Assembly: GCA_964016885.1 (NCBI GenBank)
Contig: OZ024751.1
Span: forward strand, 28,954,001 to 29,018,000
Length of the DNA: 64,000 bases
Direction of reading: 5' to 3'
Source of the DNA: Eledone cirrhosa
Lineage: Eukaryota
Within the stretch, counting starts at the first letter, position 1; every line of letters starts with the position of its first letter. Both the position numbers and the translations under genes were made by a program. Positions 1-64,000 of the stretch are shown here, piece by piece. The notes under the pieces are model-generated. The model made no database searches. It was not told the origin of the DNA and saw nothing but the letters and a program-made list of their open reading frames with translations.

Positions 1-1150
1 GTGTCTGTGTGTGTGTGTGTTACACATACATCTATAGGGTTGCTATAATATATATTGTGTGTGTGTTACACATACATCTATAGGGTTGCTATAATATATA
101 TTGTGTGTGTGTGTGTGTCTGTGTGTGTGTGTGTTACACATACATCTATAGGGTTGCTATAATATATATTGTGTGTGTGTTACACATACATCTATAGGGT
201 TGCTATAATATATATTGTGTGTGTGTTACACATACATCTATAGGGTTGCTATAATATATATTGTGTGTGTGTGTGTGTCTGTGTGTGTGTGTGTTACACA
301 TACATCTATAGGGTTGCTATAATATATATTGTGTGTGTGTTACACATACATCTATAGGGTTGCTATAATATATATTGTGTGTGTGTGTGTGTCTGTGTGT
401 GTGTGTGTTACACATACATCTATAGGGTTGCTATAATATATATTGTGTGTGTGTTACACATACATCTATAGGGTTGCTATAATATATATTGTGTGTGTGT
501 TACACATACATCTATAGGGTTGCTATAATATATATTGTGTGTTAGATACACATACATGTAGAGGGTTGCGATAATATGTATTGTGTGAGTGTGTGTGTGT
601 TAGATACACATACATGTATAGGGTTGCTATAATATGTATTGTGTGAGTGTGCGTTCGTCTGTCTGTGTGTGTGTGTGTGACACATAGATATATAGGGTTG
701 CTATAATATATATATAGTGTGTGTGTGTGTGTGTGTGTGTGTGCCTGTGTGTGTGTGTGTGTGTGTGACATAGATATATAGGGTTGCTATAATATATATA
801 TATAGTGTGTGTGTGTGTATGTGTGTGCCTGTGTGTGTGTGTGTGTGTGTGACAGATATATAGAGTTGCTATAATATATATATTGTGTGTATGTGTGTGC
901 CTGTGTGTGTGTATATGTGTCTGTGTGTGTGTGAGTTACACATACATGTAAAGGGTTGCGATAATATGTATTGTGTGAGTGTGCGTCTGTCTGTGTGTGT
1001 GTGTGTGTGTGTGACACATAGATATATAGGGTTGCTATAATATATATATAGTGTGTGTCTGTCTATCTGTCTCTGTGTGTGTATGCGTATATGAGATACA
1101 CATACATGTATAAGGCTGCTATAATTTACATATGTGTGTGTGTGTCTATG
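1..1150. repeat. Minisatellite, core TACACATACATCTATAGGGTTGCTATAATATATATT plus variable (GT)n
   Basis: Core repeated near-perfectly over 1-540 and decaying to ~1150. Confidence 0.95.
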
Positions 1151-1286
1151 TGTTAGATATATTTACATGTACTTCACAGAGCACATCTTAATTGATCTAA
1201 ATGAAATATTTTACACTGGGAGTACTGTATAACTAATTAAAAATTGGACCCATGACAAAAGTCTATATGAAAAGATATAAGACAAG

Positions 1287-1317
<31 letters not shown>

Positions 1318-1389
1318 TGTTTTTATGTCCTCTTTTCCTTTTTTGCATGGACCGAAAGAAAAAAAACAAAAAAACCCAAACATTAGCTG

Positions 1390-1625
1390 TGGCCTTGCAG
1401 CTCGGTCTCTGCAGTTTAGGGCTTGCAGCTCGATCTCTGCAGCTTAGGGCTTGCAGCTCGATCTCTGCAGTTGTGGGCTTGCAACTCGATCTCTGCAGTT
1501 GCGGGCTTGCAGCTCGATCTCTGCAGTTGCGGGCTTGCAGCTTGATCTCTGCAGTTGCGAGCTTGCAGCTCGATCTCTGCAGTTGCGAGCTTGCAGCTCG
1601 ATCTCTGCAGTTGTGGGTTGCAGGC
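1390..1625. repeat. 28-bp tandem repeat (GGCTTGCAGCTCGATCTCTGCAGTTGCG), about 8 copies
   Basis: Direct inspection; explains the repetitive ORFs at 1211-1717. Confidence 0.95.
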
Positions 1626-2420
1626 AGTGTAGATGTATATTTTTGTTTAGTGCTGGTGTCTTGATAAACGTCTCCAGTGTACATTGTAAGGAGGTAGAGC
1701 TGGTGCCATGAAAACAAGTACCCAGTCCTAGTAAGTTGGTAGGGCTACAAGATACATTATAGTGTTATCAGTACATGTTGTAAAGTGGTTGACATGAGGA
1801 AGGGTATCTGACTGTAGAAACCAAGTCTATATAGAGCATGTAACTAATACTAATGAGAGAGCACACAACAAACACCAAGATCATCATCACCATCACCACT
1901 GCCACTGCCACCACCATCACCACTGCCACCACAACAACCACCACCATCACCACCAACACAACCACCACCACCATCACCACTGCCACCACCACCACTACCA
2001 TCACTACATCACCGCTACCACCATCACCACACCGCCACCAACATCATCACTATCACCATCACCATCACCACAACCACCACCACCATCCTCACCACTATTA
2101 CCACCACCACACCACAACCCCACCCCACCCCCTCACAAACTTCACTAACCCACCCCCAACCACCACACCACCACCACTACCATCACCACCATCACCACTA
2201 CCACCATCACCACACCACAACCACCACCACCATCACTACACCACCACACCACCACCACCACCACCATCACCACCATCACCACCACCACCACACCACCACC
2301 ACTAGAAGCAACAGGATCTTGTCCCACTTACTGTTAACATTGAACTGTTTAATTTACCAATTTCCTGAAATTCACCTGAGCACTAAATACTGCTTTACCT
2401 TCTTTCTTTCTTTTACTTAC

Positions 2421-2524
2421 CTTTTTCCTTTGAAGTGATGTTCGTGGTGGGGGTGAGGCAGTGGGAGAAGTGGTGGTGTTGGTGTTGGTGGGATGGGGTC
2501 TTTAGTTGTCTCTTGTTTTCTTTG
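2421..2524 (-). other. Candidate spliced exon (104 nt) of an unidentified transcript
   Basis: Minus strand has a pyrimidine-rich tract ending CTCCACAG before, and AAG|GTAAGT after; two frames are open (QRKQETTKDPIPP... / KENKRQLKTPS...); no protein recognised. Confidence 0.35.
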
Positions 2525-2656
2525 CTGTGGAGTGACGAAAGGAAAGAGTGACAAAAAAAAAAAAGAGATGAATGAATAGAATGAAAGAAGAATTTAGTGA
2601 AAGAATGAGAGGAATAAATTGACACAGAATAGACTCATAGCAGACAATAATAATAA

Positions 2657-3160
2657 TGGTTTCTTATATAGGCACAAGGCCAGCAATTTTGAGGGAGGAG
2701 ACAGTCGATTAAATCGACCCCAGTGCGTGACGTACTTTATTTTATCGACCCCGTAAGGATGAAAGGCAAAGTTAACCTCGGAGGGATTTGAACTCAGACC
2801 ATAAAGGGCCGTAACTTTATGCGTCAAAGCATGGTGTCCGACCCTCTACCGATACTGCCAATATTTTATCGACCCCGTAAGGATGAAAAGCAAAATTAAC
2901 ATTGGTGGGATTTGAACTCAGACCATAAAGGGCCGTAACTCTTTGCTGCAAAGCACGGCGCCCTACCCTCTACTGATACTGCCAATCCACGACCCTCAAT
3001 AATAATGATCAGCAATTTTGGGGAGAGGGTAAAGTTGATCAATTTGACCCCAGTGTATTACTGGTGTTTTATTTTATCAACCCTGTAAGGATGAAAGTTA
3101 AAGCTAACTTTTTGTGGGATTTGAACTCAGAATGTAAAGGGCTGTATCTCTATGCAGCAG
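2657..3160 (-). mobile_element. tRNA-derived SINE family S1, tandem/partial copies
   Basis: Minus strand has A-box TGGCAGTATC(A/G)G, B-box GAGTTCAAATCC, central block GCCTTTCATCCTTACGGGGTCGATAAAATAAAGTAC and an (ATT)n tail; recurs across the window. Confidence 0.85.
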
Positions 3161-3229
3161 TCTATTCATGAATTGAACAACTGACAGTACATGTTGAGTT
3201 AAAATCTGTTTTAAGCTGAAGGCTCATCA

Positions 3230-3712
3230 TGCCAGTACTTATCTCTAGTTTCCTTGACATTAAGAGACTGAGAATACAAAACTCTTCCAGGACAGGATGC
3301 CAGTCTATCGCAGGTTTAACTCCCCAGCTACTGCTGGTAGTCAATCTCAACTGAGTGTACTGGAGCAATATGAAATAAGATGTTTTTCTCAAGAACACAA
3401 CACAGTAGCCTGTCCAGGAATTGAACAACTCCTAGTACCCATTAAGTTAAAGTCTGTTCTAAGCCCAATACTTATTCCCAATCTCCTTGATGTTAAGCGA
3501 CTTAGAATACAAAACTCTCCTTGGACAGGATGCCAGTCTATTGCAGGTGTAACTCTCCAGCTACTGTTGGTAGTCAATCTCAAGTGGGTGTACTGGAGCA
3601 ACATGAAATAAAATGTTTTGCTCAAGAACACAAAACAACTGTCTGTCCAGGAATCAAACCGACAACATTACAATTCTTTGCAAAGCATCCTAACCTTTAG
3701 GCCAAGCACCTG
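3230..3712 (-). mobile_element. tRNA-derived SINE family S2, two tandem copies
   Basis: Reverse complement matches the S2 copy at 49903 (TTCTTGAGCAA.ACA.TTTATTTCA..TTGCTCCAGT). Confidence 0.75.
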
Positions 3713-5194
3713 CATGTAAGACTGATATATTATTTTATAAACCCCTTGAAGGATGTTAGATCCATTAGTTCCTAGCAAGATTCAAGATTCAAGAACCCAG
3801 AACACACAGACACACCACCAGAAACATTTTTGGCAAAGTGGGGAGGAAGGTGTAATCACCTTTATTGGCTCCTAGTATTAGTTTACTGTGCTTTTTTTTT
3901 TGTTTGTTATTCACTGGTATTTATTTAGTTGTTAGCTTACAATCTCCCCACCACATCCCTGTAGGTCACTTTGTCTGGCTTCTACATACAGTGTAGTAGT
4001 GATGGTGGTAGTTGTAATGATCTAGTAGTAGTAGTGGTGGTGGTGGTGGTTTTAATGATTCAATAGTAATGGTGGTGGCAGTGGTGGTTGTAATGTTCTA
4101 GTAGTGATGGTGGTGGTGGGTCTTGTGGTCTAGTAGTGGTGGTGGTGGTAAGGGATCTTGTATTAATGGTGGTGGTGGGTCTTGTAGTAGTGTTAGTGGT
4201 GATGGTTGTAGTGGTGGTGGTGGTTTTGGTAGTCTAGTAGTAGTGGTGGTGGTAGAATTAGTGATGATAGTAGAAGTGATGGCGGTAGTTTTGATGGTTT
4301 AGTAGTAGTCATGGTGGTGGTAGTAGTATTGTTGATGGTGGTTTGAGAATTGGGAGAGAATTGGTTGGGGTAAAGGAGGGGGAAGAAGAAGGATCAAGGG
4401 TTTGGCTTTAGTTGGTTCTTTGATGGTTTCAGGGCCTACCACTTAACCTCTACTGTTGGTGGTGGTGGTGTGATGGGGATTGTGTGGTGGTGGTTGTTGG
4501 GGTAGTGGTTAGTGTTTATGATGATGGTGTTGGTGTGCTGATGGTTTTAGTTGTGATGGGGTTAGTGGTTGTGGTTGGTCATGTAGTGGTAGTAGTAGTT
4601 GTGGTTGGGATAATGTTTATAGTAATGGTGGTGGTGGTAATAGTTGTAGTGGTGATGGTGATGGGAGTAGTTGGGGGTGGTGGTAGTGGTAGTAGTAGTG
4701 GTGCTGGTGATGGGAGTAGTTAGAGTAGTGCTTATAGTAATGGTGGTGGTTGTACTGTTGTACTGATTTAATAGGTGTGGTTATTGTTGTGGTTTAAGCC
4801 CCAGGCCTTAGCATACATACAGTGTCAGTGTGTATGTTTAGATTTGCTATCATTTTTTTTTATATACTGTTTAGCTAGGGAGGAGGGACAGTGCCCAGCT
4901 TATGACCCTTTTCAGGTCTTTTGGGATTAGTTGGTGGGGTGGTTGGGAGGGAGGATATATTCCAATAGGAGACATGCCCTCTGTCTCTTCCCCTCCAGAA
5001 TCTTTGCAATAGAGTGGACTTCACTACCCCCTCCAAGGACAAGGTACCACTGTTAAACTGGACAACAGATTAAGTCTAACTACTCTAGCAGGCCACAGCA
5101 GAATTTGAACTCAGAATAGAAAGAATTGGAGCAAATTCTGCAAAACATCTCAACCATCAATTCTATCAATTTCACCAATCTTTGGCCCTTGAAT

Positions 5195-5420
5195 GGAACT
5201 TTATTGTATTGGATGATAATTGCTGGGTGAAGAAATGTCAAGTAATCCCAGTGGAAGGAAGCTGCAGTAGAGGAAGACCTAGCAAGACCTAGATGGAAGT
5301 GATGAGAGCTGATTTCAGATCACTGTAGCTCATAGAGATGACAACAAAGAAATGTGAAAAGGGGAGAGAAGTGATGCTGTACTGAGTGGAACAATGGATG
5401 TAAAATGATGATAATGATGG
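5195..5420 (+). mobile_element. RTE LINE 3' fragment (decayed)
   Basis: Translates to MDDNCWVKKCQVIPVEGSCSRGRPSKT*MEVMRADFRSL, homologous to 36969-37193; ends in GGATGTAAAATGATGAT tail. Confidence 0.85.
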
Positions 5421-5880
5421 TGACATCCCCACCTCTCATTTTAATTAACAATAGCACTAACACAGTGTGATATAGAATAAAGATCTATATGAACCCATAT
5501 ATAATTTGAGAGGACTCTCTAGTTGTATCACTGACATGACAACCTTCCTAGTGCTGGTACCACAATAAAAAGGACTTGTTGAACATGAGACCATATATAA
5601 TTTGGAAGGTCATTCAAGTTGTGTCCAAGACATGGCAATCTACCTAGTGCTGGTGACAAGATAACAAGCATTTGGTAGAACATGGAACCATATATAATTT
5701 GGGAGGGCCTTCCTTCCAGTTATGTCAAAGACACGACAATCTCCCTAGTGCTGGTGTAATGTTAAAATGCACTTGGTCCAATGCAGCAGAACCATCTGTA
5801 AGCGAGCTGCAGCCCCCTCCAGTCTGTCTGAGAAGTCAATGGCCCTCACTTCAGTATATTTTGGCCTGTGACATACATAC

Positions 5881-5966
5881 ATTAGCTGCTTTACCCCAAG
5901 TGTGTTGGAATGTCTGGCTTTAATGAGGTAGAGGTTCAGTCTCTCAGTGGGTTGGAAGGGGGAGCA
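5881..5966 (-). other. Candidate spliced exon (86 nt)
   Basis: TTGTTCACAG acceptor and AAT|GTATGT donor around a unique-sequence island; only one frame is open (CSPFQPTERLNLYLIKARHSNTLGVKQL). Confidence 0.25.
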
Positions 5967-6224
5967 CTGTGAACAATTGGTTTATTCAACAAATTTCAAT
6001 TGGATTATATATAATAGTTGTAATAAAAAAAGAAAAAGAGAAAAATAGTGTGGGCAAGGGAGAGTCTACACCCCAGTCCTCCTGGCCACCAGCTGTTTAA
6101 CTATATGGTGGTGGTGGTGATGAAGGATCAGGGTTGTGATGATGGTAGTGGTTGTGATGATAATGGTGGTGGTGTATGGTGTATGGTAGAGGATCAGGAT
6201 TGCGGTGATGATAGTGGTGGCTGT

Positions 6225-6755
6225 GTATGGTGATTGTGGGTGGTGATGGTGGTGGTGTTGTATGGTGATTGTGGTGGTGATGGTGGTGATGGTGGTGGTG
6301 TTGTATGGTGATTGTGGTGGTGATGGTGGTGGTGTTGTATGGTGATTGTGGTGGTGATGGTGGTGGTGTTGTATGGTGATTGTGGTGGTGATGGTGGTGA
6401 TGGTGGTGGTGTTGTATGGTGATTGTGGTGGTGATGGTGGTGGTGTTGTATGGTGATTGTGGTGGTGATGGTGGTGATGGTGGTGGTGTTGTATGGTGAT
6501 TGTGGTGGTGATGGTGGTGGTGTTGTATGGTGATTGTGGTGGTGATGGTGGTGATGGTGGTGGTGTTGTATGGTGATTGTGGTGGTGATGGTGGTGGTGT
6601 TGTATGGTGATTGTGGTGGTGGTGTTGTATGGTGATTGTGGTGGTGATGGTGGTGATGGTGGTGGTGTTGTATGGTGATTGTGGGTGGTGATGGTGGTGG
6701 TGTTGTATGGTGATTGTGGTGGTGGTGTTGTATGGTGATTGTGGTGGTGATGGTG
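6225..6755. repeat. GGT-derived minisatellite (GGTGGTGATGGTGGTGGTGTTGTATGGTGATTGT), ~33-42 bp units
   Basis: Direct inspection. Confidence 0.9.
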
Positions 6756-7240
6756 TAGGAGGACAGTGATAGTGTTGGAGGTGGGGTAGGATCATAGTGA
6801 TAGTGGTGGAGGAGGAACATAATGATTGTGATGATAATGGTTGTGGTAGTAGAAAATCATTACGATGGTGGTGGTGGAGGGGGAGGGGGGTGATTGTGAT
6901 GATAACAGTGGTAGCAGCAGTAGTGGTGGTGGTGGTGTTGGTGTCAGTAGCCCTATATATCTCCCCCTCCTCCTCCTCTTCCCATCCCTCCCATGATAGA
7001 GTTGTTGATGCTGTGCTTCTACTAAACACTCACTTAACATATTATTATATATTTACTGTCTTAATTGTTTGTTGTGGATTGAAGGACCACTTAACCTCCT
7101 GACCCCAGCTTGTCAACTTTTGGCAGTTACTTCTACAACATATTGTAGTAGCAGTGGTAGTAGTGGTGGTGGTGGTGGTGGTGGTGGTGGGATAAAGGGC
7201 TGATCTGGTAGTAGGAGGATATGAGGTTATATATATATAT

Positions 7241-7353
7241 ATAACAGAGGAGTTGTGGTAGGGAACCAGATGGACCATAACGCCACAGAGTACTCAATAC
7301 TTAGGGTAGTAGAGTGGGTAATAGGAGAAAGTATGAGTCATACTTTCTCCTAT
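7241..7353 (-). mobile_element. Family B short element, shortest copy, with terminal 16-bp fold-back, in (TA)n
   Basis: Homologous to 53751-53845 and to the reverse complement of 32285-32383; ends ATAGGAGAAAGTATGA-G-TCATACTTTCTCCTAT. Confidence 0.85.
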
Positions 7354-7425
7354 ATATATATATATATATATATACTCTTTTATCTGCTCCAGCCACCAGG
7401 CTAAGACCATGCTGGGGCACTGCCG

Positions 7426-7580
7426 ATCATCATCACCATTTTACGTCCGTTCTTCCACGCTAGCATGGGTTAGATGGGTTGTCCTGTTGTGGGCAGTGTC
7501 TGGTCGGCTGACCATGCCTTGCTCATACAGGAACTGATTTGGTTTGATTTCTACAGCTGGATGCCCTTCCTAACACCAAC
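7426..7580 (-). mobile_element. RTE LINE 3'UTR/tail fragment
   Basis: Near-identical to 55275-55440, which is contiguous with an RTE ORF end. Confidence 0.85.
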
Positions 7581-8211
7581 CTATCGCGTTCGGTGAGTTA
7601 TTTCCCCTGTTCTAATACTTTTGTCTTATTTACAATTTCATACTAATTTTTAAACTCATCAACATTCTTTCGCTGTTAACATACAGAACCAATAATTTGA
7701 AAAATATTATTGAAAGTTTATTATAAAGAAGCAGTTTCAGGAAAAAGTGTAAACTATCATACAAACCTTCATAATATGCATTTTTAAACTTGCATATCAT
7801 CGACATTGCTATTTCGTTGTTAATAAACTATCATCCTTCTACATTTAACGATCATACAGTACCGTTTTATGAAATCGATTCTGCAGTACGGACACTGTTT
7901 TCCATCAAAAGAAATAAAACCCTTAAATTGCGAAAACGGACGTGTGTTTTTATTTTAATTCTAATACATATTAACCACCACTAACAGTAAGTAGTATTTT
8001 TCAAATTGTATATCATCGACATTGCTATTTCGCTGTTAATAAACAACGCTTTTCACGTCGCTCCACTTCTCATTGTACCCCGTCCAGCTCCAAGTGCATA
8101 TTTCTATTTTTTTTCCTGAAACTGCTTCTTTATAATAAACTTTCAATAATATTTTTCAAATTATCAACTTAATAAAAAGTGGCCCTGGGTGCAACCGGGC
8201 TCAGCTGTTAG
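7581..8211 (+). mobile_element. Probable Helitron-like fragment containing a 55-bp internal inverted repeat
   Basis: Ends with GC hairpin GCCCTGGGTGCAACCGGGC then CTGTTAG|T, resembling the 3' end at 41082-41109; 5' end not identified. Confidence 0.5.
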
Positions 8212-8529
8212 TATATATATATATATAAACTTAAGAAAATTAACAAAGAGAGAACAAGACATCGAACTGAAACAAGGCAAAGCGAAGGGGAAACGATAGA
8301 AAATTATTTAAAAAAAAATAAATGATGGGCACAGAACTCCTGGGTCATCGGCTGTTGAGATGGACTTTGGCAGTTTTGACCCCTACCAACAGTACTATTG
8401 GTCCATCCAGGGTCACAAATTTTGACACAAATGCTGCCCAGTGGAGTAAGAGACAAGAGACAAAACATTAATTTATAGTTATGAAGGTGTGTGTGTATCT
8501 ACTTTGTGTACTGAGACTACCTGTCTGTG

Positions 8530-11500
8530 TGTGTGTGTGTGTGTGTTACAGTATTGTCTATGACACCATGTGTATGTGTGTGTGTGTGTGTTACAGTATT
8601 GTCTAAGACACCATGAGTATGTGTGTGTTACAGTATTGTCTATGACACCATGTGTGTGTGTGTGTTACAGTATTGTCTATGACACCATGAGTATGTGTGT
8701 GTTACAGTATTGTCTATGACACCATGTGTGTGTGTGTGTTACAGTATTGTCTATGACACCATGTGTATGTGTGTGTGTGTGTGTTACAGTATTGTCTATG
8801 ACACCATGAGTATGTGTCTGTTACAGTATTGTCTATGACACCATGTATGTGTGTGTGTGTGTGTTACAGTATTGTCTATGACACCATGTGTATGTGTGTG
8901 TGTTACAGTATTGTCTATGACACCATGTGTATGTGTGTGTGTTACAGTATTGTCTATGACACCATGTGTGTGTGTGTGTTACAGTATTGTCTATGACACC
9001 ATGTGTATGTGTGTGTGTGTTACAGTATTGTCTATGACACCATGTGTATGTGTGTGTGTTACAGTATTGTCTATGACACCATGTATGTGTGTGTGTGTGT
9101 GTGTTACAGTATTGTCTATGACACCATGTATGTGTATGTGTGTGTTACAGTATTGTCTATGACACCATGTGTATGTGTGTGTGTTACAGTATTGTCTATG
9201 ACACCATGTGTATGTGTGTGTGTTACAGTATTGTCTATGACACCATGTGTATGTGTGTGTGTTACAGTATTGTCTATGACACCATGTGTATGTGTGTGTG
9301 TTACAGTATTGTCTATGACACCATGTGTATGTGTGTGTGTTACAGTATTGTCTATGACACCATGTGTATGTGTGTGTTACAGTATTGTCTATGACACCAT
9401 GTATGTGTGTGTTACAGTATTGTCTATGACACCATGTGTATGTGTGTGTGTTACAGTATTGTCTATGACACCATGTGTATGTGTGTGTGTTACAGTATTG
9501 TCTATGACACCATGTGTATGTGTGTGTGTTACAGTATTGTCTATGACACCATGTGTATGTGTGTGTTACAGTATTGTCTATGACACCATGTATGTGTGTG
9601 TTACAGTATTGTCTATGACACCATGTGTATGTGTGTGTGTTACAGTATTGTCTATGACACCATGTGTATGTGTGTGTGTTACAGTAGTGTCTATGACACC
9701 ATGTGTATGTGTGTGTGTTACAGTATTGTCTATGACACCATGTGTATGTGTGTGTTACAGTATTGTCTATGACACCATGTGTGTGTGTGTGTTACAGTAT
9801 TGTCTATGACACCATGTGTGTGTGTGTGTGTTACAGTATTGTCGATGACACCATGTGTATGTGTGTGTGTTACAGTATTGTCTATGACACCATGTATGTG
9901 TGTGTGTGTGTTACAGTATTGTCTATGACACCATGTGTATGTGTGTGTGTTACAGTAGTGTCTATGACACCATGTGTATGTGTGTGTGTTACAGTAGTGT
10001 CTATGACACCATGTGTATGTGTGTGTGTTACAGTATTGTCTATGACACCATGTGTATGTGTGTGTTACAGTATTGTCTATGACACCATGTGTGTGTGTGT
10101 GTGTGTTACAGTATTGTCTATGACACCATGTGTATGTGTGTGTGTTACAGTATTGTCTATGACACCATGTGTATGTGTGTGTGTTACAGTAATGTCTATG
10201 ACACCATGTGTATGTGTGTGTGTTACAGTATTGTCTATGACACCATGTGTATGTGTGTGTTACAGTATTGTCTATGACACCATGTGTGTGTGTGTGTGTG
10301 TTACAGTATTGTCTATGACACCATGTGTATGTGTGTGTGTTACAGTATTGTCTATGACACCATGTGTATGTGTGTGTGTTACAGTAGTGTCTATGACACC
10401 ATGTGTATGTGTGTGTTACAGTATTGTCTATGACACCATGTATGTGTGTGTTACAGTATTGTCTATGACACCATGTGTATGTGTGTGTGTTACAGTAGTG
10501 TCTATGACACCATGTGTATGTGTGTGTTACAGTATTGTCTATGACACCATGTGTATGTGTGTGTGTTACAGTAGTGTCTATGACACCATGTGTATGTGTG
10601 TGTTACAGTAGTGTCTATGACACCATGTGTATGTGTGTGTGTTACAGTATTGTCTATGACACCATGTGTATGTGTGTGTGTTACAGTAGTGTCTATGACA
10701 CCATGTGTATGTGTGTGTGTTACAGTATTGTCTATGACACCATGTGTGTGTGTGTGTTACAGTATTGTCTATGACACCATGTGTATGTGTGTGTGTTACA
10801 GTATTGTCTATGACACCATGTGTATGTGTGTGTTACAGTATTGTCTATGACACCATGTGTATGTGTGTGTGTTACAGTAGTGTCTGACACCATGTATGTG
10901 TGTGTATGTGTTACAGTATTGTCTATGACACCATGTGTATGTGTGTGTGTGTGTTACAGTAGTGTCTATGACACCATGTGTATGTGTGTGTGTTACAGTA
11001 TTGTCTATGACACCATGTGTGTGTGTGTGTTACAGTATTGTCTATGACACCATGTGTATGTGTGTATGTTACAGTAGTGTCTATGACACCATGTGTATGT
11101 GTGTGTGTTACAGTATTGTCTATGACACCATGTGTGTGTGTGTTACAGTAGTGTCTGAGACCATGTATGTGTGTGTATGTGTTACAGTATTGTCTATGAC
11201 ACCATGTGTATGTGTGTGTGTGTGTTACAGTAGTGTCTATGACACTATGTGTGTGTGTTACAGTATTGTCTATGACACCATGTGTATGTGTATGTGTGTG
11301 TTACAGTAGTGTCTATGACACCATGTGTATGTGTGTGTGTTACAGTATTGTCTATGACACCATGTGTATGTGTGTGTGTTACAGTAGTGTCTATGACACC
11401 ATGTGTATGTGTGTGTGTTACAGTATTGTCTATGACACCATGTGTGTGTGTGTGTTACAGTATTGTCTATGACACCATGTGTATGTGTGTGTGTTACAGT

Positions 11501-12125
11501 AGTGTCTATGACACCATGTGTATGTGTGTGTGTTACAGTATTGTCTATGACACCATGTGTGTGTGTGTTACAGTAGTGTCTGAGACCATGTATGTGTGTG
11601 TATGTGTTACAGTATTGTCTATGACACCATGTGTATGTGTGTGTGTGTGTTACAGTATTGTCTATGACACCATGTGTATGTGTGTGTGTTACAGTAGTGT
11701 CTATGACACCATGTATGTGTGTGTGTTACAGTAGTGTCTGACACCATGTATGTGTGTGTGTGTTACAGTAGTGTCTATGACACCATGTGTATGTGTGTGT
11801 TACAGTATTGTCTATGACACCATGTGTATGTGTGTGTGTTACAGTAGTGTCTATGACACCATGTGTATGTGTGTGTTACAGTAGTGTCTATGACACCATG
11901 TATGTGTGTGTTACAGTAGTGTCTGACACCATGTATGTGTGTGTGTGTGTTACAGTATTGTCTATGACACCATGTGTATGTGTGTGTTACAGTATTGTCT
12001 ATGACACCATGTGTGTGTGTGTGTGTTACAGTAGTGTCTATGACACCATGTATGTGTGTGTTACAGTAGTGTCTGACACCATGTATGTGTGTGTGTTACA
12101 GTAGTGTCTATGACACCATGTGTAT
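8530..12125. repeat. 3.6-kb minisatellite, ~38-bp unit TACAGTATTGTCTATGACACCAT+(GT)n
   Basis: Roughly 95 units with a constant core and a variable GT tract. Confidence 0.98.
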
Positions 12126-12401
12126 GTGTGTATGTGTATATAGCTGTGTTATATATACCAATATATCTACCTATGACTCTCTGTGCGTGTGAGTGTGTGT
12201 ATTACTATATCTTCACCAATATATATCTGACTGTGTGTGTGTGTGTAATACTACAATATGTATCAGTAACTCACTATATTTGCCTCTCTCTCTCTCTCCC
12301 CCCCTCTTTCTCTCTGTGTTTCTACCTGTGCGTGCCTGTATATATGTCTATATAATTGCATATGTATACCTGTGCCTATGTGTATGTGTATACGTGTATG
12401 T

Positions 12402-12433
<32 letters not shown>

Positions 12434-12641
12434 GTGTAAGTATATATATGTGTGGATATGTGTATGTATATACATGTCTATATATATGTGTATATATATA
12501 TATATATGTGTAAGTATATATATGTGTGGGTATGTGTATGTATATATGTGTATGTGTATATATGTGTATGTATATATATATATATATATGTGTAAGTATA
12601 TATATGTGTATGTATATATGTGTATGTATGTATATATGTGT

Positions 12642-12850
12642 ATCATCATCATCATCACCGTTTTACGTCCGTTCTTCCATGCTAGCATGGGTTAGACGGT
12701 TTGTCCTGTTGTGGGCAGTGTCTGGTCGGCTGACCATGCCTTGCTCATACAGGAACTGATTTTGGCCTAGTTTCTACAGCTGGATTCCCTTCCTAACATC
12801 AACCTCATTTACAGTGAGTGCTGGGTGCTTTTTTCCGTGGCGCCTACACG
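12642..12850 (-). mobile_element. RTE LINE 3'UTR/tail fragment
   Basis: Near-identical to 55275-55485. Confidence 0.85.
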
Positions 12851-12898
12851 TATGTATATATATATGTGTAAGTATATATATATGTGTGTATATATGTG

Positions 12899-12963
<65 letters not shown>

Positions 12964-13760
12964 ATGTGTGGATATGTGTATGTATATACGTGTCTGTATA
13001 TATATGTGTATGTATATATATATATATGTGTAAGTATATATGTGTGTGGATATGTGTATGTATATACGTGTATACGTATATATATGTGTAAGTATATATA
13101 TGTGTGTGTATGTATATGTATATACGTGTATGTATATATATATGTGTATGTATATATATATATATGTGTAAGTATATATACGTGTGTGTATGTATATGTA
13201 TATATGTGTATGTATGTAGTATATATGTGTATGTATGTGTGTATATGAATCAGTGTGCATGTGTATTCCTACAATGTATATACCAATATCAGTGTGTGTG
13301 TGTATATGAATCAGTGTGTACATATGTGTATGTATATATACATGTATATGTATGTGTGTGAACAATAAAGAAATTGAGTTTCAGTTATGTTTTTAGTCAG
13401 TCTCTATTTCAACAACAACAATAGCCAGTAGTAAAATGTTCAATTTGTGAAAATAGAGAAAAAATGAAAGAAAAATACATGAACATATTTTATAAACAAC
13501 AACAACAACAACAACAACCAACTGACTGATATGTTGCTAGAGAATCGCATGATAAACACACGCACATACATATACACATACATATATAGACACATGCATA
13601 TGTATATACACACAGATGTGTTCACTTGGGTGTACGCACATAAATGTGCTTGTTATATATACACATACATTAAGTATCAATCTAGTAATATATTGATATG
13701 TGTGTGTGTGTGTATACATGTATATGTATATATATATATATGTGTGTGTGTATATATATA

Positions 13761-13791
<31 letters not shown>

Positions 13792-13815
13792 GTATGAGTA
13801 TGTGTGTGTGTATAC

Positions 13816-14062
13816 ATCATTATCATCACTTTGTTTAATGTCCATTTTCCACGCTAGCATGGGTTAGACGGGAGTTGTCCCACTTGAGGCAAGGCTGGTC
13901 GGGTGACCGTGTCTCGCTCATATAGGACTATCTGGTAGGTTTTCTATGGCCTTCCTAACGCCAACCACATTTAGTGTGGAACTGGGAACTTTTTACCGTG
14001 TTACCTACACGGCCCCATTACAGCGTGGACTGTGTGTGTTTTTTTTTGTCGTGACACCTACA
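13816..14062 (-). mobile_element. RTE-type 3'UTR/tail fragment (sister subfamily)
   Basis: Similar to 51624-51870 and to the reverse complement of 63835-64000. Confidence 0.8.
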
Positions 14063-14130
14063 CAAACTCGATCTCATTTTCTCGTGCTGTTGGTGGGAGT
14101 GGGAGGATAGGGTAGGGGTAGTAGATTGGG

Positions 14131-14175
<45 letters not shown>

Positions 14176-14499
14176 TTATATAGTGCGTGTGTGTATCTTC
14201 CAATCTATCCCATCTGGTTTGTTCTAATGAACTCAAAGACCAGAGAGAGGGGGGTAAGATAAGCGAGGGTATAAGGGGGTTGATAGGAGAAACATGTATA
14301 TGTATATATATATGTGTGTGTGTATATATATATATATGTATGAGTGTGTGTGTGTTTTGTATATATATATGTTTGTATATAAATGTGCATATTTATATAT
14401 ATAAATGTGTGTCTATATATATGTTTGTATATGAATGCCTATATATATATATATAGGAACGATCGACTTTCATCAAATCGGACCGAGGGAACAATGTTT

Positions 14500-14645
14500 C
14501 CGTTGGTCTTTCCAATTGCTAATACTATCTATCGGTTGCAACTCCAGGTAGAAGGAGCAACATGAAATAAAGTGTCTTGCTCAAGGACATAACGCATCGC
14601 CTGGTCCAGGAATCGAACTCACAACCTTACGATTGCGAATCCAAT
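14500..14645 (-). mobile_element. SINE family S2 fragment
   Basis: GGAGCAACATGAAATAAAGTGTCTTGCTCAAGGACA and B-box complement GAATCGAACTC. Confidence 0.75.
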
Positions 14646-14971
14646 TCTTATATATATAGTTTAATGTAGTGTAACCTTATTATTGGTTCACCAACTTGCT
14701 GAAGACCATAACATATTGCCCGTCCAGGACTTGAACCTGTGACTTTAAGATCATGAGGCAACTGCTTCATTGCATTAATATGAGGTAGAGAAACCAACCT
14801 TCTCAACTTATATACAGTATATAAAGATAAGGAAGGAGTCTTCAGTCTTCAGTGGCTCTATTATTGACTCCGTGGTGGTATTCCAAAATATTTTAAGCCT
14901 TCCATTACCATATTTCCAATGCCATACATCTTATATCCATATTAATGAAGAATTTGAAGGGGTTTAATTAA

Positions 14972-15185
14972 CCCTTTAGCATTTAAACCGGTTATATCCG
15001 GCCAGAATTCTCTTTTTGTTAAAACTGGCTGTAACTGGCCACTCATACTTATGTTAAGGCATTGTTCTCAAAATAAATGATATCAAAAATCTCATAGATT
15101 CAACATTATGTGAGATAATTATGTAAGATAAAGCCTTACTGTGATAATATAATAGTAATTATAGAGTAATGTAAATGCTACTAGG
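14972..15185 (+). mobile_element. TTAA MITE family M1 (right end decayed)
   Basis: TTAA|CCCTTTAGCATTTAAACCGG start; homologous to 46742-46962. Confidence 0.85.
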
Positions 15186-15224
15186 TTCAGATAAACTTAA
15201 CAAAATGATTTTGTATATAATTAT

Positions 15225-15900
15225 GCTGGAAGGTTTTAATTTAAATAGGAACTCTTTAAATATGTAGTTTTTGTATCATAGAACCAGTGGTGGTTTTGGT
15301 CAGCTGGGTGTCAAAAGGTTGGGGTATGATTTGAAGGATATTTTATGAAAAACCAGCTGGCGGAAGACCCAGGTGTACAGTATGAGCAAGATGGTTGGAT
15401 AATATCAATGAGCTCGGATGGTCTCGCTTGAGGATCCAACCGGGTCAATTGACAGCAGTTGCTTTTGACAGAACCTTCTGGAAGGAGACATTGAGGACCC
15501 TGCCCTCAAGATCCTCTCTGGAATAAATGGGTAAAAAAAATAAATAGATGGGTTTAATTTAAGTAGGCCCCCTTTAAAATGCATGGTTGTGTTCCATAGA
15601 ACTGGAACCAGTTTTGGTCAGCTCGGTGTCAAATGGTTTAGGGTGTGTTTTGAGGGATATTTTGATGTAGAATTTAGAAGGATATAATTTAAATAAGAAC
15701 CTTTTAAAATGTGTGGTTTTGTTTCATAAAACTGGAATCAGTTTTGGTCAGTTTTGTGTCAAAAGGTTTAGGCTGTGTTTTGAAGAATATTTTTATGTAA
15801 AATTCGGAAGGATTCAATTTAAATTGGAACCCTTTAAAATGTGTGATTTTGTTTCATAGAATTAGATCCACTTTTGGTCAGTTTGGTGTCAGAAAGGCTA
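15225..15900. repeat. Diverged ~120-bp tandem repeat (transposon-end-like unit), interrupted by a LINE fragment
   Basis: Recurring TTTAATTTAAATAGGAAC...CATAGAAC...TTTTGGTCAG...GTGTCAAAAGGTT. Confidence 0.65.
15350..15535 (+). mobile_element. LINE (RTE-like) 3' ORF fragment
   Basis: GGRPRCTV*ARWLDNINELGWSRLRIQPGQLTAVAFDRTFWKETLRTL; same family as 58795-59530. Confidence 0.7.
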
Positions 15901-16152
15901 AAGCAGTAATAAGACTTAATTGCAAATTGAACTCAGAATTTTAATATACAGAACTAATAAATGCAGCAAATTAACCATGGCTTACTAAACACACACACAC
16001 ACACTAGTTCAACAATCTCTTTAATTCCGTTACCATAACAACTAATGATGTCTCAAGATTCTGATAAAAATCTTTATTAATTATCAGAAAATAACATTGG
16101 GAAGAGAAAAAATACATATATGTCTGTGTAAGTGTATGTGTATATATCTATA

Positions 16153-16196
<44 letters not shown>

Positions 16197-16262
16197 ATAT
16201 GTGTGTGTATACACACACATCCTCAAACTTATATGTATTTTTTCCTCTTCCCAATGTTTCTG

Positions 16263-16401
<139 letters not shown>

Positions 16402-16474
16402 TATGTGTGTGTATATATATATGTATATATATATATGTGTGTGTGTATATATATATGTATATATATATGTATAT

Positions 16475-16520
<46 letters not shown>

Positions 16521-16549
16521 GTATATGTATATGTATATATATATATGTA

Positions 16550-16590
<41 letters not shown>

Positions 16591-17040
16591 ATGTATATGT
16601 ATATATATGTATATATATATATATATATACATATATATATGTGTGTGTATATATTTAGAAAATATACAAAATTAATAACACAAAATTATTGATAAAATTT
16701 TTTATAAAAAATATTTTATAGGTAAAATAAAGATTACTATGATAAAATTAATTAGTAAACGTAATTAGCACAAAGATGTTAAAATTCTAATAAAATTTTT
16801 ACTTAAAATATTAGAAAACAACTTTTTAAAAGGTTATTTTCATTTTAACACCTATTTAGGAAAACAAAAATGAAAAATACAACAGAAGGAAAAAATAGTT
16901 TAATACCAGAAGTACTTTCTTTTATATATAAATTAATGTAATATATATTGTATATATATGTATTATATATATATAAATATATATAAAATGATGATGATGA
17001 TGATATTGTATATATATATATATTATATATATATTGTATT

Positions 17041-17120
<80 letters not shown>

Positions 17121-17340
17121 CATTTAAATATATCTATATACCCCCCTCACTGGATAGGGTAGGGGTACCCCCCCTCACTGATGTATATGTACTTGCATAC
17201 ACACACACATATAAATGTGTCTGCGTATGTGTATGTAGGACATTCAAATATATCTATATACTACTAACTCATATATATATATATATATATATACTTACAC
17301 ACACACATATATATATATACTTACACACACACACCCCATG

Positions 17341-17479
17341 TATGTAGTTGGCAACCAGGAGAAAAGAGTACTCAATACCAAAGTAGAGTTTAAATATTCA
17401 ATTTATTAAGGCTAAATAGTGAGTCTTGTTACTCTGGAGTTTCGCCTGTGAGAAGCAGGTGAAATTCCAGATTAACAAG
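17341..17479 (-). mobile_element. Family C short element: 3'-half hammerhead with fold-back at stem II
   Basis: Minus strand reads CCTG-CTTCTCA-CAGGC GAAA CTCCAGAG TA ACAAG...GTATTGAGTACTC; inverted arms at 17425-17448 and 17456-17479. Confidence 0.6.
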
Positions 17480-18096
17480 GCATAATTTATGAGGATTTTG
17501 GCAACAAAAGGATTAAAATATTTATATTTGACCTAAAAACCTTCCATCATAATTTTATGTAAGAACTTTTATTGAGTTATGTTCCAAACAACCTGAATCA
17601 CCTCTTGGTTCAATGATACAAAACTGTTTATTTCAAAATATTTATGTTTAACATAAAACCTTCCATCATAATTTTATGTAAGAACCTTTAAGTTATGTTC
17701 CAAACACCAGTTTAATAAATTGATATTACTAAATCCTTCCAAATGTTTTACCATTTTCAAAATTATATGAAAACCATAGGCAATGTCCTTCATTGGAAAT
17801 TAATTAAGAAAAGGGTTACCCATAAATATTCTGAAGAATTGTGTTCTCTCCTGTTGTTAATTATGGTGAAATTCCTGAATTTATCATAGAAATTGTCCAT
17901 AATATAACAATGGAACTGAAATAGATTCTTAACCCTTTTTTTGCCAGATCACCTGAAACCACCCTTGGCTTTACAATCCAAAGCTTATTCATTTTAAAAT
18001 GTTTATATTTATCTAAAAGTCTTCCAGCTGGTACCTGGGAAATACAGGGTTTGATTCCTTGTAGAAGCCGAAGACAACTTCTTTTCCCATCTTTAA

Positions 18097-18307
18097 CCGT
18101 TTAGCATTTATATTACTTTATATTTACTATTATATTTTCATGGTAAAGGCTTTACCTCACATAATTATCTCACATAATATCAAATCTATGAGATTTTGAT
18201 ATTTTTTAATTTGAGAACAATACCTTAACATCATTATGAGTGACTAGTTACATCCGGTTTGAACAGAAAGAGGTGAGAGAATTCTGGCCAGTTTAAATGC
18301 TAAAGGG
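18097..18307 (-). mobile_element. TTAA MITE family M1
   Basis: TIRs CCGTTTAGCATTTA / TAAATGCTAAAGGG, flanks TTAA/CTAA. Confidence 0.85.
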
Positions 18308-18733
18308 CTAAGAGACTTCCCCCTATTTTATAAGCATCTCTCTTGCATGAGCTCACCACTCTTTATGTTATCTTCTATTATAATCTTATATAATAACCAT
18401 TAAAACATTATCTTCCAAACACCTACACGCTAATGAGAAAGTTAGTTATATTATTAATACCTTTCAAATTCTTGATTACTTTCAAATCTAATTGCAGATC
18501 ACAAGTACTATCTTCCATTAGATATATGCGACTGAAAGGATTAGAGAGAGATTGGGAATTATCAGTTTAGACTAGTAAGGCCATGTTCAGCTAAGTACTC
18601 AATACCTGGGAAAATAAAGTTCATGTATACTGATGGCTGAGCTCACACTCAGGCACTAACTTTTCACTATATGTGTGTGTTTATATATATATATGTAGGC
18701 CAAGTCTTGCTAGCATGTAAAATGATGCTGATG

Positions 18734-18770
<37 letters not shown>

Positions 18771-20216
18771 ATAGTGTGTGTAATATATACATACACACAC
18801 ACCTAGACATTTTCTTTCTTAGTGTTATGTACTCAAGTCTCTCCCAAAACCTGCTGATTCCCAGATTCCCTCGCCATTGGAACTACTGCCAACTGCTATT
18901 TGCAAAAATCAATGAAACTTTAGATTTCAGATTAAATAAAAAAAAAAAATAACAAAAAACAACCAACCCCACCAAAAAAAATCAGAACAAAAAATCCCCC
19001 CTGAAAAAAACTACAATAAAAATATTAAAAGAATAAGTAAAAAAAATCAAATAATGTTAGAAAGTTTTGGAAGATTCATTGTGCCAGACCAGTTTTCTTT
19101 TAATGTGTTTCATATGTTGCAGGAATTTTCTAGGTGTACTATCAAATTCCATCTTCCTCTTATTTCCCATCATTTACCATTTTCTCACAGGTGTGGAACC
19201 TTTACGTTATTACCATTATTGCTGTTATTTTTGTTGTTGTTGTTAGCTTTTCTACTAAGCACACTGTTCTTTTGTATTATGTGAGAATGGTTGACCAACC
19301 TGACACTCTTTTCTTCTTCCTGTAACCTGCCTACCTGCAACATACCTGAGTTCTTCTTTCATAAGTTCCACACTTACACTAGAATTTCCGCTAGACTTCA
19401 AAGTAAACATCTTGTTTACTCCTTTGGCGCTACAAATGTTTTTTTTTTGTTTTTTTTGGGGGGTTTGTTTCTTTGTTGTCTTTTTAGGTTTTTTTTTTTA
19501 CATTTTAACATGGGCAGGATGATGCTGATAGTGTTACTGTTGTTGTAGTTGCTGTTGTGGTGGTGGTGGTTGTTGTGGTGGTTGATGTTCTGATGGTTGT
19601 TGTTGTTGTTGTTGTTGTTATTGTTGTAGTTGTTTTGTTGCTGATGTTGTGGCTGTTGTCAAGAATTTTGATCTGACTTGATGGAACATGTATTTTTACT
19701 GTTGGATGAATGCCTGTCCTTTCCTCCCACCACCACTCAATCATGGAAGTGAGAGTGGCACACGTTTTTCACCTTGTCAGGTTGTTGAATCTATAGTAAT
19801 ATAAATTTAATGAAGATATAACTATGTTTGATTTTTAATTAGATGTCTTCATTGTGAAAACAATAAAATATAAACACTTTTAATTATTCCTCTGGGCACA
19901 AAAAAACAAGAAACTTCCTTTATGCATTTTGGAGATTCATGACTTCTCATCAGAAAATAACTACTTGCTATGATTCTGACTACTGAGCAATCTTATTATA
20001 ACTATGCTATAAATATTAAGCAGGATAAATAATATAACAAGTGGCTAGTCTAATTTACATGATGTGCATGTGTTTGGCAATGTAATTCATTAAATAAGTA
20101 TTTATGTTGGAATACAGCAAGGTAAACTTAATGTGGATTTAGCTACAATTTTTGAATTACAAGCCAAGTATTTTAACTCTTAACCTGCTGTAATGATTTC
20201 ACAGAGAATATTGTAA

Positions 20217-20415
20217 CTCTTTAGCATTTAAACTGGCCATAACCGGCCAGAATTCTCTCACCTCTTTATGTTCAAACCGGCCGTAACTGGCCTCTCATAC
20301 TGATGTTAAGGTATTGTTTTGAAAATAAATAACATCAAAATCTTGTAGGTTCGATATTATGTGAGCTAAAGCCTTTACCATGAAAATATAATAGTATATA
20401 GAGTAATATAAATGG
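20217..20415 (+). mobile_element. TTAA MITE family M1 (right end lost in (TA)n)
   Basis: Homologous to 46742-46962. Confidence 0.85.
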
Positions 20416-20426
20416 TATATATAAAT

Positions 20427-20480
<54 letters not shown>

Positions 20481-21585
20481 TAGGGGAGATGATTTCTTGT
20501 AATGTCACCAGTATTCCCTCTCATTTATTTTCATTTTACATCCACCCCACCATATATATTTTCATTTCATTATCCACCTCACCTCATTTTTTTCATTTTA
20601 CATCTATATCCCTTTCATTTCTTTCATTTCACATCTCATTCCTCATTCTTTTCTTTCATTTCACATCTCACCCCTTCATCCTTTTCTTTCATTTAATATC
20701 CATATCACCTCTTTTTTTTTCAATCTTCTTTTTCCTTCTCCCATTTTCATATCTTTCCTTCTTCCTCACAACCTCATAATTCTTTCTTTAATTCCTTTTT
20801 TTTCTTTCATTTGTTTCAATCTTCTATTCCTTCCTTTCCTACCCACATTTCTTCTGTCACACAACACCACTACCACCACCATCATCAACACCAACATCAC
20901 AACCACCATCACCACCACAACCACCATCACCACCACAACCACCACCACCACCACCACAACCACCACCATCACCAGCATCACAACCACCATCACCAACATC
21001 ACCACCAACATCACCAACATCACAACGAACACCATCACCAACACAACCACCACCATCATCAACACCAACATCACAACCACCATCAACAACACCACCATCA
21101 CCATCACCACCACAACCACCACCATCACCACCACAACCACCATCATCATCACCACCACAACCACCACCATCACCAGCATCACAACCACCATCACAACCAA
21201 CATCACCAACATCACAACCAACACCCCATCACCAACACTACCACCACCATCATCAACATCACAACCAACACAACCACCATCACCATCACCACTACTACTA
21301 ACACCACCACCACTACTATCACTACTACCACCATCATCACTACTAACACCACCACCACCACTACCACCACTACCACTGCTAACACCACTACCACCACCAC
21401 CACCACCACCACCACCACCACCACTACTAACACCACCACCACTATCACATTATCTTTTCATCAAATTTTCTGTAAACATTAAAGATAAAATATGAAATAT
21501 ACATTTCTAGTCTGACCATTCATTGGTCATACATATATATATATATGTGTATGTGTATAAGTGTGTAAGTATGTGTATATTTATT

Positions 21586-21623
<38 letters not shown>

Positions 21624-22007
21624 GGGGAGTGTGTCTGTGTGTGGGAGTGTATATAAGTGTGTGTGTATATGTGTGTGTTTGTGTGTGTATGTACATATGT
21701 GTATATGTACATATATGTATATTATGAGTAAATATAAACATGTCTATATATATATATATATATGTGAGTGTGTATACATAACTGTATATAAATTTGTAAG
21801 TATATTTCATAAGATATAATTAAACTTTTTTCCTGGTTTTCTTACCCATCAAAATATATTTTTTTCATTTGACAAGTAATAATAATAATAAAAAGAATAA
21901 CAACAATAAATAACCACTTAGAAAAAAAAGCAACAATAAAAAGGACTATTTTTCAGAAAAATGTCATTCTTTGTTCATGTCCTTGTGCAAAAAATGTGTA
22001 TATATAT

Positions 22008-22049
<42 letters not shown>

Positions 22050-22158
22050 ACCATTTTATATGTATGTGTGTATAGTTATTACCATTATCTATATATATAT
22101 ACACCAACACATACAGAGATGTGCCCATATATTTATATATATGTATGTATATAGAAAT

Positions 22159-22199
<41 letters not shown>

Positions 22200-23047
22200 C
22201 ACCATTATATATATGTATATAGAAATTTGTGTGTCTATATATATATAATAACCATCATATATATATGTGTGTGTGTGTATATATGTGTGTATATATATAT
22301 GTGTGTGTGTATATATGTATATATAAAATAACCATTTATATACATATATATATACAGACAAACATTTGCCCATATATTTATATATATGTACGTATGTAGA
22401 AATGTGTGTGTGTGTATATATATATAACAATATAAAATATTACTTATGTTATAGTTGTAGTTGTTCATGTTGTTTCTTCAGATCTTTTAATATGAATTTG
22501 ATTTGCTTAACAAAAAACAAAAATCAAAAACCCTCACCAAAAAACAACAAAACAAAACACATACAAAACAAGGTAACAAAAGAAAAACAAAAACAAAGAA
22601 ATAACACAACAATAATAAAAAGACGCCCCCCCCCCAAAAAAAAAATGCATAAAATGAAAAACAAACAACAAACTATTTTATGTTTTTTATTTTACCATAT
22701 ATTTTTATTATTATTATTTTTTTCTTTCTCTTCTTATTGTCATTCTTTAATATTTTCTTTAATATATATAATTTTATATTTTCTTTCATCACTGCCAGTC
22801 TATATAATTTCATTCTATATATATATATATAAACATACATACATTATATATATATATATATGCATTATATATATATATAGAATATATATATGTATGTATA
22901 TAATGTATATGTATACATACATTATATATATGTATATAGAATATATATATATATATATTATATATATATATTTAGAATGTATGTATATATATATTTTTCC
23001 TTCCTTTGGTTTATAAATTTTGTATTTTGGCTGCATTTTACTTAAAC

Positions 23048-23107
<60 letters not shown>

Positions 23108-23202
23108 ACAACATAACATCATATACATTTTTCTTTTCCTAATATATTTGCCAAGTGTATGAGTGTGATGTGTGTCAGAATTTTTACCTGTTTTAATATA
23201 CA

Positions 23203-23241
<39 letters not shown>

Positions 23242-23361
23242 TTGTTTGTTTTATTTTCTAACAGAATTTTTTTGGGGGGTGAGGGTTATTGTTTGCGACA
23301 GAGGGGTGGGTGTTAATTTTTTTTATGTCTTTCAACTTTCATTACAATATATTTCCTTATA

Positions 23362-23412
<51 letters not shown>

Positions 23413-24214
23413 CACACACATACACACAGGGTGATATTTTTTTTTACAGTTTATGTCTTTACTCTTCTAGTTTTCTTTTTTAAAGTTTACGTCAGATATT
23501 TTGGTGGTTTATTTTATGATCGGTCCAAAGCAACTTTTTTCTGATTTTTATTTAAAGCGCTTATTGTTGATATTATTGTTGCTGTTGTTGTTATTATTAT
23601 TATTACCAGAATCGGTAGAGCAGGGAAAATAAAATTGTATTGTGATATTATTAAGTTAACGTCTGTATGTCTGTTTTCTGAGTTCAAATTGCAGCCAGGT
23701 AGTCTTCGTAAAACTTTCTTCTGGGGTGGTTTGTGTTGATAAAATAAAATATAAATCACATACAATGTGTGTTGGTGGTGGTGATGGTGGTGGTGTGCTG
23801 ATGCTGGTGGGGGGTATATTTGCCTTTTACCTCCCCAACCTGAAAATTCTTGACCTTGTACATCTAGGCAGGTTTTGTAAACCTTTCTTCTAGGGGTGAG
23901 TAGTGTTGATAAAATAAAGTAAAAATGACATTATAATGTGGTGTGGGTGGAAATATTTGCCTTTTCCCACCCTGCTAATTTTTTGCTTTTCCCATCTGTG
24001 TAGTTTTTGTAAAACTTTCTTCCGGGGCTAGGTGTTTTTCATAAAACTACAAATCACATACAGTGAGGTGGTCATTTGTCGGGGTATATTTGCCTGTTCC
24101 CTACCCTTAATATTCTTTGCTTTGTACATGTTAACTTGGTGGAATGGCTGGGTCCTTAGAGCATTTGATAATGTTTCTACATCATCATATGTTATCATGA
24201 ATATTGTGTTGTGC

Positions 24215-24342
24215 CAACCCATGCAAGCTGACCTGGTCAACCCATGCAAGCTGACCTGGTCAACCCATGCAAGCTGACCTGGTCAACCCATGCAAGCTGA
24301 CCTGGTCAACCCATGCAAGCTGACCTGGTCAACCCATGCAAG
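24215..24342. repeat. 23-bp perfect tandem repeat CAACCCATGCAAGCTGACCTGGT, 5.5 copies
   Basis: Direct inspection; the unit contains the CCCATGC(T/A)AGC motif of RTE tails. Confidence 0.95.
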
Positions 24343-24489
24343 TGAACCCATCCAACAAACGCCTGTTCAATCCTTGCAAACATGGAACAACAAGACGATG
24401 ATGATTGTGAAGGTATCTGGTTTAGTGGTTAGGGTGCTTGGCTCATAATTGTGCGGCCATGAGTTTGATTCCCAGATCAGGTCGCAATT

Positions 24490-24815
24490 TATGAGATGAG
24501 TGATGGAAATGGAGCCAGTGATGAATGTTGTGAAGATAAACGGAGTGAGATGACTAGGTCATGTGTTGAGGAAGGATGAAAATGATTATGTGAGAGGAAT
24601 AGAGCCAGTGATGAATGTTGTGAAGAGAAGTGGAACGAGATGGCTAGGTCATGTGTTGAGGAAGGGTGAAAGCGGTTGTGTGAGAGGAGTGAATGGAATT
24701 AATGTTGAAGGAGGTAGAGAAAGGAACACGTGAAGAAAAACATGTCTAAAAATGATGGACGAAGAAGAGAAAGCAGTGAATGAGAAGGGATATGTGGACG
24801 ATATGGCAAAATGGA
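24490..24815 (+). mobile_element. Decayed RTE LINE 3' ORF fragment with internal duplication
   Basis: VMNVVKRSGTRWLGHVLRKGESGCVRGVNGINVEGGR-like segment present twice. Confidence 0.7.
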
Positions 24816-25224
24816 AAAGCTTGTCATGGGTCCTTTCCTTTTCAAAGTTAATCCCTTTTTTTAGTAGGGACTATGGCTTTAAAATCTTAAAATGTGTTAT
24901 TGTTGCTTCAACCATTGGGAAGCAGTGTCACTTGTACAGTTTTGTAGGTTTTTTTAAGTTTTTTTATTCATAAGAACATTTTTGAAAAACTGTCCAGCTT
25001 TTTATTACTTTTAATTTATTTTATCATTAAAATTAATTTGATTCTGTTTTTATTTGTTTATTTTAATTTATTTATTTAATTTTTGTTTCTTGTGTTTAGT
25101 TTTGATATTTGTCGTGATTATATGTGAAGGGTTTTTGTTGTTTTTTGTAATATATATATCAAGGTGTATATATATATATGTATCTACACATACATATTTT
25201 CATGAATATATATATATATATATA

Positions 25225-25304
<80 letters not shown>

Positions 25305-28147
25305 TTTATATATATATTTATGTGTGTATATATATATATATATACACACATATTTATATATATATTTATATATATTTGTGTGTGTGTATATATATATGTA
25401 TATATATATATAAAGGTTTTTGTCCATAACTAAAATGTATTTGATTTGATATCTGTTGTTGTTTTAGTTGTTGTCATGATGATTTTTGTCTTTTGTTTTA
25501 CCTCTCTGGAGATTCTTCTAAAATGCTTCTTCTGCAAAATTATGCCATCTTCTTCATGTTTTCCATGCCATTAAGTTTGTTATTCTAACAACTGATGATG
25601 TTGGTGGTTATGGTGGTGGTTGTGGTGATGGTGGTGGTGGTGGTGGTGGTGGTGGTTGTGGTGATGGTGATGGTGGTGGTGGTGGTGGTGGTGGTTGGTT
25701 ATGGTGGTGGTGGTGGTGGTGTTGATGGTGGTGGTGGTTGGTTATGGTGGTGGTTGTGGTGTTGATGGTGGTGGTGGTGGTGGTGGTTGGTTATGGTGGT
25801 GGTGGTTGGTTATGGTGGTGGTTGTGGTGTTGATGGAGGTTGGTTATGGTGGTGGTTGTGGTGTTGATGGTGGTGGTGGTGGTGGTTGGTTATGGTGGTG
25901 GTTGTGGTGTTGATGGTGGTGGTGGTGGTGGTGCTGGTGATGGTGGTGATTGTGATGGTGGTGATGGTTGTGGTTGTTGTGGTGGTGATGGTGGTGGTGG
26001 TGGTGGTGGTGGTGATGGTGGTGGTTGTGATGGTGGTGATGGTGGTGGTGATGATGATAGTAATGGTGGTGGTGGTCTTGGTGATGGTGGTGGTTGTGAT
26101 GGTCGTGGTGGTCTTGGTGGTGGTGGTGATGGTGATGTTGCTACTGTTGTTGGTTCTTATAGAAGATGAAACACCACCACCATCATCCCTACCACCACCA
26201 CCACCACCATCATTCCTACCACCACCACCATCACCACCATCATCCCTACCATCACCATCATCCTTACCACCACCATCATCCCTATCATCACCACCACCAC
26301 CACCACCATCATCATCCCTACCACCACCACCCCTACCACCATCACCCCTATCACCCCCTACCCCACCCACCCCAACCACCATCACCACCATCACCATCCC
26401 TATCATCACCCCCACCCCACCCCTACCACCATCACCACCACTAGCACCATTTTCAAAATGTAAATCCATTAAAATCCATCAGTTGCTAAATGTCATCATC
26501 ATCATCTTCGTTATGATCATTGTTATCATCTCTCTCTCCCCCTCTCTCTCCATCTTCATCTCCTCTCTTTCCACCCCCCCCCCTCTCCATCATCTTCTCC
26601 ATCAAGGAATTCTGAGAATTTAATAAATCTGCTCAACTTTGGAACTGTTAAATATCCAGATTTATGGGCCAATGTGTTATTTTGGCTGTAGATGGTTTGT
26701 AGTTACCCCTTGTCTTGAACACTGTACACCAGGTGGACAGTGGAAGATGGGTGGGGCTGAAAGTTGAAAGGGGGGGTAGCAGCATGTGTGTGTGTGTGTG
26801 TGTGTGTTATATCGTAGCAGTGTGTGTTATATCATAGCATGTGTGTGTGTGTGTTATGTGGTAGCAGCATGTGTGTGTGTGTTATATCGTAGCAGTGTGT
26901 GTTATATCATAGCATGTGTGTGTGTGTTATATCGTAGCAGTGTGTGTGTGTATTATATGGTAACATGTGTGTGTGTGTTATGTGGTAGCAGCATGTGTGT
27001 GTGTGTGTATATTGTAGTAGTATGTGTTGTCATGATAGGGGTGGTTGACAGTGAAAGGGTGGTGTGTGTGTGTGTGTGTGTGTGTGTCTAATATATAGGG
27101 TGGGAGGTGGGGGTGTATATAGGGGTGGAGAGTTATTATGCAGCAGGGGTGTGTGTTAAGTATGTCGCTAATGTGTAATGTGAATACATGCAGAACTGCA
27201 TGTGTGTGTGCACATGTGTGCATATGCATGTATGTGTGTGTGTGTGTGTGTGTGTATAGGATATAGGGGGTGTTTTTAATAATGGGAGTTTATTGTGTGT
27301 ATTTTCTCTGTGTGAAAACATGCACAGAAATGCATGAGTGTATGTGTAGATGCATGTGTATGTGTATGTGTATATGTATGTGTGTATGTGTACATTCATG
27401 TGTATGTGTACATGCTTGTGTGCACATGCATGGGTGCGTGTGTGTATGTATATATATGTGTACGTGCATGTGTGTATGTGTACGTGCATGTGTGTATGTG
27501 TACGTGCATGTGTGTATGTGCATGTGTGTTTTTTTTTGGCAATGTTCAGAGGGTGCCTGTAAAATGTTTCGGGTTTGAGATATTTTGTCAATCTGTTTAT
27601 ATATATATATATATGCATGTGAATGTATGTAGATGTTTATGTGTATATTTGCATGGGTGTATATCTATATATATGCATGTGAGTGTATGTAGATGTTTAT
27701 GTGTATATTTGCATGGGTGTATATCTGTATATATGCATGTGAGTGTATGTAGATGTTTATGTGTATATATGCATGGGTGTATATCTGTATATATGCATGA
27801 GTGTATTATATATATACATGAGTGTGTATGTGTCTATATATGTATGTATGTGTCTGTGTGTGTTTGTAGGGAGGGGGGGGTGTTCTAAAGTTTGAAGGAA
27901 TGCTTGGTCATTCATCTTTCTGTAAAAACACCCAGTACACTCTGTAAAGTAGTTTGTGTTAAGAAGGTCACCCATCCATAGATGTGGTCTCCTTCCTTAA
28001 GACCTTTCTAGAATATGTTCACCCATGCTGGGTTCTATTGCCCCCAGCCAGTGTATATGCTCAGCATCTCAAAATGGGGGGCAGTATACTATCTTGGTCG
28101 GCAATGACCAGTCTAGTCATGATGTAAAACTTTGATAACGATGATAA

Positions 28148-28334
28148 TGGCTTCTGATTAAGGCAAAAGGCCATCAATTTTGGGGGAAGGGAAAGTCAAT
28201 TAACTCGACGCCAGTGTATTACTGGTACTTTATTTTATCGATCCCGGAAGGATGAAAGGCAAAGTTAAAGACTGTAAAGGGCCCTAACTCTATGCTGCAA
28301 AGCTTGGCATCCGACCCTCCTGATATTGCCAATC
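28148..28334 (-). mobile_element. SINE family S1
   Basis: Same central block and tRNA-like head as the 43328 copy. Confidence 0.85.
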
Positions 28335-29199
28335 GAAATGAAAATGATATTGAACATAAAAAGAAAATCAGAACAAGTTCGTTAAAAATTGAAACTGATA
28401 AACTTAAATTAAATTGAATTGAAATAAATAAAATAAATAGATTTGAAAATTGAAAAATAGAAGTTGATAAAAAAAAAAAAAGAATGTAATTGCAATTCAA
28501 TGATTGTAAATTAAATTGTATTCTATTGAACTGAATTGATCTGCTAGAGAATTGAATTGTTAATTGTATAATTGTTTTTATACAATTTGATAATAATAAT
28601 TTAAGTGTAAAGATTCTCCTCTCTCTTGTTTTTTTTTGTCATTTAAAAAAAATATCAGCATCAACATACTCCCCCTCCTCCTCCTCCTCCCCTCCTCCTC
28701 CTCAGGACCACTCTGTTGACATCATCATCATCATTATACTCTTCATTGCCATCAACACCATTATCATCATCATAAACACCACCATAAATATCATCACCAT
28801 CATCATCCCCATCATCACCATCACCATCATCATCCCCACCATCACCATCATCATCCCCATTGTCATCATCATCAACATCCCCATTGTCATCCCCATCACC
28901 ATCTCCATCACCATCACCATCATCATCATCATCTCCATCATCATCACCATCACCATCACCATCATCATCATCATCATCATCTCCATCACCATCCCCATCA
29001 CCATCTCCATCATCATCATCATCATCACCATCACCATCCCCATCATCATCTCCATCACCATCCCCATCACCATCTCCATCACCATCTTCATCATCATCAT
29101 CATCATCCCCATCATCATCCCCATCATCATCCCCATCATCATCACCATCGTCTGTAATTGAATATAATTAGTAAGAGAGTTCTTTACTACTGCTGTTGC

Positions 29200-29233
<34 letters not shown>

Positions 29234-29632
29234 ACCACATAACTGAGTGGTTAACAAGTTTCACTCTGTAATCATAAGGTCCCAGGTTCAATCCCACATC
29301 TTGGGCAAATATCATCACCATAGCTTCATGTTGACCCAAACCGTGAGAGTTTAATTTGGTAGGCAGAAACTGTTTGGAAGCCTGTCAGATGAACTGTACC
29401 TATAATTCAACTGGTCAGTTTTGTCGCACAATGTGCCATGCTGAATCTTCCTGAGAACTTAAATGTTAAGGGTACACATGTTTGTGGAATACTCAACCAC
29501 TTAAACTATATTACAAGATGGACTGTACCTGTAATCTAACAGGCCAATCCTGTCCCACACTGAATCTCCCTGACAACTATGTTAAGGGTACATGTGTCTG
29601 TGGAATACTCAGCCACTTAAGCTATAATTGTT

Positions 29633-29815
29633 TGTACTTTTGGTACAAGGCCAGCAATTACTCAGTACATTACTGGTACTTTATTTTTTCGACCCCGTAA
29701 GGATGAAAGGCAAAGTTAACCTCGGTGGGATTTGAACTCAGAATGGCAAGGGCCGAAACTCTATGCGTCAAAGCATGGCGTCCGACCCTCTACCGATACT
29801 GCGAATCCACCACCA
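29633..29815 (-). mobile_element. SINE family S1
   Basis: Near-identical to 43328-43518. Confidence 0.9.
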
Positions 29816-30149
29816 CTTAGGCTACAATAAGGTGGACTGTACCAGTCATTCAAAGGGTCAATCTTTGTCAGTTATGTTTAAGGGTAGGGGCACATGTCTA
29901 TGTGGTATGCTTAACCACTTGCATGCTCCCACTAATTGTTTGCACCATTGATCAAGCAACCAAGGGAGTTTCTTCTGTTGTTCTTGCTGCTCTTGTTGTT
30001 GTATGAGAGAAGATAGTATAGTGGTGCTAGTAGTAGTGGTAGTAGTTGTAATGGTGTGGTAGTAGTTTTTGTTGTTTAACCCTAGGCTGGTCCTTGTAGT
30101 AGGGCAGTTGTTAAAGTGATAGTAGCTGTTGTGGTTGTGGTGCTGGTAG

Positions 30150-30995
30150 TGGTAAATGTAACTGTGGAGGTATTAGTAGTAGCTGTGGTGGTGGTGGTGG
30201 TAGCTATTGAGGTGTTGGTAGTGGTAGTAGCTGTAGTGGTAATTGTAACTGTAGAGGTGTTGGTAGTAGCCGTGGTGGTTGTGGTAGCTATGGAGGTAGT
30301 GGTAGTAGCTGTGGTGGTAGTGGTAATTGTAACTGTAGAGGTGTTGGTAGTAGCTGTGGTGGTTGTGGTAGCTATGGAGGTGTTGGTGGTAGCTGTGGTG
30401 GTAGTGGTAATTGTAACTGTAGAGGTGTTGGTAGTAGCTGTGGTGGTTGTGGTAGCTATGGAGGTGTTGGTGGTAGCTGTGGTGGTAGTGGTAATTGTAA
30501 CTGTAGAGGTGTTGGTAGTAGCTGTGGTGGTGGTGGTAGCTATGGAGGTGTTGGTGGTAGCTGTGGTGGTAGTGGTAATTGTAACTGTAGAGGTGTTGGT
30601 AGTAGCTGTGGTGGTGGTGGTAGCTATGGAGGTGTTGGTGGTAGCTGTGGTGGTAGTGGTAATTGTAACTGTAGAGGTGTTGGTAGTAGCTGTGGTGGTG
30701 GTGGTAGCTATGGAGGTAGTGGTAGTAGCTGTGGTGGTAGTGGTAATTGTAACTGTAGAGGTGTTGGTAGTAGCTGTGGTGGTGGTGGTAGCTATGGAGG
30801 TGTTGGTGGTAGCTGTGGTGGTAGTGGTAATTGTAACTGTAGAGGTGTTGGTAGTAGCTGTGGTGGTGGTGGTAGCTATGGAGGTGTTGGTGGTAGCTGT
30901 GGTGGTAGTGGTAATTGTAACTGTAGAGGTGTTGGTAGTAGCTGTGGTGGTTGTGGTAGCTATGGAGGTGTTGGTGGTAGCTGTGGTGGTAGTAG
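30150..30995. repeat. 84-bp minisatellite, ~10 copies
   Basis: GTAATTGTAACTGTAGAGG recurs every 84 bp (e.g. 30323, 30407). Confidence 0.95.
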
Positions 30996-31117
30996 TGTTT
31001 GTTGTTTAGCCCTAGGTCAGTCCTGATCAAAGGTATTCAAGTCATGATCTCTTTAGGTGTCTCCTCTCCCCTCTTTATATTTATCTCTTTGTCCTCTTCC
31101 TCCTCCTCTATATATGC

Positions 31118-31150
<33 letters not shown>

Positions 31151-31769
31151 TACACACATACACACGCATATATATATATACACATACACATGTATATATA
31201 CTCACACACACCCTGCTCTGCTCCATCCCTCTCTGATCAAACCAATCCAATTTATGATCAAAGACTTTCGAGTCATGATCATCATGTCTTTATTCTGGAA
31301 TAGTCTACCTTGGACTACATTGTCCAGTGTATCTTATCTCTTTCTATCTTATCACTCCTCCGTTTCAGCCTTACCTTCCCTCCCTCTCACCTCACCCTCT
31401 CTTTCCCTGTTACCTTTCCTACCTCACTCACCTTCACTTTCTCTATTATCCCCCGCCACTCTCTTCTTGACACCACCACCACCACTTCAATGTGGATTAA
31501 TTAATTGATATAAAATTATTGTTGCCCCTAAAGGATGTGAAAGTAGCTATTGCTGCTGCTGTTGTTGTTGTTGTTGGTGGTGGTGGTTGTGTTGGTGGTG
31601 ATAATGATGTTGGAGGTGGTGGTGGTGCTGGTTTTAGGGATTATGGTGGTAGTGGTGTGATATTTTGAAAAGATCAATCAATTTTCCTTTTGTCTTTATC
31701 GGAAATTCTCACTCTGTCTTCTACTACTACACACCACATGATCTGATAGACATGTGGTTTGCATATATA

Positions 31770-31808
<39 letters not shown>

Positions 31809-31883
31809 TTATATATATAAATGTCCCACCCTTCCAAGCAGGGAAAAGCAGACATAAAATAAAATGAAAATGAAATAAATATA

Positions 31884-32180
31884 CAATGTACCCTTGGAAT
31901 TCGCGGTCCTGGTTATTCGTGGAATTTTCCTTAGAACCTAACTAATAATTGTTCCACTGCATATTCAGGGAATCGTAAATATCTTCTGTAATTTTTTTAT
32001 GGCTTCTTTCATGGCAATATATATCTTTTGATGGTCTTTAACACTAAATTATTAATAACAATAAACCGTATTTGCAGGCCTATATTTTACGTTGTCTTGA
32101 CATTTATAAGGCATTTTTATAGACCATGTCCAGTATTCGCGGTTTTTCACTCTTCGCTTGTGCTCTTGGAAATAACCTCC
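31884..32180. mobile_element. Possible Tigger/pogo-type MITE remnant
   Basis: TA|CAATGTACCCTTGGAATTCGCGG start and repeated TATTCGCGG motifs; right TIR not seen. Confidence 0.4.
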
Positions 32181-32198
32181 ATATATATATATATATAT

Positions 32199-32383
32199 AT
32201 AGGAAAAAGTATGACCCCAACGGCAGAGCTCAAGCTGTTTCGACGTCCAGAGATAGTCGTCGAAACAGTTTGAGCTCTGCCGTCGGGGTCATACTTTTTC
32301 CTATTTCTCACTCTACTACTCTAAGTATTGAGTACTCTGGTGCGTTATGGTCCATCTGGTTCCTTACCACAATTCCTTTGTTA
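32199..32383 (+). mobile_element. Family B short element: 47-bp fold-back plus 3'-half hammerhead, in (TA)n
   Basis: Arms 32199-32245 and 32258-32304 (2 mismatches); reads GACG-loop-CGTC GAAA CAGT...GCCG TC GGGGTC. Confidence 0.85.
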
Positions 32384-32403
32384 TATATATATATATATAT
32401 ATA

Positions 32404-32570
32404 CCATATTTCCTGGCATTGAAGACACTACCTTTTTTCCTAAAATAAGTCTAAAAATCTACCATGCATACTGGAGGCCGAAGGTTGTTAAATATTTTTT
32501 TTCAAATATTTGGTTGTCAAAATTAGGGTGTGTCCTTGATGACAAATAAGGTATATATAATAATACGGTA
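32404..32570. mobile_element. TA-flanked Tc1/mariner-pogo-type MITE (decayed)
   Basis: TA|CCATATTT ... AATACGG|TA termini, like 63019-63212. Confidence 0.5.
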
Positions 32571-32574
32571 TATA

Positions 32575-33188
<614 letters not shown>

Positions 33189-33389
33189 CCACCACCACCA
33201 TTAACACCACCACCACCACCATCACCACCACCATCACCACCACCACCACCACCACCACCGCCAACACCGCCAACACCACCACCAACACCACCGCCACCAT
33301 CACCAACATCAGCAACAACAATAACACTACCAAAAGTCTGTTGAAAAGTTGCAAAGGTAATATATATGAAGTCTAAGAATGCTGTACAT

Positions 33390-34570
33390 TGGTGTGTCTA
33401 TGTGTGTATGTGGTGGTGTGTCTGTGTGTGTATGTGGTGGTGTGTCTGTGTGTGTATGTGGTGGTGTGTCTGTGTGTGTATGTGGTGGTGTGTCTGTGTG
33501 TATGTGGTGGTGTGCCTGTGTGTGTATGTGGTGTTGTGCCTGTGTGTGTGGTGTTGTGCCTGTGTGTATGTGGTGTTGTGCCTGTGTGTATGTGGTGTTG
33601 TGCCTGTGTGTATGTGGTGTTGTGCCTGTGTGTATGTGGTGTTGTGCCTGTGTGTGTATGTGGTGTTGTGCCTGTGTGTGTATGTGGTGTTGTGCCTGTG
33701 TGTATGTGGTGTTGTGCCTGTGTGTGTATGTGGTGTTGTGCCTGTGTGTGTGGTGTTGTGCCTGTGTGTATGTGGTGTTGTGCCTGTGTATGTATGTGGT
33801 GTTGTGCCTGTGTGTATGTGGTGTTGTGCCTGTGTGTATGTGGTGTTGTGCCTGTGTGTGTATGTGGTGTTGTGCCTGTGTGTATGTGGTGTTGTGCCTG
33901 TGTGTGTATGTGGTGTTGTGCCTGTGTGTGTATGTGGTGTTGTGCCTGTGTGTGTGGTGTTGTGCCTGTGTGTATGTGGTGTTGTGCCTGTGTATGTATG
34001 TGGTGTTGTGCCTGTGTGTATGTGGTGGTATGTCTGTGTGTGTATGTGGTGTTGTGCCTGTGTGTATGTGGTGTTGTGCCTGTGTGTATGTGGTGTTGTG
34101 CCTGTGTGTGTATGTGGTGTTGTGCCTGTGTGTATGTGGTGTTGTGCCTGTGTGTATGTGGTGTTGTGCCTGTGTGTATGTGGTGTTGTGCCTGTGTGTA
34201 TGTGGTGTTGTGCCTGTGTGTGTATGTGGTGTTGTGCCTGTGTGTGAATGTGGTGTTGTGCCTGTGTGTGTGGTGTTGTGCCTGTGTGTATGTGGTGTTG
34301 TGCCTGTGTATGTATGTGGTGTTGTGCCTGTGTGTATGTGGTGTTGTGCCTGTGTGTATGTGGTGGTATGTCTGTGTGTGTATGTGGTGTTGTGCCTGTG
34401 TGTATGTGGTGTTGTGCCTGTGTGTATGTGGTGTTGTGCCTGTGTGTATGTGGTGGTATGTCTGTGTGTGTATGTGGTGTTGTGCCTGTGTGTATGTGGT
34501 GGTGTGTCTGTGTGTGTATGTGGTGTTGTGCCTGTGTGTATGTGGTGTTGTGCCTGCGTGTGTGTAGTGG
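33390..34570. repeat. ~22-26-bp minisatellite GTGTATGTGGTGTTGTGCCTGT(GT)n
   Basis: Direct inspection; source of the Cys/Val ORFs. Confidence 0.95.
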
Positions 34571-36046
34571 TGTGTCTGTTTGTTTATGTGAGGTGGTGTG
34601 TGTGTGTGTGTGTGTGTGTGGTGTTGTGTCTGTGTGTTAGTGGTGTGTGTCTTTGTATATGTGGTGGTGGTGGGCTGGGTGCTAGTGGTGGTGGTGGTGG
34701 TGGTGTTATGTAATCGCCAAAGATGGTGGGGGCGAGGGGTGAATACCAGTAGCAGGGTGCCATAATTAACAGTGTTCGTGAAATGGTTAAGGACCGAAAT
34801 GCATTAGCTATTGATATTGTACACAGCATGGTATGTTGAGGAGACTTAAGTGGTAGTGTTACAACACTAGGACAACAACGGTAGTGGTGGTGGTATTGAT
34901 GGTGGTGGTGGTAGTGGTAGTGGTTGTGGTTGTGATAGTGGTGGTGGTGATAGTGGTGGTAGTGATGGTGGTGGTGATGGTAGTGGTGATGGTGGTGGTG
35001 GTGGTAGTGATGGTGGTGGTGGTGGTGGTGTTGGTGGTTGTGGTGGTGATAGTGGTGGTAGTGATGGTGGTGGTGATGGTAGTGGTGATGGTGGTGGTGG
35101 TGGTAGTGATGGTGGTGGTGGTGGTGGTAGTGGTGTTGGTGGTTGTGGTGGTGATAGTGGTGGTAGTGATGGTGGTGGTGATGGTAGTGTGGGTAGTGGT
35201 GGTAGTGATGGTGGTGGTATTGATGGTAGTGGTGGTAGTGGTGATGATGGTGGTGGTAGTGATGGTTGTGGTGTTGGTAGTGATGGTGGTGGTATAGTGG
35301 TGGGGGTGTGATGGTGGTGGTGGAGGCAACAGTTGCTAGTTTTGGTGGTGGTGGTGTGATGGTGGTAGTGTTGTTGTTGTTGCTGTTGTTAGTGATGGTC
35401 TTGGTGGTGGTGGTAGTGGTGGTATTGATGGTGGTGGTATTGATGGTGGTAGTGATGACAGTGGCAATGGTTGTTAGTTTTGGTGGTGGTGGTGGTGGTG
35501 TAATGGTGGTGGTGTGATGGTGGTAGTGTTATTGGTGGTGGTGGCAACGGTAGTGGTGGTTTAGTAGTGGTTGTGGTGGTGATGGTGTGATAGTATTGGT
35601 GGTGGTGATGGTGGTTGCATTGGTTGCTAGTTTTGGTGGTTGTAGTAGTGGTGGTGGTGGTGATAATGGTGGTGGAGTGATGATGGTAGTGGTGGTGGAG
35701 TGATGATGGTTGTAGCATTGATGATAGTGGTAGTGTGATAACAGTTCTAGTGACGGTAATAGTAGAGTTGGTGAAGGTGGTGGTGTTAGTGTTAGTGCTG
35801 TGGCTGGTTGTGGTGTAGTGATGAAGATCAATGTGCAGGTTGTAGTTGTGGTGGTGGTGTTGCTGGTGGTTGTAATGATTATTGGTATAGCTATGGTTGT
35901 GCTAGTAGCAACATCGTGATGTAAAGGAACCATTATAAAGATTTATTCCTCAAAATTTGTCAACATTATAACATTGATTCACAGTATATAGTGGTAGTTT
36001 CTGAGATATTTAATCTGAAATGATATCTAATTTTTTGAAACACCCT

Positions 36047-36048
<2 letters not shown>

Positions 36049-36078
<30 letters not shown>

Positions 36079-36225
36079 ACGTCCGCTTTTCCTTGCTTGC
36101 AAGGGTGGGATGGGTCCTATTCAGCACAGCATCTCTCCATTTGTCACAGTCCTTCGTCATCTCCTCCGTGAGTTTCAGCAATCTGAGGTCTGCTCTCACC
36201 ACCCCCGTCCATGTTTTTCGTGGTC
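36049..36225 (-). mobile_element. RTE LINE 3' end with (GAT)n tail
   Basis: VVRADLRLLKLTEEMTKDCDKWRDAVLNRTHPTLASKEKRT; inverted relative to 37045-37215. Confidence 0.9.
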
Positions 36226-36258
36226 TATATATATTTACTTATTAAAATAACAGATTAA

Positions 36259-36309
36259 AGTTTAAGCAAAGAATCGCTGCTTTCACCCTTAACGGGATCT
36301 TCTGAAACT
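36259..36309 (-). ncRNA. Decayed type-I hammerhead-like motif (CAGAAGA core)
   Basis: AGTTT CAGAAGA TCCC-GTTAA-GGGT GAAA GCAG..TTGC TT AAACT; stems I-III pair but U4 is replaced by A. Confidence 0.4.
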
Positions 36310-36481
36310 AAAAAAAATCAATCTGTGAACGCAAAAGTAAATATTTTGAAAAATGTTGCTACCGAAGGAAAACAGGAAGAGGATACTTTGGTTCATGAAA
36401 ACGTTCCCTGACAATGAACAGAAAAAAGCAAAGATTATACGTCGTTATGCGGAGTGATGAGAACAATTACACGCAAAGATA

Positions 36482-37215
36482 AAAACAGGTAGGGAGAAAT
36501 ACGTATGCAGTAGATGTACAGGGAAATTAGACAGAAGTCGTATTGATAGACACATTTTTCAAATGCAGGCGGGTGCTATAGAAGTGGTGGATAGCTTCCG
36601 GTACCTAGGAAATCAGATTAGCATGGGAGGGGGAGGGGTGTTCCGAGGCCATAGTATCTAGAATAAGGACGGGTTGGAAGAAGTTTAGGGGGCTGCTTCC
36701 TCTGCTGACGAAGAAGGGTTTCTCCCTGCGTATGAAAGGCCGGTTATATGATGCCTGTGTGAGGAGTGCGATGCTGCATGGTAGTGAGACATGGGCAGCA
36801 ACTGCAGAGGATATGCAACGGTTGGAGAGGAATGAGGCAAGCATACTCCGTTGGATGTGCAATGTCAATGTGCGTGAACGACACAGCATGGATGTGTTAA
36901 GAGAGAAACTGTGTTTGAGAGGGATAGAATGTACTGTGTGAGAGAGGAGACTGAGGTGGTATGGACATGTGATGCGCATGGAGGATGACCGATGGGTGAA
37001 GAAGTGCCAGGAAATGCCAGTTGAAGGAAGACGTGGTAGAGGTAAACCACGAAAAACATGGGCGGAGGTGGTGAGAACAGACCTCAGATCGCTGAAGCTC
37101 ACGGTGGAGATGACGAAGGACCGTGACAAGTGGAGAGATGCTGTGCTGAATAAGACCCGTCCCACCATTGCAAGCAGGGAAAAGCGGACGTAAAATGATC
37201 ATGATGATGATGATG
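36482..37215 (+). mobile_element. RTE-clade LINE, 5'-truncated (RT C-terminus, pseudogenised)
   Basis: YVCSRC..EVVDSFRYLG..RIRTGWKKFRGLLPLL..KGRLYDACVRSAMLHGSETW..RRLRWYGHVMRM..GRRGRGKPRKTW; frameshift near 36630, stop at 36939-41; (ATG)n tail. Confidence 0.95.
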
Positions 37216-37915
37216 TGTGTGTGTGTATGTATAAATATATATATGTGTGTGTATTTCTATGTATGTATGTATGTATGTATAAATATATATATGTGTGTGT
37301 GTTTCTATGTATGTATAAATGAATGTTATGTTAAAAATTACTCCAATTTTAGTTAGAAAAATAATTAGTTTCAATGTTTTGGTCAATATTCCTTACATGG
37401 TAACAATGCTTGATAGGGGGGGGGGGAAACAATGTCTTGTCTCTCCTTCCCCTCTCCTTCTTTCCTATCTCCTCTTTTCCTCTTCCCTCTATCTCTCCTT
37501 CTCCTCTCTCCTTTTTCATCGTCCTCTCTCCTTTCTTCCCTCTTCTCCCTTTTCTCTCCTCTCTTCTTTCTCTCTCCACTCTTATCTTCCTTTTCCTTCT
37601 GTCCCCTCCTCTCTTCCCTCTCTCTCTACTCCTCTCTTCTCTTCCCACTCTCCACCTCCTCTTCCCTCTTCTCCCCATCTCTCCTTCTTGTTCTTCTCCT
37701 CTCTTCCTATTCCCTCTCTCTCTTCTCCCTCCCTCCCTCTATCCCTCATCTTCTCTCCTCCTCCTCCTCCTTCTCCCCTTCTCTTTCTACAAATTTCCAT
37801 TTGAGTTTCTGCTTTTTTTTAGTTTTTCTATAACTTTTCATTTTTTAAAATTTCTATTTTCATATTTATGTTAACTGGCACCCCTCCTCCACATCTACTC
37901 CACCCCACACCAAAA

Positions 37916-38037
37916 TAATAGGTGTTGGTGGTATAGGCGATAGTGGTATAGGTGTTGGTGGTATAGGCGATAGTGGTATAGGTGTTGGTGGTATAGGCGA
38001 TAGTGGTATAGGTGTTGGTGGTATAGGTGATAGTGGT
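37916..38037. repeat. 30-bp tandem repeat GGTGTTGGTGGTATAGGCGATAGTGGTATA x4
   Basis: Direct inspection. Confidence 0.95.
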
Positions 38038-39624
38038 AGTGAAGATACTAGTTGTGTTGTGGGTAATGGGGGTAGTGTCACTGGTGATGGTATTTCTAGT
38101 GTTAGTAGTGGTGGTATCACTGGTAGTGGTGGTGTCAGTGGTGGTGGTGGTGGTGGTGATGGTATTGGTGCTGTCAGTGGTGGTGGTGTCAGTGATGGTG
38201 TCATTGGTGGTGGTGGTAGTGATGGTATTGGTGCTATCAGTGGTGGTAGTGTCAGTGGTGGTGGTGTCAGTGGTTGTAGTGGTGATGGTGGTGGTAGTGT
38301 CAGTGGTGGTGATGGTATTGGTGGTATCAGTGGTGGTGGTGGTGGTGTCAGTAATCATATTATTAGTATTGGTGGAGGGGGTGGGTAGGTGGGCAGTATT
38401 TATCCTATCTACATTGAGTATTTGTTTTAAATAAAAAGGTGTATGGTGGGTGAGTGGGTGGGTGGAGCTTATTGGCTGTGTGTTCTTTCTACCCTTTAGT
38501 CTCTTTCACATTCCCCCATCAGACACACCACCACCACCATCATCTACACACCACTCCATCATCATCTTCCATTAGACACACAATCAACACCACTGACACA
38601 CAACCACCATGACCACCACCACACATACAGCACCACCCCTGATAATACATCACTATCATCCACATATACAACCACAAGCACAGACACACCATCACCACCA
38701 CCATCATATGCACACACACACACACACACACACTACGCCATCACCGTACATACACCACTACCACCATCTTCCGTACACTTACCACCACCCCTACTACTGC
38801 CACACACCACCATCACTGACACTCCTACCACCACCACCATCATCCACACACCTCCATCATCACCGCCATAATCCACACCACCACCATCATATACACACCT
38901 CCATCATCACTGACACTCCTATCACCACCAATGCCACCACACACACATGCCAAGATAGAAAATTAGAAAGAAAACTATCTCCACCACTCACCACGCCACC
39001 CTCACCTAACAACATAACAAACATTGTATTAAATAATTGTTGTTTTTTTAATAAGGTACATATTAAAAAAAAACAACACAAAATAGACAAGAAAAACATA
39101 ACAATAATACAATTGAAACAGCGATGGAGTGAGGTGGAGGTTGGATGGGAGTCGGAGGTTGGGGCTGGACATGGTGTGGGGTTGGGGAGGTGGGTTAGGA
39201 TAAAAAGAAGCAAAATAAAAAGATAAACTTAAAATGACTACATCTACGAAAGATAATAATAATAACAATAACGACCACAACAATGATAACAACAATAACC
39301 ACAGCAATAACAACAACAATGACTACAGCAATGATGACAGCAACAACAGCTATAATAATAGCAACAGTAGTAATAACAACAACAACAACAGCAATAACAG
39401 CAACAGCAACAACAACAACACTAACAATAACAGTAATAACAGCAATATCTTTCATAAGCAAACATGAAGCAAACCAAAATTTTTCCATCTTGAAACTTGA
39501 AAAATTCATTAAAATTTTCTTGTTATCATCTCCTCTCTTCGCATATTCTTGATTGCGATAACTGAAAGTGTACAGAAATTTTGGCATAAAAAAGAATACA
39601 AAAGACAAGAAACTATTATCATTA

Positions 39625-39673
<49 letters not shown>

Positions 39674-40530
39674 AGTTATCATTATTGTCATTACCATTAT
39701 TGCTATAATTATTATTAATATTGTTATCACAATTATTATTTTTATTATTGTTATTATTGTTGTTGTCACTATTAAGGTTTTCTTATTTATTTATTTATTT
39801 TATTTATATATTTTATTTACTATGTTTCTTGTTTTTTTTTTCTTTTCGAAATTATTATTTTTTGTTTTGTTTTATTATATTTTGTTATATTTCTAAATTA
39901 TTCCCCCCACTCCCCTCCTCCTCCTCTACCCCGTATCTACCCCCCTCCTCCGTCCTGCTACCCACCCACCCATCCCTGCCGCCACTTCTGTTTTAAATAA
40001 ATCAATAAGAAATGTGATAAGAAAAAGCTAAAGTGTTTATTTTGTAATTAGTGTGGGAAATTCTATCTGCAGTTGACGTGAGTGGCAATCTATTACTGTA
40101 GCTGCTTCCTTCTTTTTCGTCGTCCTTCTTCGTCGTTCTTCTTCGTTCATGTCTTTCGTTACTTCTTCTTTCGATGGCTACTGTGACAATTGGGTTGTTG
40201 TTCTTGCCCTTCCTCATCATTTCCTCTACTATTTTTTAACCTTTTTTTTTTTACCTTTTTTTTTTGCACCCATCAAACAAAAGATTCATTCCGAAACATA
40301 CATGACGTTTTGTGTGTGTATTTATATTATGTATATTATATGTATATATATATATTATTATTATATATATTATATGTATATATATTATTATTATTTATAT
40401 GTATATGCATTGCATTATGTATATGTATAGCATTATGTATATGTATAGCATTATGTATATGTATAGATATTGCATTATGTATATGTATATATGTATTATA
40501 TTATGTATATGTATATTACTGTTATGTTTA

Positions 40531-41109
40531 TCTATATATATAAAACTGAGGATGTCTGTCTGTGTGTATGTGAGTTTGAATCCCTAAAACTAGAGAAGCA
40601 CCCAACTGACTGTTTTCAAACTTTACATATGTAATACTATGTTTCAGGGAGTGTTCTGGGCAATAAAAATTTCAAATTTTCAATGCCCTAGGGACCGCAT
40701 TAGGCGATTTAGCGATCTCTCTCTATAATTCTTAGTCTTTCTCTTTTTAGATAGATACATACATATAACGTCGCGCCCTTATAATATCTGTATGTCTGGC
40801 TGTCTGCCTTACGTCACTTCCTACAATTCGCTCTGTGTCCAGAATGCGCCCTTATAATATCTGTCTGGCTGTCTGCTGCCTCCGGTTATTATGCCACCCT
40901 TGCTCAAGACAAATCTCACACTCATTCCCCAAACAGTTGGTAAGTGCACACAACTTCTTCCTCACGTTTTAAGCCACAGTGTTGCTTACTTACGTACCAC
41001 CAGACCCTTACTTCTTTGCCAGCCGTGGTTGTGGCAATATTAAGCTTAGCTAAGGCGGTTATATATTTCACAATACCTTATCCAGTGCAACGCCGGGTAC
41101 CACTGCTAG
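40531..41109 (+). mobile_element. Non-autonomous Helitron
   Basis: 5' A|TCTATATATATAAAACTGAGGATGTCTGTCTG; 3' subterminal hairpin CCAGTGCAACGCCGG then CTAG|T; inserted at an AT site without TSD. Confidence 0.8.
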
Positions 41110-41289
41110 TATATTATAATTCTGTTATGTATTTTATTGTATTATGTATACATGCATTTAGTATATGTATATGAAATCATATATATTATATGTATATGTA
41201 TTTCACTATGTATATATATATTTGTGTATATATTTTATTATATATATATATATATATATATTATGTATATAATCAATATATTTTAGCAT

Positions 41290-41995
41290 GTAGGTAGGGT
41301 CCACTAGGGTTCAGTCCTTAGCCCCCTTGTTTACCATAATGCTGTAGTCCATAGCAGAAATATTTAAGACTGGATGCCACTTGGAGCTCCTATATATTGA
41401 TGACCTAGTTCTTATAGCTGAGTGTGTAGTAGATTCCAAGATGAAATTCCAGGCATCGACACAAAACCTGGAAGCAACAGGCCTCAAAGTAAACCTAGAA
41501 ACAATTAAGTAGGAAAGATCACAGGACTCTGTTATTAACAGGGCAATGACTGTGTTTGATTTGCAGAAAAGGAGTAGATAGAATTTCTATACTATGTATC
41601 AAGTGTAAATTATGTAGAAGTAGTATAACTGGATCACAGGAAAGCTAATCAGAAAGGCAGATTGTATAGGAGTAATAAGGTAGAGTTTCTATGTGGTACA
41701 TTGTATAGGAACAATAGAGTTTGTATGTAGTAGATTGTATAGGAGCTATAAGGTAGAGCTTGTATGTGGTAGATATTATAGGTGTAATAAGGTGGTGCTT
41801 GTATGTGGTAAATTCTATAGGTGCAATAAGGTCGTGTTTGTATGTGGTAGATTCTATAGAAGCAATAAGCACTAAGAAGTCACATGTGAAATATATTCTC
41901 ACAAATGATTGGAAAGCTTCTTAAAAGTAGTTGATAGCTTTTATTAACTTGGTGACCTAATTTGCAGTGGAGATGGAAAACAAATGAGCTGGGAG
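41290..41995 (+). pseudogene. Decayed RTE reverse transcriptase core with embedded Cys/His (PHD-like) finger
   Basis: VH*GSVLSPL, ELLYIDDLVLIAE (YADD box), GLKVNL, CLICRKGV..ISILCIKCKL, LKVVDSFY*LGDLI; many stops; a 39-bp tandem repeat lies at 41655-41870. Confidence 0.85.
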
Positions 41996-42189
41996 AAAAA
42001 CTCTTATTTCAGAAAAGCCATCACTCAGCAGAACATATATAAGCTTTATTTTTTTTTCTAGTCTTTGCAAATTCCTTTACATTTAAGGTCCAGATATCAC
42101 ATATAGGATCACTGTTCATACACACGCATCATACAATCTGTCCTTCACTCGGAAAGAGAAACTTGTTTTTACTTAGACAATGTAGTCTA

Positions 42190-42340
42190 AGTGGTGAATT
42201 GGCAGAGTCGTTAGAACGTCAGATATAATGATTTGTTCTGGATTTCTGCTTTCTCAGTTCAAATCCTGCCATGGTCAATTTTGTTTTTCCTCCATTTGAG
42301 GTCGATCAAAAAGTACCAGTCTAATACTGGGGTTGATTCT
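42190..42340 (+). mobile_element. SINE family S1 (diverged)
   Basis: TGGCAGAGTCG A-box, GTTCAAATCC B-box, GGTCGATCAAAAAGTACCAG. Confidence 0.7.
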
Positions 42341-43327
42341 TCTTCTATATATCTACATCTCTTTCTCACTTCCTTTATCTTACTCTCTATCCTTCCTCCA
42401 AAGAAATCTGCTGTATTCAGACCTGGAGAAGAGATGGGTTCTGCCAGGTTTATAAAATACCCTAGAAACTCTGTATGTCAATATGTCACCCCTATATGTC
42501 TACATCAGGATTTACAGAACCACACCATACCACACCCCACCAATGCAGTTTATAGTGACAAATAAATGAATTTAACTGATCAAATGGAAATTATCTGCCT
42601 TACATGTTTCTTTGATCTTCAACACTCCCAGAAGAAGTTGTTGTCTCTTAATTACTCCGATCACCCCAGTTGATCAAAGTGTTTCGACTCCTTATATTAT
42701 ATATGTAAGTATCTACCGTAATATTATAACTAGCTGTGAAATATCGTAGTTGATATTCTGATTATATAATAGTGTGTCTGCAGTGATGATGACAATGATG
42801 GTGATGTTTAGATGATGATGATGATGATGATAATGATGTTGATGATAAAGATGATGACAATGATGTTACGAGGAAGATGATAATGACACTGTTGATAACG
42901 ATAACATTAATGATGACAACAATGGGAATGTGATGGTGATGACGATAATAATGATGTTGTCGTGATGTTGATGATAATGATGACAACACTGTTGATGATG
43001 ACTACAATGATGACAATGACCACAATAATATGATGATGACGACGATGGATGCGATGATGACAATGATGGTGATGGTAATTATAATGTCGATGGTAATGAT
43101 GATGATGATGGTAATGATGATGATGATGATGATACTGTTGATAATAATGACAATATTGATGTGATGGTGATGACAATAACGATGTCATGGTGTTGATGAT
43201 AATGATGACAACACCGTTGACAATGACAATGATAATGTCATGATGATGATGATGATGACACTGTTGATAACACTGACGACAATAATGGTGATGACAATGA
43301 CACTTGATAACAGTGGTGACAATAATA

Positions 43328-43518
43328 ATTGTTTCTACTATAGGCACAAGGCCAGCAATTACCCCCAGTACATTACTGGTACTTTATTTTATCGACCCCG
43401 TAAGGATGAAAGGCAAAGTTAACCTCGGCGGGATTTGAACTCAGAATGGCAAGGGCCGTAACTCTATGCATCAAAGCATGGCGTCTGGCCCTCTACCGAT
43501 ACTGCCAATCCACCGCCC
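43328..43518 (-). mobile_element. SINE family S1, near full length
   Basis: Minus strand reads GGGCGGTGGATTGGCAGTATCGGTAGAG...GAGTTCAAATCCCGCCGAGGTTAACTTTGCCTTTCATCC... Confidence 0.9.
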
Positions 43519-44012
43519 TTTGACAATGACACTTGATGATAACTGGTGACAATAATAATGACATGATGATGATGACACCAACATTGATGATCATCATCAT
43601 TGTGGCATTGAAAATGATGACAATACTGACATGGTCAAGATTGTCCTTTTATGCTTTATTTTTTGTATATTTCTTCTTTACTGTAAGAAAGCCCACCCCC
43701 TCTTCTTACCTTCTCTTTGTCTTTAATCTCTCTCTCTCTCTCTCTCTGTATGTCTTTGTCTGTCTTTCTATCCCCCTGTCTCACTTTCTGTCTTTCTTTC
43801 TATCTCTATGTCTGTCCATGTCTTTCTAGTTCATTCTCTGTCTTTCTCTATCTCTCTATATTTTTTTCACCATCTATCTATCTCACTCATTCTGTCTTTT
43901 TTGTCACTATCTATCTATCTGTATGTCTGTATTTCTGTCTGTCACTATCTATCTGTCTGTCTGTCTGTCTATCTATCTGTCTGTCTGTGTGTCTGTCTGT
44001 CAGTCTATCTAT

Positions 44013-44208
44013 CTGCTCCTGGAGTTGAGGGTTGTTCTATCGACGGGGTATTAAACAACCCATTTGTAACGCCTTCCTCCTATTGGGGACTTCGATTGTT
44101 GAATTTGTTTGTTAAAAACTTTTTTTTATATGATTGTATGTAAAATCCCCGGCATATGTCCTTGTATTGTCCCCTTTTCTTGTGCACCCTTGTGGCAAAT
44201 AAAGAATT
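44013..44208 (+). mobile_element. Retroelement 3'UTR-like fragment in (TCTR)n, copy 1
   Basis: CTCCTGGAG.TGAGGGTTG ... TGTCCCCTT...CTTGTGGCAAATAAAGAA followed by the microsatellite. Confidence 0.55.
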
Positions 44209-44289
44209 CTATCTGTCTGTCTGTCTATCAGTCTATCTATCTATCTATCTATCTATCTCTGTCTATCTATCTATCATCTCTATATCAGC

Positions 44290-44535
44290 CTGTAGGTTGA
44301 GGAAAAAGAGGAAGAGAGGAAAGGGGTACAAACTCTTCATACTCCTGGAGATGAGGGTTGCACATTTTTTTCGGGGGTATGTGTTACCCACATGAACTGT
44401 CTCCCCCTATTGGGGAAAATCGACTAATTTTTAAATTGGATTTGTGATAATATTTTACACGTTTTTATTGTATGTAAACTTCCCCCTTTGTATTTGTCCC
44501 CTTCTTTTGTGCCCCTGTGGCTAATAAAGAAACAT
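44290..44535 (+). mobile_element. Retroelement 3'UTR-like fragment in (TCTR)n, copy 2
   Basis: Diverged homologue of 44013-44208 with the same AATAAAGAA end. Confidence 0.55.
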
Positions 44536-44552
44536 ATCTATTTGTCTATCTA

Positions 44553-44586
<34 letters not shown>

Positions 44587-44880
44587 AGTCTATATATCTA
44601 TCTATCCCACCCTGTGTCTATCATTCTCTCTCTCTATCTCTCTATCTCTCTATTTATCTCACCCTGTCTCTCTATCTCTATCACCTGAATCCCACCTTCC
44701 ACAACCGACCAACCTCATTGACAGATTTTAATGACTCCCAGCTTTAGGTTGGTCTGTATCTTGTATTGATAGAAGCTTTAAAGGATTACATGTTGATAGT
44801 TTCAATTTCTGCTGAACCATTGCACTTTTCCCACACACACTCCCCTTCCTCCTTCCCCCTCCTCCTCTTCCCAATGGCAG

Positions 44881-44991
44881 ATGGCCAGACTTTGCAACAA
44901 AACCACATAGCTTACACGATTTTGCTTTCTTCTACATCGAAACTTTCATTAAGAGAAGTTCATTTGGAGCATCAGACAAGCTCAGCGATTG
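44881..44991 (+). other. Candidate 111-nt symmetric exon
   Basis: Long pyrimidine tract plus CAG acceptor, weak G|GTACAT donor; open as WPDFATKPHSLHDFAFFYIETFIKRSSFGASDKLSD; no protein recognised. Confidence 0.3.
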
Positions 44992-45055
44992 GTACATATG
45001 TGTGTGTAGGTGCTTGCCTGTTTTTGTATGTATGTGTGTATGTCTGTGTAGATAC

Positions 45056-45086
<31 letters not shown>

Positions 45087-45089
<3 letters not shown>

Positions 45090-45268
45090 GTATTTCCGTG
45101 GGAAGGGTAAAGGAAAGGGGAGTGCTCTATGTATGCTACAGAGCTATTTAATTATGCAATAAACAACATAAGACAATTATTCCATTTACCAAAGGTTTCA
45201 TGAAGACAGGCGAGCTCAGCAGAGACGTCTGAAATCGTTCATCAGAATGAAAATTTAATATGGACGTA
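45087..45268 (-). mobile_element. Family A hammerhead-bearing short element in (TA)n
   Basis: Reverse complement of 45087-45199 aligns with 52513-52627; flanked by TA runs. Confidence 0.8.
45180..45252 (-). ncRNA. Type-I hammerhead ribozyme (GUA site, cut between 45187/45186)
   Basis: TTTCATT CTGATGA ACGA..TCAT GAAA CC-TTT-GG TA AATGGAA; core intact, stem I 7 bp, stem II with one mismatch near its base. Confidence 0.75.
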
Positions 45269-45509
45269 TAAATATATATATATTTTATTTGAATGAAATA
45301 GTTTTGGGAAGATGAACTATAAATGATGATGATGATATGTGTGTGTTTGTGTGTATTTAATGCATGTGTGAATGTGTCAAGTTTGTTTATATATATAAAC
45401 ACATGCTAATGTGGAAGATCTAACTATAACCATTGGTCTACTCATTGTAGAGGGAGCAACAAGTAATACAGCTTATTGTGCTTAGCTCGTAAATCCTTCA
45501 GGAAAAAGA

Positions 45510-46025
45510 CATTTATATATTATATATGTGTGTATCTGACTGATATCATTTATATATTATATATGTGTGTATCTGACTGATATCATTTATATATTATATA
45601 TGTGTGTATCTGACTGATATCATTTATATATTATATATGTGTGTATCTGACTGATATCATTTATATATTATATATGTGTGTATCTGACTGATATCATTTA
45701 TATATTATATATGTGTGTATCTGACTGATAACATTTATATATTATATATGTGTGTATCTGACTGATAACATTTATATATTATATATGTGTGTATCTGACT
45801 GATAACATTTATATATTATATATGTGTGTATCTGACTGATATCATTTATATATTATATATGTGTGTATCTGACTGATAACATTTATATATTATATATGTG
45901 TGTATCTGACTGATAACATTTATATATTATATATGTGTGTATCTGACTGATAACATTTATATATTATATATGTGTGTATCTGACTGATATCATTTATATA
46001 TTATATATGTGTGTATCTGACTGAT
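45510..46025. repeat. 37-bp minisatellite CATTTATATATTATATATGTGTGTATCTGACTGATA(T/A), ~14 copies
   Basis: Direct inspection. Confidence 0.97.
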
Positions 46026-46044
46026 GAAATGACAAGTCAGTCAG

Positions 46045-46230
46045 TCATATTGGTGGTCTTCCCACAGCCCCAGCGGACAGAATGGAGAAGGCGTTTCCCC
46101 GGAGGACGGCAAGAGAGATGCGCTGGAAAAGACATACCAGCTCGCGCGGCTCACACCTGTGGCTATGGTGGTGAGTAGGGAGGTAGCCCTGGGGCCGAGG
46201 AAGATAGATGTTAAACAACGATGATGATAA
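46045..46230 (+). mobile_element. GC-rich RTE-related 3' fragment
   Basis: GAGATGCGCTGGAAAAGAC and AAGATAGATGTTAAACAACGATGATGAT resemble the RTE ORF end and tail. Confidence 0.45.
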
Positions 46231-46403
46231 TATATATATTTTGGTGTCTCGTGTGTATGCATATATATCATGTGTGTATAGATGTATATATGTGTGTGTA
46301 TGTATGTATATATATGTACATATGTGTGTGTGTATATATATATATATACTGTTGCCTCATGCTTATGTATATATATATTTATATGTATGTGTGTATATAT
46401 ATA

Positions 46404-46435
<32 letters not shown>

Positions 46436-46741
46436 CACTACTGTCTACTGTCTACTATTGAATTAAGTGTATAATTAATACTTCTACAATAAACTGTAAA
46501 GGTTTATCTCAGTTGAGTATATAACATCTGGTTAAATATGCTGATTGATGTGAAATTTGTCTGTAAAATGTGTAGATGTTGCCATTTATGACAAACCAAA
46601 CAACTTAGATATGTTAAAGGACAAAAAGACTCGATATAAATTATAGAGTTGAAATATTTTTTCAAGTGTGTTGATACCAACCCCTCCAAAACTGCCTCTA
46701 TTTCTATGAAGGAAAAAAGAAAAAACACACCTATTTTTTAA

Positions 46742-46962
46742 CCCTTTAGCATTTAAACCGACCAGATCTGGCCAGAACTCTCTCACCTCTTTCTGCTCAA
46801 ACCGACTGTAACTTGCTGCTCATATCTACATTGAGGTATTGTTCTCAAAATAAATAACATCAAAATCTCATAGATTCAATATTACATCAGATAATTATGT
46901 AAGATTAAGTGTTTACTATGAAAATACAATAGTAAATTTAGAATAATGTAAATGCTAAAGGG
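46742..46962 (+). mobile_element. Full-length TTAA MITE M1 (piggyBac-like termini)
   Basis: TTAA|CCCTTTAGCATTTA ... TAAATGCTAAAGGG|TTAA: perfect 14-bp TIR and TTAA TSD. Confidence 0.92.
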
Positions 46963-47139
46963 TTAAATTGAAATGTTTCAACATAATTTTAAGCAATCTT
47001 TCCTAAATTCTTTATTAATTAATTAAAAGACAAAGGATTTTATTAGAAATATGTTAATGAAAAGATATTTTCCCCTGTTAAATTAGGGGTTAGACTTGTG
47101 GATCCCATGGCAGGTTTTATAGTAATCATAGATGGTGGG

Positions 47140-47455
47140 GGGGGGTCCTTTTTGAGGTAATGTTTTACATACAGACTCTTTAGGATCCCTTTTAGGGGAT
47201 TTTTTATATATCGACTCCTTAGGGTCCTTTTTAAGTCAGTTTTACTTATTGACTTATTAGGTCCCCTTTTAAGGTATTATTTTACATATTGACTACTTAG
47301 GGTCCCTTTTAAGGTATTGTTTTACGTATCAATCCCTTAGGGTCCTTTTTAAGGTATTGTTTTACATGTCAACCCCTTAGGGTCTTTTTTAAGGTATTGT
47401 TTTACATATCAACCCCTTAGGGTCCTTTTTAAGGTATTGTTTTACATATTGACTC
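47140..47455. repeat. 40-bp tandem repeat TTAGGGTCCTTTTTAAGGTATTGTTTTACATATCAACCCC
   Basis: About 8 diverged units. Confidence 0.9.
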
Positions 47456-47589
47456 CTCCTAACCATATCATTTTCTGTGACCGCCCATGTGTATAGTACT
47501 TGGCCACATTGCTTGACAAATGTCAAAGTGACCCAGGGTACAGTGTCTCAACCATTGTCTCCCTCCTCTGACACATATTGTGATGGAGT

Positions 47590-48135
47590 GGTCAGTCGAA
47601 TGTATTGAGAGTGCTTGATTTTATTGACCACGGATGGATGAAAGACAAAGTTGACCTCAGCAAAAAATTTGAACTTGTATAATGATAATAAAAATAATAA
47701 TGATTTCTGATTTAGGCACAAGACCAACAATTTTGGAGGGAAGAGGGGAAAGTCAATAAAATCAACCCAGTGCATTACTGGTACTTAATTTTATCGACCC
47801 TGTATGGATGAAAGGCAAAGTTAACCGTGGTAGGATTTGAACACAGAATATGAAGGGATATAACTATATGCTGCAAAGCATGGTGCCTGACCCTCTACCG
47901 ATTCTGCCAACCCACCACCCCTAGTAATAAGGACAATAGCAACAACAAGAAAGCAAGATATTGTTAGATAAATAAATGTTTCTACTTTTGGTACAAGGCC
48001 AGCAATTACCCAGTGCATTACTGGTACTTTATTTTATCGACCTTGTAAGGATGAAAGGCAAAGTTAACCTCGCCGGAATTGGAACTCTATGCTGCGAAGC
48101 ATAGAGTCTGACTCTCTACCAATACTGCTAACCAG
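47590..48135 (-). mobile_element. Cluster of three S1 SINE copies
   Basis: GGATGAAAG(G/A)CAAAGTT recurs at ~47636, ~47807 and ~48049. Confidence 0.85.
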
Positions 48136-49080
48136 TGTTTTGATAGAGAGAGAGAAGATGGAATCCTGTCTGTTACTTTCTGCATAGTTTTTACCTTAAT
48201 TAGTTGTCCAAATTAAAGCAAACTATCATTACAGTTGTACAGTATTAACACACCTGTTTATTCTCGAAATATATTGCTGGGGAAAATATTATTTACTCAG
48301 GTAATATGTCACACCTTGTTAAGGGTGGTAATATTGACATACATACACACACGCACACACACGCAGACACACATATACACATACACTCACACTCTTACAG
48401 AGACACTGACACACCCACACACACTCTTGATATGTCACAAACAGCTTGTTAAAGGTGGTAACATTGAAACACATAAACACACATATATACACACATATAT
48501 ACACACAGAAACACACTGACTGAGAAACACACACACTGACACACTCATACTCTCACAGACACACATGCTCACACAATCACACACATTCACACTCTAACAC
48601 ATGCAACCACACACACACATACTCTCACACACACACTCACACTCATTCCCCACATACACACAGAGACGCACACTCTGTCTCTCTCACACACACACAATCT
48701 TCTCATGTTTATAATGTTGCTAAACAATTTTCCCCCCAAAATAGACACAAACTAAAATTTTGATATATTTTTCTATTTCAGTTGTTTGTGCAGCTTTATT
48801 TTATATTTATTTAAATATTTTTAATTTAAAAAAACATTTATCTAAATTTCTTCAATTTTTTTATTTTCATTTTGTGTGGTAGAATTTTAAGTTCTTCTTA
48901 GTTCCAGAAGGAACCTTTTCATCACCATTGCCATTATTTACAGTCCTCAGGCTAAAATGTTTGCAACACAGACGTAATCACAATAACATCACACAAACTA
49001 ACCATTTACAAATTTTCACAGAGAATCTATTTATCTGTGTTTCTATCTGAAAACCACCCTATTTCTCTCTCTCTCTCTCT

Positions 49081-49147
<67 letters not shown>

Positions 49148-49505
49148 CTTGCAAGCAGGGAAAAGCGGACGTAAAATGATGATGATGATGATATCATTTA
49201 TCAGCGTTTAACATACATTTTTTACATATATATATAAACCCACGCAAGCATGGAAGATGGACGTTAAATGATGATGATATATATATATATAATACATTAT
49301 AAAGAAAGAAGAAACATTAGATATAAATAAAAAGGTATACCATACCTAAATTCCTTCATTATCCTCGACTACGTAGTTTCCTGGGTATTATGCAAAAACA
49401 TTACATCACAGAGATGCAGTATTTTTGTGAGGTTTGCTGACTTATCAAGAGGATACCATGCATGTATATGCATGTATATGTATGTATTTGCATGTTTCTT
49501 TGTAT

Positions 49506-49538
<33 letters not shown>

Positions 49539-49539
49539 C

Positions 49540-49882
49540 GTTTATCATCATCACCGTTTAACGTACATTTTTTCCATGCTAACATGGATTACACAAATTG
49601 TCCCGTTGTGAGCCAACCCGGATAAGATGACTGTGTCTTGCACATACAGAACTCATTCTGGTTGGGTTTCTATGGCTGAATGCCCTTCCTAACACCAACC
49701 GCATTTGCATTGTGTACTGGTGGCTTTTTGTTATGACACCTACACAACCACTTCACAGTGCGGGCTGTGCACTTTGTGTTATGGGCACTTACATGATCAC
49801 TTTACAGTACTGGATATTTTTTGTCATGTTACCAATATGACCATTGTACAGTGCGGACTGAGCACTTTTTATCATGGCACCA
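49540..49882 (-). mobile_element. Diverged RTE 3'UTR/tail fragment
   Basis: TTCCATGCTAACATGG..., TGCCCTTCCTAACACCAACC. Confidence 0.75.
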
Positions 49883-49902
49883 AAGCGATATATATATACG
49901 AT

Positions 49903-50050
49903 GGAGGCACATGGCTTCGTGGTTAGAGCATTGGGCTTGCAATCGAAAGGTTGTGAGTTCAATTCTCAGACCGGGTGATGTGTTGTTTCCTTGAGCAAGA
50001 CACTTTATTTCACATTGCTCCAGTTTACTCAGCTGTAGAAATGAGATGAT
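49903..50050 (+). mobile_element. tRNA-derived SINE family S2
   Basis: A-box TGGCTTCGTGG, B-box GAGTTCAATTC, then CCTTGAGCAAGACACTTTATTTCACATTGCTCCAG. Confidence 0.85.
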
Positions 50051-50414
50051 AGGACTGGAGTCCCTATCATTCCACTGTAAAGGAAAAAAAACACCCAGCC
50101 CACACTGCAAAGTGGTCGTGGAGGTGCCACGGCAAAAAACACCCAGCACTCACTGTAAATGAGGTTGGTGTTAGGAAGGACATCCAGCTGTAGAAATCAA
50201 GCCAGAATCAGTTCCAGCCCCACCCTTGCAAGCAGGGAAAAGCGGACATGAAATGAAATGAATGAATATACATGGATGAAAAGTTCATTGGCTTACCAAG
50301 ATACTCTAATGGAATGACCAAATGAGGTTTATTTTTCAACATAGTCCCCAAAAAGAAATAATGATGTTATTAATAACAAGAGTTGAAATTAATGTATGAT
50401 TTATGTAAGATTAC

Positions 50415-50660
50415 CCAGCAAGTGATGTGTATGGATGATAGTTACTGGGTGAAGAGGTGCCATGAAATCCCAGTGGAGGAAAGCTGCAGTAACGGTAGAC
50501 CAAGGAAGACCTGGGCAGTCGTGGTGAGAACTGATCTCAGATCACTGAGATTCACAGAGGATGGCGAAGGAACATGGTGACTCGAGAGATGCTGTGCTGG
50601 AAAGGGCTTGTCCAACCCTTGTAAGTGATGAAAAATGGACGTAAAAATGATGATGATGAT
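50415..50660 (+). mobile_element. RTE LINE 3' fragment
   Basis: VMCMDDSYWVKRCHEIPVEESCSNGRPRKTWAVVVRTDLRSL; GGACGTAAAAATGATGATGAT tail. Confidence 0.9.
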
Positions 50661-51175
50661 ATATATGTAATTTATTTATGGTTGCAAAGCTACACTGGTG
50701 ACGCAATGAGCATTAGTTGCGTGTTTAATGCACTCTTTAAACTGGCCCAAACAACCAAACCTGTGAATGTGTGTGTGTATATATGCATGTGTGCATGTAT
50801 GTATGTATGTATGTGTGTGTAATTTTGTACTAGTGATGTAAGAATATCAGACACTTCCAGCGGCTAGATCAGATAATATTTCCTATGTAATAGAAATTGA
50901 TAGAGATCTGGTGTCTGGTTGGTTCAGCTGGTTGACACCTCTCACTTGCAATAGAACACACACCACAGACATATATATATATATTTGTGGGTATATGTAT
51001 ATGTGTGTATATGTATATATTTATAAATGTATATATATATATATATGTATATATTTATATATGTATATATATATGTATATATATATATATTTATAAATGT
51101 ATATCTATATATTGAGTTCCTAACTCAATATATACATTTAATATCTAGATATATATATATATTTAGGTATATATT

Positions 51176-51206
<31 letters not shown>

Positions 51207-51545
51207 ATATATATGTATATATGTATGTGTATATATATATGTATATATGTATGCGTATATATATATATATGTATATATGTATATATATGTGTATGTATAT
51301 ATATATATGTATATATATATATGTATATATATATATATGTGTATATATATATATGTGTATATTTATATATATATATATATGCATATATATATATGTATAT
51401 ATATATATACATATATATACATATATATACACACATATATATACACATATATATACATACACATATATATACATACACATATATATATACATATATATAT
51501 ACACATACATATATACATATATATATACACATACATATATATATA

Positions 51546-51579
<34 letters not shown>

Positions 51580-51623
51580 TATAAATATATACGTATATAT
51601 ATATATATATATACATATATAAA

Positions 51624-51872
51624 TCATCATCATCATCGTTTAACGTCCGTGTTCCATGCTTGCATGGGTTTGGACGGGAGTTTTCCCACTTGAGGCAAGA
51701 GTGGTTGTCTTGCTCGCATAGGACTGTCTGGCGGGTTTTCTACAGTTGGATGCCCTTCCTAACACCAACCACATTTACAGTGTGGGGCTGGGAGGTTTTT
51801 ACCGTGTTGCCTACACGGCCACATTACAGCGTGGACTGTCTGGCAGGTTTTCTACAGCTGGATGCCCTTCCT
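51624..51872 (-). mobile_element. RTE-type 3'UTR/tail fragment
   Basis: (CAT)n CGTTTAACGTCCGTGTTCCATGC... Confidence 0.85.
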
Positions 51873-51990
51873 ATACGTATATATATATATACATATATAA
51901 ATATATACGTAAATATATATATATATAGATATTAAATGTATATATTGAGTTAGGAACTCAATATATAGATATACATTTATAAATATATAC

Positions 51991-52028
<38 letters not shown>

Positions 52029-52036
52029 ATATATAC

Positions 52037-52075
<39 letters not shown>

Positions 52076-52337
52076 TAAATATATATGTATATATATATAA
52101 ATATATACGTATATATATGTAGATATTAAATGTATATATTGAGTTAGGAACTCAATATATAGATATACATTTATAAATATATATATATATATATACATAT
52201 ATATGTGTGCATGTATGTATATATATGTATACATACTACTGTACGTCTGTATACATATATGTATGTACGTATACATACTTATATTTAAGTAACAGCTGTA
52301 CTAAGAGTGAGAAATGAAATTTCGTTTCATTTTTTCC

Positions 52338-52393
<56 letters not shown>

Positions 52394-52400
<7 letters not shown>

Positions 52401-52627
52401 TGTAATAAACAACATAAGGCAATTATTTCATTTACCAGTGGTTTCTTAAAAGCAAAAAAATTTTGCTCTCAATCATCAGAATGAAAAAATCCTGGCGTAT
52501 TTATTGATGTTGGAAACCACTGGTAAATGAAATAATTGCCTTATGTTGTTTATTACATAACTATTAAGCTCTGTTACCTACATAGAGCACTCTTTTTTCC
52601 TGGACTTTTCCGACGGAATTACTTCAT
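52394..52627. mobile_element. Family A element with a perfect 52-bp inverted duplication
   Basis: 52394-52445 is the exact reverse complement of 52513-52564; body homologous to 45087-45199. Confidence 0.85.
52426..52486 (-). ncRNA. Type-I hammerhead ribozyme (GUA site, cut between 52433/52432)
   Basis: TTTCATT CTGATGA TTGAGAGCAAAA-TTT-TTTTGCTTTTAA GAAA CC-ACT-GG TA AATGAAA; core intact, 7-bp stem I, 12-bp stem II (atypical U10.1-A11.1). Confidence 0.8.
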
Positions 52628-52638
52628 TCATACATATA

Positions 52639-52670
<32 letters not shown>

Positions 52671-52679
52671 GATATATAT

Positions 52680-52739
52680 ATAGGAACGAGTAGGACCCCG
52701 ACGGCTGAGCTCAAGCCGTTTCGACGGCTAATTCTGGAC
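52680..52739 (-). mobile_element. Family B fragment (half-hammerhead arm only)
   Basis: Identical to 53830-53889. Confidence 0.85.
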
Positions 52740-53167
52740 CAGATGTACAGTAGTATGTATATATATATACATACATGCACACATATATATATGCACGTAT
52801 CGGTTTACCGAACATTTATTATAATGCTCGGTTTGTTTGTAATACAAACAAACAGCCCGAATTATGCCGTACAGTGTTTAGGCAACCACATCACCTTTTT
52901 GTTCAACACTGACACAGAAACGATGTACTAGTTTCAAGCTTATTAGCTATCGTCAGCATCGTATACCTTCCTGCTAGATGGTTGAACGACTGAAAGTATT
53001 TACTCTCCTTATGCATATTAACGGCTGAGCAGCCTAATTTGCATATCGAGTGAGTTCAGTCAGCCCAATGAATAAAAACCCCAAAGTGAAACCTCTTTTC
53101 CTTCTCCTGTGTATGTCTTTGTGGTATATTAATATTCCTGTATCTGAAGTTTGAAGCCTTTTCTTAG

Positions 53168-53573
53168 TTTAGCATTTAAACCGGCCATATCCAGCCAGAA
53201 TTCTCTCACCTCTTTCTATTCAAACCAGCTGTAACTGGCCGCTCATACTGATGTTAAGATATTTTTGTCAAAATAATATCAAAATCTCATAGATTCGATA
53301 TTATATGAGATAATTATGTAAAGTAAAGCCTTTACCATGAAAATGTAATATCAAATATAGAGGTAATATAAATGCATTTAAACTGGACATATCAGCCAGA
53401 ATTCTCTCACCTCTTTCTGTTTAAACCAGCCACTCATACTTATGTTAAGGTATTTTTCTGAAAATAAATATCAAAATCTTGTAGATTCGATATTATGGGA
53501 AATCATTACGTAAGATAAAGCCTTTACCTTGAAAATATAATAGTAAATATAGAGTAATATAAATGCTAAAGGG
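53168..53573 (+). mobile_element. Head-to-tail dimer of MITE M1
   Basis: Two M1 bodies fused at AAATGCATTT (~53370-53379); ends AAAGGG|TTAA. Confidence 0.85.
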
Positions 53574-53704
53574 TTAAAGCTGTGTGCTTAAAACACACAC
53601 ACACACACACACACATACACATACGCATTCAGTTCAGTTCCCTTTAATATATACAGATGTAATTTTTTTTATAAATCTGAAAATAGTGCGAGTGTGTGTG
53701 TGGT

Positions 53705-53735
<31 letters not shown>

Positions 53736-53750
53736 ATATATATATATATA

Positions 53751-53955
53751 TAACGAAGGAAATGTGGTAAGGAACCAGGTAGACCATAACGTACCAAAGT
53801 ACTCAATACTTAGGGTAGTAGAGTGGGTAATAGGAACGAGTAGGACCCCGACGGCTGAGCTCAAGCCGTTTCGACGGCTAATTCTGGACGTCCAGAATTA
53901 GCCGTCGAAACGGCTTGAGCTTGAGCTCAGCCGTCGGGGTCCTACTCGTTCCTAT
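53751..53955 (-). mobile_element. Family B element with a 60-bp-arm palindrome and 3'-half hammerhead
   Basis: Palindrome centre GGAC|GTCC at 53889/53890; reads GACG..CGTC GAAA CGGCT-TGAGCTC-AGCCG TC GGGGTCC; flanked by (TA)n. Confidence 0.85.
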
Positions 53956-54496
53956 ATATATATATATATATATATATACTTTTATGTGTATATACATGGA
54001 TATTTCTTCCATGTGTACATATATGAAGATATGTTTGTATGTATACTTGTAAGATTGTAAGTAAAGATATATATATATATATATTTATGTGTGTGTGTGT
54101 GTGTGTGCATGTGTAAATATATGTTAGGCAGCACTATAGAACCTGTAAAAATGCACAACTCTGTAGAATGTTTAACATTTTTCCATATATTCCATTAGAT
54201 GTTTATAACAGTTATGAATATTTATGAAAATTTCTTGCTGCTTTGGACTAAATAATCGCTACAAGAGGTTGCTATGATAAGAGACAAGCCCTTTGGCTAA
54301 TTACAATCTATATTGACAACCCCTTACTCTCTACTTCATACCCCCCACTTCTCTCTTTCTTGCTCTGTATTCCTGTGTATGTGTGTATATATACGTGTAT
54401 ATATATACGTGTATATATGTGTGTCTATATGTGTGTGTGTATATATATATATACATATGCACATATATATATATACACACATATATATATGTATAC

Positions 54497-54527
<31 letters not shown>

Positions 54528-54657
54528 CGTATATATATATATGTATATATATATATGCTTATATATATGTATATATACGTATATATATATATGTATATAT
54601 ATATATATGCATATATATATGTATATAAATATGCATATATATATGTATATATATATG

Positions 54658-54689
<32 letters not shown>

Positions 54690-54757
54690 CATATATATAT
54701 ATGTATACATATATATATATATACGTATATATGTATACATATATATATGTGTATATA

Positions 54758-54803
<46 letters not shown>

Positions 54804-55060
54804 TACTCACATATATATATATACACACATATATATATACACACATATATATATACATATATATATATAGATATATAGATACACACATATATATATACAC
54901 ACATATATATATATATATATACATATATATACATATATATATATATATATACATGTATATATATATATATCTCACTGTGTATTCCTCTCTCTATCTATCT
55001 GTCTCGGTAGTCCTGTCTACCTCTCTGTTTATCTGGATACCTCTCTCTCTGCTGCTGCTG

Positions 55061-55113
<53 letters not shown>

Positions 55114-55274
55114 GCTGCTGCTGCCACTACTACTACTACTACCACTACTACTACTAGTAATTCTTGTTTGCGTAAACTGTTCATATTTTTTCAGAACACT
55201 AAATATTGTACATGGAGGTGCAAAAAAAGCTTCCCCCAAATATACTAAAATATATACTAAAATTAAGATAAAAG

Positions 55275-55886
55275 TCATCATCATCATCATCATCACCGTT
55301 TTACGTCCGTTCTTCCACGCTAGCATGGGTTAGACGGGTTGTCCTGTTGTGGGCAGTGTCTGGTCGGCTGACCATGCCTTGCTCATACAGGAACTGATCT
55401 GGCTTGATTTCTACAGCTGGATGCCCTTCCTAACACCAACCTCATTTACAGTGGGTGCTGGGTGCTTTTTCGTGGCGCCTACATGTCCACTTTACAGTGT
55501 GGGCTGGGTGCTTTTTTGCCGTGGCACCTCCACGACCACCTTGCGGTGGGGGGGGGGGGGCATATTGTTTATATGCTTCAGCATGTACCTATGGGAGGTC
55601 GGGTACCCTGTATTACTGCGTGACGCCAGAAGTCACGGTCGTGTGTCATTGACTTTGAGAGGTGTAGTTGGGTAAGGTCGGCTTTTATCACCTCATCCCA
55701 AGTCATCTTGGGTCTCCCCACTCCGCGGTTTCCATCAACTTCTAGTGCTCTGCACCTTTTTGTGCAGCTGTCATCCTTCATACGCATCACATGTCCATAC
55801 CAGCGTAACCGCCTCTCCTGCACGCAGCATTTGATTCCTCTTATGCTCAGTCTCTCTCTCAATTCCTTTATGCTTTGTCGTTCATG
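55275..55886 (-). mobile_element. RTE LINE 3' end: ORF terminus, 3'UTR and (GAT)n tail
   Basis: RERLSIRGIKCCVQERRLRWYGHVMRMKDDSCTKRC..GNRGVGRPKMTW..DRDFWRHAV, continuous with the dispersed 3'UTR repeat. Confidence 0.93.
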
Positions 55887-55930
55887 TGTGTATATATAAA
55901 TATATGTGTGTGTACTTGTGTGAGGGAGTG

Positions 55931-55977
<47 letters not shown>

Positions 55978-56346
55978 TTCTATATATATTTCATGGTGAG
56001 ATGCTTTACTCTTGAAGAATCAATCAAACTATCCAAGCATGGAGCAATCACATGTACACATACACACACATTTATTTATGTACACACAGACACCCACCCA
56101 CACACGCATATATATATATATACACACACATACACACACATACAAGTTAGAATATTTAGAGCCAGTAAAATAAATTTTTTAAAAAGCCAGTCCCAGAAGA
56201 AGAAAGAAAATGGAGCAGAAAAAGAAAATGTTCCATATTTTGAATAAAATCAAAACATGGTGTTTAACATGAACTAAATTTGTAGGTATATATTTATTTA
56301 TAGAGTATTTACGTATCGAGAGAGAAAAAAAAAGGAAGGATAGGTG

Positions 56347-56560
56347 ATATATGTAGTTATTTGCCAAATATTGTATGCAGAAGGTGCTCAATACTAGTGC
56401 CGGCAGTATTAAATATTAGAAGTGTTAATATTTAGTGGGCGAGAGAGTTAGCAGAGTGGAAGCACGTGGAAAAGTAAGAAATCAGAGAACAGACCGTTAA
56501 TACATGTTTATTTAAATAAACATGTATTAACGGTCTGTTCTCCAATTTCTTACTTTTCCA
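56347..56560 (-). mobile_element. Family D short element ending in a 47-bp-arm loopless palindrome
   Basis: Arms 56467-56513 and 56514-56560 (2 mismatches); GTATTGAGCAC motif on the minus strand. Confidence 0.6.
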
Positions 56561-56682
56561 TGTATATGTATATATATGTGTGTGTGTGTGTGTATGTATA
56601 TGTGTGTGTGTGTATGTATATATATATGTGTGTGTGTATGTATATATATATGTATATATAGGTATATATAAGTATGTATATA

Positions 56683-56748
<66 letters not shown>

Positions 56749-56953
56749 TTTCTGTTGGTGTTTCTGTGTGTGTGTCTATGTGTTTAGTTGTTTGTGTATG
56801 TGTTTGGTTGTTTGTGTGTGTGTATGTCATTAAATACACACATGAACCAATCTTCTGACTGTGGTTGCTCAAATATTTCAAGCCATTCATGTTTTCATCT
56901 AAGTTTGTACATGTGCATACATGCATATGCATCTTTATACATACACATATATA

Positions 56954-57214
56954 TCATCATCATCATCATCATCATCACCGTTTTACGTCCCTTCTTCCAT
57001 GCTAGCATGGGTTAGACGGGTTGTCCTGTTGTGGACAGTGTCTGCTCGGCTGACCATGCCTTGCTCTTACAGGAACTGATTTTGGCTTGATTTCTACAGC
57101 TGGATGCCCTTCCTAACACCAACCTCATTTACAGTGAGTGGTGAGTGCTTTTTTGCCGTGGCGCCTACACGACCACTTTGCAGTGGGAGGGTATGGGGGC
57201 ATATTGTCTATATG

Positions 57215-57217
<3 letters not shown>
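56954..57217 (-). mobile_element. RTE LINE 3'UTR/tail fragment
   Basis: Near-identical to 55275-55577. Confidence 0.88.
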
Positions 57218-57252
<35 letters not shown>

Positions 57253-57608
57253 CATGTGTATTTTAAATATATGTATATATATATATATATAATCATGTGT
57301 GTTTTAAATGCATGTAAAATGATAATGATGTGTATGTGTACACCCCCCACTCCCACACACACATATACACACACATACACACATATATTCATGCACACAC
57401 ACACTTCTAAACATTCTGACAAAAAAATGTTCACTTGTGTGTGTATATAATATAAAATATATATATATATATATATATGCAAAAGTTCTATTTAAATTGT
57501 TGGGATACAACAAGCAAATATTTTTATAACTGATATAAAGCACTCAACAAGTATTTGGATTAAACATACGATATTAACAAATGGAAACTATATTTATAAA
57601 ACCATATT

Positions 57609-57673
57609 TATTTTATTATACATATTTCAAGGACACCACGTTAAATTATGGTGTGCTTTCATCAGACAAAATA
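57609..57673 (-). ncRNA. Type-I hammerhead ribozyme (AUA site, cut between 57617/57616)
   Basis: TATTTTGT CTGATGA AAG-C-ACACCA-loop-TGGTGT-C-CTT GAAA TATGTA TA ATAAAATA; 8-bp stem I, 9-bp stem II, minimal stem III. Confidence 0.7.
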
Positions 57674-58009
57674 CAATATAGATCAGTTTTATAAATAAAT
57701 ATTGACATACCCTTAAAAAATGCAACCATTACTGTTGGAAGCTCCCGGATAGTGGAGTCGTTTACTTATATTATTATTAGTATTGGATATTTTTATTTTT
57801 AAAATAAGTCGTTGGGTTACAGAGAAAGAAAAAGGAGAGAGAGAAAAAGACAGAAAGAAAGAAAAAAGAAAAAATTATTATTATTATTATTTTTTTTTTT
57901 GCATATGTATATATATGTATATATATATATATGTATATATATATAAACAATTAAGTTTTTATATATATGTATATATATATATATGTATATATATAAACAA
58001 TTAAGTTTT

Positions 58010-58058
<49 letters not shown>

Positions 58059-58149
58059 GTATATATATATATATATATGTATATATATGTATATATATAT
58101 GTATATATATATATATATGTATATATATGTATGTATATATATATATATG

Positions 58150-58181
<32 letters not shown>

Positions 58182-58253
58182 TATATGTATGTATATATAT
58201 ATAGGTATATATATCATCATCATCATCATCATCGTTTAACGTCCATCTTCCAC

Positions 58254-58297
<44 letters not shown>

Positions 58298-58328
58298 ATA
58301 TATATATATGTATGTATATATATATATG

Positions 58329-58393
<65 letters not shown>

Positions 58394-58794
58394 TTATATA
58401 TGCATATATATTTACACACAAATACTTCAAAACACACTGACTAATAATGTTTGTACATGTGTGTATGTGTATTTTAGTTGGTACAGTCTTTACGTTGTGT
58501 ATACTAGCAGATGACTTCTCCTCCTGCAACCAAATGTATGAATTGGCAAACACTTCCAACCAACAGTATTTAATTGTATTATTGCCAATACTGCTTGAAA
58601 ATTTGATCTTTGTATTTGTTGTGTTTCTTCATATTGTCGTTGTTGTTGTTGTTTGTATTGCAAAGTGTGCAGACTTTTGGTAAAAAAAAAAAAAAGATAT
58701 TTACATTGAAAGACTGGTTGACTTAAGAAACATTAGGAAACTTTGAAAATTTGAAATGTGGTCTTTCCAATGCAAATGACCATAATAATAGTCT

Positions 58795-59530
58795 TTTTCT
58801 TCTTTGCCCACTTATTCTTGGGAAGGTCTTGGGTGCAGAATCCTGAAACACTCTTCCAGCAAGTCCTATTAACCTTTTAATGTTTACATTACTCTATATT
58901 TACTATTGTATTTTCATGGTAAAGGCCTTACCTCACATAATTATCTCACATATTATTGAATCTATGAGATTTTGATGTTATTTATTTTGAGAACAATACC
59001 TTAACATCACTATGAATTGCTGTTACACCTGGTTTGAACAGAAGGAGGTGAACAAATTCTGGCTAGATATGGCCAGTTTAAATGCTAAAGGGTTACAGCA
59101 ACCATTCCCAAGCAGGACTAGCCAAGCTCTTGGATGTTATCCAACCATCTTGCTCAGGGTCTACCCCTGTGTCTCCTGCTGGCTTGTGTGGCCCATAAAA
59201 TATATCCATCAACTCCTCTTTCCTGAGACATTCTAACAAGATGTCCATACTATTGGAACTGTGATCTCTCAATTCAGAGAAGTAGCAGCTCTACCTGGAA
59301 CAACCCTCTGATTTCCAAGCTACGCACTCCATCAACTCTTTCCTGAGAGATTCTAACCAGATGTCCGTAATATCGGACCTGTGATCTCTCAAATTGGAGA
59401 AGTAGCAGCTCTATTGGAGAAATAGCAGCTCTATTGGAGAAGTAGCAGCTCTATTTGGAATGACTCTCTGATATTCAAACTAGAAACTCTATAGAGTAAC
59501 ATTACTCCTAAGACCCTTCAGAGGTACCCA
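58795..59530 (-). mobile_element. LINE (RTE-like) 3' fragment split by MITE M1
   Basis: IERSQFQ*YGHLVRMSQER..RRHRGRP*ARWLDNIQELG; same family as 15350-15535. Confidence 0.75.
58873..59092 (-). mobile_element. TTAA MITE family M1
   Basis: TTAA|CCTTTTAATGTTTA ... TAAATGCTAAAGGG|TTAC. Confidence 0.88.
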
Positions 59531-60412
59531 ATATCAATAATAGTTGAGAAAATTGGGTAGTGTTAGCTTAGAAATGGGAAAGCATGTATAAGTGTATGTA
59601 TGTCATATATAAGTATATGTTTGCATGCATGTGTGCCTGTATGTTTGTGTATATATATAATACATTAGAAAACTTTATCTTGTTATTTAAAGCTAATACC
59701 AGGGCCATTAGTATTTGATAGAGATGTTTGCTGCTTTTTTCTTCTTTAAATTAAAATTATGACAATAATACTAATAATAATAATAAAATTAATGGTAGAA
59801 TTTAGTCAATTAAAAGATCTTGTAAATATAAAAACTAGGAAACAAATAAAAAGACTGTAATAGATTATAAACTTGACAGTATAAACATATTGTATCTTGA
59901 TTAAAATGTTCATAGGTTGTGGTGGATAGTAGTGATGGTAGTGATGGTGGTGTTACTTGTGGTGGTTGTTTGTGATGGTAGTGGTGGTGGCGGTAGCATT
60001 GGTCTTACTAGTGTTGGTGGTGGTAGTGTGCTTCATGGTGATGATAGTAGTGGTTGTTGTTTGTGAAGGTTGTAGTGGTGGTAGTGGTGGTAGTGGTGGT
60101 GATAGTATTAGTCATAGTAGTGGTAGTAGTGTTGATGGTAGTGATGGTGGTGGTGTAATGGTGTTAGTGGTAGTGTCAGTTGTGGTGGTTAGCTGTGATG
60201 GCAGTGGTGGTGGTGATGGTAATAGTAATAGCAATGGTGGTGGTGGTAATTGTAATAGCAGTGGTGGTGGTGGGAGAGGTGGTGAGTTCATGAAATTAAA
60301 TGAAGAAAACGTAATAAAATTTAATAGCAATCGAATAAATCAAATTCAATGTTGTTTAAGTAAACTCATTGTTGGCAGGACGTTTAGAAAAATATATTAT
60401 AAATTAAAATAT

Positions 60413-60945
60413 CATCATTATCACGGTATGTCCACTTTCCATGCTAGCATGGGTTGGACGGCTTCTCATGGTCCAGGATTACAAGACCTAAGGCGACCAT
60501 GTCTTGCTCCTATGCTACACATTTTGGCATGGTTTTTCTGTGGCTTGATACCATTCCTATCACCAACCTCTTTGCAGAGTCTTCTGTGTTCATTTTATTG
60601 TGACACTGACATTATTACTTTACACACAGTACTGTGTGGGGTTCATTTTATTGTGTCACCAACACTACCACTTTACAGTGTGTACTGGGTGCATTCTATC
60701 ATGTCACTAACACTACTGCTTTACAGTGTGTACTGGGTGTATTTTATTGTGTCACCAACACTACCACTTTATGGTGTGTACTGGGTGCATTTTATCGTGT
60801 CACCAACACTAACTACTTTATGGTGTGTACTGGGTGTAGCACTAGTGAGGTTGTCATATCTTTCACACAATTGAAAAGTCCTCTCAGTCTCTTGTCTATC
60901 ACAAACTACCTCACAGAATGTACTGGGTGCATTTTATTGTGTCAC
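60413..60945 (-). mobile_element. Diverged RTE-type 3'UTR/tail with an internal ~48-bp tandem expansion
   Basis: TTTCCATGCTAGCATGGGTTGGACGG tail; TTTTATTGTGTCACCAACACTACCACTTTACAGTGTGTACTGGGTG repeated. Confidence 0.75.
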
Positions 60946-61477
60946 CAGCGACCGTCTACTATCGATATAACACCAAATTACCAGGTTGTCCCTGAATCAA
61001 ATCGGTCCACTATTTTCTTTTTTTTTTCTCTTCTATGTTTGGGTTCAACATAACCCTGTTACATAATTCTGCAAATAACACCTGATGAGACCATCCTGCC
61101 TTGCATCATAATCGGATGATAGAGCTGGGCCTTCGAAATATGTATATTGCTTTCACGGAATTAAAATTCTAAAATAAATTTTCCAGTCCTGAGATTTCTG
61201 TTGTTGTTTTAACCCTTTACTCTATATTTACTGTTGTATATTTATGGTAAAGGCTTTATCTCACATAATATCTCACATAACATTTACATTACTCTATATT
61301 TGCTATTGTATATTTACGGTAGACGCTTTATTTCACATAATTATCTCTCATAATATTGAATCTGTGATATGTTGATATCATTTATTTTGAGGACAATAAC
61401 TTAACACCAGTATGAGGACACACATGACTGGCTCCAATACAGTTTCTGTCTATCAAATTTAGCTCACCCAATAAGTA

Positions 61478-62137
61478 TCAGGTTGTTCCAGAAGTGAATG
61501 GAGGTTTTTAAACATTAATTTTAAAACAACATATCTCAGACCAAAATAAACTTTATTGATTAAAATAAAAACCATTAGAATCTACACATTTTTGCCAACA
61601 AGGTACATGTTTATTTATTCCAATGACAGTCTGAAGTTCTGGCGCCAATGAAAAGCACTTTTTGTGGCTGGTTTGGTTGTTGAAGATTTTTCCTTGTAAG
61701 AAGTTGTCAAAATCCTTGTAAAAGTTAAAATTGATGGTTGGTTGGTGAAAGATCTGATGAGTATATTGGATAAGACAATGTTTCATAGCTCAGTTCACTC
61801 AACTTCTTTTGCATTGGTTGGTTGTGTGATGTGATGTGATGTGATGTGTGATTAACCCTTTACCATTTAAACCAGTCATATCCGACCAGAATTCTTTCAC
61901 CTCTTTCTGTTCAAATCGGCTGTAATCAGCCGTTCATACTGTTGTTAAGGTATTGTTCTCAAAATAAATAATATCAAAATCTCATAAATTCAATATTAAG
62001 AGAGGTAAAGCCTTTACTGTGAACATATAATAGTAAATATAGAGTAATGTAAATGCTAAAGGGTTAAGCATTGTCATGCAAGGGGTTGGGGATTGAACCT
62101 TTTCTATTGACCATTGTCAGGCACATAGGCTGCAGTA
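61478..62137 (-). pseudogene. Mariner (Hsmar1/cecropia-like) transposase 3' fragment plus TIR, interrupted by MITE M1
   Basis: VNRK...LHDNA [MITE] QKKLSELSYETLSYPIYSSDLSPT..DNFLQGKIFNNQ..GINKHVPCWQKCVDSNGFYFNQ; TA|TCAGGTTGTTCCAGAAGT terminus. Confidence 0.9.
61856..62063 (+). mobile_element. Full-length TTAA MITE M1 nested in the mariner
   Basis: TTAA|CCCTTTACCATTTA ... TAAATGCTAAAGGG|TTAA. Confidence 0.92.
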
Positions 62138-62171
62138 TAAAATTCATTAATGTTTTTAACTAGTTGCATAA

Positions 62172-62285
62172 ATTGAAGCAACATTAAATAAAGTGTCTTG
62201 CTCAAGGTCACAATTCATTGCCAGCATTTGAACTCATGACCTAACGATTGTCAGTTAAATAACCCTCACCACTAAGCCATGCACT
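62172..62285 (-). mobile_element. SINE family S2 fragment
   Basis: AAATAAAGTGTCTTGCTCAAGG, TTTGAACTC, CCACTAAGCCA. Confidence 0.75.
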
Positions 62286-62551
62286 TTCACCCTTACATTA
62301 TATATCAATGGTAATTAATAAAGAATACTAGGAGTGGATGTTAAAACACATTGCTTCATAAACCTGAAATGGATGCTCTTTTCAAAGGATCTTCCTATTG
62401 TATTCTGAAATTCATTGATAGACCTGCTCTGAACAAAAAAACAACAACCAACAAAGAAAGCTTTATATTGTTGCTGCTATTGTTGTTGGTAATGATAATG
62501 TTGTTGTTGTTATTGTTACAGGGCTCATTATTGTCAGCATTATTATTGTTG

Positions 62552-62588
<37 letters not shown>

Positions 62589-63018
62589 CCTCTGAATCAG
62601 TTTATTATATTCCTTTCTATTCTATTGTGAAACACACGCATTACACATATACACAGTCTCTCTCTCTCTATCTCTCCCCCCCTCTCTCTATATATATATG
62701 TATGTATATGGTAGATATGTGTGTAACTATAGTTACAGTTGGTTTGTGGTTTAAAGCACTCAATGCTGTGACAAGGTTGCATCTCGTGTAGGGTTTATAC
62801 TTACTATACTCCAAGGTTAAGACTGCTGTGACATGTAGAGTGTAAATCAAGTAAGCAGGAATGGAGTGAAGGTAGTACCATGAATGAACTTCATTGCATA
62901 TGGTAATTGTTCCAATATCGATCAGCTCAGGGCTTGATCATAATGATCGGAGGGTGTCTCTGCGCTGACATCTCATCAGATATAAGTGTTCATAAGCACA
63001 GAACACATTCAATATATA

Positions 63019-63212
63019 CCATATATACTCAAATATAAGTCGAACCCCCCACTATTTTATGTCTGAGAAATGGGTAAATATCCCAACCTTATTTACTTAT
63101 AATTTGAAGTTGGTGAAAATTCTCAAAATATTGACCCCGAATATGAGCCGACCCCCTTTTACTATCAATGTTTGGGTCACATATTCCTCGGCTCATATTC
63201 AAGTATATACGG
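63019..63212. mobile_element. TA-flanked Tc1/mariner-pogo-type MITE
   Basis: TIRs CCATATATACTCAAATATAAGTCGA / TCGGCTCATATTCAAGTATATACGG with TA TSD. Confidence 0.85.
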
Positions 63213-63834
63213 TATATATAAAAACCTAGTATTTTAAGCCCATTTCCCCTGCTTAAAGCAGGGGTTAGCCTTGCTGGATTCATGACAGGCTTCATACACA
63301 TCATGGGGTTTTTTTGAGGCAATGTTTTACAGCCAGATGCCCTTCCTGGCACCAATGCTTGTAGTAACCTCTTGCAACCTGCAGAGATATAGTCTACCTA
63401 TTTCAAAACTGATTTACACAACTGAAATCTTCATTCTGAGGAAAGATAACTTCTTTACTTGCCCCACAAACGACTTGCAGATTACCATATATAGTCATGT
63501 ATAGATTACCATATAAAGTCACATGTTTTCGTATGGAAACATCATGTGGAAAAGCCACTTATCTATTGGACGTAATGGTATAGTGCAGTGGTCGCCAACT
63601 GGTGGTCCGCAGAAAAATCTGGACATTATTTGCAATTTTTATGTTTTATTAGTAATAAAAAAAACTAAAAATAACACCTTGCCTATGAACAAAGCGAAAC
63701 CTACAGTCAGTAGGCAACTCTTAACCAAATATACACCCTATCCCACTACCTCTACTCTACCCCCACTACCACCAACACTATCCTTTCTCTGTAAAGTTAT
63801 GTTGGTACCACAACATCCAGTCCAAAATAAATGA

Positions 63835-64000
63835 GGTCGTGTAGGTGTCACAACAAAAAAAACACACAGTCCACGCTGTAAATGTGGTTGGTGTTAGGAA
63901 GGGCATCCAACCGTAGAAAACCTGCCAGACAGTCCTATACGAGCGAGGCATGGTCACTCGACCAATCTTGCCTCAAGTAGGACAATTCCCGTCTAAACCC
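63835..64000 (+). mobile_element. RTE-type 3'UTR fragment (runs off the window)
   Basis: Reverse complement of the 13860-14060 type sequence. Confidence 0.8.

Follow-up and report, generated by a model that had tools for sequence, protein, structure and literature searches.

The window analysed here, a 64,000-nucleotide stretch of the Eledone cirrhosa genome, contains a series of short islands that carry hammerhead ribozyme folds, or pieces of them, and border (TA)n. We read these islands, with a probability of about 0.7, as 3′ ends, truncated on the 5′ side (pseudo-LTR pieces), of Penelope-like retrotransposons (PLEs) belonging to at least six families, most likely of the Hydra clade. This clade is indicated by the form of the ribozyme, the (TA)n target and a motif found in the tail. 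These are new families of a known kind, and the single copies in the window are most likely inert debris.

Hammerhead folds of the minus strand

CUGAUGA boxes were confirmed at 45245, 52479 and 57665, all on the minus strand. A strict descriptor of the type-I hammerhead gave two matches in the window, 52424-52488 and 57608-57674. None was obtained in 300 shuffles by 200-nt blocks or in 300 shuffles by 1-kb blocks, and a single match appeared in 2 of 300 whole-window shuffles. When extra bases were tolerated beside stem II, a third match was found, 52918-52964, and three matches were reached in 0 of 200 shuffles. CUGANGA, GAAA, NUH and stems I to III are all present at 52426, 57609 and 52918; the last of these hammerheads was missing from the original prediction, which had listed three complete ones. 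Two of the three, 52426 and 57609, stand as predicted. The other, 45180-45252, has an intact core, stem I and stem III, but the base of its stem II is mismatched and none of five descriptor settings recovered it. The hammerhead fold is the minimum-energy fold at 52426, and lies 1.6 kcal/mol above the minimum at 57609 and 2.7 kcal/mol above it at 45180. Altogether, four complete or near-complete folds lie within 13 kb, every one on the minus strand. As to the decayed ribozymes claimed earlier, 36259 was recovered by one relaxed setting, but 61082 and 62897 by none of four. The half-ribozymes at 17425, 32242, 52680 and 53830 do exist as pieces running from GAAA onward, and all except 52680 turned out to be arms of inverted repeats.

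Could such folds arise by chance in AT-rich repetitive DNA? Folding z-scores are modest (−0.17 to −2.24), and Rfam returned no hammerhead, either in two targeted scans or in the 150 rows listed out of 330 for the whole window. Nevertheless, the expected excess over shuffled sequence was found, the observed counts being reached by 0 of 200 block shuffles in any of four descriptor settings, and variation among copies of one family avoids the ribozyme core (see below). A chance origin is thus extremely improbable and already largely refuted: the hammerhead folds are real. The miRNA matches in Rfam coincide with inverted repeats or with TA/TG repeats; no listed one attains its gathering score.

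Anatomy and copies of the insertions

The features recognised are the following.

7243..7353: hairpin insertion of family B with a tail of 78 nt; apex lying a few nt 3′ of where the cut site would be; ribozyme gone
17344..17480: decayed hairpin insertion of family D; the long arm (minus) extends from loop II to the tail motif 17367-17388 and includes a Hydra-type stem III; inverted arm of about 26 nt
18585..18660, minus: probable old remnant; tail motif box 18593-18605; 8 nt matching family B
32199..32382: hairpin insertion of family B; the long arm is 32245-32382 (plus) and has a tail of 78 nt; inverted short arm; apex in putative stem II
36256..36312, minus: decayed hammerhead-like fold with one core change; found by one relaxed descriptor setting
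45085..45272, minus: family A copy, single arm, read as a 5′-truncated end; ends in (TA)n; tail hairpin 45120-45144; hammerhead 45180-45252, with an imperfect stem II and a cut predicted at 45187/45186
52394..52514, minus: short inverted arm of family A, tail-less and ending in (TA)n; its hammerhead, 52426-52486, is complete, with a cut predicted at 52433/52432
52513..52627, plus: long arm of family A; its first letter is the G of GAAA; hairpin 52568-52592 within a tail of 63 nt
52680..52739, minus: family B solo short arm; 60/60 identical to 53830-53889
52793..53135, minus: element H; complete minimal hammerhead 52918-52964 with a palindromic, loopless stem III, predicted cut 52926/52925; 5′ boundary approximate
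53752..53955: family B hairpin insertion; long arm 53889-53752 (minus) with 78-nt tail; inverted short arm 53890-53955 (plus); apex within putative stem II
56353..56563: family E hairpin insertion; arms 51/53 identical; 111-nt tail, motif box 56383-56394; possible palindromic stem III adjoining the apex
57479..57800, minus: family C single arm; complete hammerhead 57609-57673, predicted cut 57617/57616; motif box 57538-57547; 5′ boundary approximate
61070..61160, plus: possible decayed hammerhead; 12 nt of GAAA/stem III in common with 57609; found by no descriptor
62720..62990, minus: possible decayed element; CUGAUGA 62979, motif box 62754-62763; found by no descriptor

Six insertions are head-to-head hairpins. 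In five of them, the long arm has a tail of 63 to 111 nt, the inverted arm has none, and both end in (TA)n; each family has two fixed 3′ ends, and the tail measures 78 nt in all three tailed copies of family B. In family A, the two arms are identical over 52/52 positions and overlap by 2 nt at the junction. Four of the six apexes lie at GAAA or stem II, the other two near a putative stem III or cut site. Truncation at the 5′ side, an adjacent inverted copy and an optional tail, the hallmark of PLEs, are thus all found, with apexes that vary in other copies. An inverted 5′-truncated copy, a tail, junction palindromes and close opposite-strand hammerheads have all been described for PLEs (PMC8557442; PMC3846280; PMC4209133). 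The inverted-arm-plus-tail anatomy that marks PLE insertions had been overlooked at first. Several elements of the original prediction are supported, namely the co-occurrence of several families with type-I hammerheads, the targeting of TA microsatellites and a Penelope-type machinery. Adjacency to (TA)n is confirmed too, although 38% of the window is no more than 150 nt from a run of this kind.

The reverse transcriptase (RT)/GIY-YIG partner had been said to be absent from the window, and our searches agree. Pfam gave no relevant match in 150 ORFs, picked by complexity from 683 of at least 45 aa, and 13 short protein motifs yielded only scattered, chance-looking matches across the window, with no RT or GIY-YIG remnant. 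The assignment to a clade therefore rests on non-coding features; in the protein, the Hydra clade is recognised by RWK and DKT, by the lack of CCHH and by RT phylogeny.

The copies at 45087 and 52394 share 81-87% identity and are two members of one family, A, although the hammerheads at 45180 and 52426 had been counted as belonging to dissimilar families. Family A is matched by 2757 contigs in X1, 41 in X4 and 7 in X6, and by 4510 raw reads in X9, covering three organisms. The variants listed number 40 of 67; 12 of them affect the ribozyme, and all spare its invariant core and stem III, so that the core is conserved across copies as far as these variants go. The free position 7 varies, three changes preserve or better the pairing of stems I and II, and one stem II change, at 52472, has no clear compensation. 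For family A, the one family covered, the stems too are kept across copies as far as these variants go. At 52468, the window copy differs from almost all reads. No RNA dataset appeared among the sequencing runs listed, which carries no information about expression.

Tail ends of family A continue into (AT)n in 41 contigs and 491 reads. On the other side, the sequence continues upstream of 52514 in 19 contigs of X1, one of X4 and one of X6, with a visible stretch of 30 letters, and upstream of 52507 in 406 reads, by a median of 64 letters. Since other copies run on upstream, the window copies are 5′-truncated ends. The joints listed (15 of 17: 10 skips and 5 strand changes) fit head-to-head insertions with other apexes. 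Pile-ups of X9 read ends at 52421 and 52534 were considered as ribozyme cuts and rejected; both positions coincide with AATT or adjoin it, and restriction for a RAD library is the most likely source of these ends.

Some or all families might instead be non-autonomous: retrozyme-like derivatives, or Hydra elements with internal deletions, that retained the hammerhead and the tail hairpin and depend on mobilisation in trans. Every copy is short, coding sequence was not seen in the window, and retrozymes have been proposed as non-autonomous PLE derivatives (10.64898/2026.07.22.740005). Moreover, the last letters of the 30-nt upstream end of family A resemble the tail end (5/5 in X4 and X6, 4/5 in X1), which would close a unit of about 210 nt. 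Such a circle is nevertheless disfavoured: its joint should be seen in the 406 reads at 52507, and no tail-to-head joint was found among the 15 of 17 listed. Tandem hammerhead units are absent from 44.5-58.5 kb, and strong 5′ truncation by itself gives such short copies. We consider this alternative unlikely, although some families may be non-autonomous, for instance in longer forms, and the short non-autonomous or retrozyme-type units of the original prediction are not supported.

For family B, hammerhead identity is something we infer, because no CUGANGA half was found in any window copy (32242, 52680, 53830), and because stem III is fully paired in only one of the two source sequences, with 2/6 mismatches in the other. 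Pattern scans of metagenome contigs, viral contigs and prokaryote genomes gave no matches and no further copies of this family.

The four folds on one strand within 13 kb might also suggest a ribozyme cluster adopted by the host to process a local transcript. However, family A is high-copy and dispersed, window copies have private or decay changes (52468; broken stem II at 45180), and minimal PLE hammerheads were inactive as monomers in vitro (PMC4209133). The clustering itself, part of the initial claim, is weak: 7 of the 10 insertions listed lie in 45-58 kb (P about 0.02 if independent), but four of them are within 1.6 kb, where search effort was greatest. Adoption by the host is accordingly very improbable, and ends of PLEs remain our preferred reading.

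A hairpin at the start of the tail

The tail starts with a bulged hairpin containing a GAGYACT box, of pattern RCUCU / inner stem / AU bulge / WGAGY-ACU. This hairpin is common to coral and sea-cucumber Hydra elements and covaries across families; in the consensi of PMC8557442 that were compared, hairpin and box occur at the 5′ end of Hydra-1_Ajap and at the 3′ ends of Hydra-2_Ajap and Hydra-2_Amil. The part of that article used here does not mention it, and its presence at the ends of several otherwise unrelated families is possibly a new detail. In the window, Hydra-type tail patterns matched only in family A (2) and families B and D (4), against 0 of 100 shuffles. Families C and H fit the hairpin poorly, and family A is alone in receiving good support from single-sequence folding (z −3.6 and −2.7; −1.5 to +1.4 for the other seven). 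Proximity of the motif to (TA)n (13/22 sites versus a background of 14.5%) and its count (7 versus 0.46) are both inflated statistics, as they include the sites from which the motif was derived. Two of five strings tested against the supplement of PMC8557442 gave 3 matches, all in Hydra consensi; since no Penelope/Poseidon, Neptune or Nematis DNA consensi were noticed there, the motif is perhaps not Hydra-specific.

By analogy with the PLE literature, an RT/GIY-YIG protein would cut (TA)n DNA, and reverse transcription would be primed at two places within the RNA: immediately ahead of the tail hairpin for the short arm, and 63-111 nt further on for the long arm. Synthesis would usually end early, and the two cDNAs would join head-to-head via microhomology or fold-back. 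Because the template spans the cut site, the RNA would have to be uncleaved or re-ligated. The hammerhead would be kept functional in source elements, where cleavage is predicted; with a tiny or palindromic stem III, cutting is probably weak and occurs as a dimer. We tentatively propose, the odds being somewhat against it, that the tail hairpin is a clade-wide cis signal (coral, sea cucumber, this genome) on which the Hydra RT-endonuclease docks and which determines its two priming sites, and that the hammerhead fold may also stall RT and act as template for the fold-back. Stalling at the hammerhead is only partly supported, as family A apexes elsewhere spread over 52417-52507, most of the detectable range.

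Known Penelope-like elements and significance

Hydra elements are nearly all in (TA)n (Craig et al. 2021, PMC8557442), with 3′ hammerheads of the same form as ours, and one such element is already published from Octopus bimaculoides, Hydra-1_Obim. By eye against File S2, Hydra-1_Obim, Hydra-1_Ajap, Hydra-2_Ajap and Hydra-2_Amil have, like the window families, a (TA)n target and a 3′-terminal type-I hammerhead with extra bases beside stem II, a 3-4-bp stem III and a tiny loop. The stem of stem III in Hydra-1_Obim is that of family A, and family D resembles the Ajap and Amil forms. Hydra-1_Obim differs from the window families in stems I and II and termini, and its stem III string had no window match better than 2 mismatches. 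Judged by sequence against this source, the window families are distinct from it in ribozyme and termini.

The minimal hammerheads of metazoan PLEs (Cervera and de la Pena 2014, PMC4209133) are likewise dispersed single motifs of many families per genome, with close opposite-strand pairs and palindromic stem III, and were attributed to truncated PLEs; families A and C differ in having U-A or A-U, not G10.1-C11.1, at the base of stem II, which is long in A. Two RT start sites account for the tail in Poseidon PAc of Anolis (Frangieh et al. 2024, PMC11167929), as proposed here. Inverted pLTRs and junction palindromes, as in the window insertions, are known from Adineta vaga Penelope (Arkhipova et al. 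2013, PMC3846280), and both elements share an AT-rich target with ours. The tails differ: published ones are 30-40 bp long, against 63, 78 and 111 nt here, and that of PAc is inside the ORF, whereas the longer tail here matches the start of the 5′ UTR in the Hydra-1_Ajap consensus compared. Animal non-LTR retrozymes are likewise non-coding, AT-rich, PLE-related and provided with type-I hammerheads (PMC7229834; Li et al. 2026 preprint). They are, however, tandem hammerhead units of about 300 bp (Cervera and de la Pena 2020, PMC7229834) and are characterised by expression as small circular RNA, whereas the window has single or inverted truncated arms, and no tandem units with at least two complete hammerheads.

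The useful parts of these observations are practical and mechanistic. Many animal genomes contain thousands of hammerhead motifs in PLE ends, and finding them here is expected biology. On the practical side, at least six families in 64 kb were missed by Rfam, among the rows listed. On the mechanistic side, the recurrent short hairpin insertions preserve a trace of each of the two priming sites and of how the cDNAs were joined, and the tail hairpin is a concrete candidate for the RNA signal recognised by PLE proteins. If this proposal is true, the PLE hammerhead would have a structural role besides cleavage, and any RNA with both modules would be mobilisable.

Hammerhead folds and their families

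The window is AT-rich, animal-type DNA dense in microsatellites, with repeats that look like those of an octopus genome. Three complete hammerheads had been predicted in it (45180, 52426 and 57609); all three proved to lie on the minus strand. A strict hammerhead descriptor run on the whole window recovered two of them, at 52424-52488 and 57608-57674; three control sets of 300 shuffles each gave 0, 0 and 2 single matches. The copy at 45180 failed in every descriptor setting, because the base of its stem II is mismatched. When unpaired bases beside stem II were permitted, 3, 3, 4 and 3 matches were obtained in four settings, counts equalled by none of 200 block shuffles. A complete minimal hammerhead at 52918-52964 was gained with this relaxed descriptor, and a further match (36256-36312) once one core change was permitted. 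The latter is one of three copies that had been described as decayed; the other two, at 61082 and 62897, matched in no setting. Rfam, proposed as a check, gave no hammerhead among the matches listed (150 of 330 for the window). The initial observation is largely real.

Insertions in the window by family
45087 and 52394, family A
7243, 32199, 52680 and 53752, family B, four insertions
57479, family C, one copy
17344, family D, one copy
56353, family E, one copy
52793, element H, one copy

The insertions at 45087 and 52394 had been taken for dissimilar families, but belong to the same one, with 92 of 113 aligned long-arm positions identical. Compared pairs within family B are 83-100% identical. 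The families found here are new; the kind of element is already known.

A solo B arm (within 52680-52759) is identical over 60 of 60 positions to the B arm at 53830-53889, 1.1 kb apart and with the same 5′ point; the remaining B copies show about 13-17% difference. After the solo arm comes a stretch of nearby flank (52230-52250), about 20 nt long and inverted. The two arms look like the product of a single complex event or of a local duplication, and the arrangement resembles a pair of direct pLTRs plus an inverted one enclosing captured DNA. Upstream of the element H hammerhead lies a short hairpin (53019-53040), with an 8-nt string common to family B and 18642.

Anatomy of the hairpin insertions

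Six insertions in the window are head-to-head inverted repeats. Five of them (family A, E and three B copies) have one arm that reaches a far 3′ end and an inverted arm that halts at a nearer one, and both ends adjoin TA-type repeats. The extra 3′ piece of the long arm, or tail, is 63 nt long in A and 111 nt in E, and each of the three B copies has one of 78 nt; in D, decay is too advanced for its measurement. In the A insertion the two arms do not differ at any of 52 nt and so stem from a single young event. Junctions between arms show short overlaps or palindromes. The apex, where the two arms turn, lies at GAAA or stem II in 4 of the 6 insertions. There are hints that reverse transcriptase (RT) may stall on the ribozyme at these points, a suggestion kept tentative because the family A apexes in other copies are widely spread.

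At 56301, a weak match to the GAGYACT box of the tails faces the E long arm over a short TA run, and may be due to chance. Additional inverted repeats of short unique sequence were seen at 32575-33188, 16093-16258 and 7692-8164, two of them flanking TA runs. The window also contains a MITE-like repeat of ~230 bp with terminal inverted repeats, sometimes in tandem (46737-46967, 53168-53578, 58869-59095, 61217-61416, 61852-62067), a dispersed family which we take to be SINE-like (2646-3159, 28141-28334, 29663-29814, 42251-42338, 43321-43519, 47611-48131), and an abundant dispersed repeat starting in (CAT)n runs (7426-7582, 12648-12805, 55275-55520, 56957-57185 and others). Two open frames (36605-37198, 55578-55979), with no Pfam match and one homologue, presumably look like the C-termini of RTE-type LINE proteins. 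Minisatellite arrays at 8526-12137, 45510-46025 and 47143-47457 (units of about 38, 37 and 40 bp) hold no hammerhead core.

Family A in sequencing runs

The family A stretch was present in sequencing runs of three organisms; a fourth accounts for a small share. Four of 11 runs were examined (2757, 41 and 7 contigs, plus 4510 raw RAD reads, depth not being equal to copy number). In all four the family extends upstream, and the window copies are therefore truncated; the tail terminates in (AT)n. Among the variants listed (40 of 67), 12 fall in the ribozyme and none in its invariant core or stem III. Two are at the free position 7, one yields a G.U pair in stem I, two improve stem II, six lie in or beside loop II, and one is at the stem II base, without clear compensation. 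Of the joints listed (15 of 17), 10 are skips and 5 are strand changes, which is what other hairpin insertions with differing apexes would be expected to give; in none of them does the tail connect with the upstream side.

Tail module and likeness to Hydra elements

The tail of A, B and D opens with a hairpin, followed by the GAGYACT box. Patterns common to the tail and to published consensi of Hydra, a clade of Penelope-like elements (PLEs), matched only A (2) and B plus D (4), and 0 of 100 shuffles. With one mismatch allowed, the box occurs at 6 places versus 0.36 expected. In an alignment of 10 window sequences, a 7-pair tail structure was 84% paired, with both-side changes in 4 of 7 pairs and a covariation score equalled by 0 of 500 shuffles, the structure being derived from the very sequences, several of them related, on which it was scored. 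At one of the pairs most sequences (7 of 10) are unpaired, and single-sequence folding gives good support to the hairpin in family A only.

Hammerheads at the 3′ end and insertion into (TA)n belong to the definition of the Hydra clade, which includes Hydra-1_Obim from Octopus bimaculoides (Craig et al. 2021, PMC8557442); stem III forms in the table of that paper agree by eye with those of A, D and H. Among PLE features the same authors count truncation at the 5′ end, an inverted copy next to the element and a tail of 30-40 bp. Palindromes at inverted junctions were reported, and interpreted as self-priming (Arkhipova et al. 2013, PMC3846280). A tail bracketed by two internal RT start sites, and in vitro insertion without need of cleavage, were also reported (Frangieh et al. 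2024, PMC11167929). Most likely, by analogy with the enzymology of other PLEs, a Hydra-type RT-endonuclease would cut (TA)n DNA, reverse transcription would be primed at two RNA sites, and synthesis would stop early, the two cDNAs then being joined head to head. No RT or GIY-YIG remnant was found within the 64-kb window, as had been stated.

Minimal hammerheads occur by thousands per genome, with opposite-strand pairs, and their activity is low and dimer-dependent (Cervera and de la Pena 2014, PMC4209133). Retrozymes are defined as tandem units (Cervera and de la Pena 2020, PMC7229834; Li et al. 2026, 10.64898/2026.07.22.740005), a reading that the sequences disfavour here. The original interpretation was half right.

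Penelope families in octopus are described in PMC13282606 and PMC8967140, whose main texts do not mention ribozymes. The words hairpin and stem-loop are absent from the main text of Craig et al. 2021 (PMC8557442), and the tail module was not found described in the literature searched (Repbase, Dfam and most subscription papers being outside its scope). The hairpin and GAGYACT module of the A, B and D tails recurs in Hydra consensi: Hydra-2_Amil and Hydra-2_Ajap have it at the 3′ end, Hydra-1_Ajap at the 5′ end, where it lies upstream of the ORF. The comparison suggests that the tail is where the 5′ UTR of the next unit begins. The lead to pursue is the tail hairpin.

What the first reader, a model, noticed from the sequence alone, without database searches (positions are those of the whole stretch)
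52394..52627. Family A element: intact hammerhead inside an inverted duplication whose other arm starts exactly at GAAA
Seen: a perfect 52-bp inverted repeat (52394-52445 / 52513-52564). The minus arm continues into a full ribozyme whose 12-bp stem II has two non-Watson-Crick pairs that are G-U on this strand only (A-C on the other), which favours selection on the minus-strand RNA. The plus arm starts at the catalytic GAAA and carries only the substrate half. Established: inverted partial pLTRs are a hallmark of Penelope-like insertions. Inference: this is a young insertion, and a read-through transcript could fold either as the ribozyme or as a 52-bp hairpin that blocks it.
Basis: partly seen in the sequence, partly recalled or inferred. 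Interest (0 to 1): 0.75.

Follow-up and report, generated by a model that had tools for sequence, protein, structure and literature searches.

The report
Penelope retroelement stub with hammerhead
This is one of more than a thousand short, back-to-back footprints that a known kind of animal jumping gene leaves in TA repeats; its predicted self-cutting RNA is inherited from the parent element, and the start of the second arm at GAAA is likely chance, not a switch.

Summary
The 52-bp inverted repeat and the type I hammerhead motif are real. The locus is an ordinary stub of a Hydra-clade Penelope-like element (PLE): two head-to-head copies of its pseudo-LTR end in a (TA)n tract, one ending at a fixed tail-less site, the other carrying a 63-69-nt tail. 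The genome holds 1,283 tailed and 1,569 tail-less ends, and full-length parents with a 710-aa RT plus GIY-YIG-like ORF. The special claims fail. The junction is unique, has a 2-nt microhomology, and 0 of 33 other adjacent inverted copies start at GAAA. One of the two G-U pairs is a rare substitution (4 versus 1,074 copies). With the second arm the hairpin wins by about 34 kcal/mol, so no two-state switch is predicted. A side result is more interesting: family arms pile up at fixed upstream sites with an extra untemplated G, as expected if both arms were copied from two internal start sites to the capped 5' end of a mostly uncut RNA. The scan reported the same kind of stub earlier on other DNA of this genome.

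The parts
52341..52396 (.). (TA)28 target tract, left; its last 3 bases are shared with the element end
   Evidence: sequence; run measured
52394..52514 (-). Tail-less arm: pLTR positions -67 (or -69 with the microhomology) to +51, counted from the G of GAAA; carries the whole hammerhead motif
   Evidence: this end joined to (AT)n has 1,569 exact genome matches
52422..52490 (-). Type I hammerhead motif of the pLTR; short palindromic stem III; predicted cut at 52433/52432
   Evidence: covariation across subfamilies; activity untested
52468..52468 (-). Rare A-to-G substitution that makes the second G-U pair in stem II
   Evidence: 4 versus 1,074 genome matches
52513..52514 (.). Head-to-head junction with a 2-nt microhomology; found once in the genome
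52513..52564 (+). Tailed arm, part shared with the other arm (positions 0 to +51): the 52-bp inverted repeat
52565..52633 (+). PLE 'tail' (63-69 nt), present on this arm only; the parent ORF starts about 110 nt behind it
   Evidence: read-through into the tail has 1,283 exact genome matches
52568..52588 (+). 7-bp hairpin a few bases behind the tail-less end; candidate signal for RT initiation (inferred)
   Evidence: folds; lead from e1-8673755
52634..52682 (.). (TA)n target tract, right; no target-site duplication can be read
45085..45262 (-). Older relative of the same pLTR (82% over 115 nt), hammerhead core kept, longer stem II

Best explanation
The locus is a short head-to-head insertion of the pseudo-LTR end of a Hydra-clade Penelope-like retrotransposon into a (TA)n tract, likely made when both target strands primed reverse transcription at the element's two internal start sites and the two copies were joined through a 2-base microhomology. 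Shown: identity with the pLTR of full-length RT plus GIY-YIG-like elements, the fixed outer ends (+51 and about +114 to +121), the variable inner junction, the TA target. Inferred: nicking of both strands and two cDNAs (by analogy with Poseidon_Ac in vitro). The tail-less cDNA ran 118-120 nt and so kept the whole hammerhead; the tailed cDNA stopped or was trimmed at about GAAA by chance. The hammerhead is a passenger from the parent. Alone it would be a weak monomer (3-bp stem III) of the kind thought to need a dimer or protein help; in a minus-strand read-through RNA the antisense arm is transcribed first and is predicted to lock it in a 52-bp hairpin.
For: Family: 974 first-look candidates, 40 scored. 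Full-length 710-711-aa ORFs follow this pLTR; L063 is 99% identical over 104 nt and L068 96% over 182 nt. Motifs RWK, DKT, CxCx5C, YRDD, CxxC, CxH are present and no cysteine lies between the GIY- and YIG-like words, as in the Hydra definition (PMC8557442 section 11). Geometry: 33 of 74 tailed ends have an exact tail-less end head-to-head within 10 kb, 0 in the other three orientations, 0.57 expected. Two cDNAs: the tail-less arm reaches further upstream than the tailed arm here and in 9 of 33 sampled copies, the reverse in 6 of 33 (differences of 6 nt or more); fold-back of one cDNA cannot give the first class. PMC11167929 (parts 1-2 of 4 read): both strands cut and extended, two RT start sites bounding the tail, hammerhead cleavage not needed for insertion in vitro.
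Against: No read or contig spans this junction, so this copy rests on the assembly alone. Dual priming has been shown in vitro only for a Poseidon element, not for Hydra. PMC3846280 (passages) proposes self-priming on an antisense template for head-to-head PLE repeats; my data do not exclude an antisense RNA. The tail is 63-69 nt against the 30-40 nt in print. Pfam and PDB gave no useful match for the ORF, and no tree or fold was made; clade assignment rests on motifs and a by-eye comparison with Hydra-1_Obim.
Confidence: 0.9

Rival explanations
1. Selected RNA switch: the second arm starts at GAAA so that a read-through RNA toggles between ribozyme and blocking hairpin.
For: The arm does cover GAAA, stem III and the stem I 3' strand; without the arm the hammerhead fold has predicted weight 0.01-0.15.
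Against: With the arm the weight is about 1e-24 (33.8 kcal/mol) and the blocker is 5' of the ribozyme. The start is not recurrent: 0 of 33; among 182 other arms the starts near 0 are scattered (-6, 0, +3, +4, +6, +7, +8). Any inverted copy that includes these bases would block equally.
Confidence: 0.02
2. Head-to-head form made by self-priming or template switching on one cDNA or on an antisense RNA, rather than by two target-primed cDNAs.
For: Proposed for rotifer PLEs (PMC3846280 passages); junction hot spots lie at near-palindromic sites (-79 to -72 and -50), and many copies have symmetric arms.
Against: Single-cDNA fold-back cannot give a tail-less arm longer than the tailed arm, as here and in 9 of 33 copies; untemplated bases lie between the arms in many copies.
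Confidence: 0.05
3. A non-autonomous hairpin unit (MITE-like or retrozyme) that moves with its inversion intact.
For: Many genome hits cover the whole 233-bp query.
Against: Junctions differ from copy to copy; this one occurs once; no tandem hammerhead array here; the sequence maps onto the pLTR of an ORF-bearing element.
Confidence: 0.01
4. Assembly artefact at this locus.
For: No read spans the junction; the stub sits between long TA tracts.
Against: Same anatomy with other junctions at dozens of loci; tail-less end followed by (AT)n in raw reads of three DNA runs (123, 110, 73 reads); the arms are asymmetric in a way a mirror artefact would not give.
Confidence: 0.02

Closest known systems
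Hydra clade of C-terminal EN+ PLEs, e.g. Hydra-1_Obim (Craig et al. 2021, PMC8557442; section 11, passages and supplement rows seen)
   Same: Single ORF with RWK, DKT, CxCx5C, no CCHH, CxxC and CxH; (TA)n target; type I hammerhead near the 3' end with a palindromic ACCA-N-UGGU stem III and a non-G-C first pair in stem II (File S2 row); protein clearly alignable by eye with Hydra-1_Obim.
   Different: Unit of about 4.25-4.3 kb because of a long microsatellite-like 3' UTR (Hydra described as generally under 3 kb); clear pLTR tandems, which the paper did not find for Hydra-1_Obim; thousands of stubs; tail of 63-69 nt.
Inverted 5'-truncated pLTR with one-sided tail in EN+ PLEs (PMC8557442 Fig. 2 legend; PMC3846280 passages)
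   Same: Head-to-head arrangement, tail on one end only, microhomology or palindrome at the junction.
   Different: Here reduced to a 240-bp stub with no ORF sequence.
Poseidon_Ac internal RT initiation (Frangieh et al. 2024, PMC11167929; parts 1-2 of 4 read)
   Same: Two fixed ends that bound a tail; AT-rich target; hammerhead upstream of the start sites; template need not be cut.
   Different: There the start sites lie inside the ORF; here both lie upstream of the ATG. Other clade; no biochemistry here.
Minimal and short-helix-III hammerheads of metazoan PLEs (Cervera and de la Pena 2014, PMC4209133; parts 1-2 of 4 read)
   Same: Type I topology, long helix II, palindromic helix III, opposite-strand pairs 100-700 bp apart already noted, low monomer activity expected.
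   Different: No bulged base between positions 9 and 10.1 and U10.1-A11.1 in place of G-C in this subfamily; stem I is 10-11 bp.
L1 twin priming and cap-derived 5' G (PMC11702581, passages)
   Same: Inverted insertion from two primings; extra G where copying reaches a capped 5' end.
   Different: In L1 the second priming site is variable and the two pieces barely overlap; here both start sites are fixed and the arms overlap widely.

Membership tests
Type I hammerhead ribozyme | Core CUGANGA, GAAA, A15.1-U16.1, H17 | tested here: met
Type I hammerhead ribozyme | Helices I, II, III form around the core and covary | tested here: met
   MFE fold; 8 related motifs: 78% of cells paired, 6 of 22 pairs with two-sided change, 1 of 500 shuffles as high; the rows are related and hand-picked, so this is not a probability
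Type I hammerhead ribozyme | G10.1-C11.1 first pair of helix II (usual, not obligatory) | tested here: not met
   U-A here and family-wide; natural motifs with other pairs exist (PMC3088659 passage; Hydra-1_Obim row)
Type I hammerhead ribozyme | Match to an Rfam hammerhead model | tested here: not met
   none listed at E up to 10 over 52398-52630
Type I hammerhead ribozyme | Self-cleavage | not testable with these tools
   needs an in vitro assay
EN+ Penelope-like element | [quoted passage not shown] | tested here: met
   by motifs, since Pfam gave no RT or GIY-YIG hit
EN+ Penelope-like element | Inverted 5'-truncated copy with a tail on one end | tested here: met
Hydra clade PLE | RWK and DKT motifs | tested here: met
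   residues 37 and 114 of the L063 ORF
Hydra clade PLE | CxCx5C linker, no CCHH, CxxC and CxH around the conserved E and N | tested here: met
   residues 556, 659, 690; no Cys between VYE 576 and YVG 595
Hydra clade PLE | (TA)n target and canonical hammerhead | tested here: met
Hydra clade PLE | Generally shorter than 3 kb (descriptive, not diagnostic) | tested here: not met
   unit 4.25-4.3 kb
Hydra clade PLE | Placement in the RT phylogeny | not tested
   reference proteins were seen only in a supplement; no tree built
Non-LTR retrozyme | Tandem short units each with a type I hammerhead, no ORF in the family | tested here: not met
   single inverted stub; the family has an ORF; definition from 10.64898/2026.07.22.740005, part 1 of 5 read

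The most novel reading that the evidence does not exclude
The short inverted stubs of this family are not broken 3' ends but run-off copies of the 5' end of the mRNA: two RTs start at fixed sites (+51 and about +115) and copy one capped RNA, uncut by its hammerhead, to its first base, leaving an untemplated G on both arms. Thousands of genomic stubs would then map, base by base, the promoter starts, the two RT start sites and the in vivo cutting rate of the ribozyme for a Hydra PLE.
Probability: 0.5. Interest if true: 0.5.

Novelty: new member of a known kind. Interest (0 to 1): 0.22.

Why it matters
The locus itself is ordinary. The family statistics bear on an open question: how PLEs make head-to-head repeats with a one-sided tail, and whether their hammerheads cut the template. 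Here 169 of 184 arms read through the cut site, and recurrent inner ends carry a cap-like G. If confirmed by 5'-end RNA mapping, a young high-copy Hydra family with intact ORFs would be a ready system to test dual priming outside Poseidon.

Tried and rejected
Rfam: only microRNA-like hairpin noise, no hammerhead. Pfam and PDB sequences: nothing useful for the ORF. No structure prediction was obtained. Sequencing runs: no RNA holder listed, which is no evidence on expression. Contigs of X1-X4 and reads or contigs of X5, X9-X11: nothing spans the junction; the rare base at 52468 appears in 0 of 19, 1 of 22 and 1 of 19 reads, so presence/absence could not be tested. One search had two helices typed one column off and is superseded. 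The downstream control is polluted by off-target matches at +10/+11 and was not used. Rejected: GAAA start as a designed feature, both G-U pairs as selection on this copy, a mobile hairpin unit, a retrozyme array, a pile-up of 5' ends at the hammerhead cut site (4 of 184 arms at +11 to +15). A search for a cap-derived G in Penelope papers found 0 papers (five terms required; one search listed nothing further); the library lacks most subscription papers, so this is weak. The scan's own index gave nothing for those words or for this sequence.

Full report
1. Observation. The arms 52394-52445 and 52513-52564 are exact reverse complements, 52 bp, not extendable. The minus arm continues into a complete type I hammerhead motif: stem I of 11 positions with one U-U mismatch, CUGAUGA, a 12-bp stem II with two G-U pairs, GAAA, a 3-bp stem III in a palindromic setting and GUA with the cut predicted at 52433/52432. 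The hammerhead fold is the MFE of 52420-52492 (z -1.95) but not of the longer 52410-52512. Rfam has no hammerhead match here. The stub lies between two TA tracts. Positions below are counted from the G of GAAA (0).

2. It is one of a large family. The own genome (3.0 Gb) gave 974 first-look candidates, 40 scored. Exact patterns found 1,283 ends that read into the tail and 1,569 tail-less ends joined directly to (AT)n at +51; reversed controls gave 0. I used 74 of the 100 listed tailed matches (those within the range of the other list, contig C1 up to 260 Mb) and the 100 listed tail-less matches: 33 of 74 have a tail-less end head-to-head within 10 kb, 0 in any other orientation, 0.57 expected by chance.

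3. The parent. A fetched locus held an RT fragment; searching with it gave 150 scored matches of 42,114 candidates. In 18 fetched stretches the pLTR flanks ORFs of 710-711 aa from the first Met, in tandem units of 4.25-4.3 kb with a long microsatellite-like 3' UTR. L063 carries a pLTR end 99% identical to this stub over 104 nt, followed by an intact ORF. The protein has RWK, DKT, YRDD, CxCx5C, a GIY-YIG-like pair without cysteines between, CxxC and CxH, the diagnostic list for the Hydra clade (PMC8557442 section 11). By eye it aligns with Hydra-1_Obim, whose hammerhead has the same palindromic stem III (supplement rows). No tree was built, and Pfam and PDB were uninformative. The youngest subfamily, with near-identical ORFs, is only 88.5% identical to this stub; L063, L068, L071 and L073 are 96-99%.

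4. The GAAA start is not special. I fetched the loci of the first 81 of the 100 listed tailed ends as 80 stretches. 33 of 80 have an inverted arm within 420 nt (one, L134, is doubtful; L078 and L079 look like one duplicated locus). Their outer ends fall at +51 almost without exception; their tailed arms start between -104 and +37, and 0 of 33 at 0 to +2. The window's junction has three equal placements owing to a GA microhomology and occurs once in the genome. With 60 further tail-less loci, 1 of 182 other arms starts within a base of GAAA, among scattered starts from -6 to +8.

5. The G-U argument. The G at 52468 is found in 4 genomic copies against 1,074 with A, and in 0 of 162 other sampled arms. 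It is the only private change in about 237 bases; the other differences are shared subfamily variants. So the copy is young in relative terms, and only one G-U is ancestral. Evidence for selection on the RNA fold comes from parent subfamilies: across 8 hand-picked motifs 6 of 22 pairs change on both sides and 1 of 500 shuffles reaches the covariation score; L040_b has a fully changed stem II and L040_c a changed stem I.

6. No switch. With core and stems constrained, the hammerhead fold has predicted weight 0.15, 0.012 and 0.039 in three arm-free constructs and about 1e-24 with the second arm, a gap of 33.8 kcal/mol (nearest-neighbour model, no tertiary contacts). On a minus read-through RNA the blocker is made first. 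On a plus RNA there is no catalytic half. If transcribed, the likely product is a 52-bp dsRNA stem. Short-helix-III PLE hammerheads showed little or no monomer activity (PMC4209133), and the Poseidon one needed protein (PMC11167929).

7. Mechanism. Shown: two fixed outer ends, variable inner ends, TA target. From print: a Poseidon protein cuts and extends both strands and starts at two internal sites that bound the tail. Inferred: the same here, giving two cDNAs joined at their 3' ends. This locus is mildly informative: its tail-less arm holds 67 bases absent from the tailed arm, which fold-back of a single tailed cDNA cannot produce; 9 of 33 copies share that asymmetry and 6 of 33 have the reverse (four copies with a subfamily-related mapping ambiguity not counted in either class). 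An antisense template (PMC3846280) is not excluded.

8. Side result. Of 184 arms (139 loci plus the window; L079 dropped as a duplicate), 169 extend upstream across the cut site, 4 begin at +11 to +15 and 11 further downstream. Most templates were therefore uncut at this hammerhead; L176 and both arms of L184 begin at about +13 and may come from cut RNA. Inner ends cluster at -96, -79 and about -51. Among ends not covered by the partner arm, G precedes 25 of 52 ends between -114 and -45 but 3 of 29 further downstream (Fisher p 0.0006; 27 and 13 ambiguous rows and 63 long arms left out). At -79, 10 of 10 arms have G where the template has T, of which 4 could take it from the partner arm; at -96, 4 of 4 arms in 2 loci; background G is 0.148. 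At -51 one subfamily has a templated G, so that site is weak. In L086, L193, L100, L108 and L109 both arms stop at the same base. An extra G marks copying of a cap in L1 (PMC11702581). Cautions: sites were chosen after seeing the data, the two arms of a locus are not independent, the added sample of 60 loci contributed only 1 arm at -79 and 2 at -96, and -79 also borders a palindrome. The window's own arms stop at -67 and 0 and show no such G.

9. Reads. Nothing spans the junction, but raw DNA reads of three runs show the +51 end followed by (AT)n in 123, 110 and 73 reads, so that end type is real. Polymorphism at this locus remains untested.

10. Verdict. A real but ordinary PLE stub, a new member of a known kind. 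The scan has reported such stubs on other DNA of this genome. Supplements of the bioRxiv preprint were closed and those of the other papers, apart from PMC8557442, were not opened; they may hold related junction data.

Noticed in passing
L060 4075-4175; L058, L061-L067, L069, L072, L074, L075: Several young full-length units carry a second, diverged hammerhead-like copy about 400 nt after the ORF stop, with G at position 17 (a poor cut site by recalled rules) and homology ending near the tail-less site. It could serve as a dimer partner or be an old captured stub.
   Followed up: partly
L184 (both arms) and L176: Arms begin at about +13, the predicted hammerhead cut site: possible traces of a cleaved template in 2 of 139 loci.
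   Followed up: partly
L086, L193, L100, L108, L109, L029, L034, L035: Arms stop at -96 or -79 with an extra G not in the template, often on both arms: cap-like signature.
   Followed up: yes
window 52680-52800 and 53830-53955: Another TA-associated repeat family abuts the stub on the right (1,122 first-look candidates); a palindromic head-to-head copy lies at 53830-53955, and a diverged piece of it sits inside the 3' UTR of the parent element (L068 about 4365-4420). The TA tract is a nest of insertions.
   Followed up: partly
window 52196-52243 and 52746-52790: The flanks on either side of the TA tract are themselves inverted copies of each other over about 45 bases.
   Followed up: no
window 52914-52968 (-), 57665 (-), 61082 (+): Further hammerhead-like motifs of other families; the first passed the stem filter, the other two only the core pattern.
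   Followed up: no
L045 3960-4790: Tandem array of a roughly 57-bp piece of the pLTR joined to an inverted stub; possibly repeated template slippage.
   Followed up: no
L040, L042, L068 3' UTR: The parent's 3' UTR is 1.5-3 kb of TG-, TA- and TTTTTA-rich sequence, so the element spreads microsatellite-like DNA, including its own TA target.
   Followed up: no
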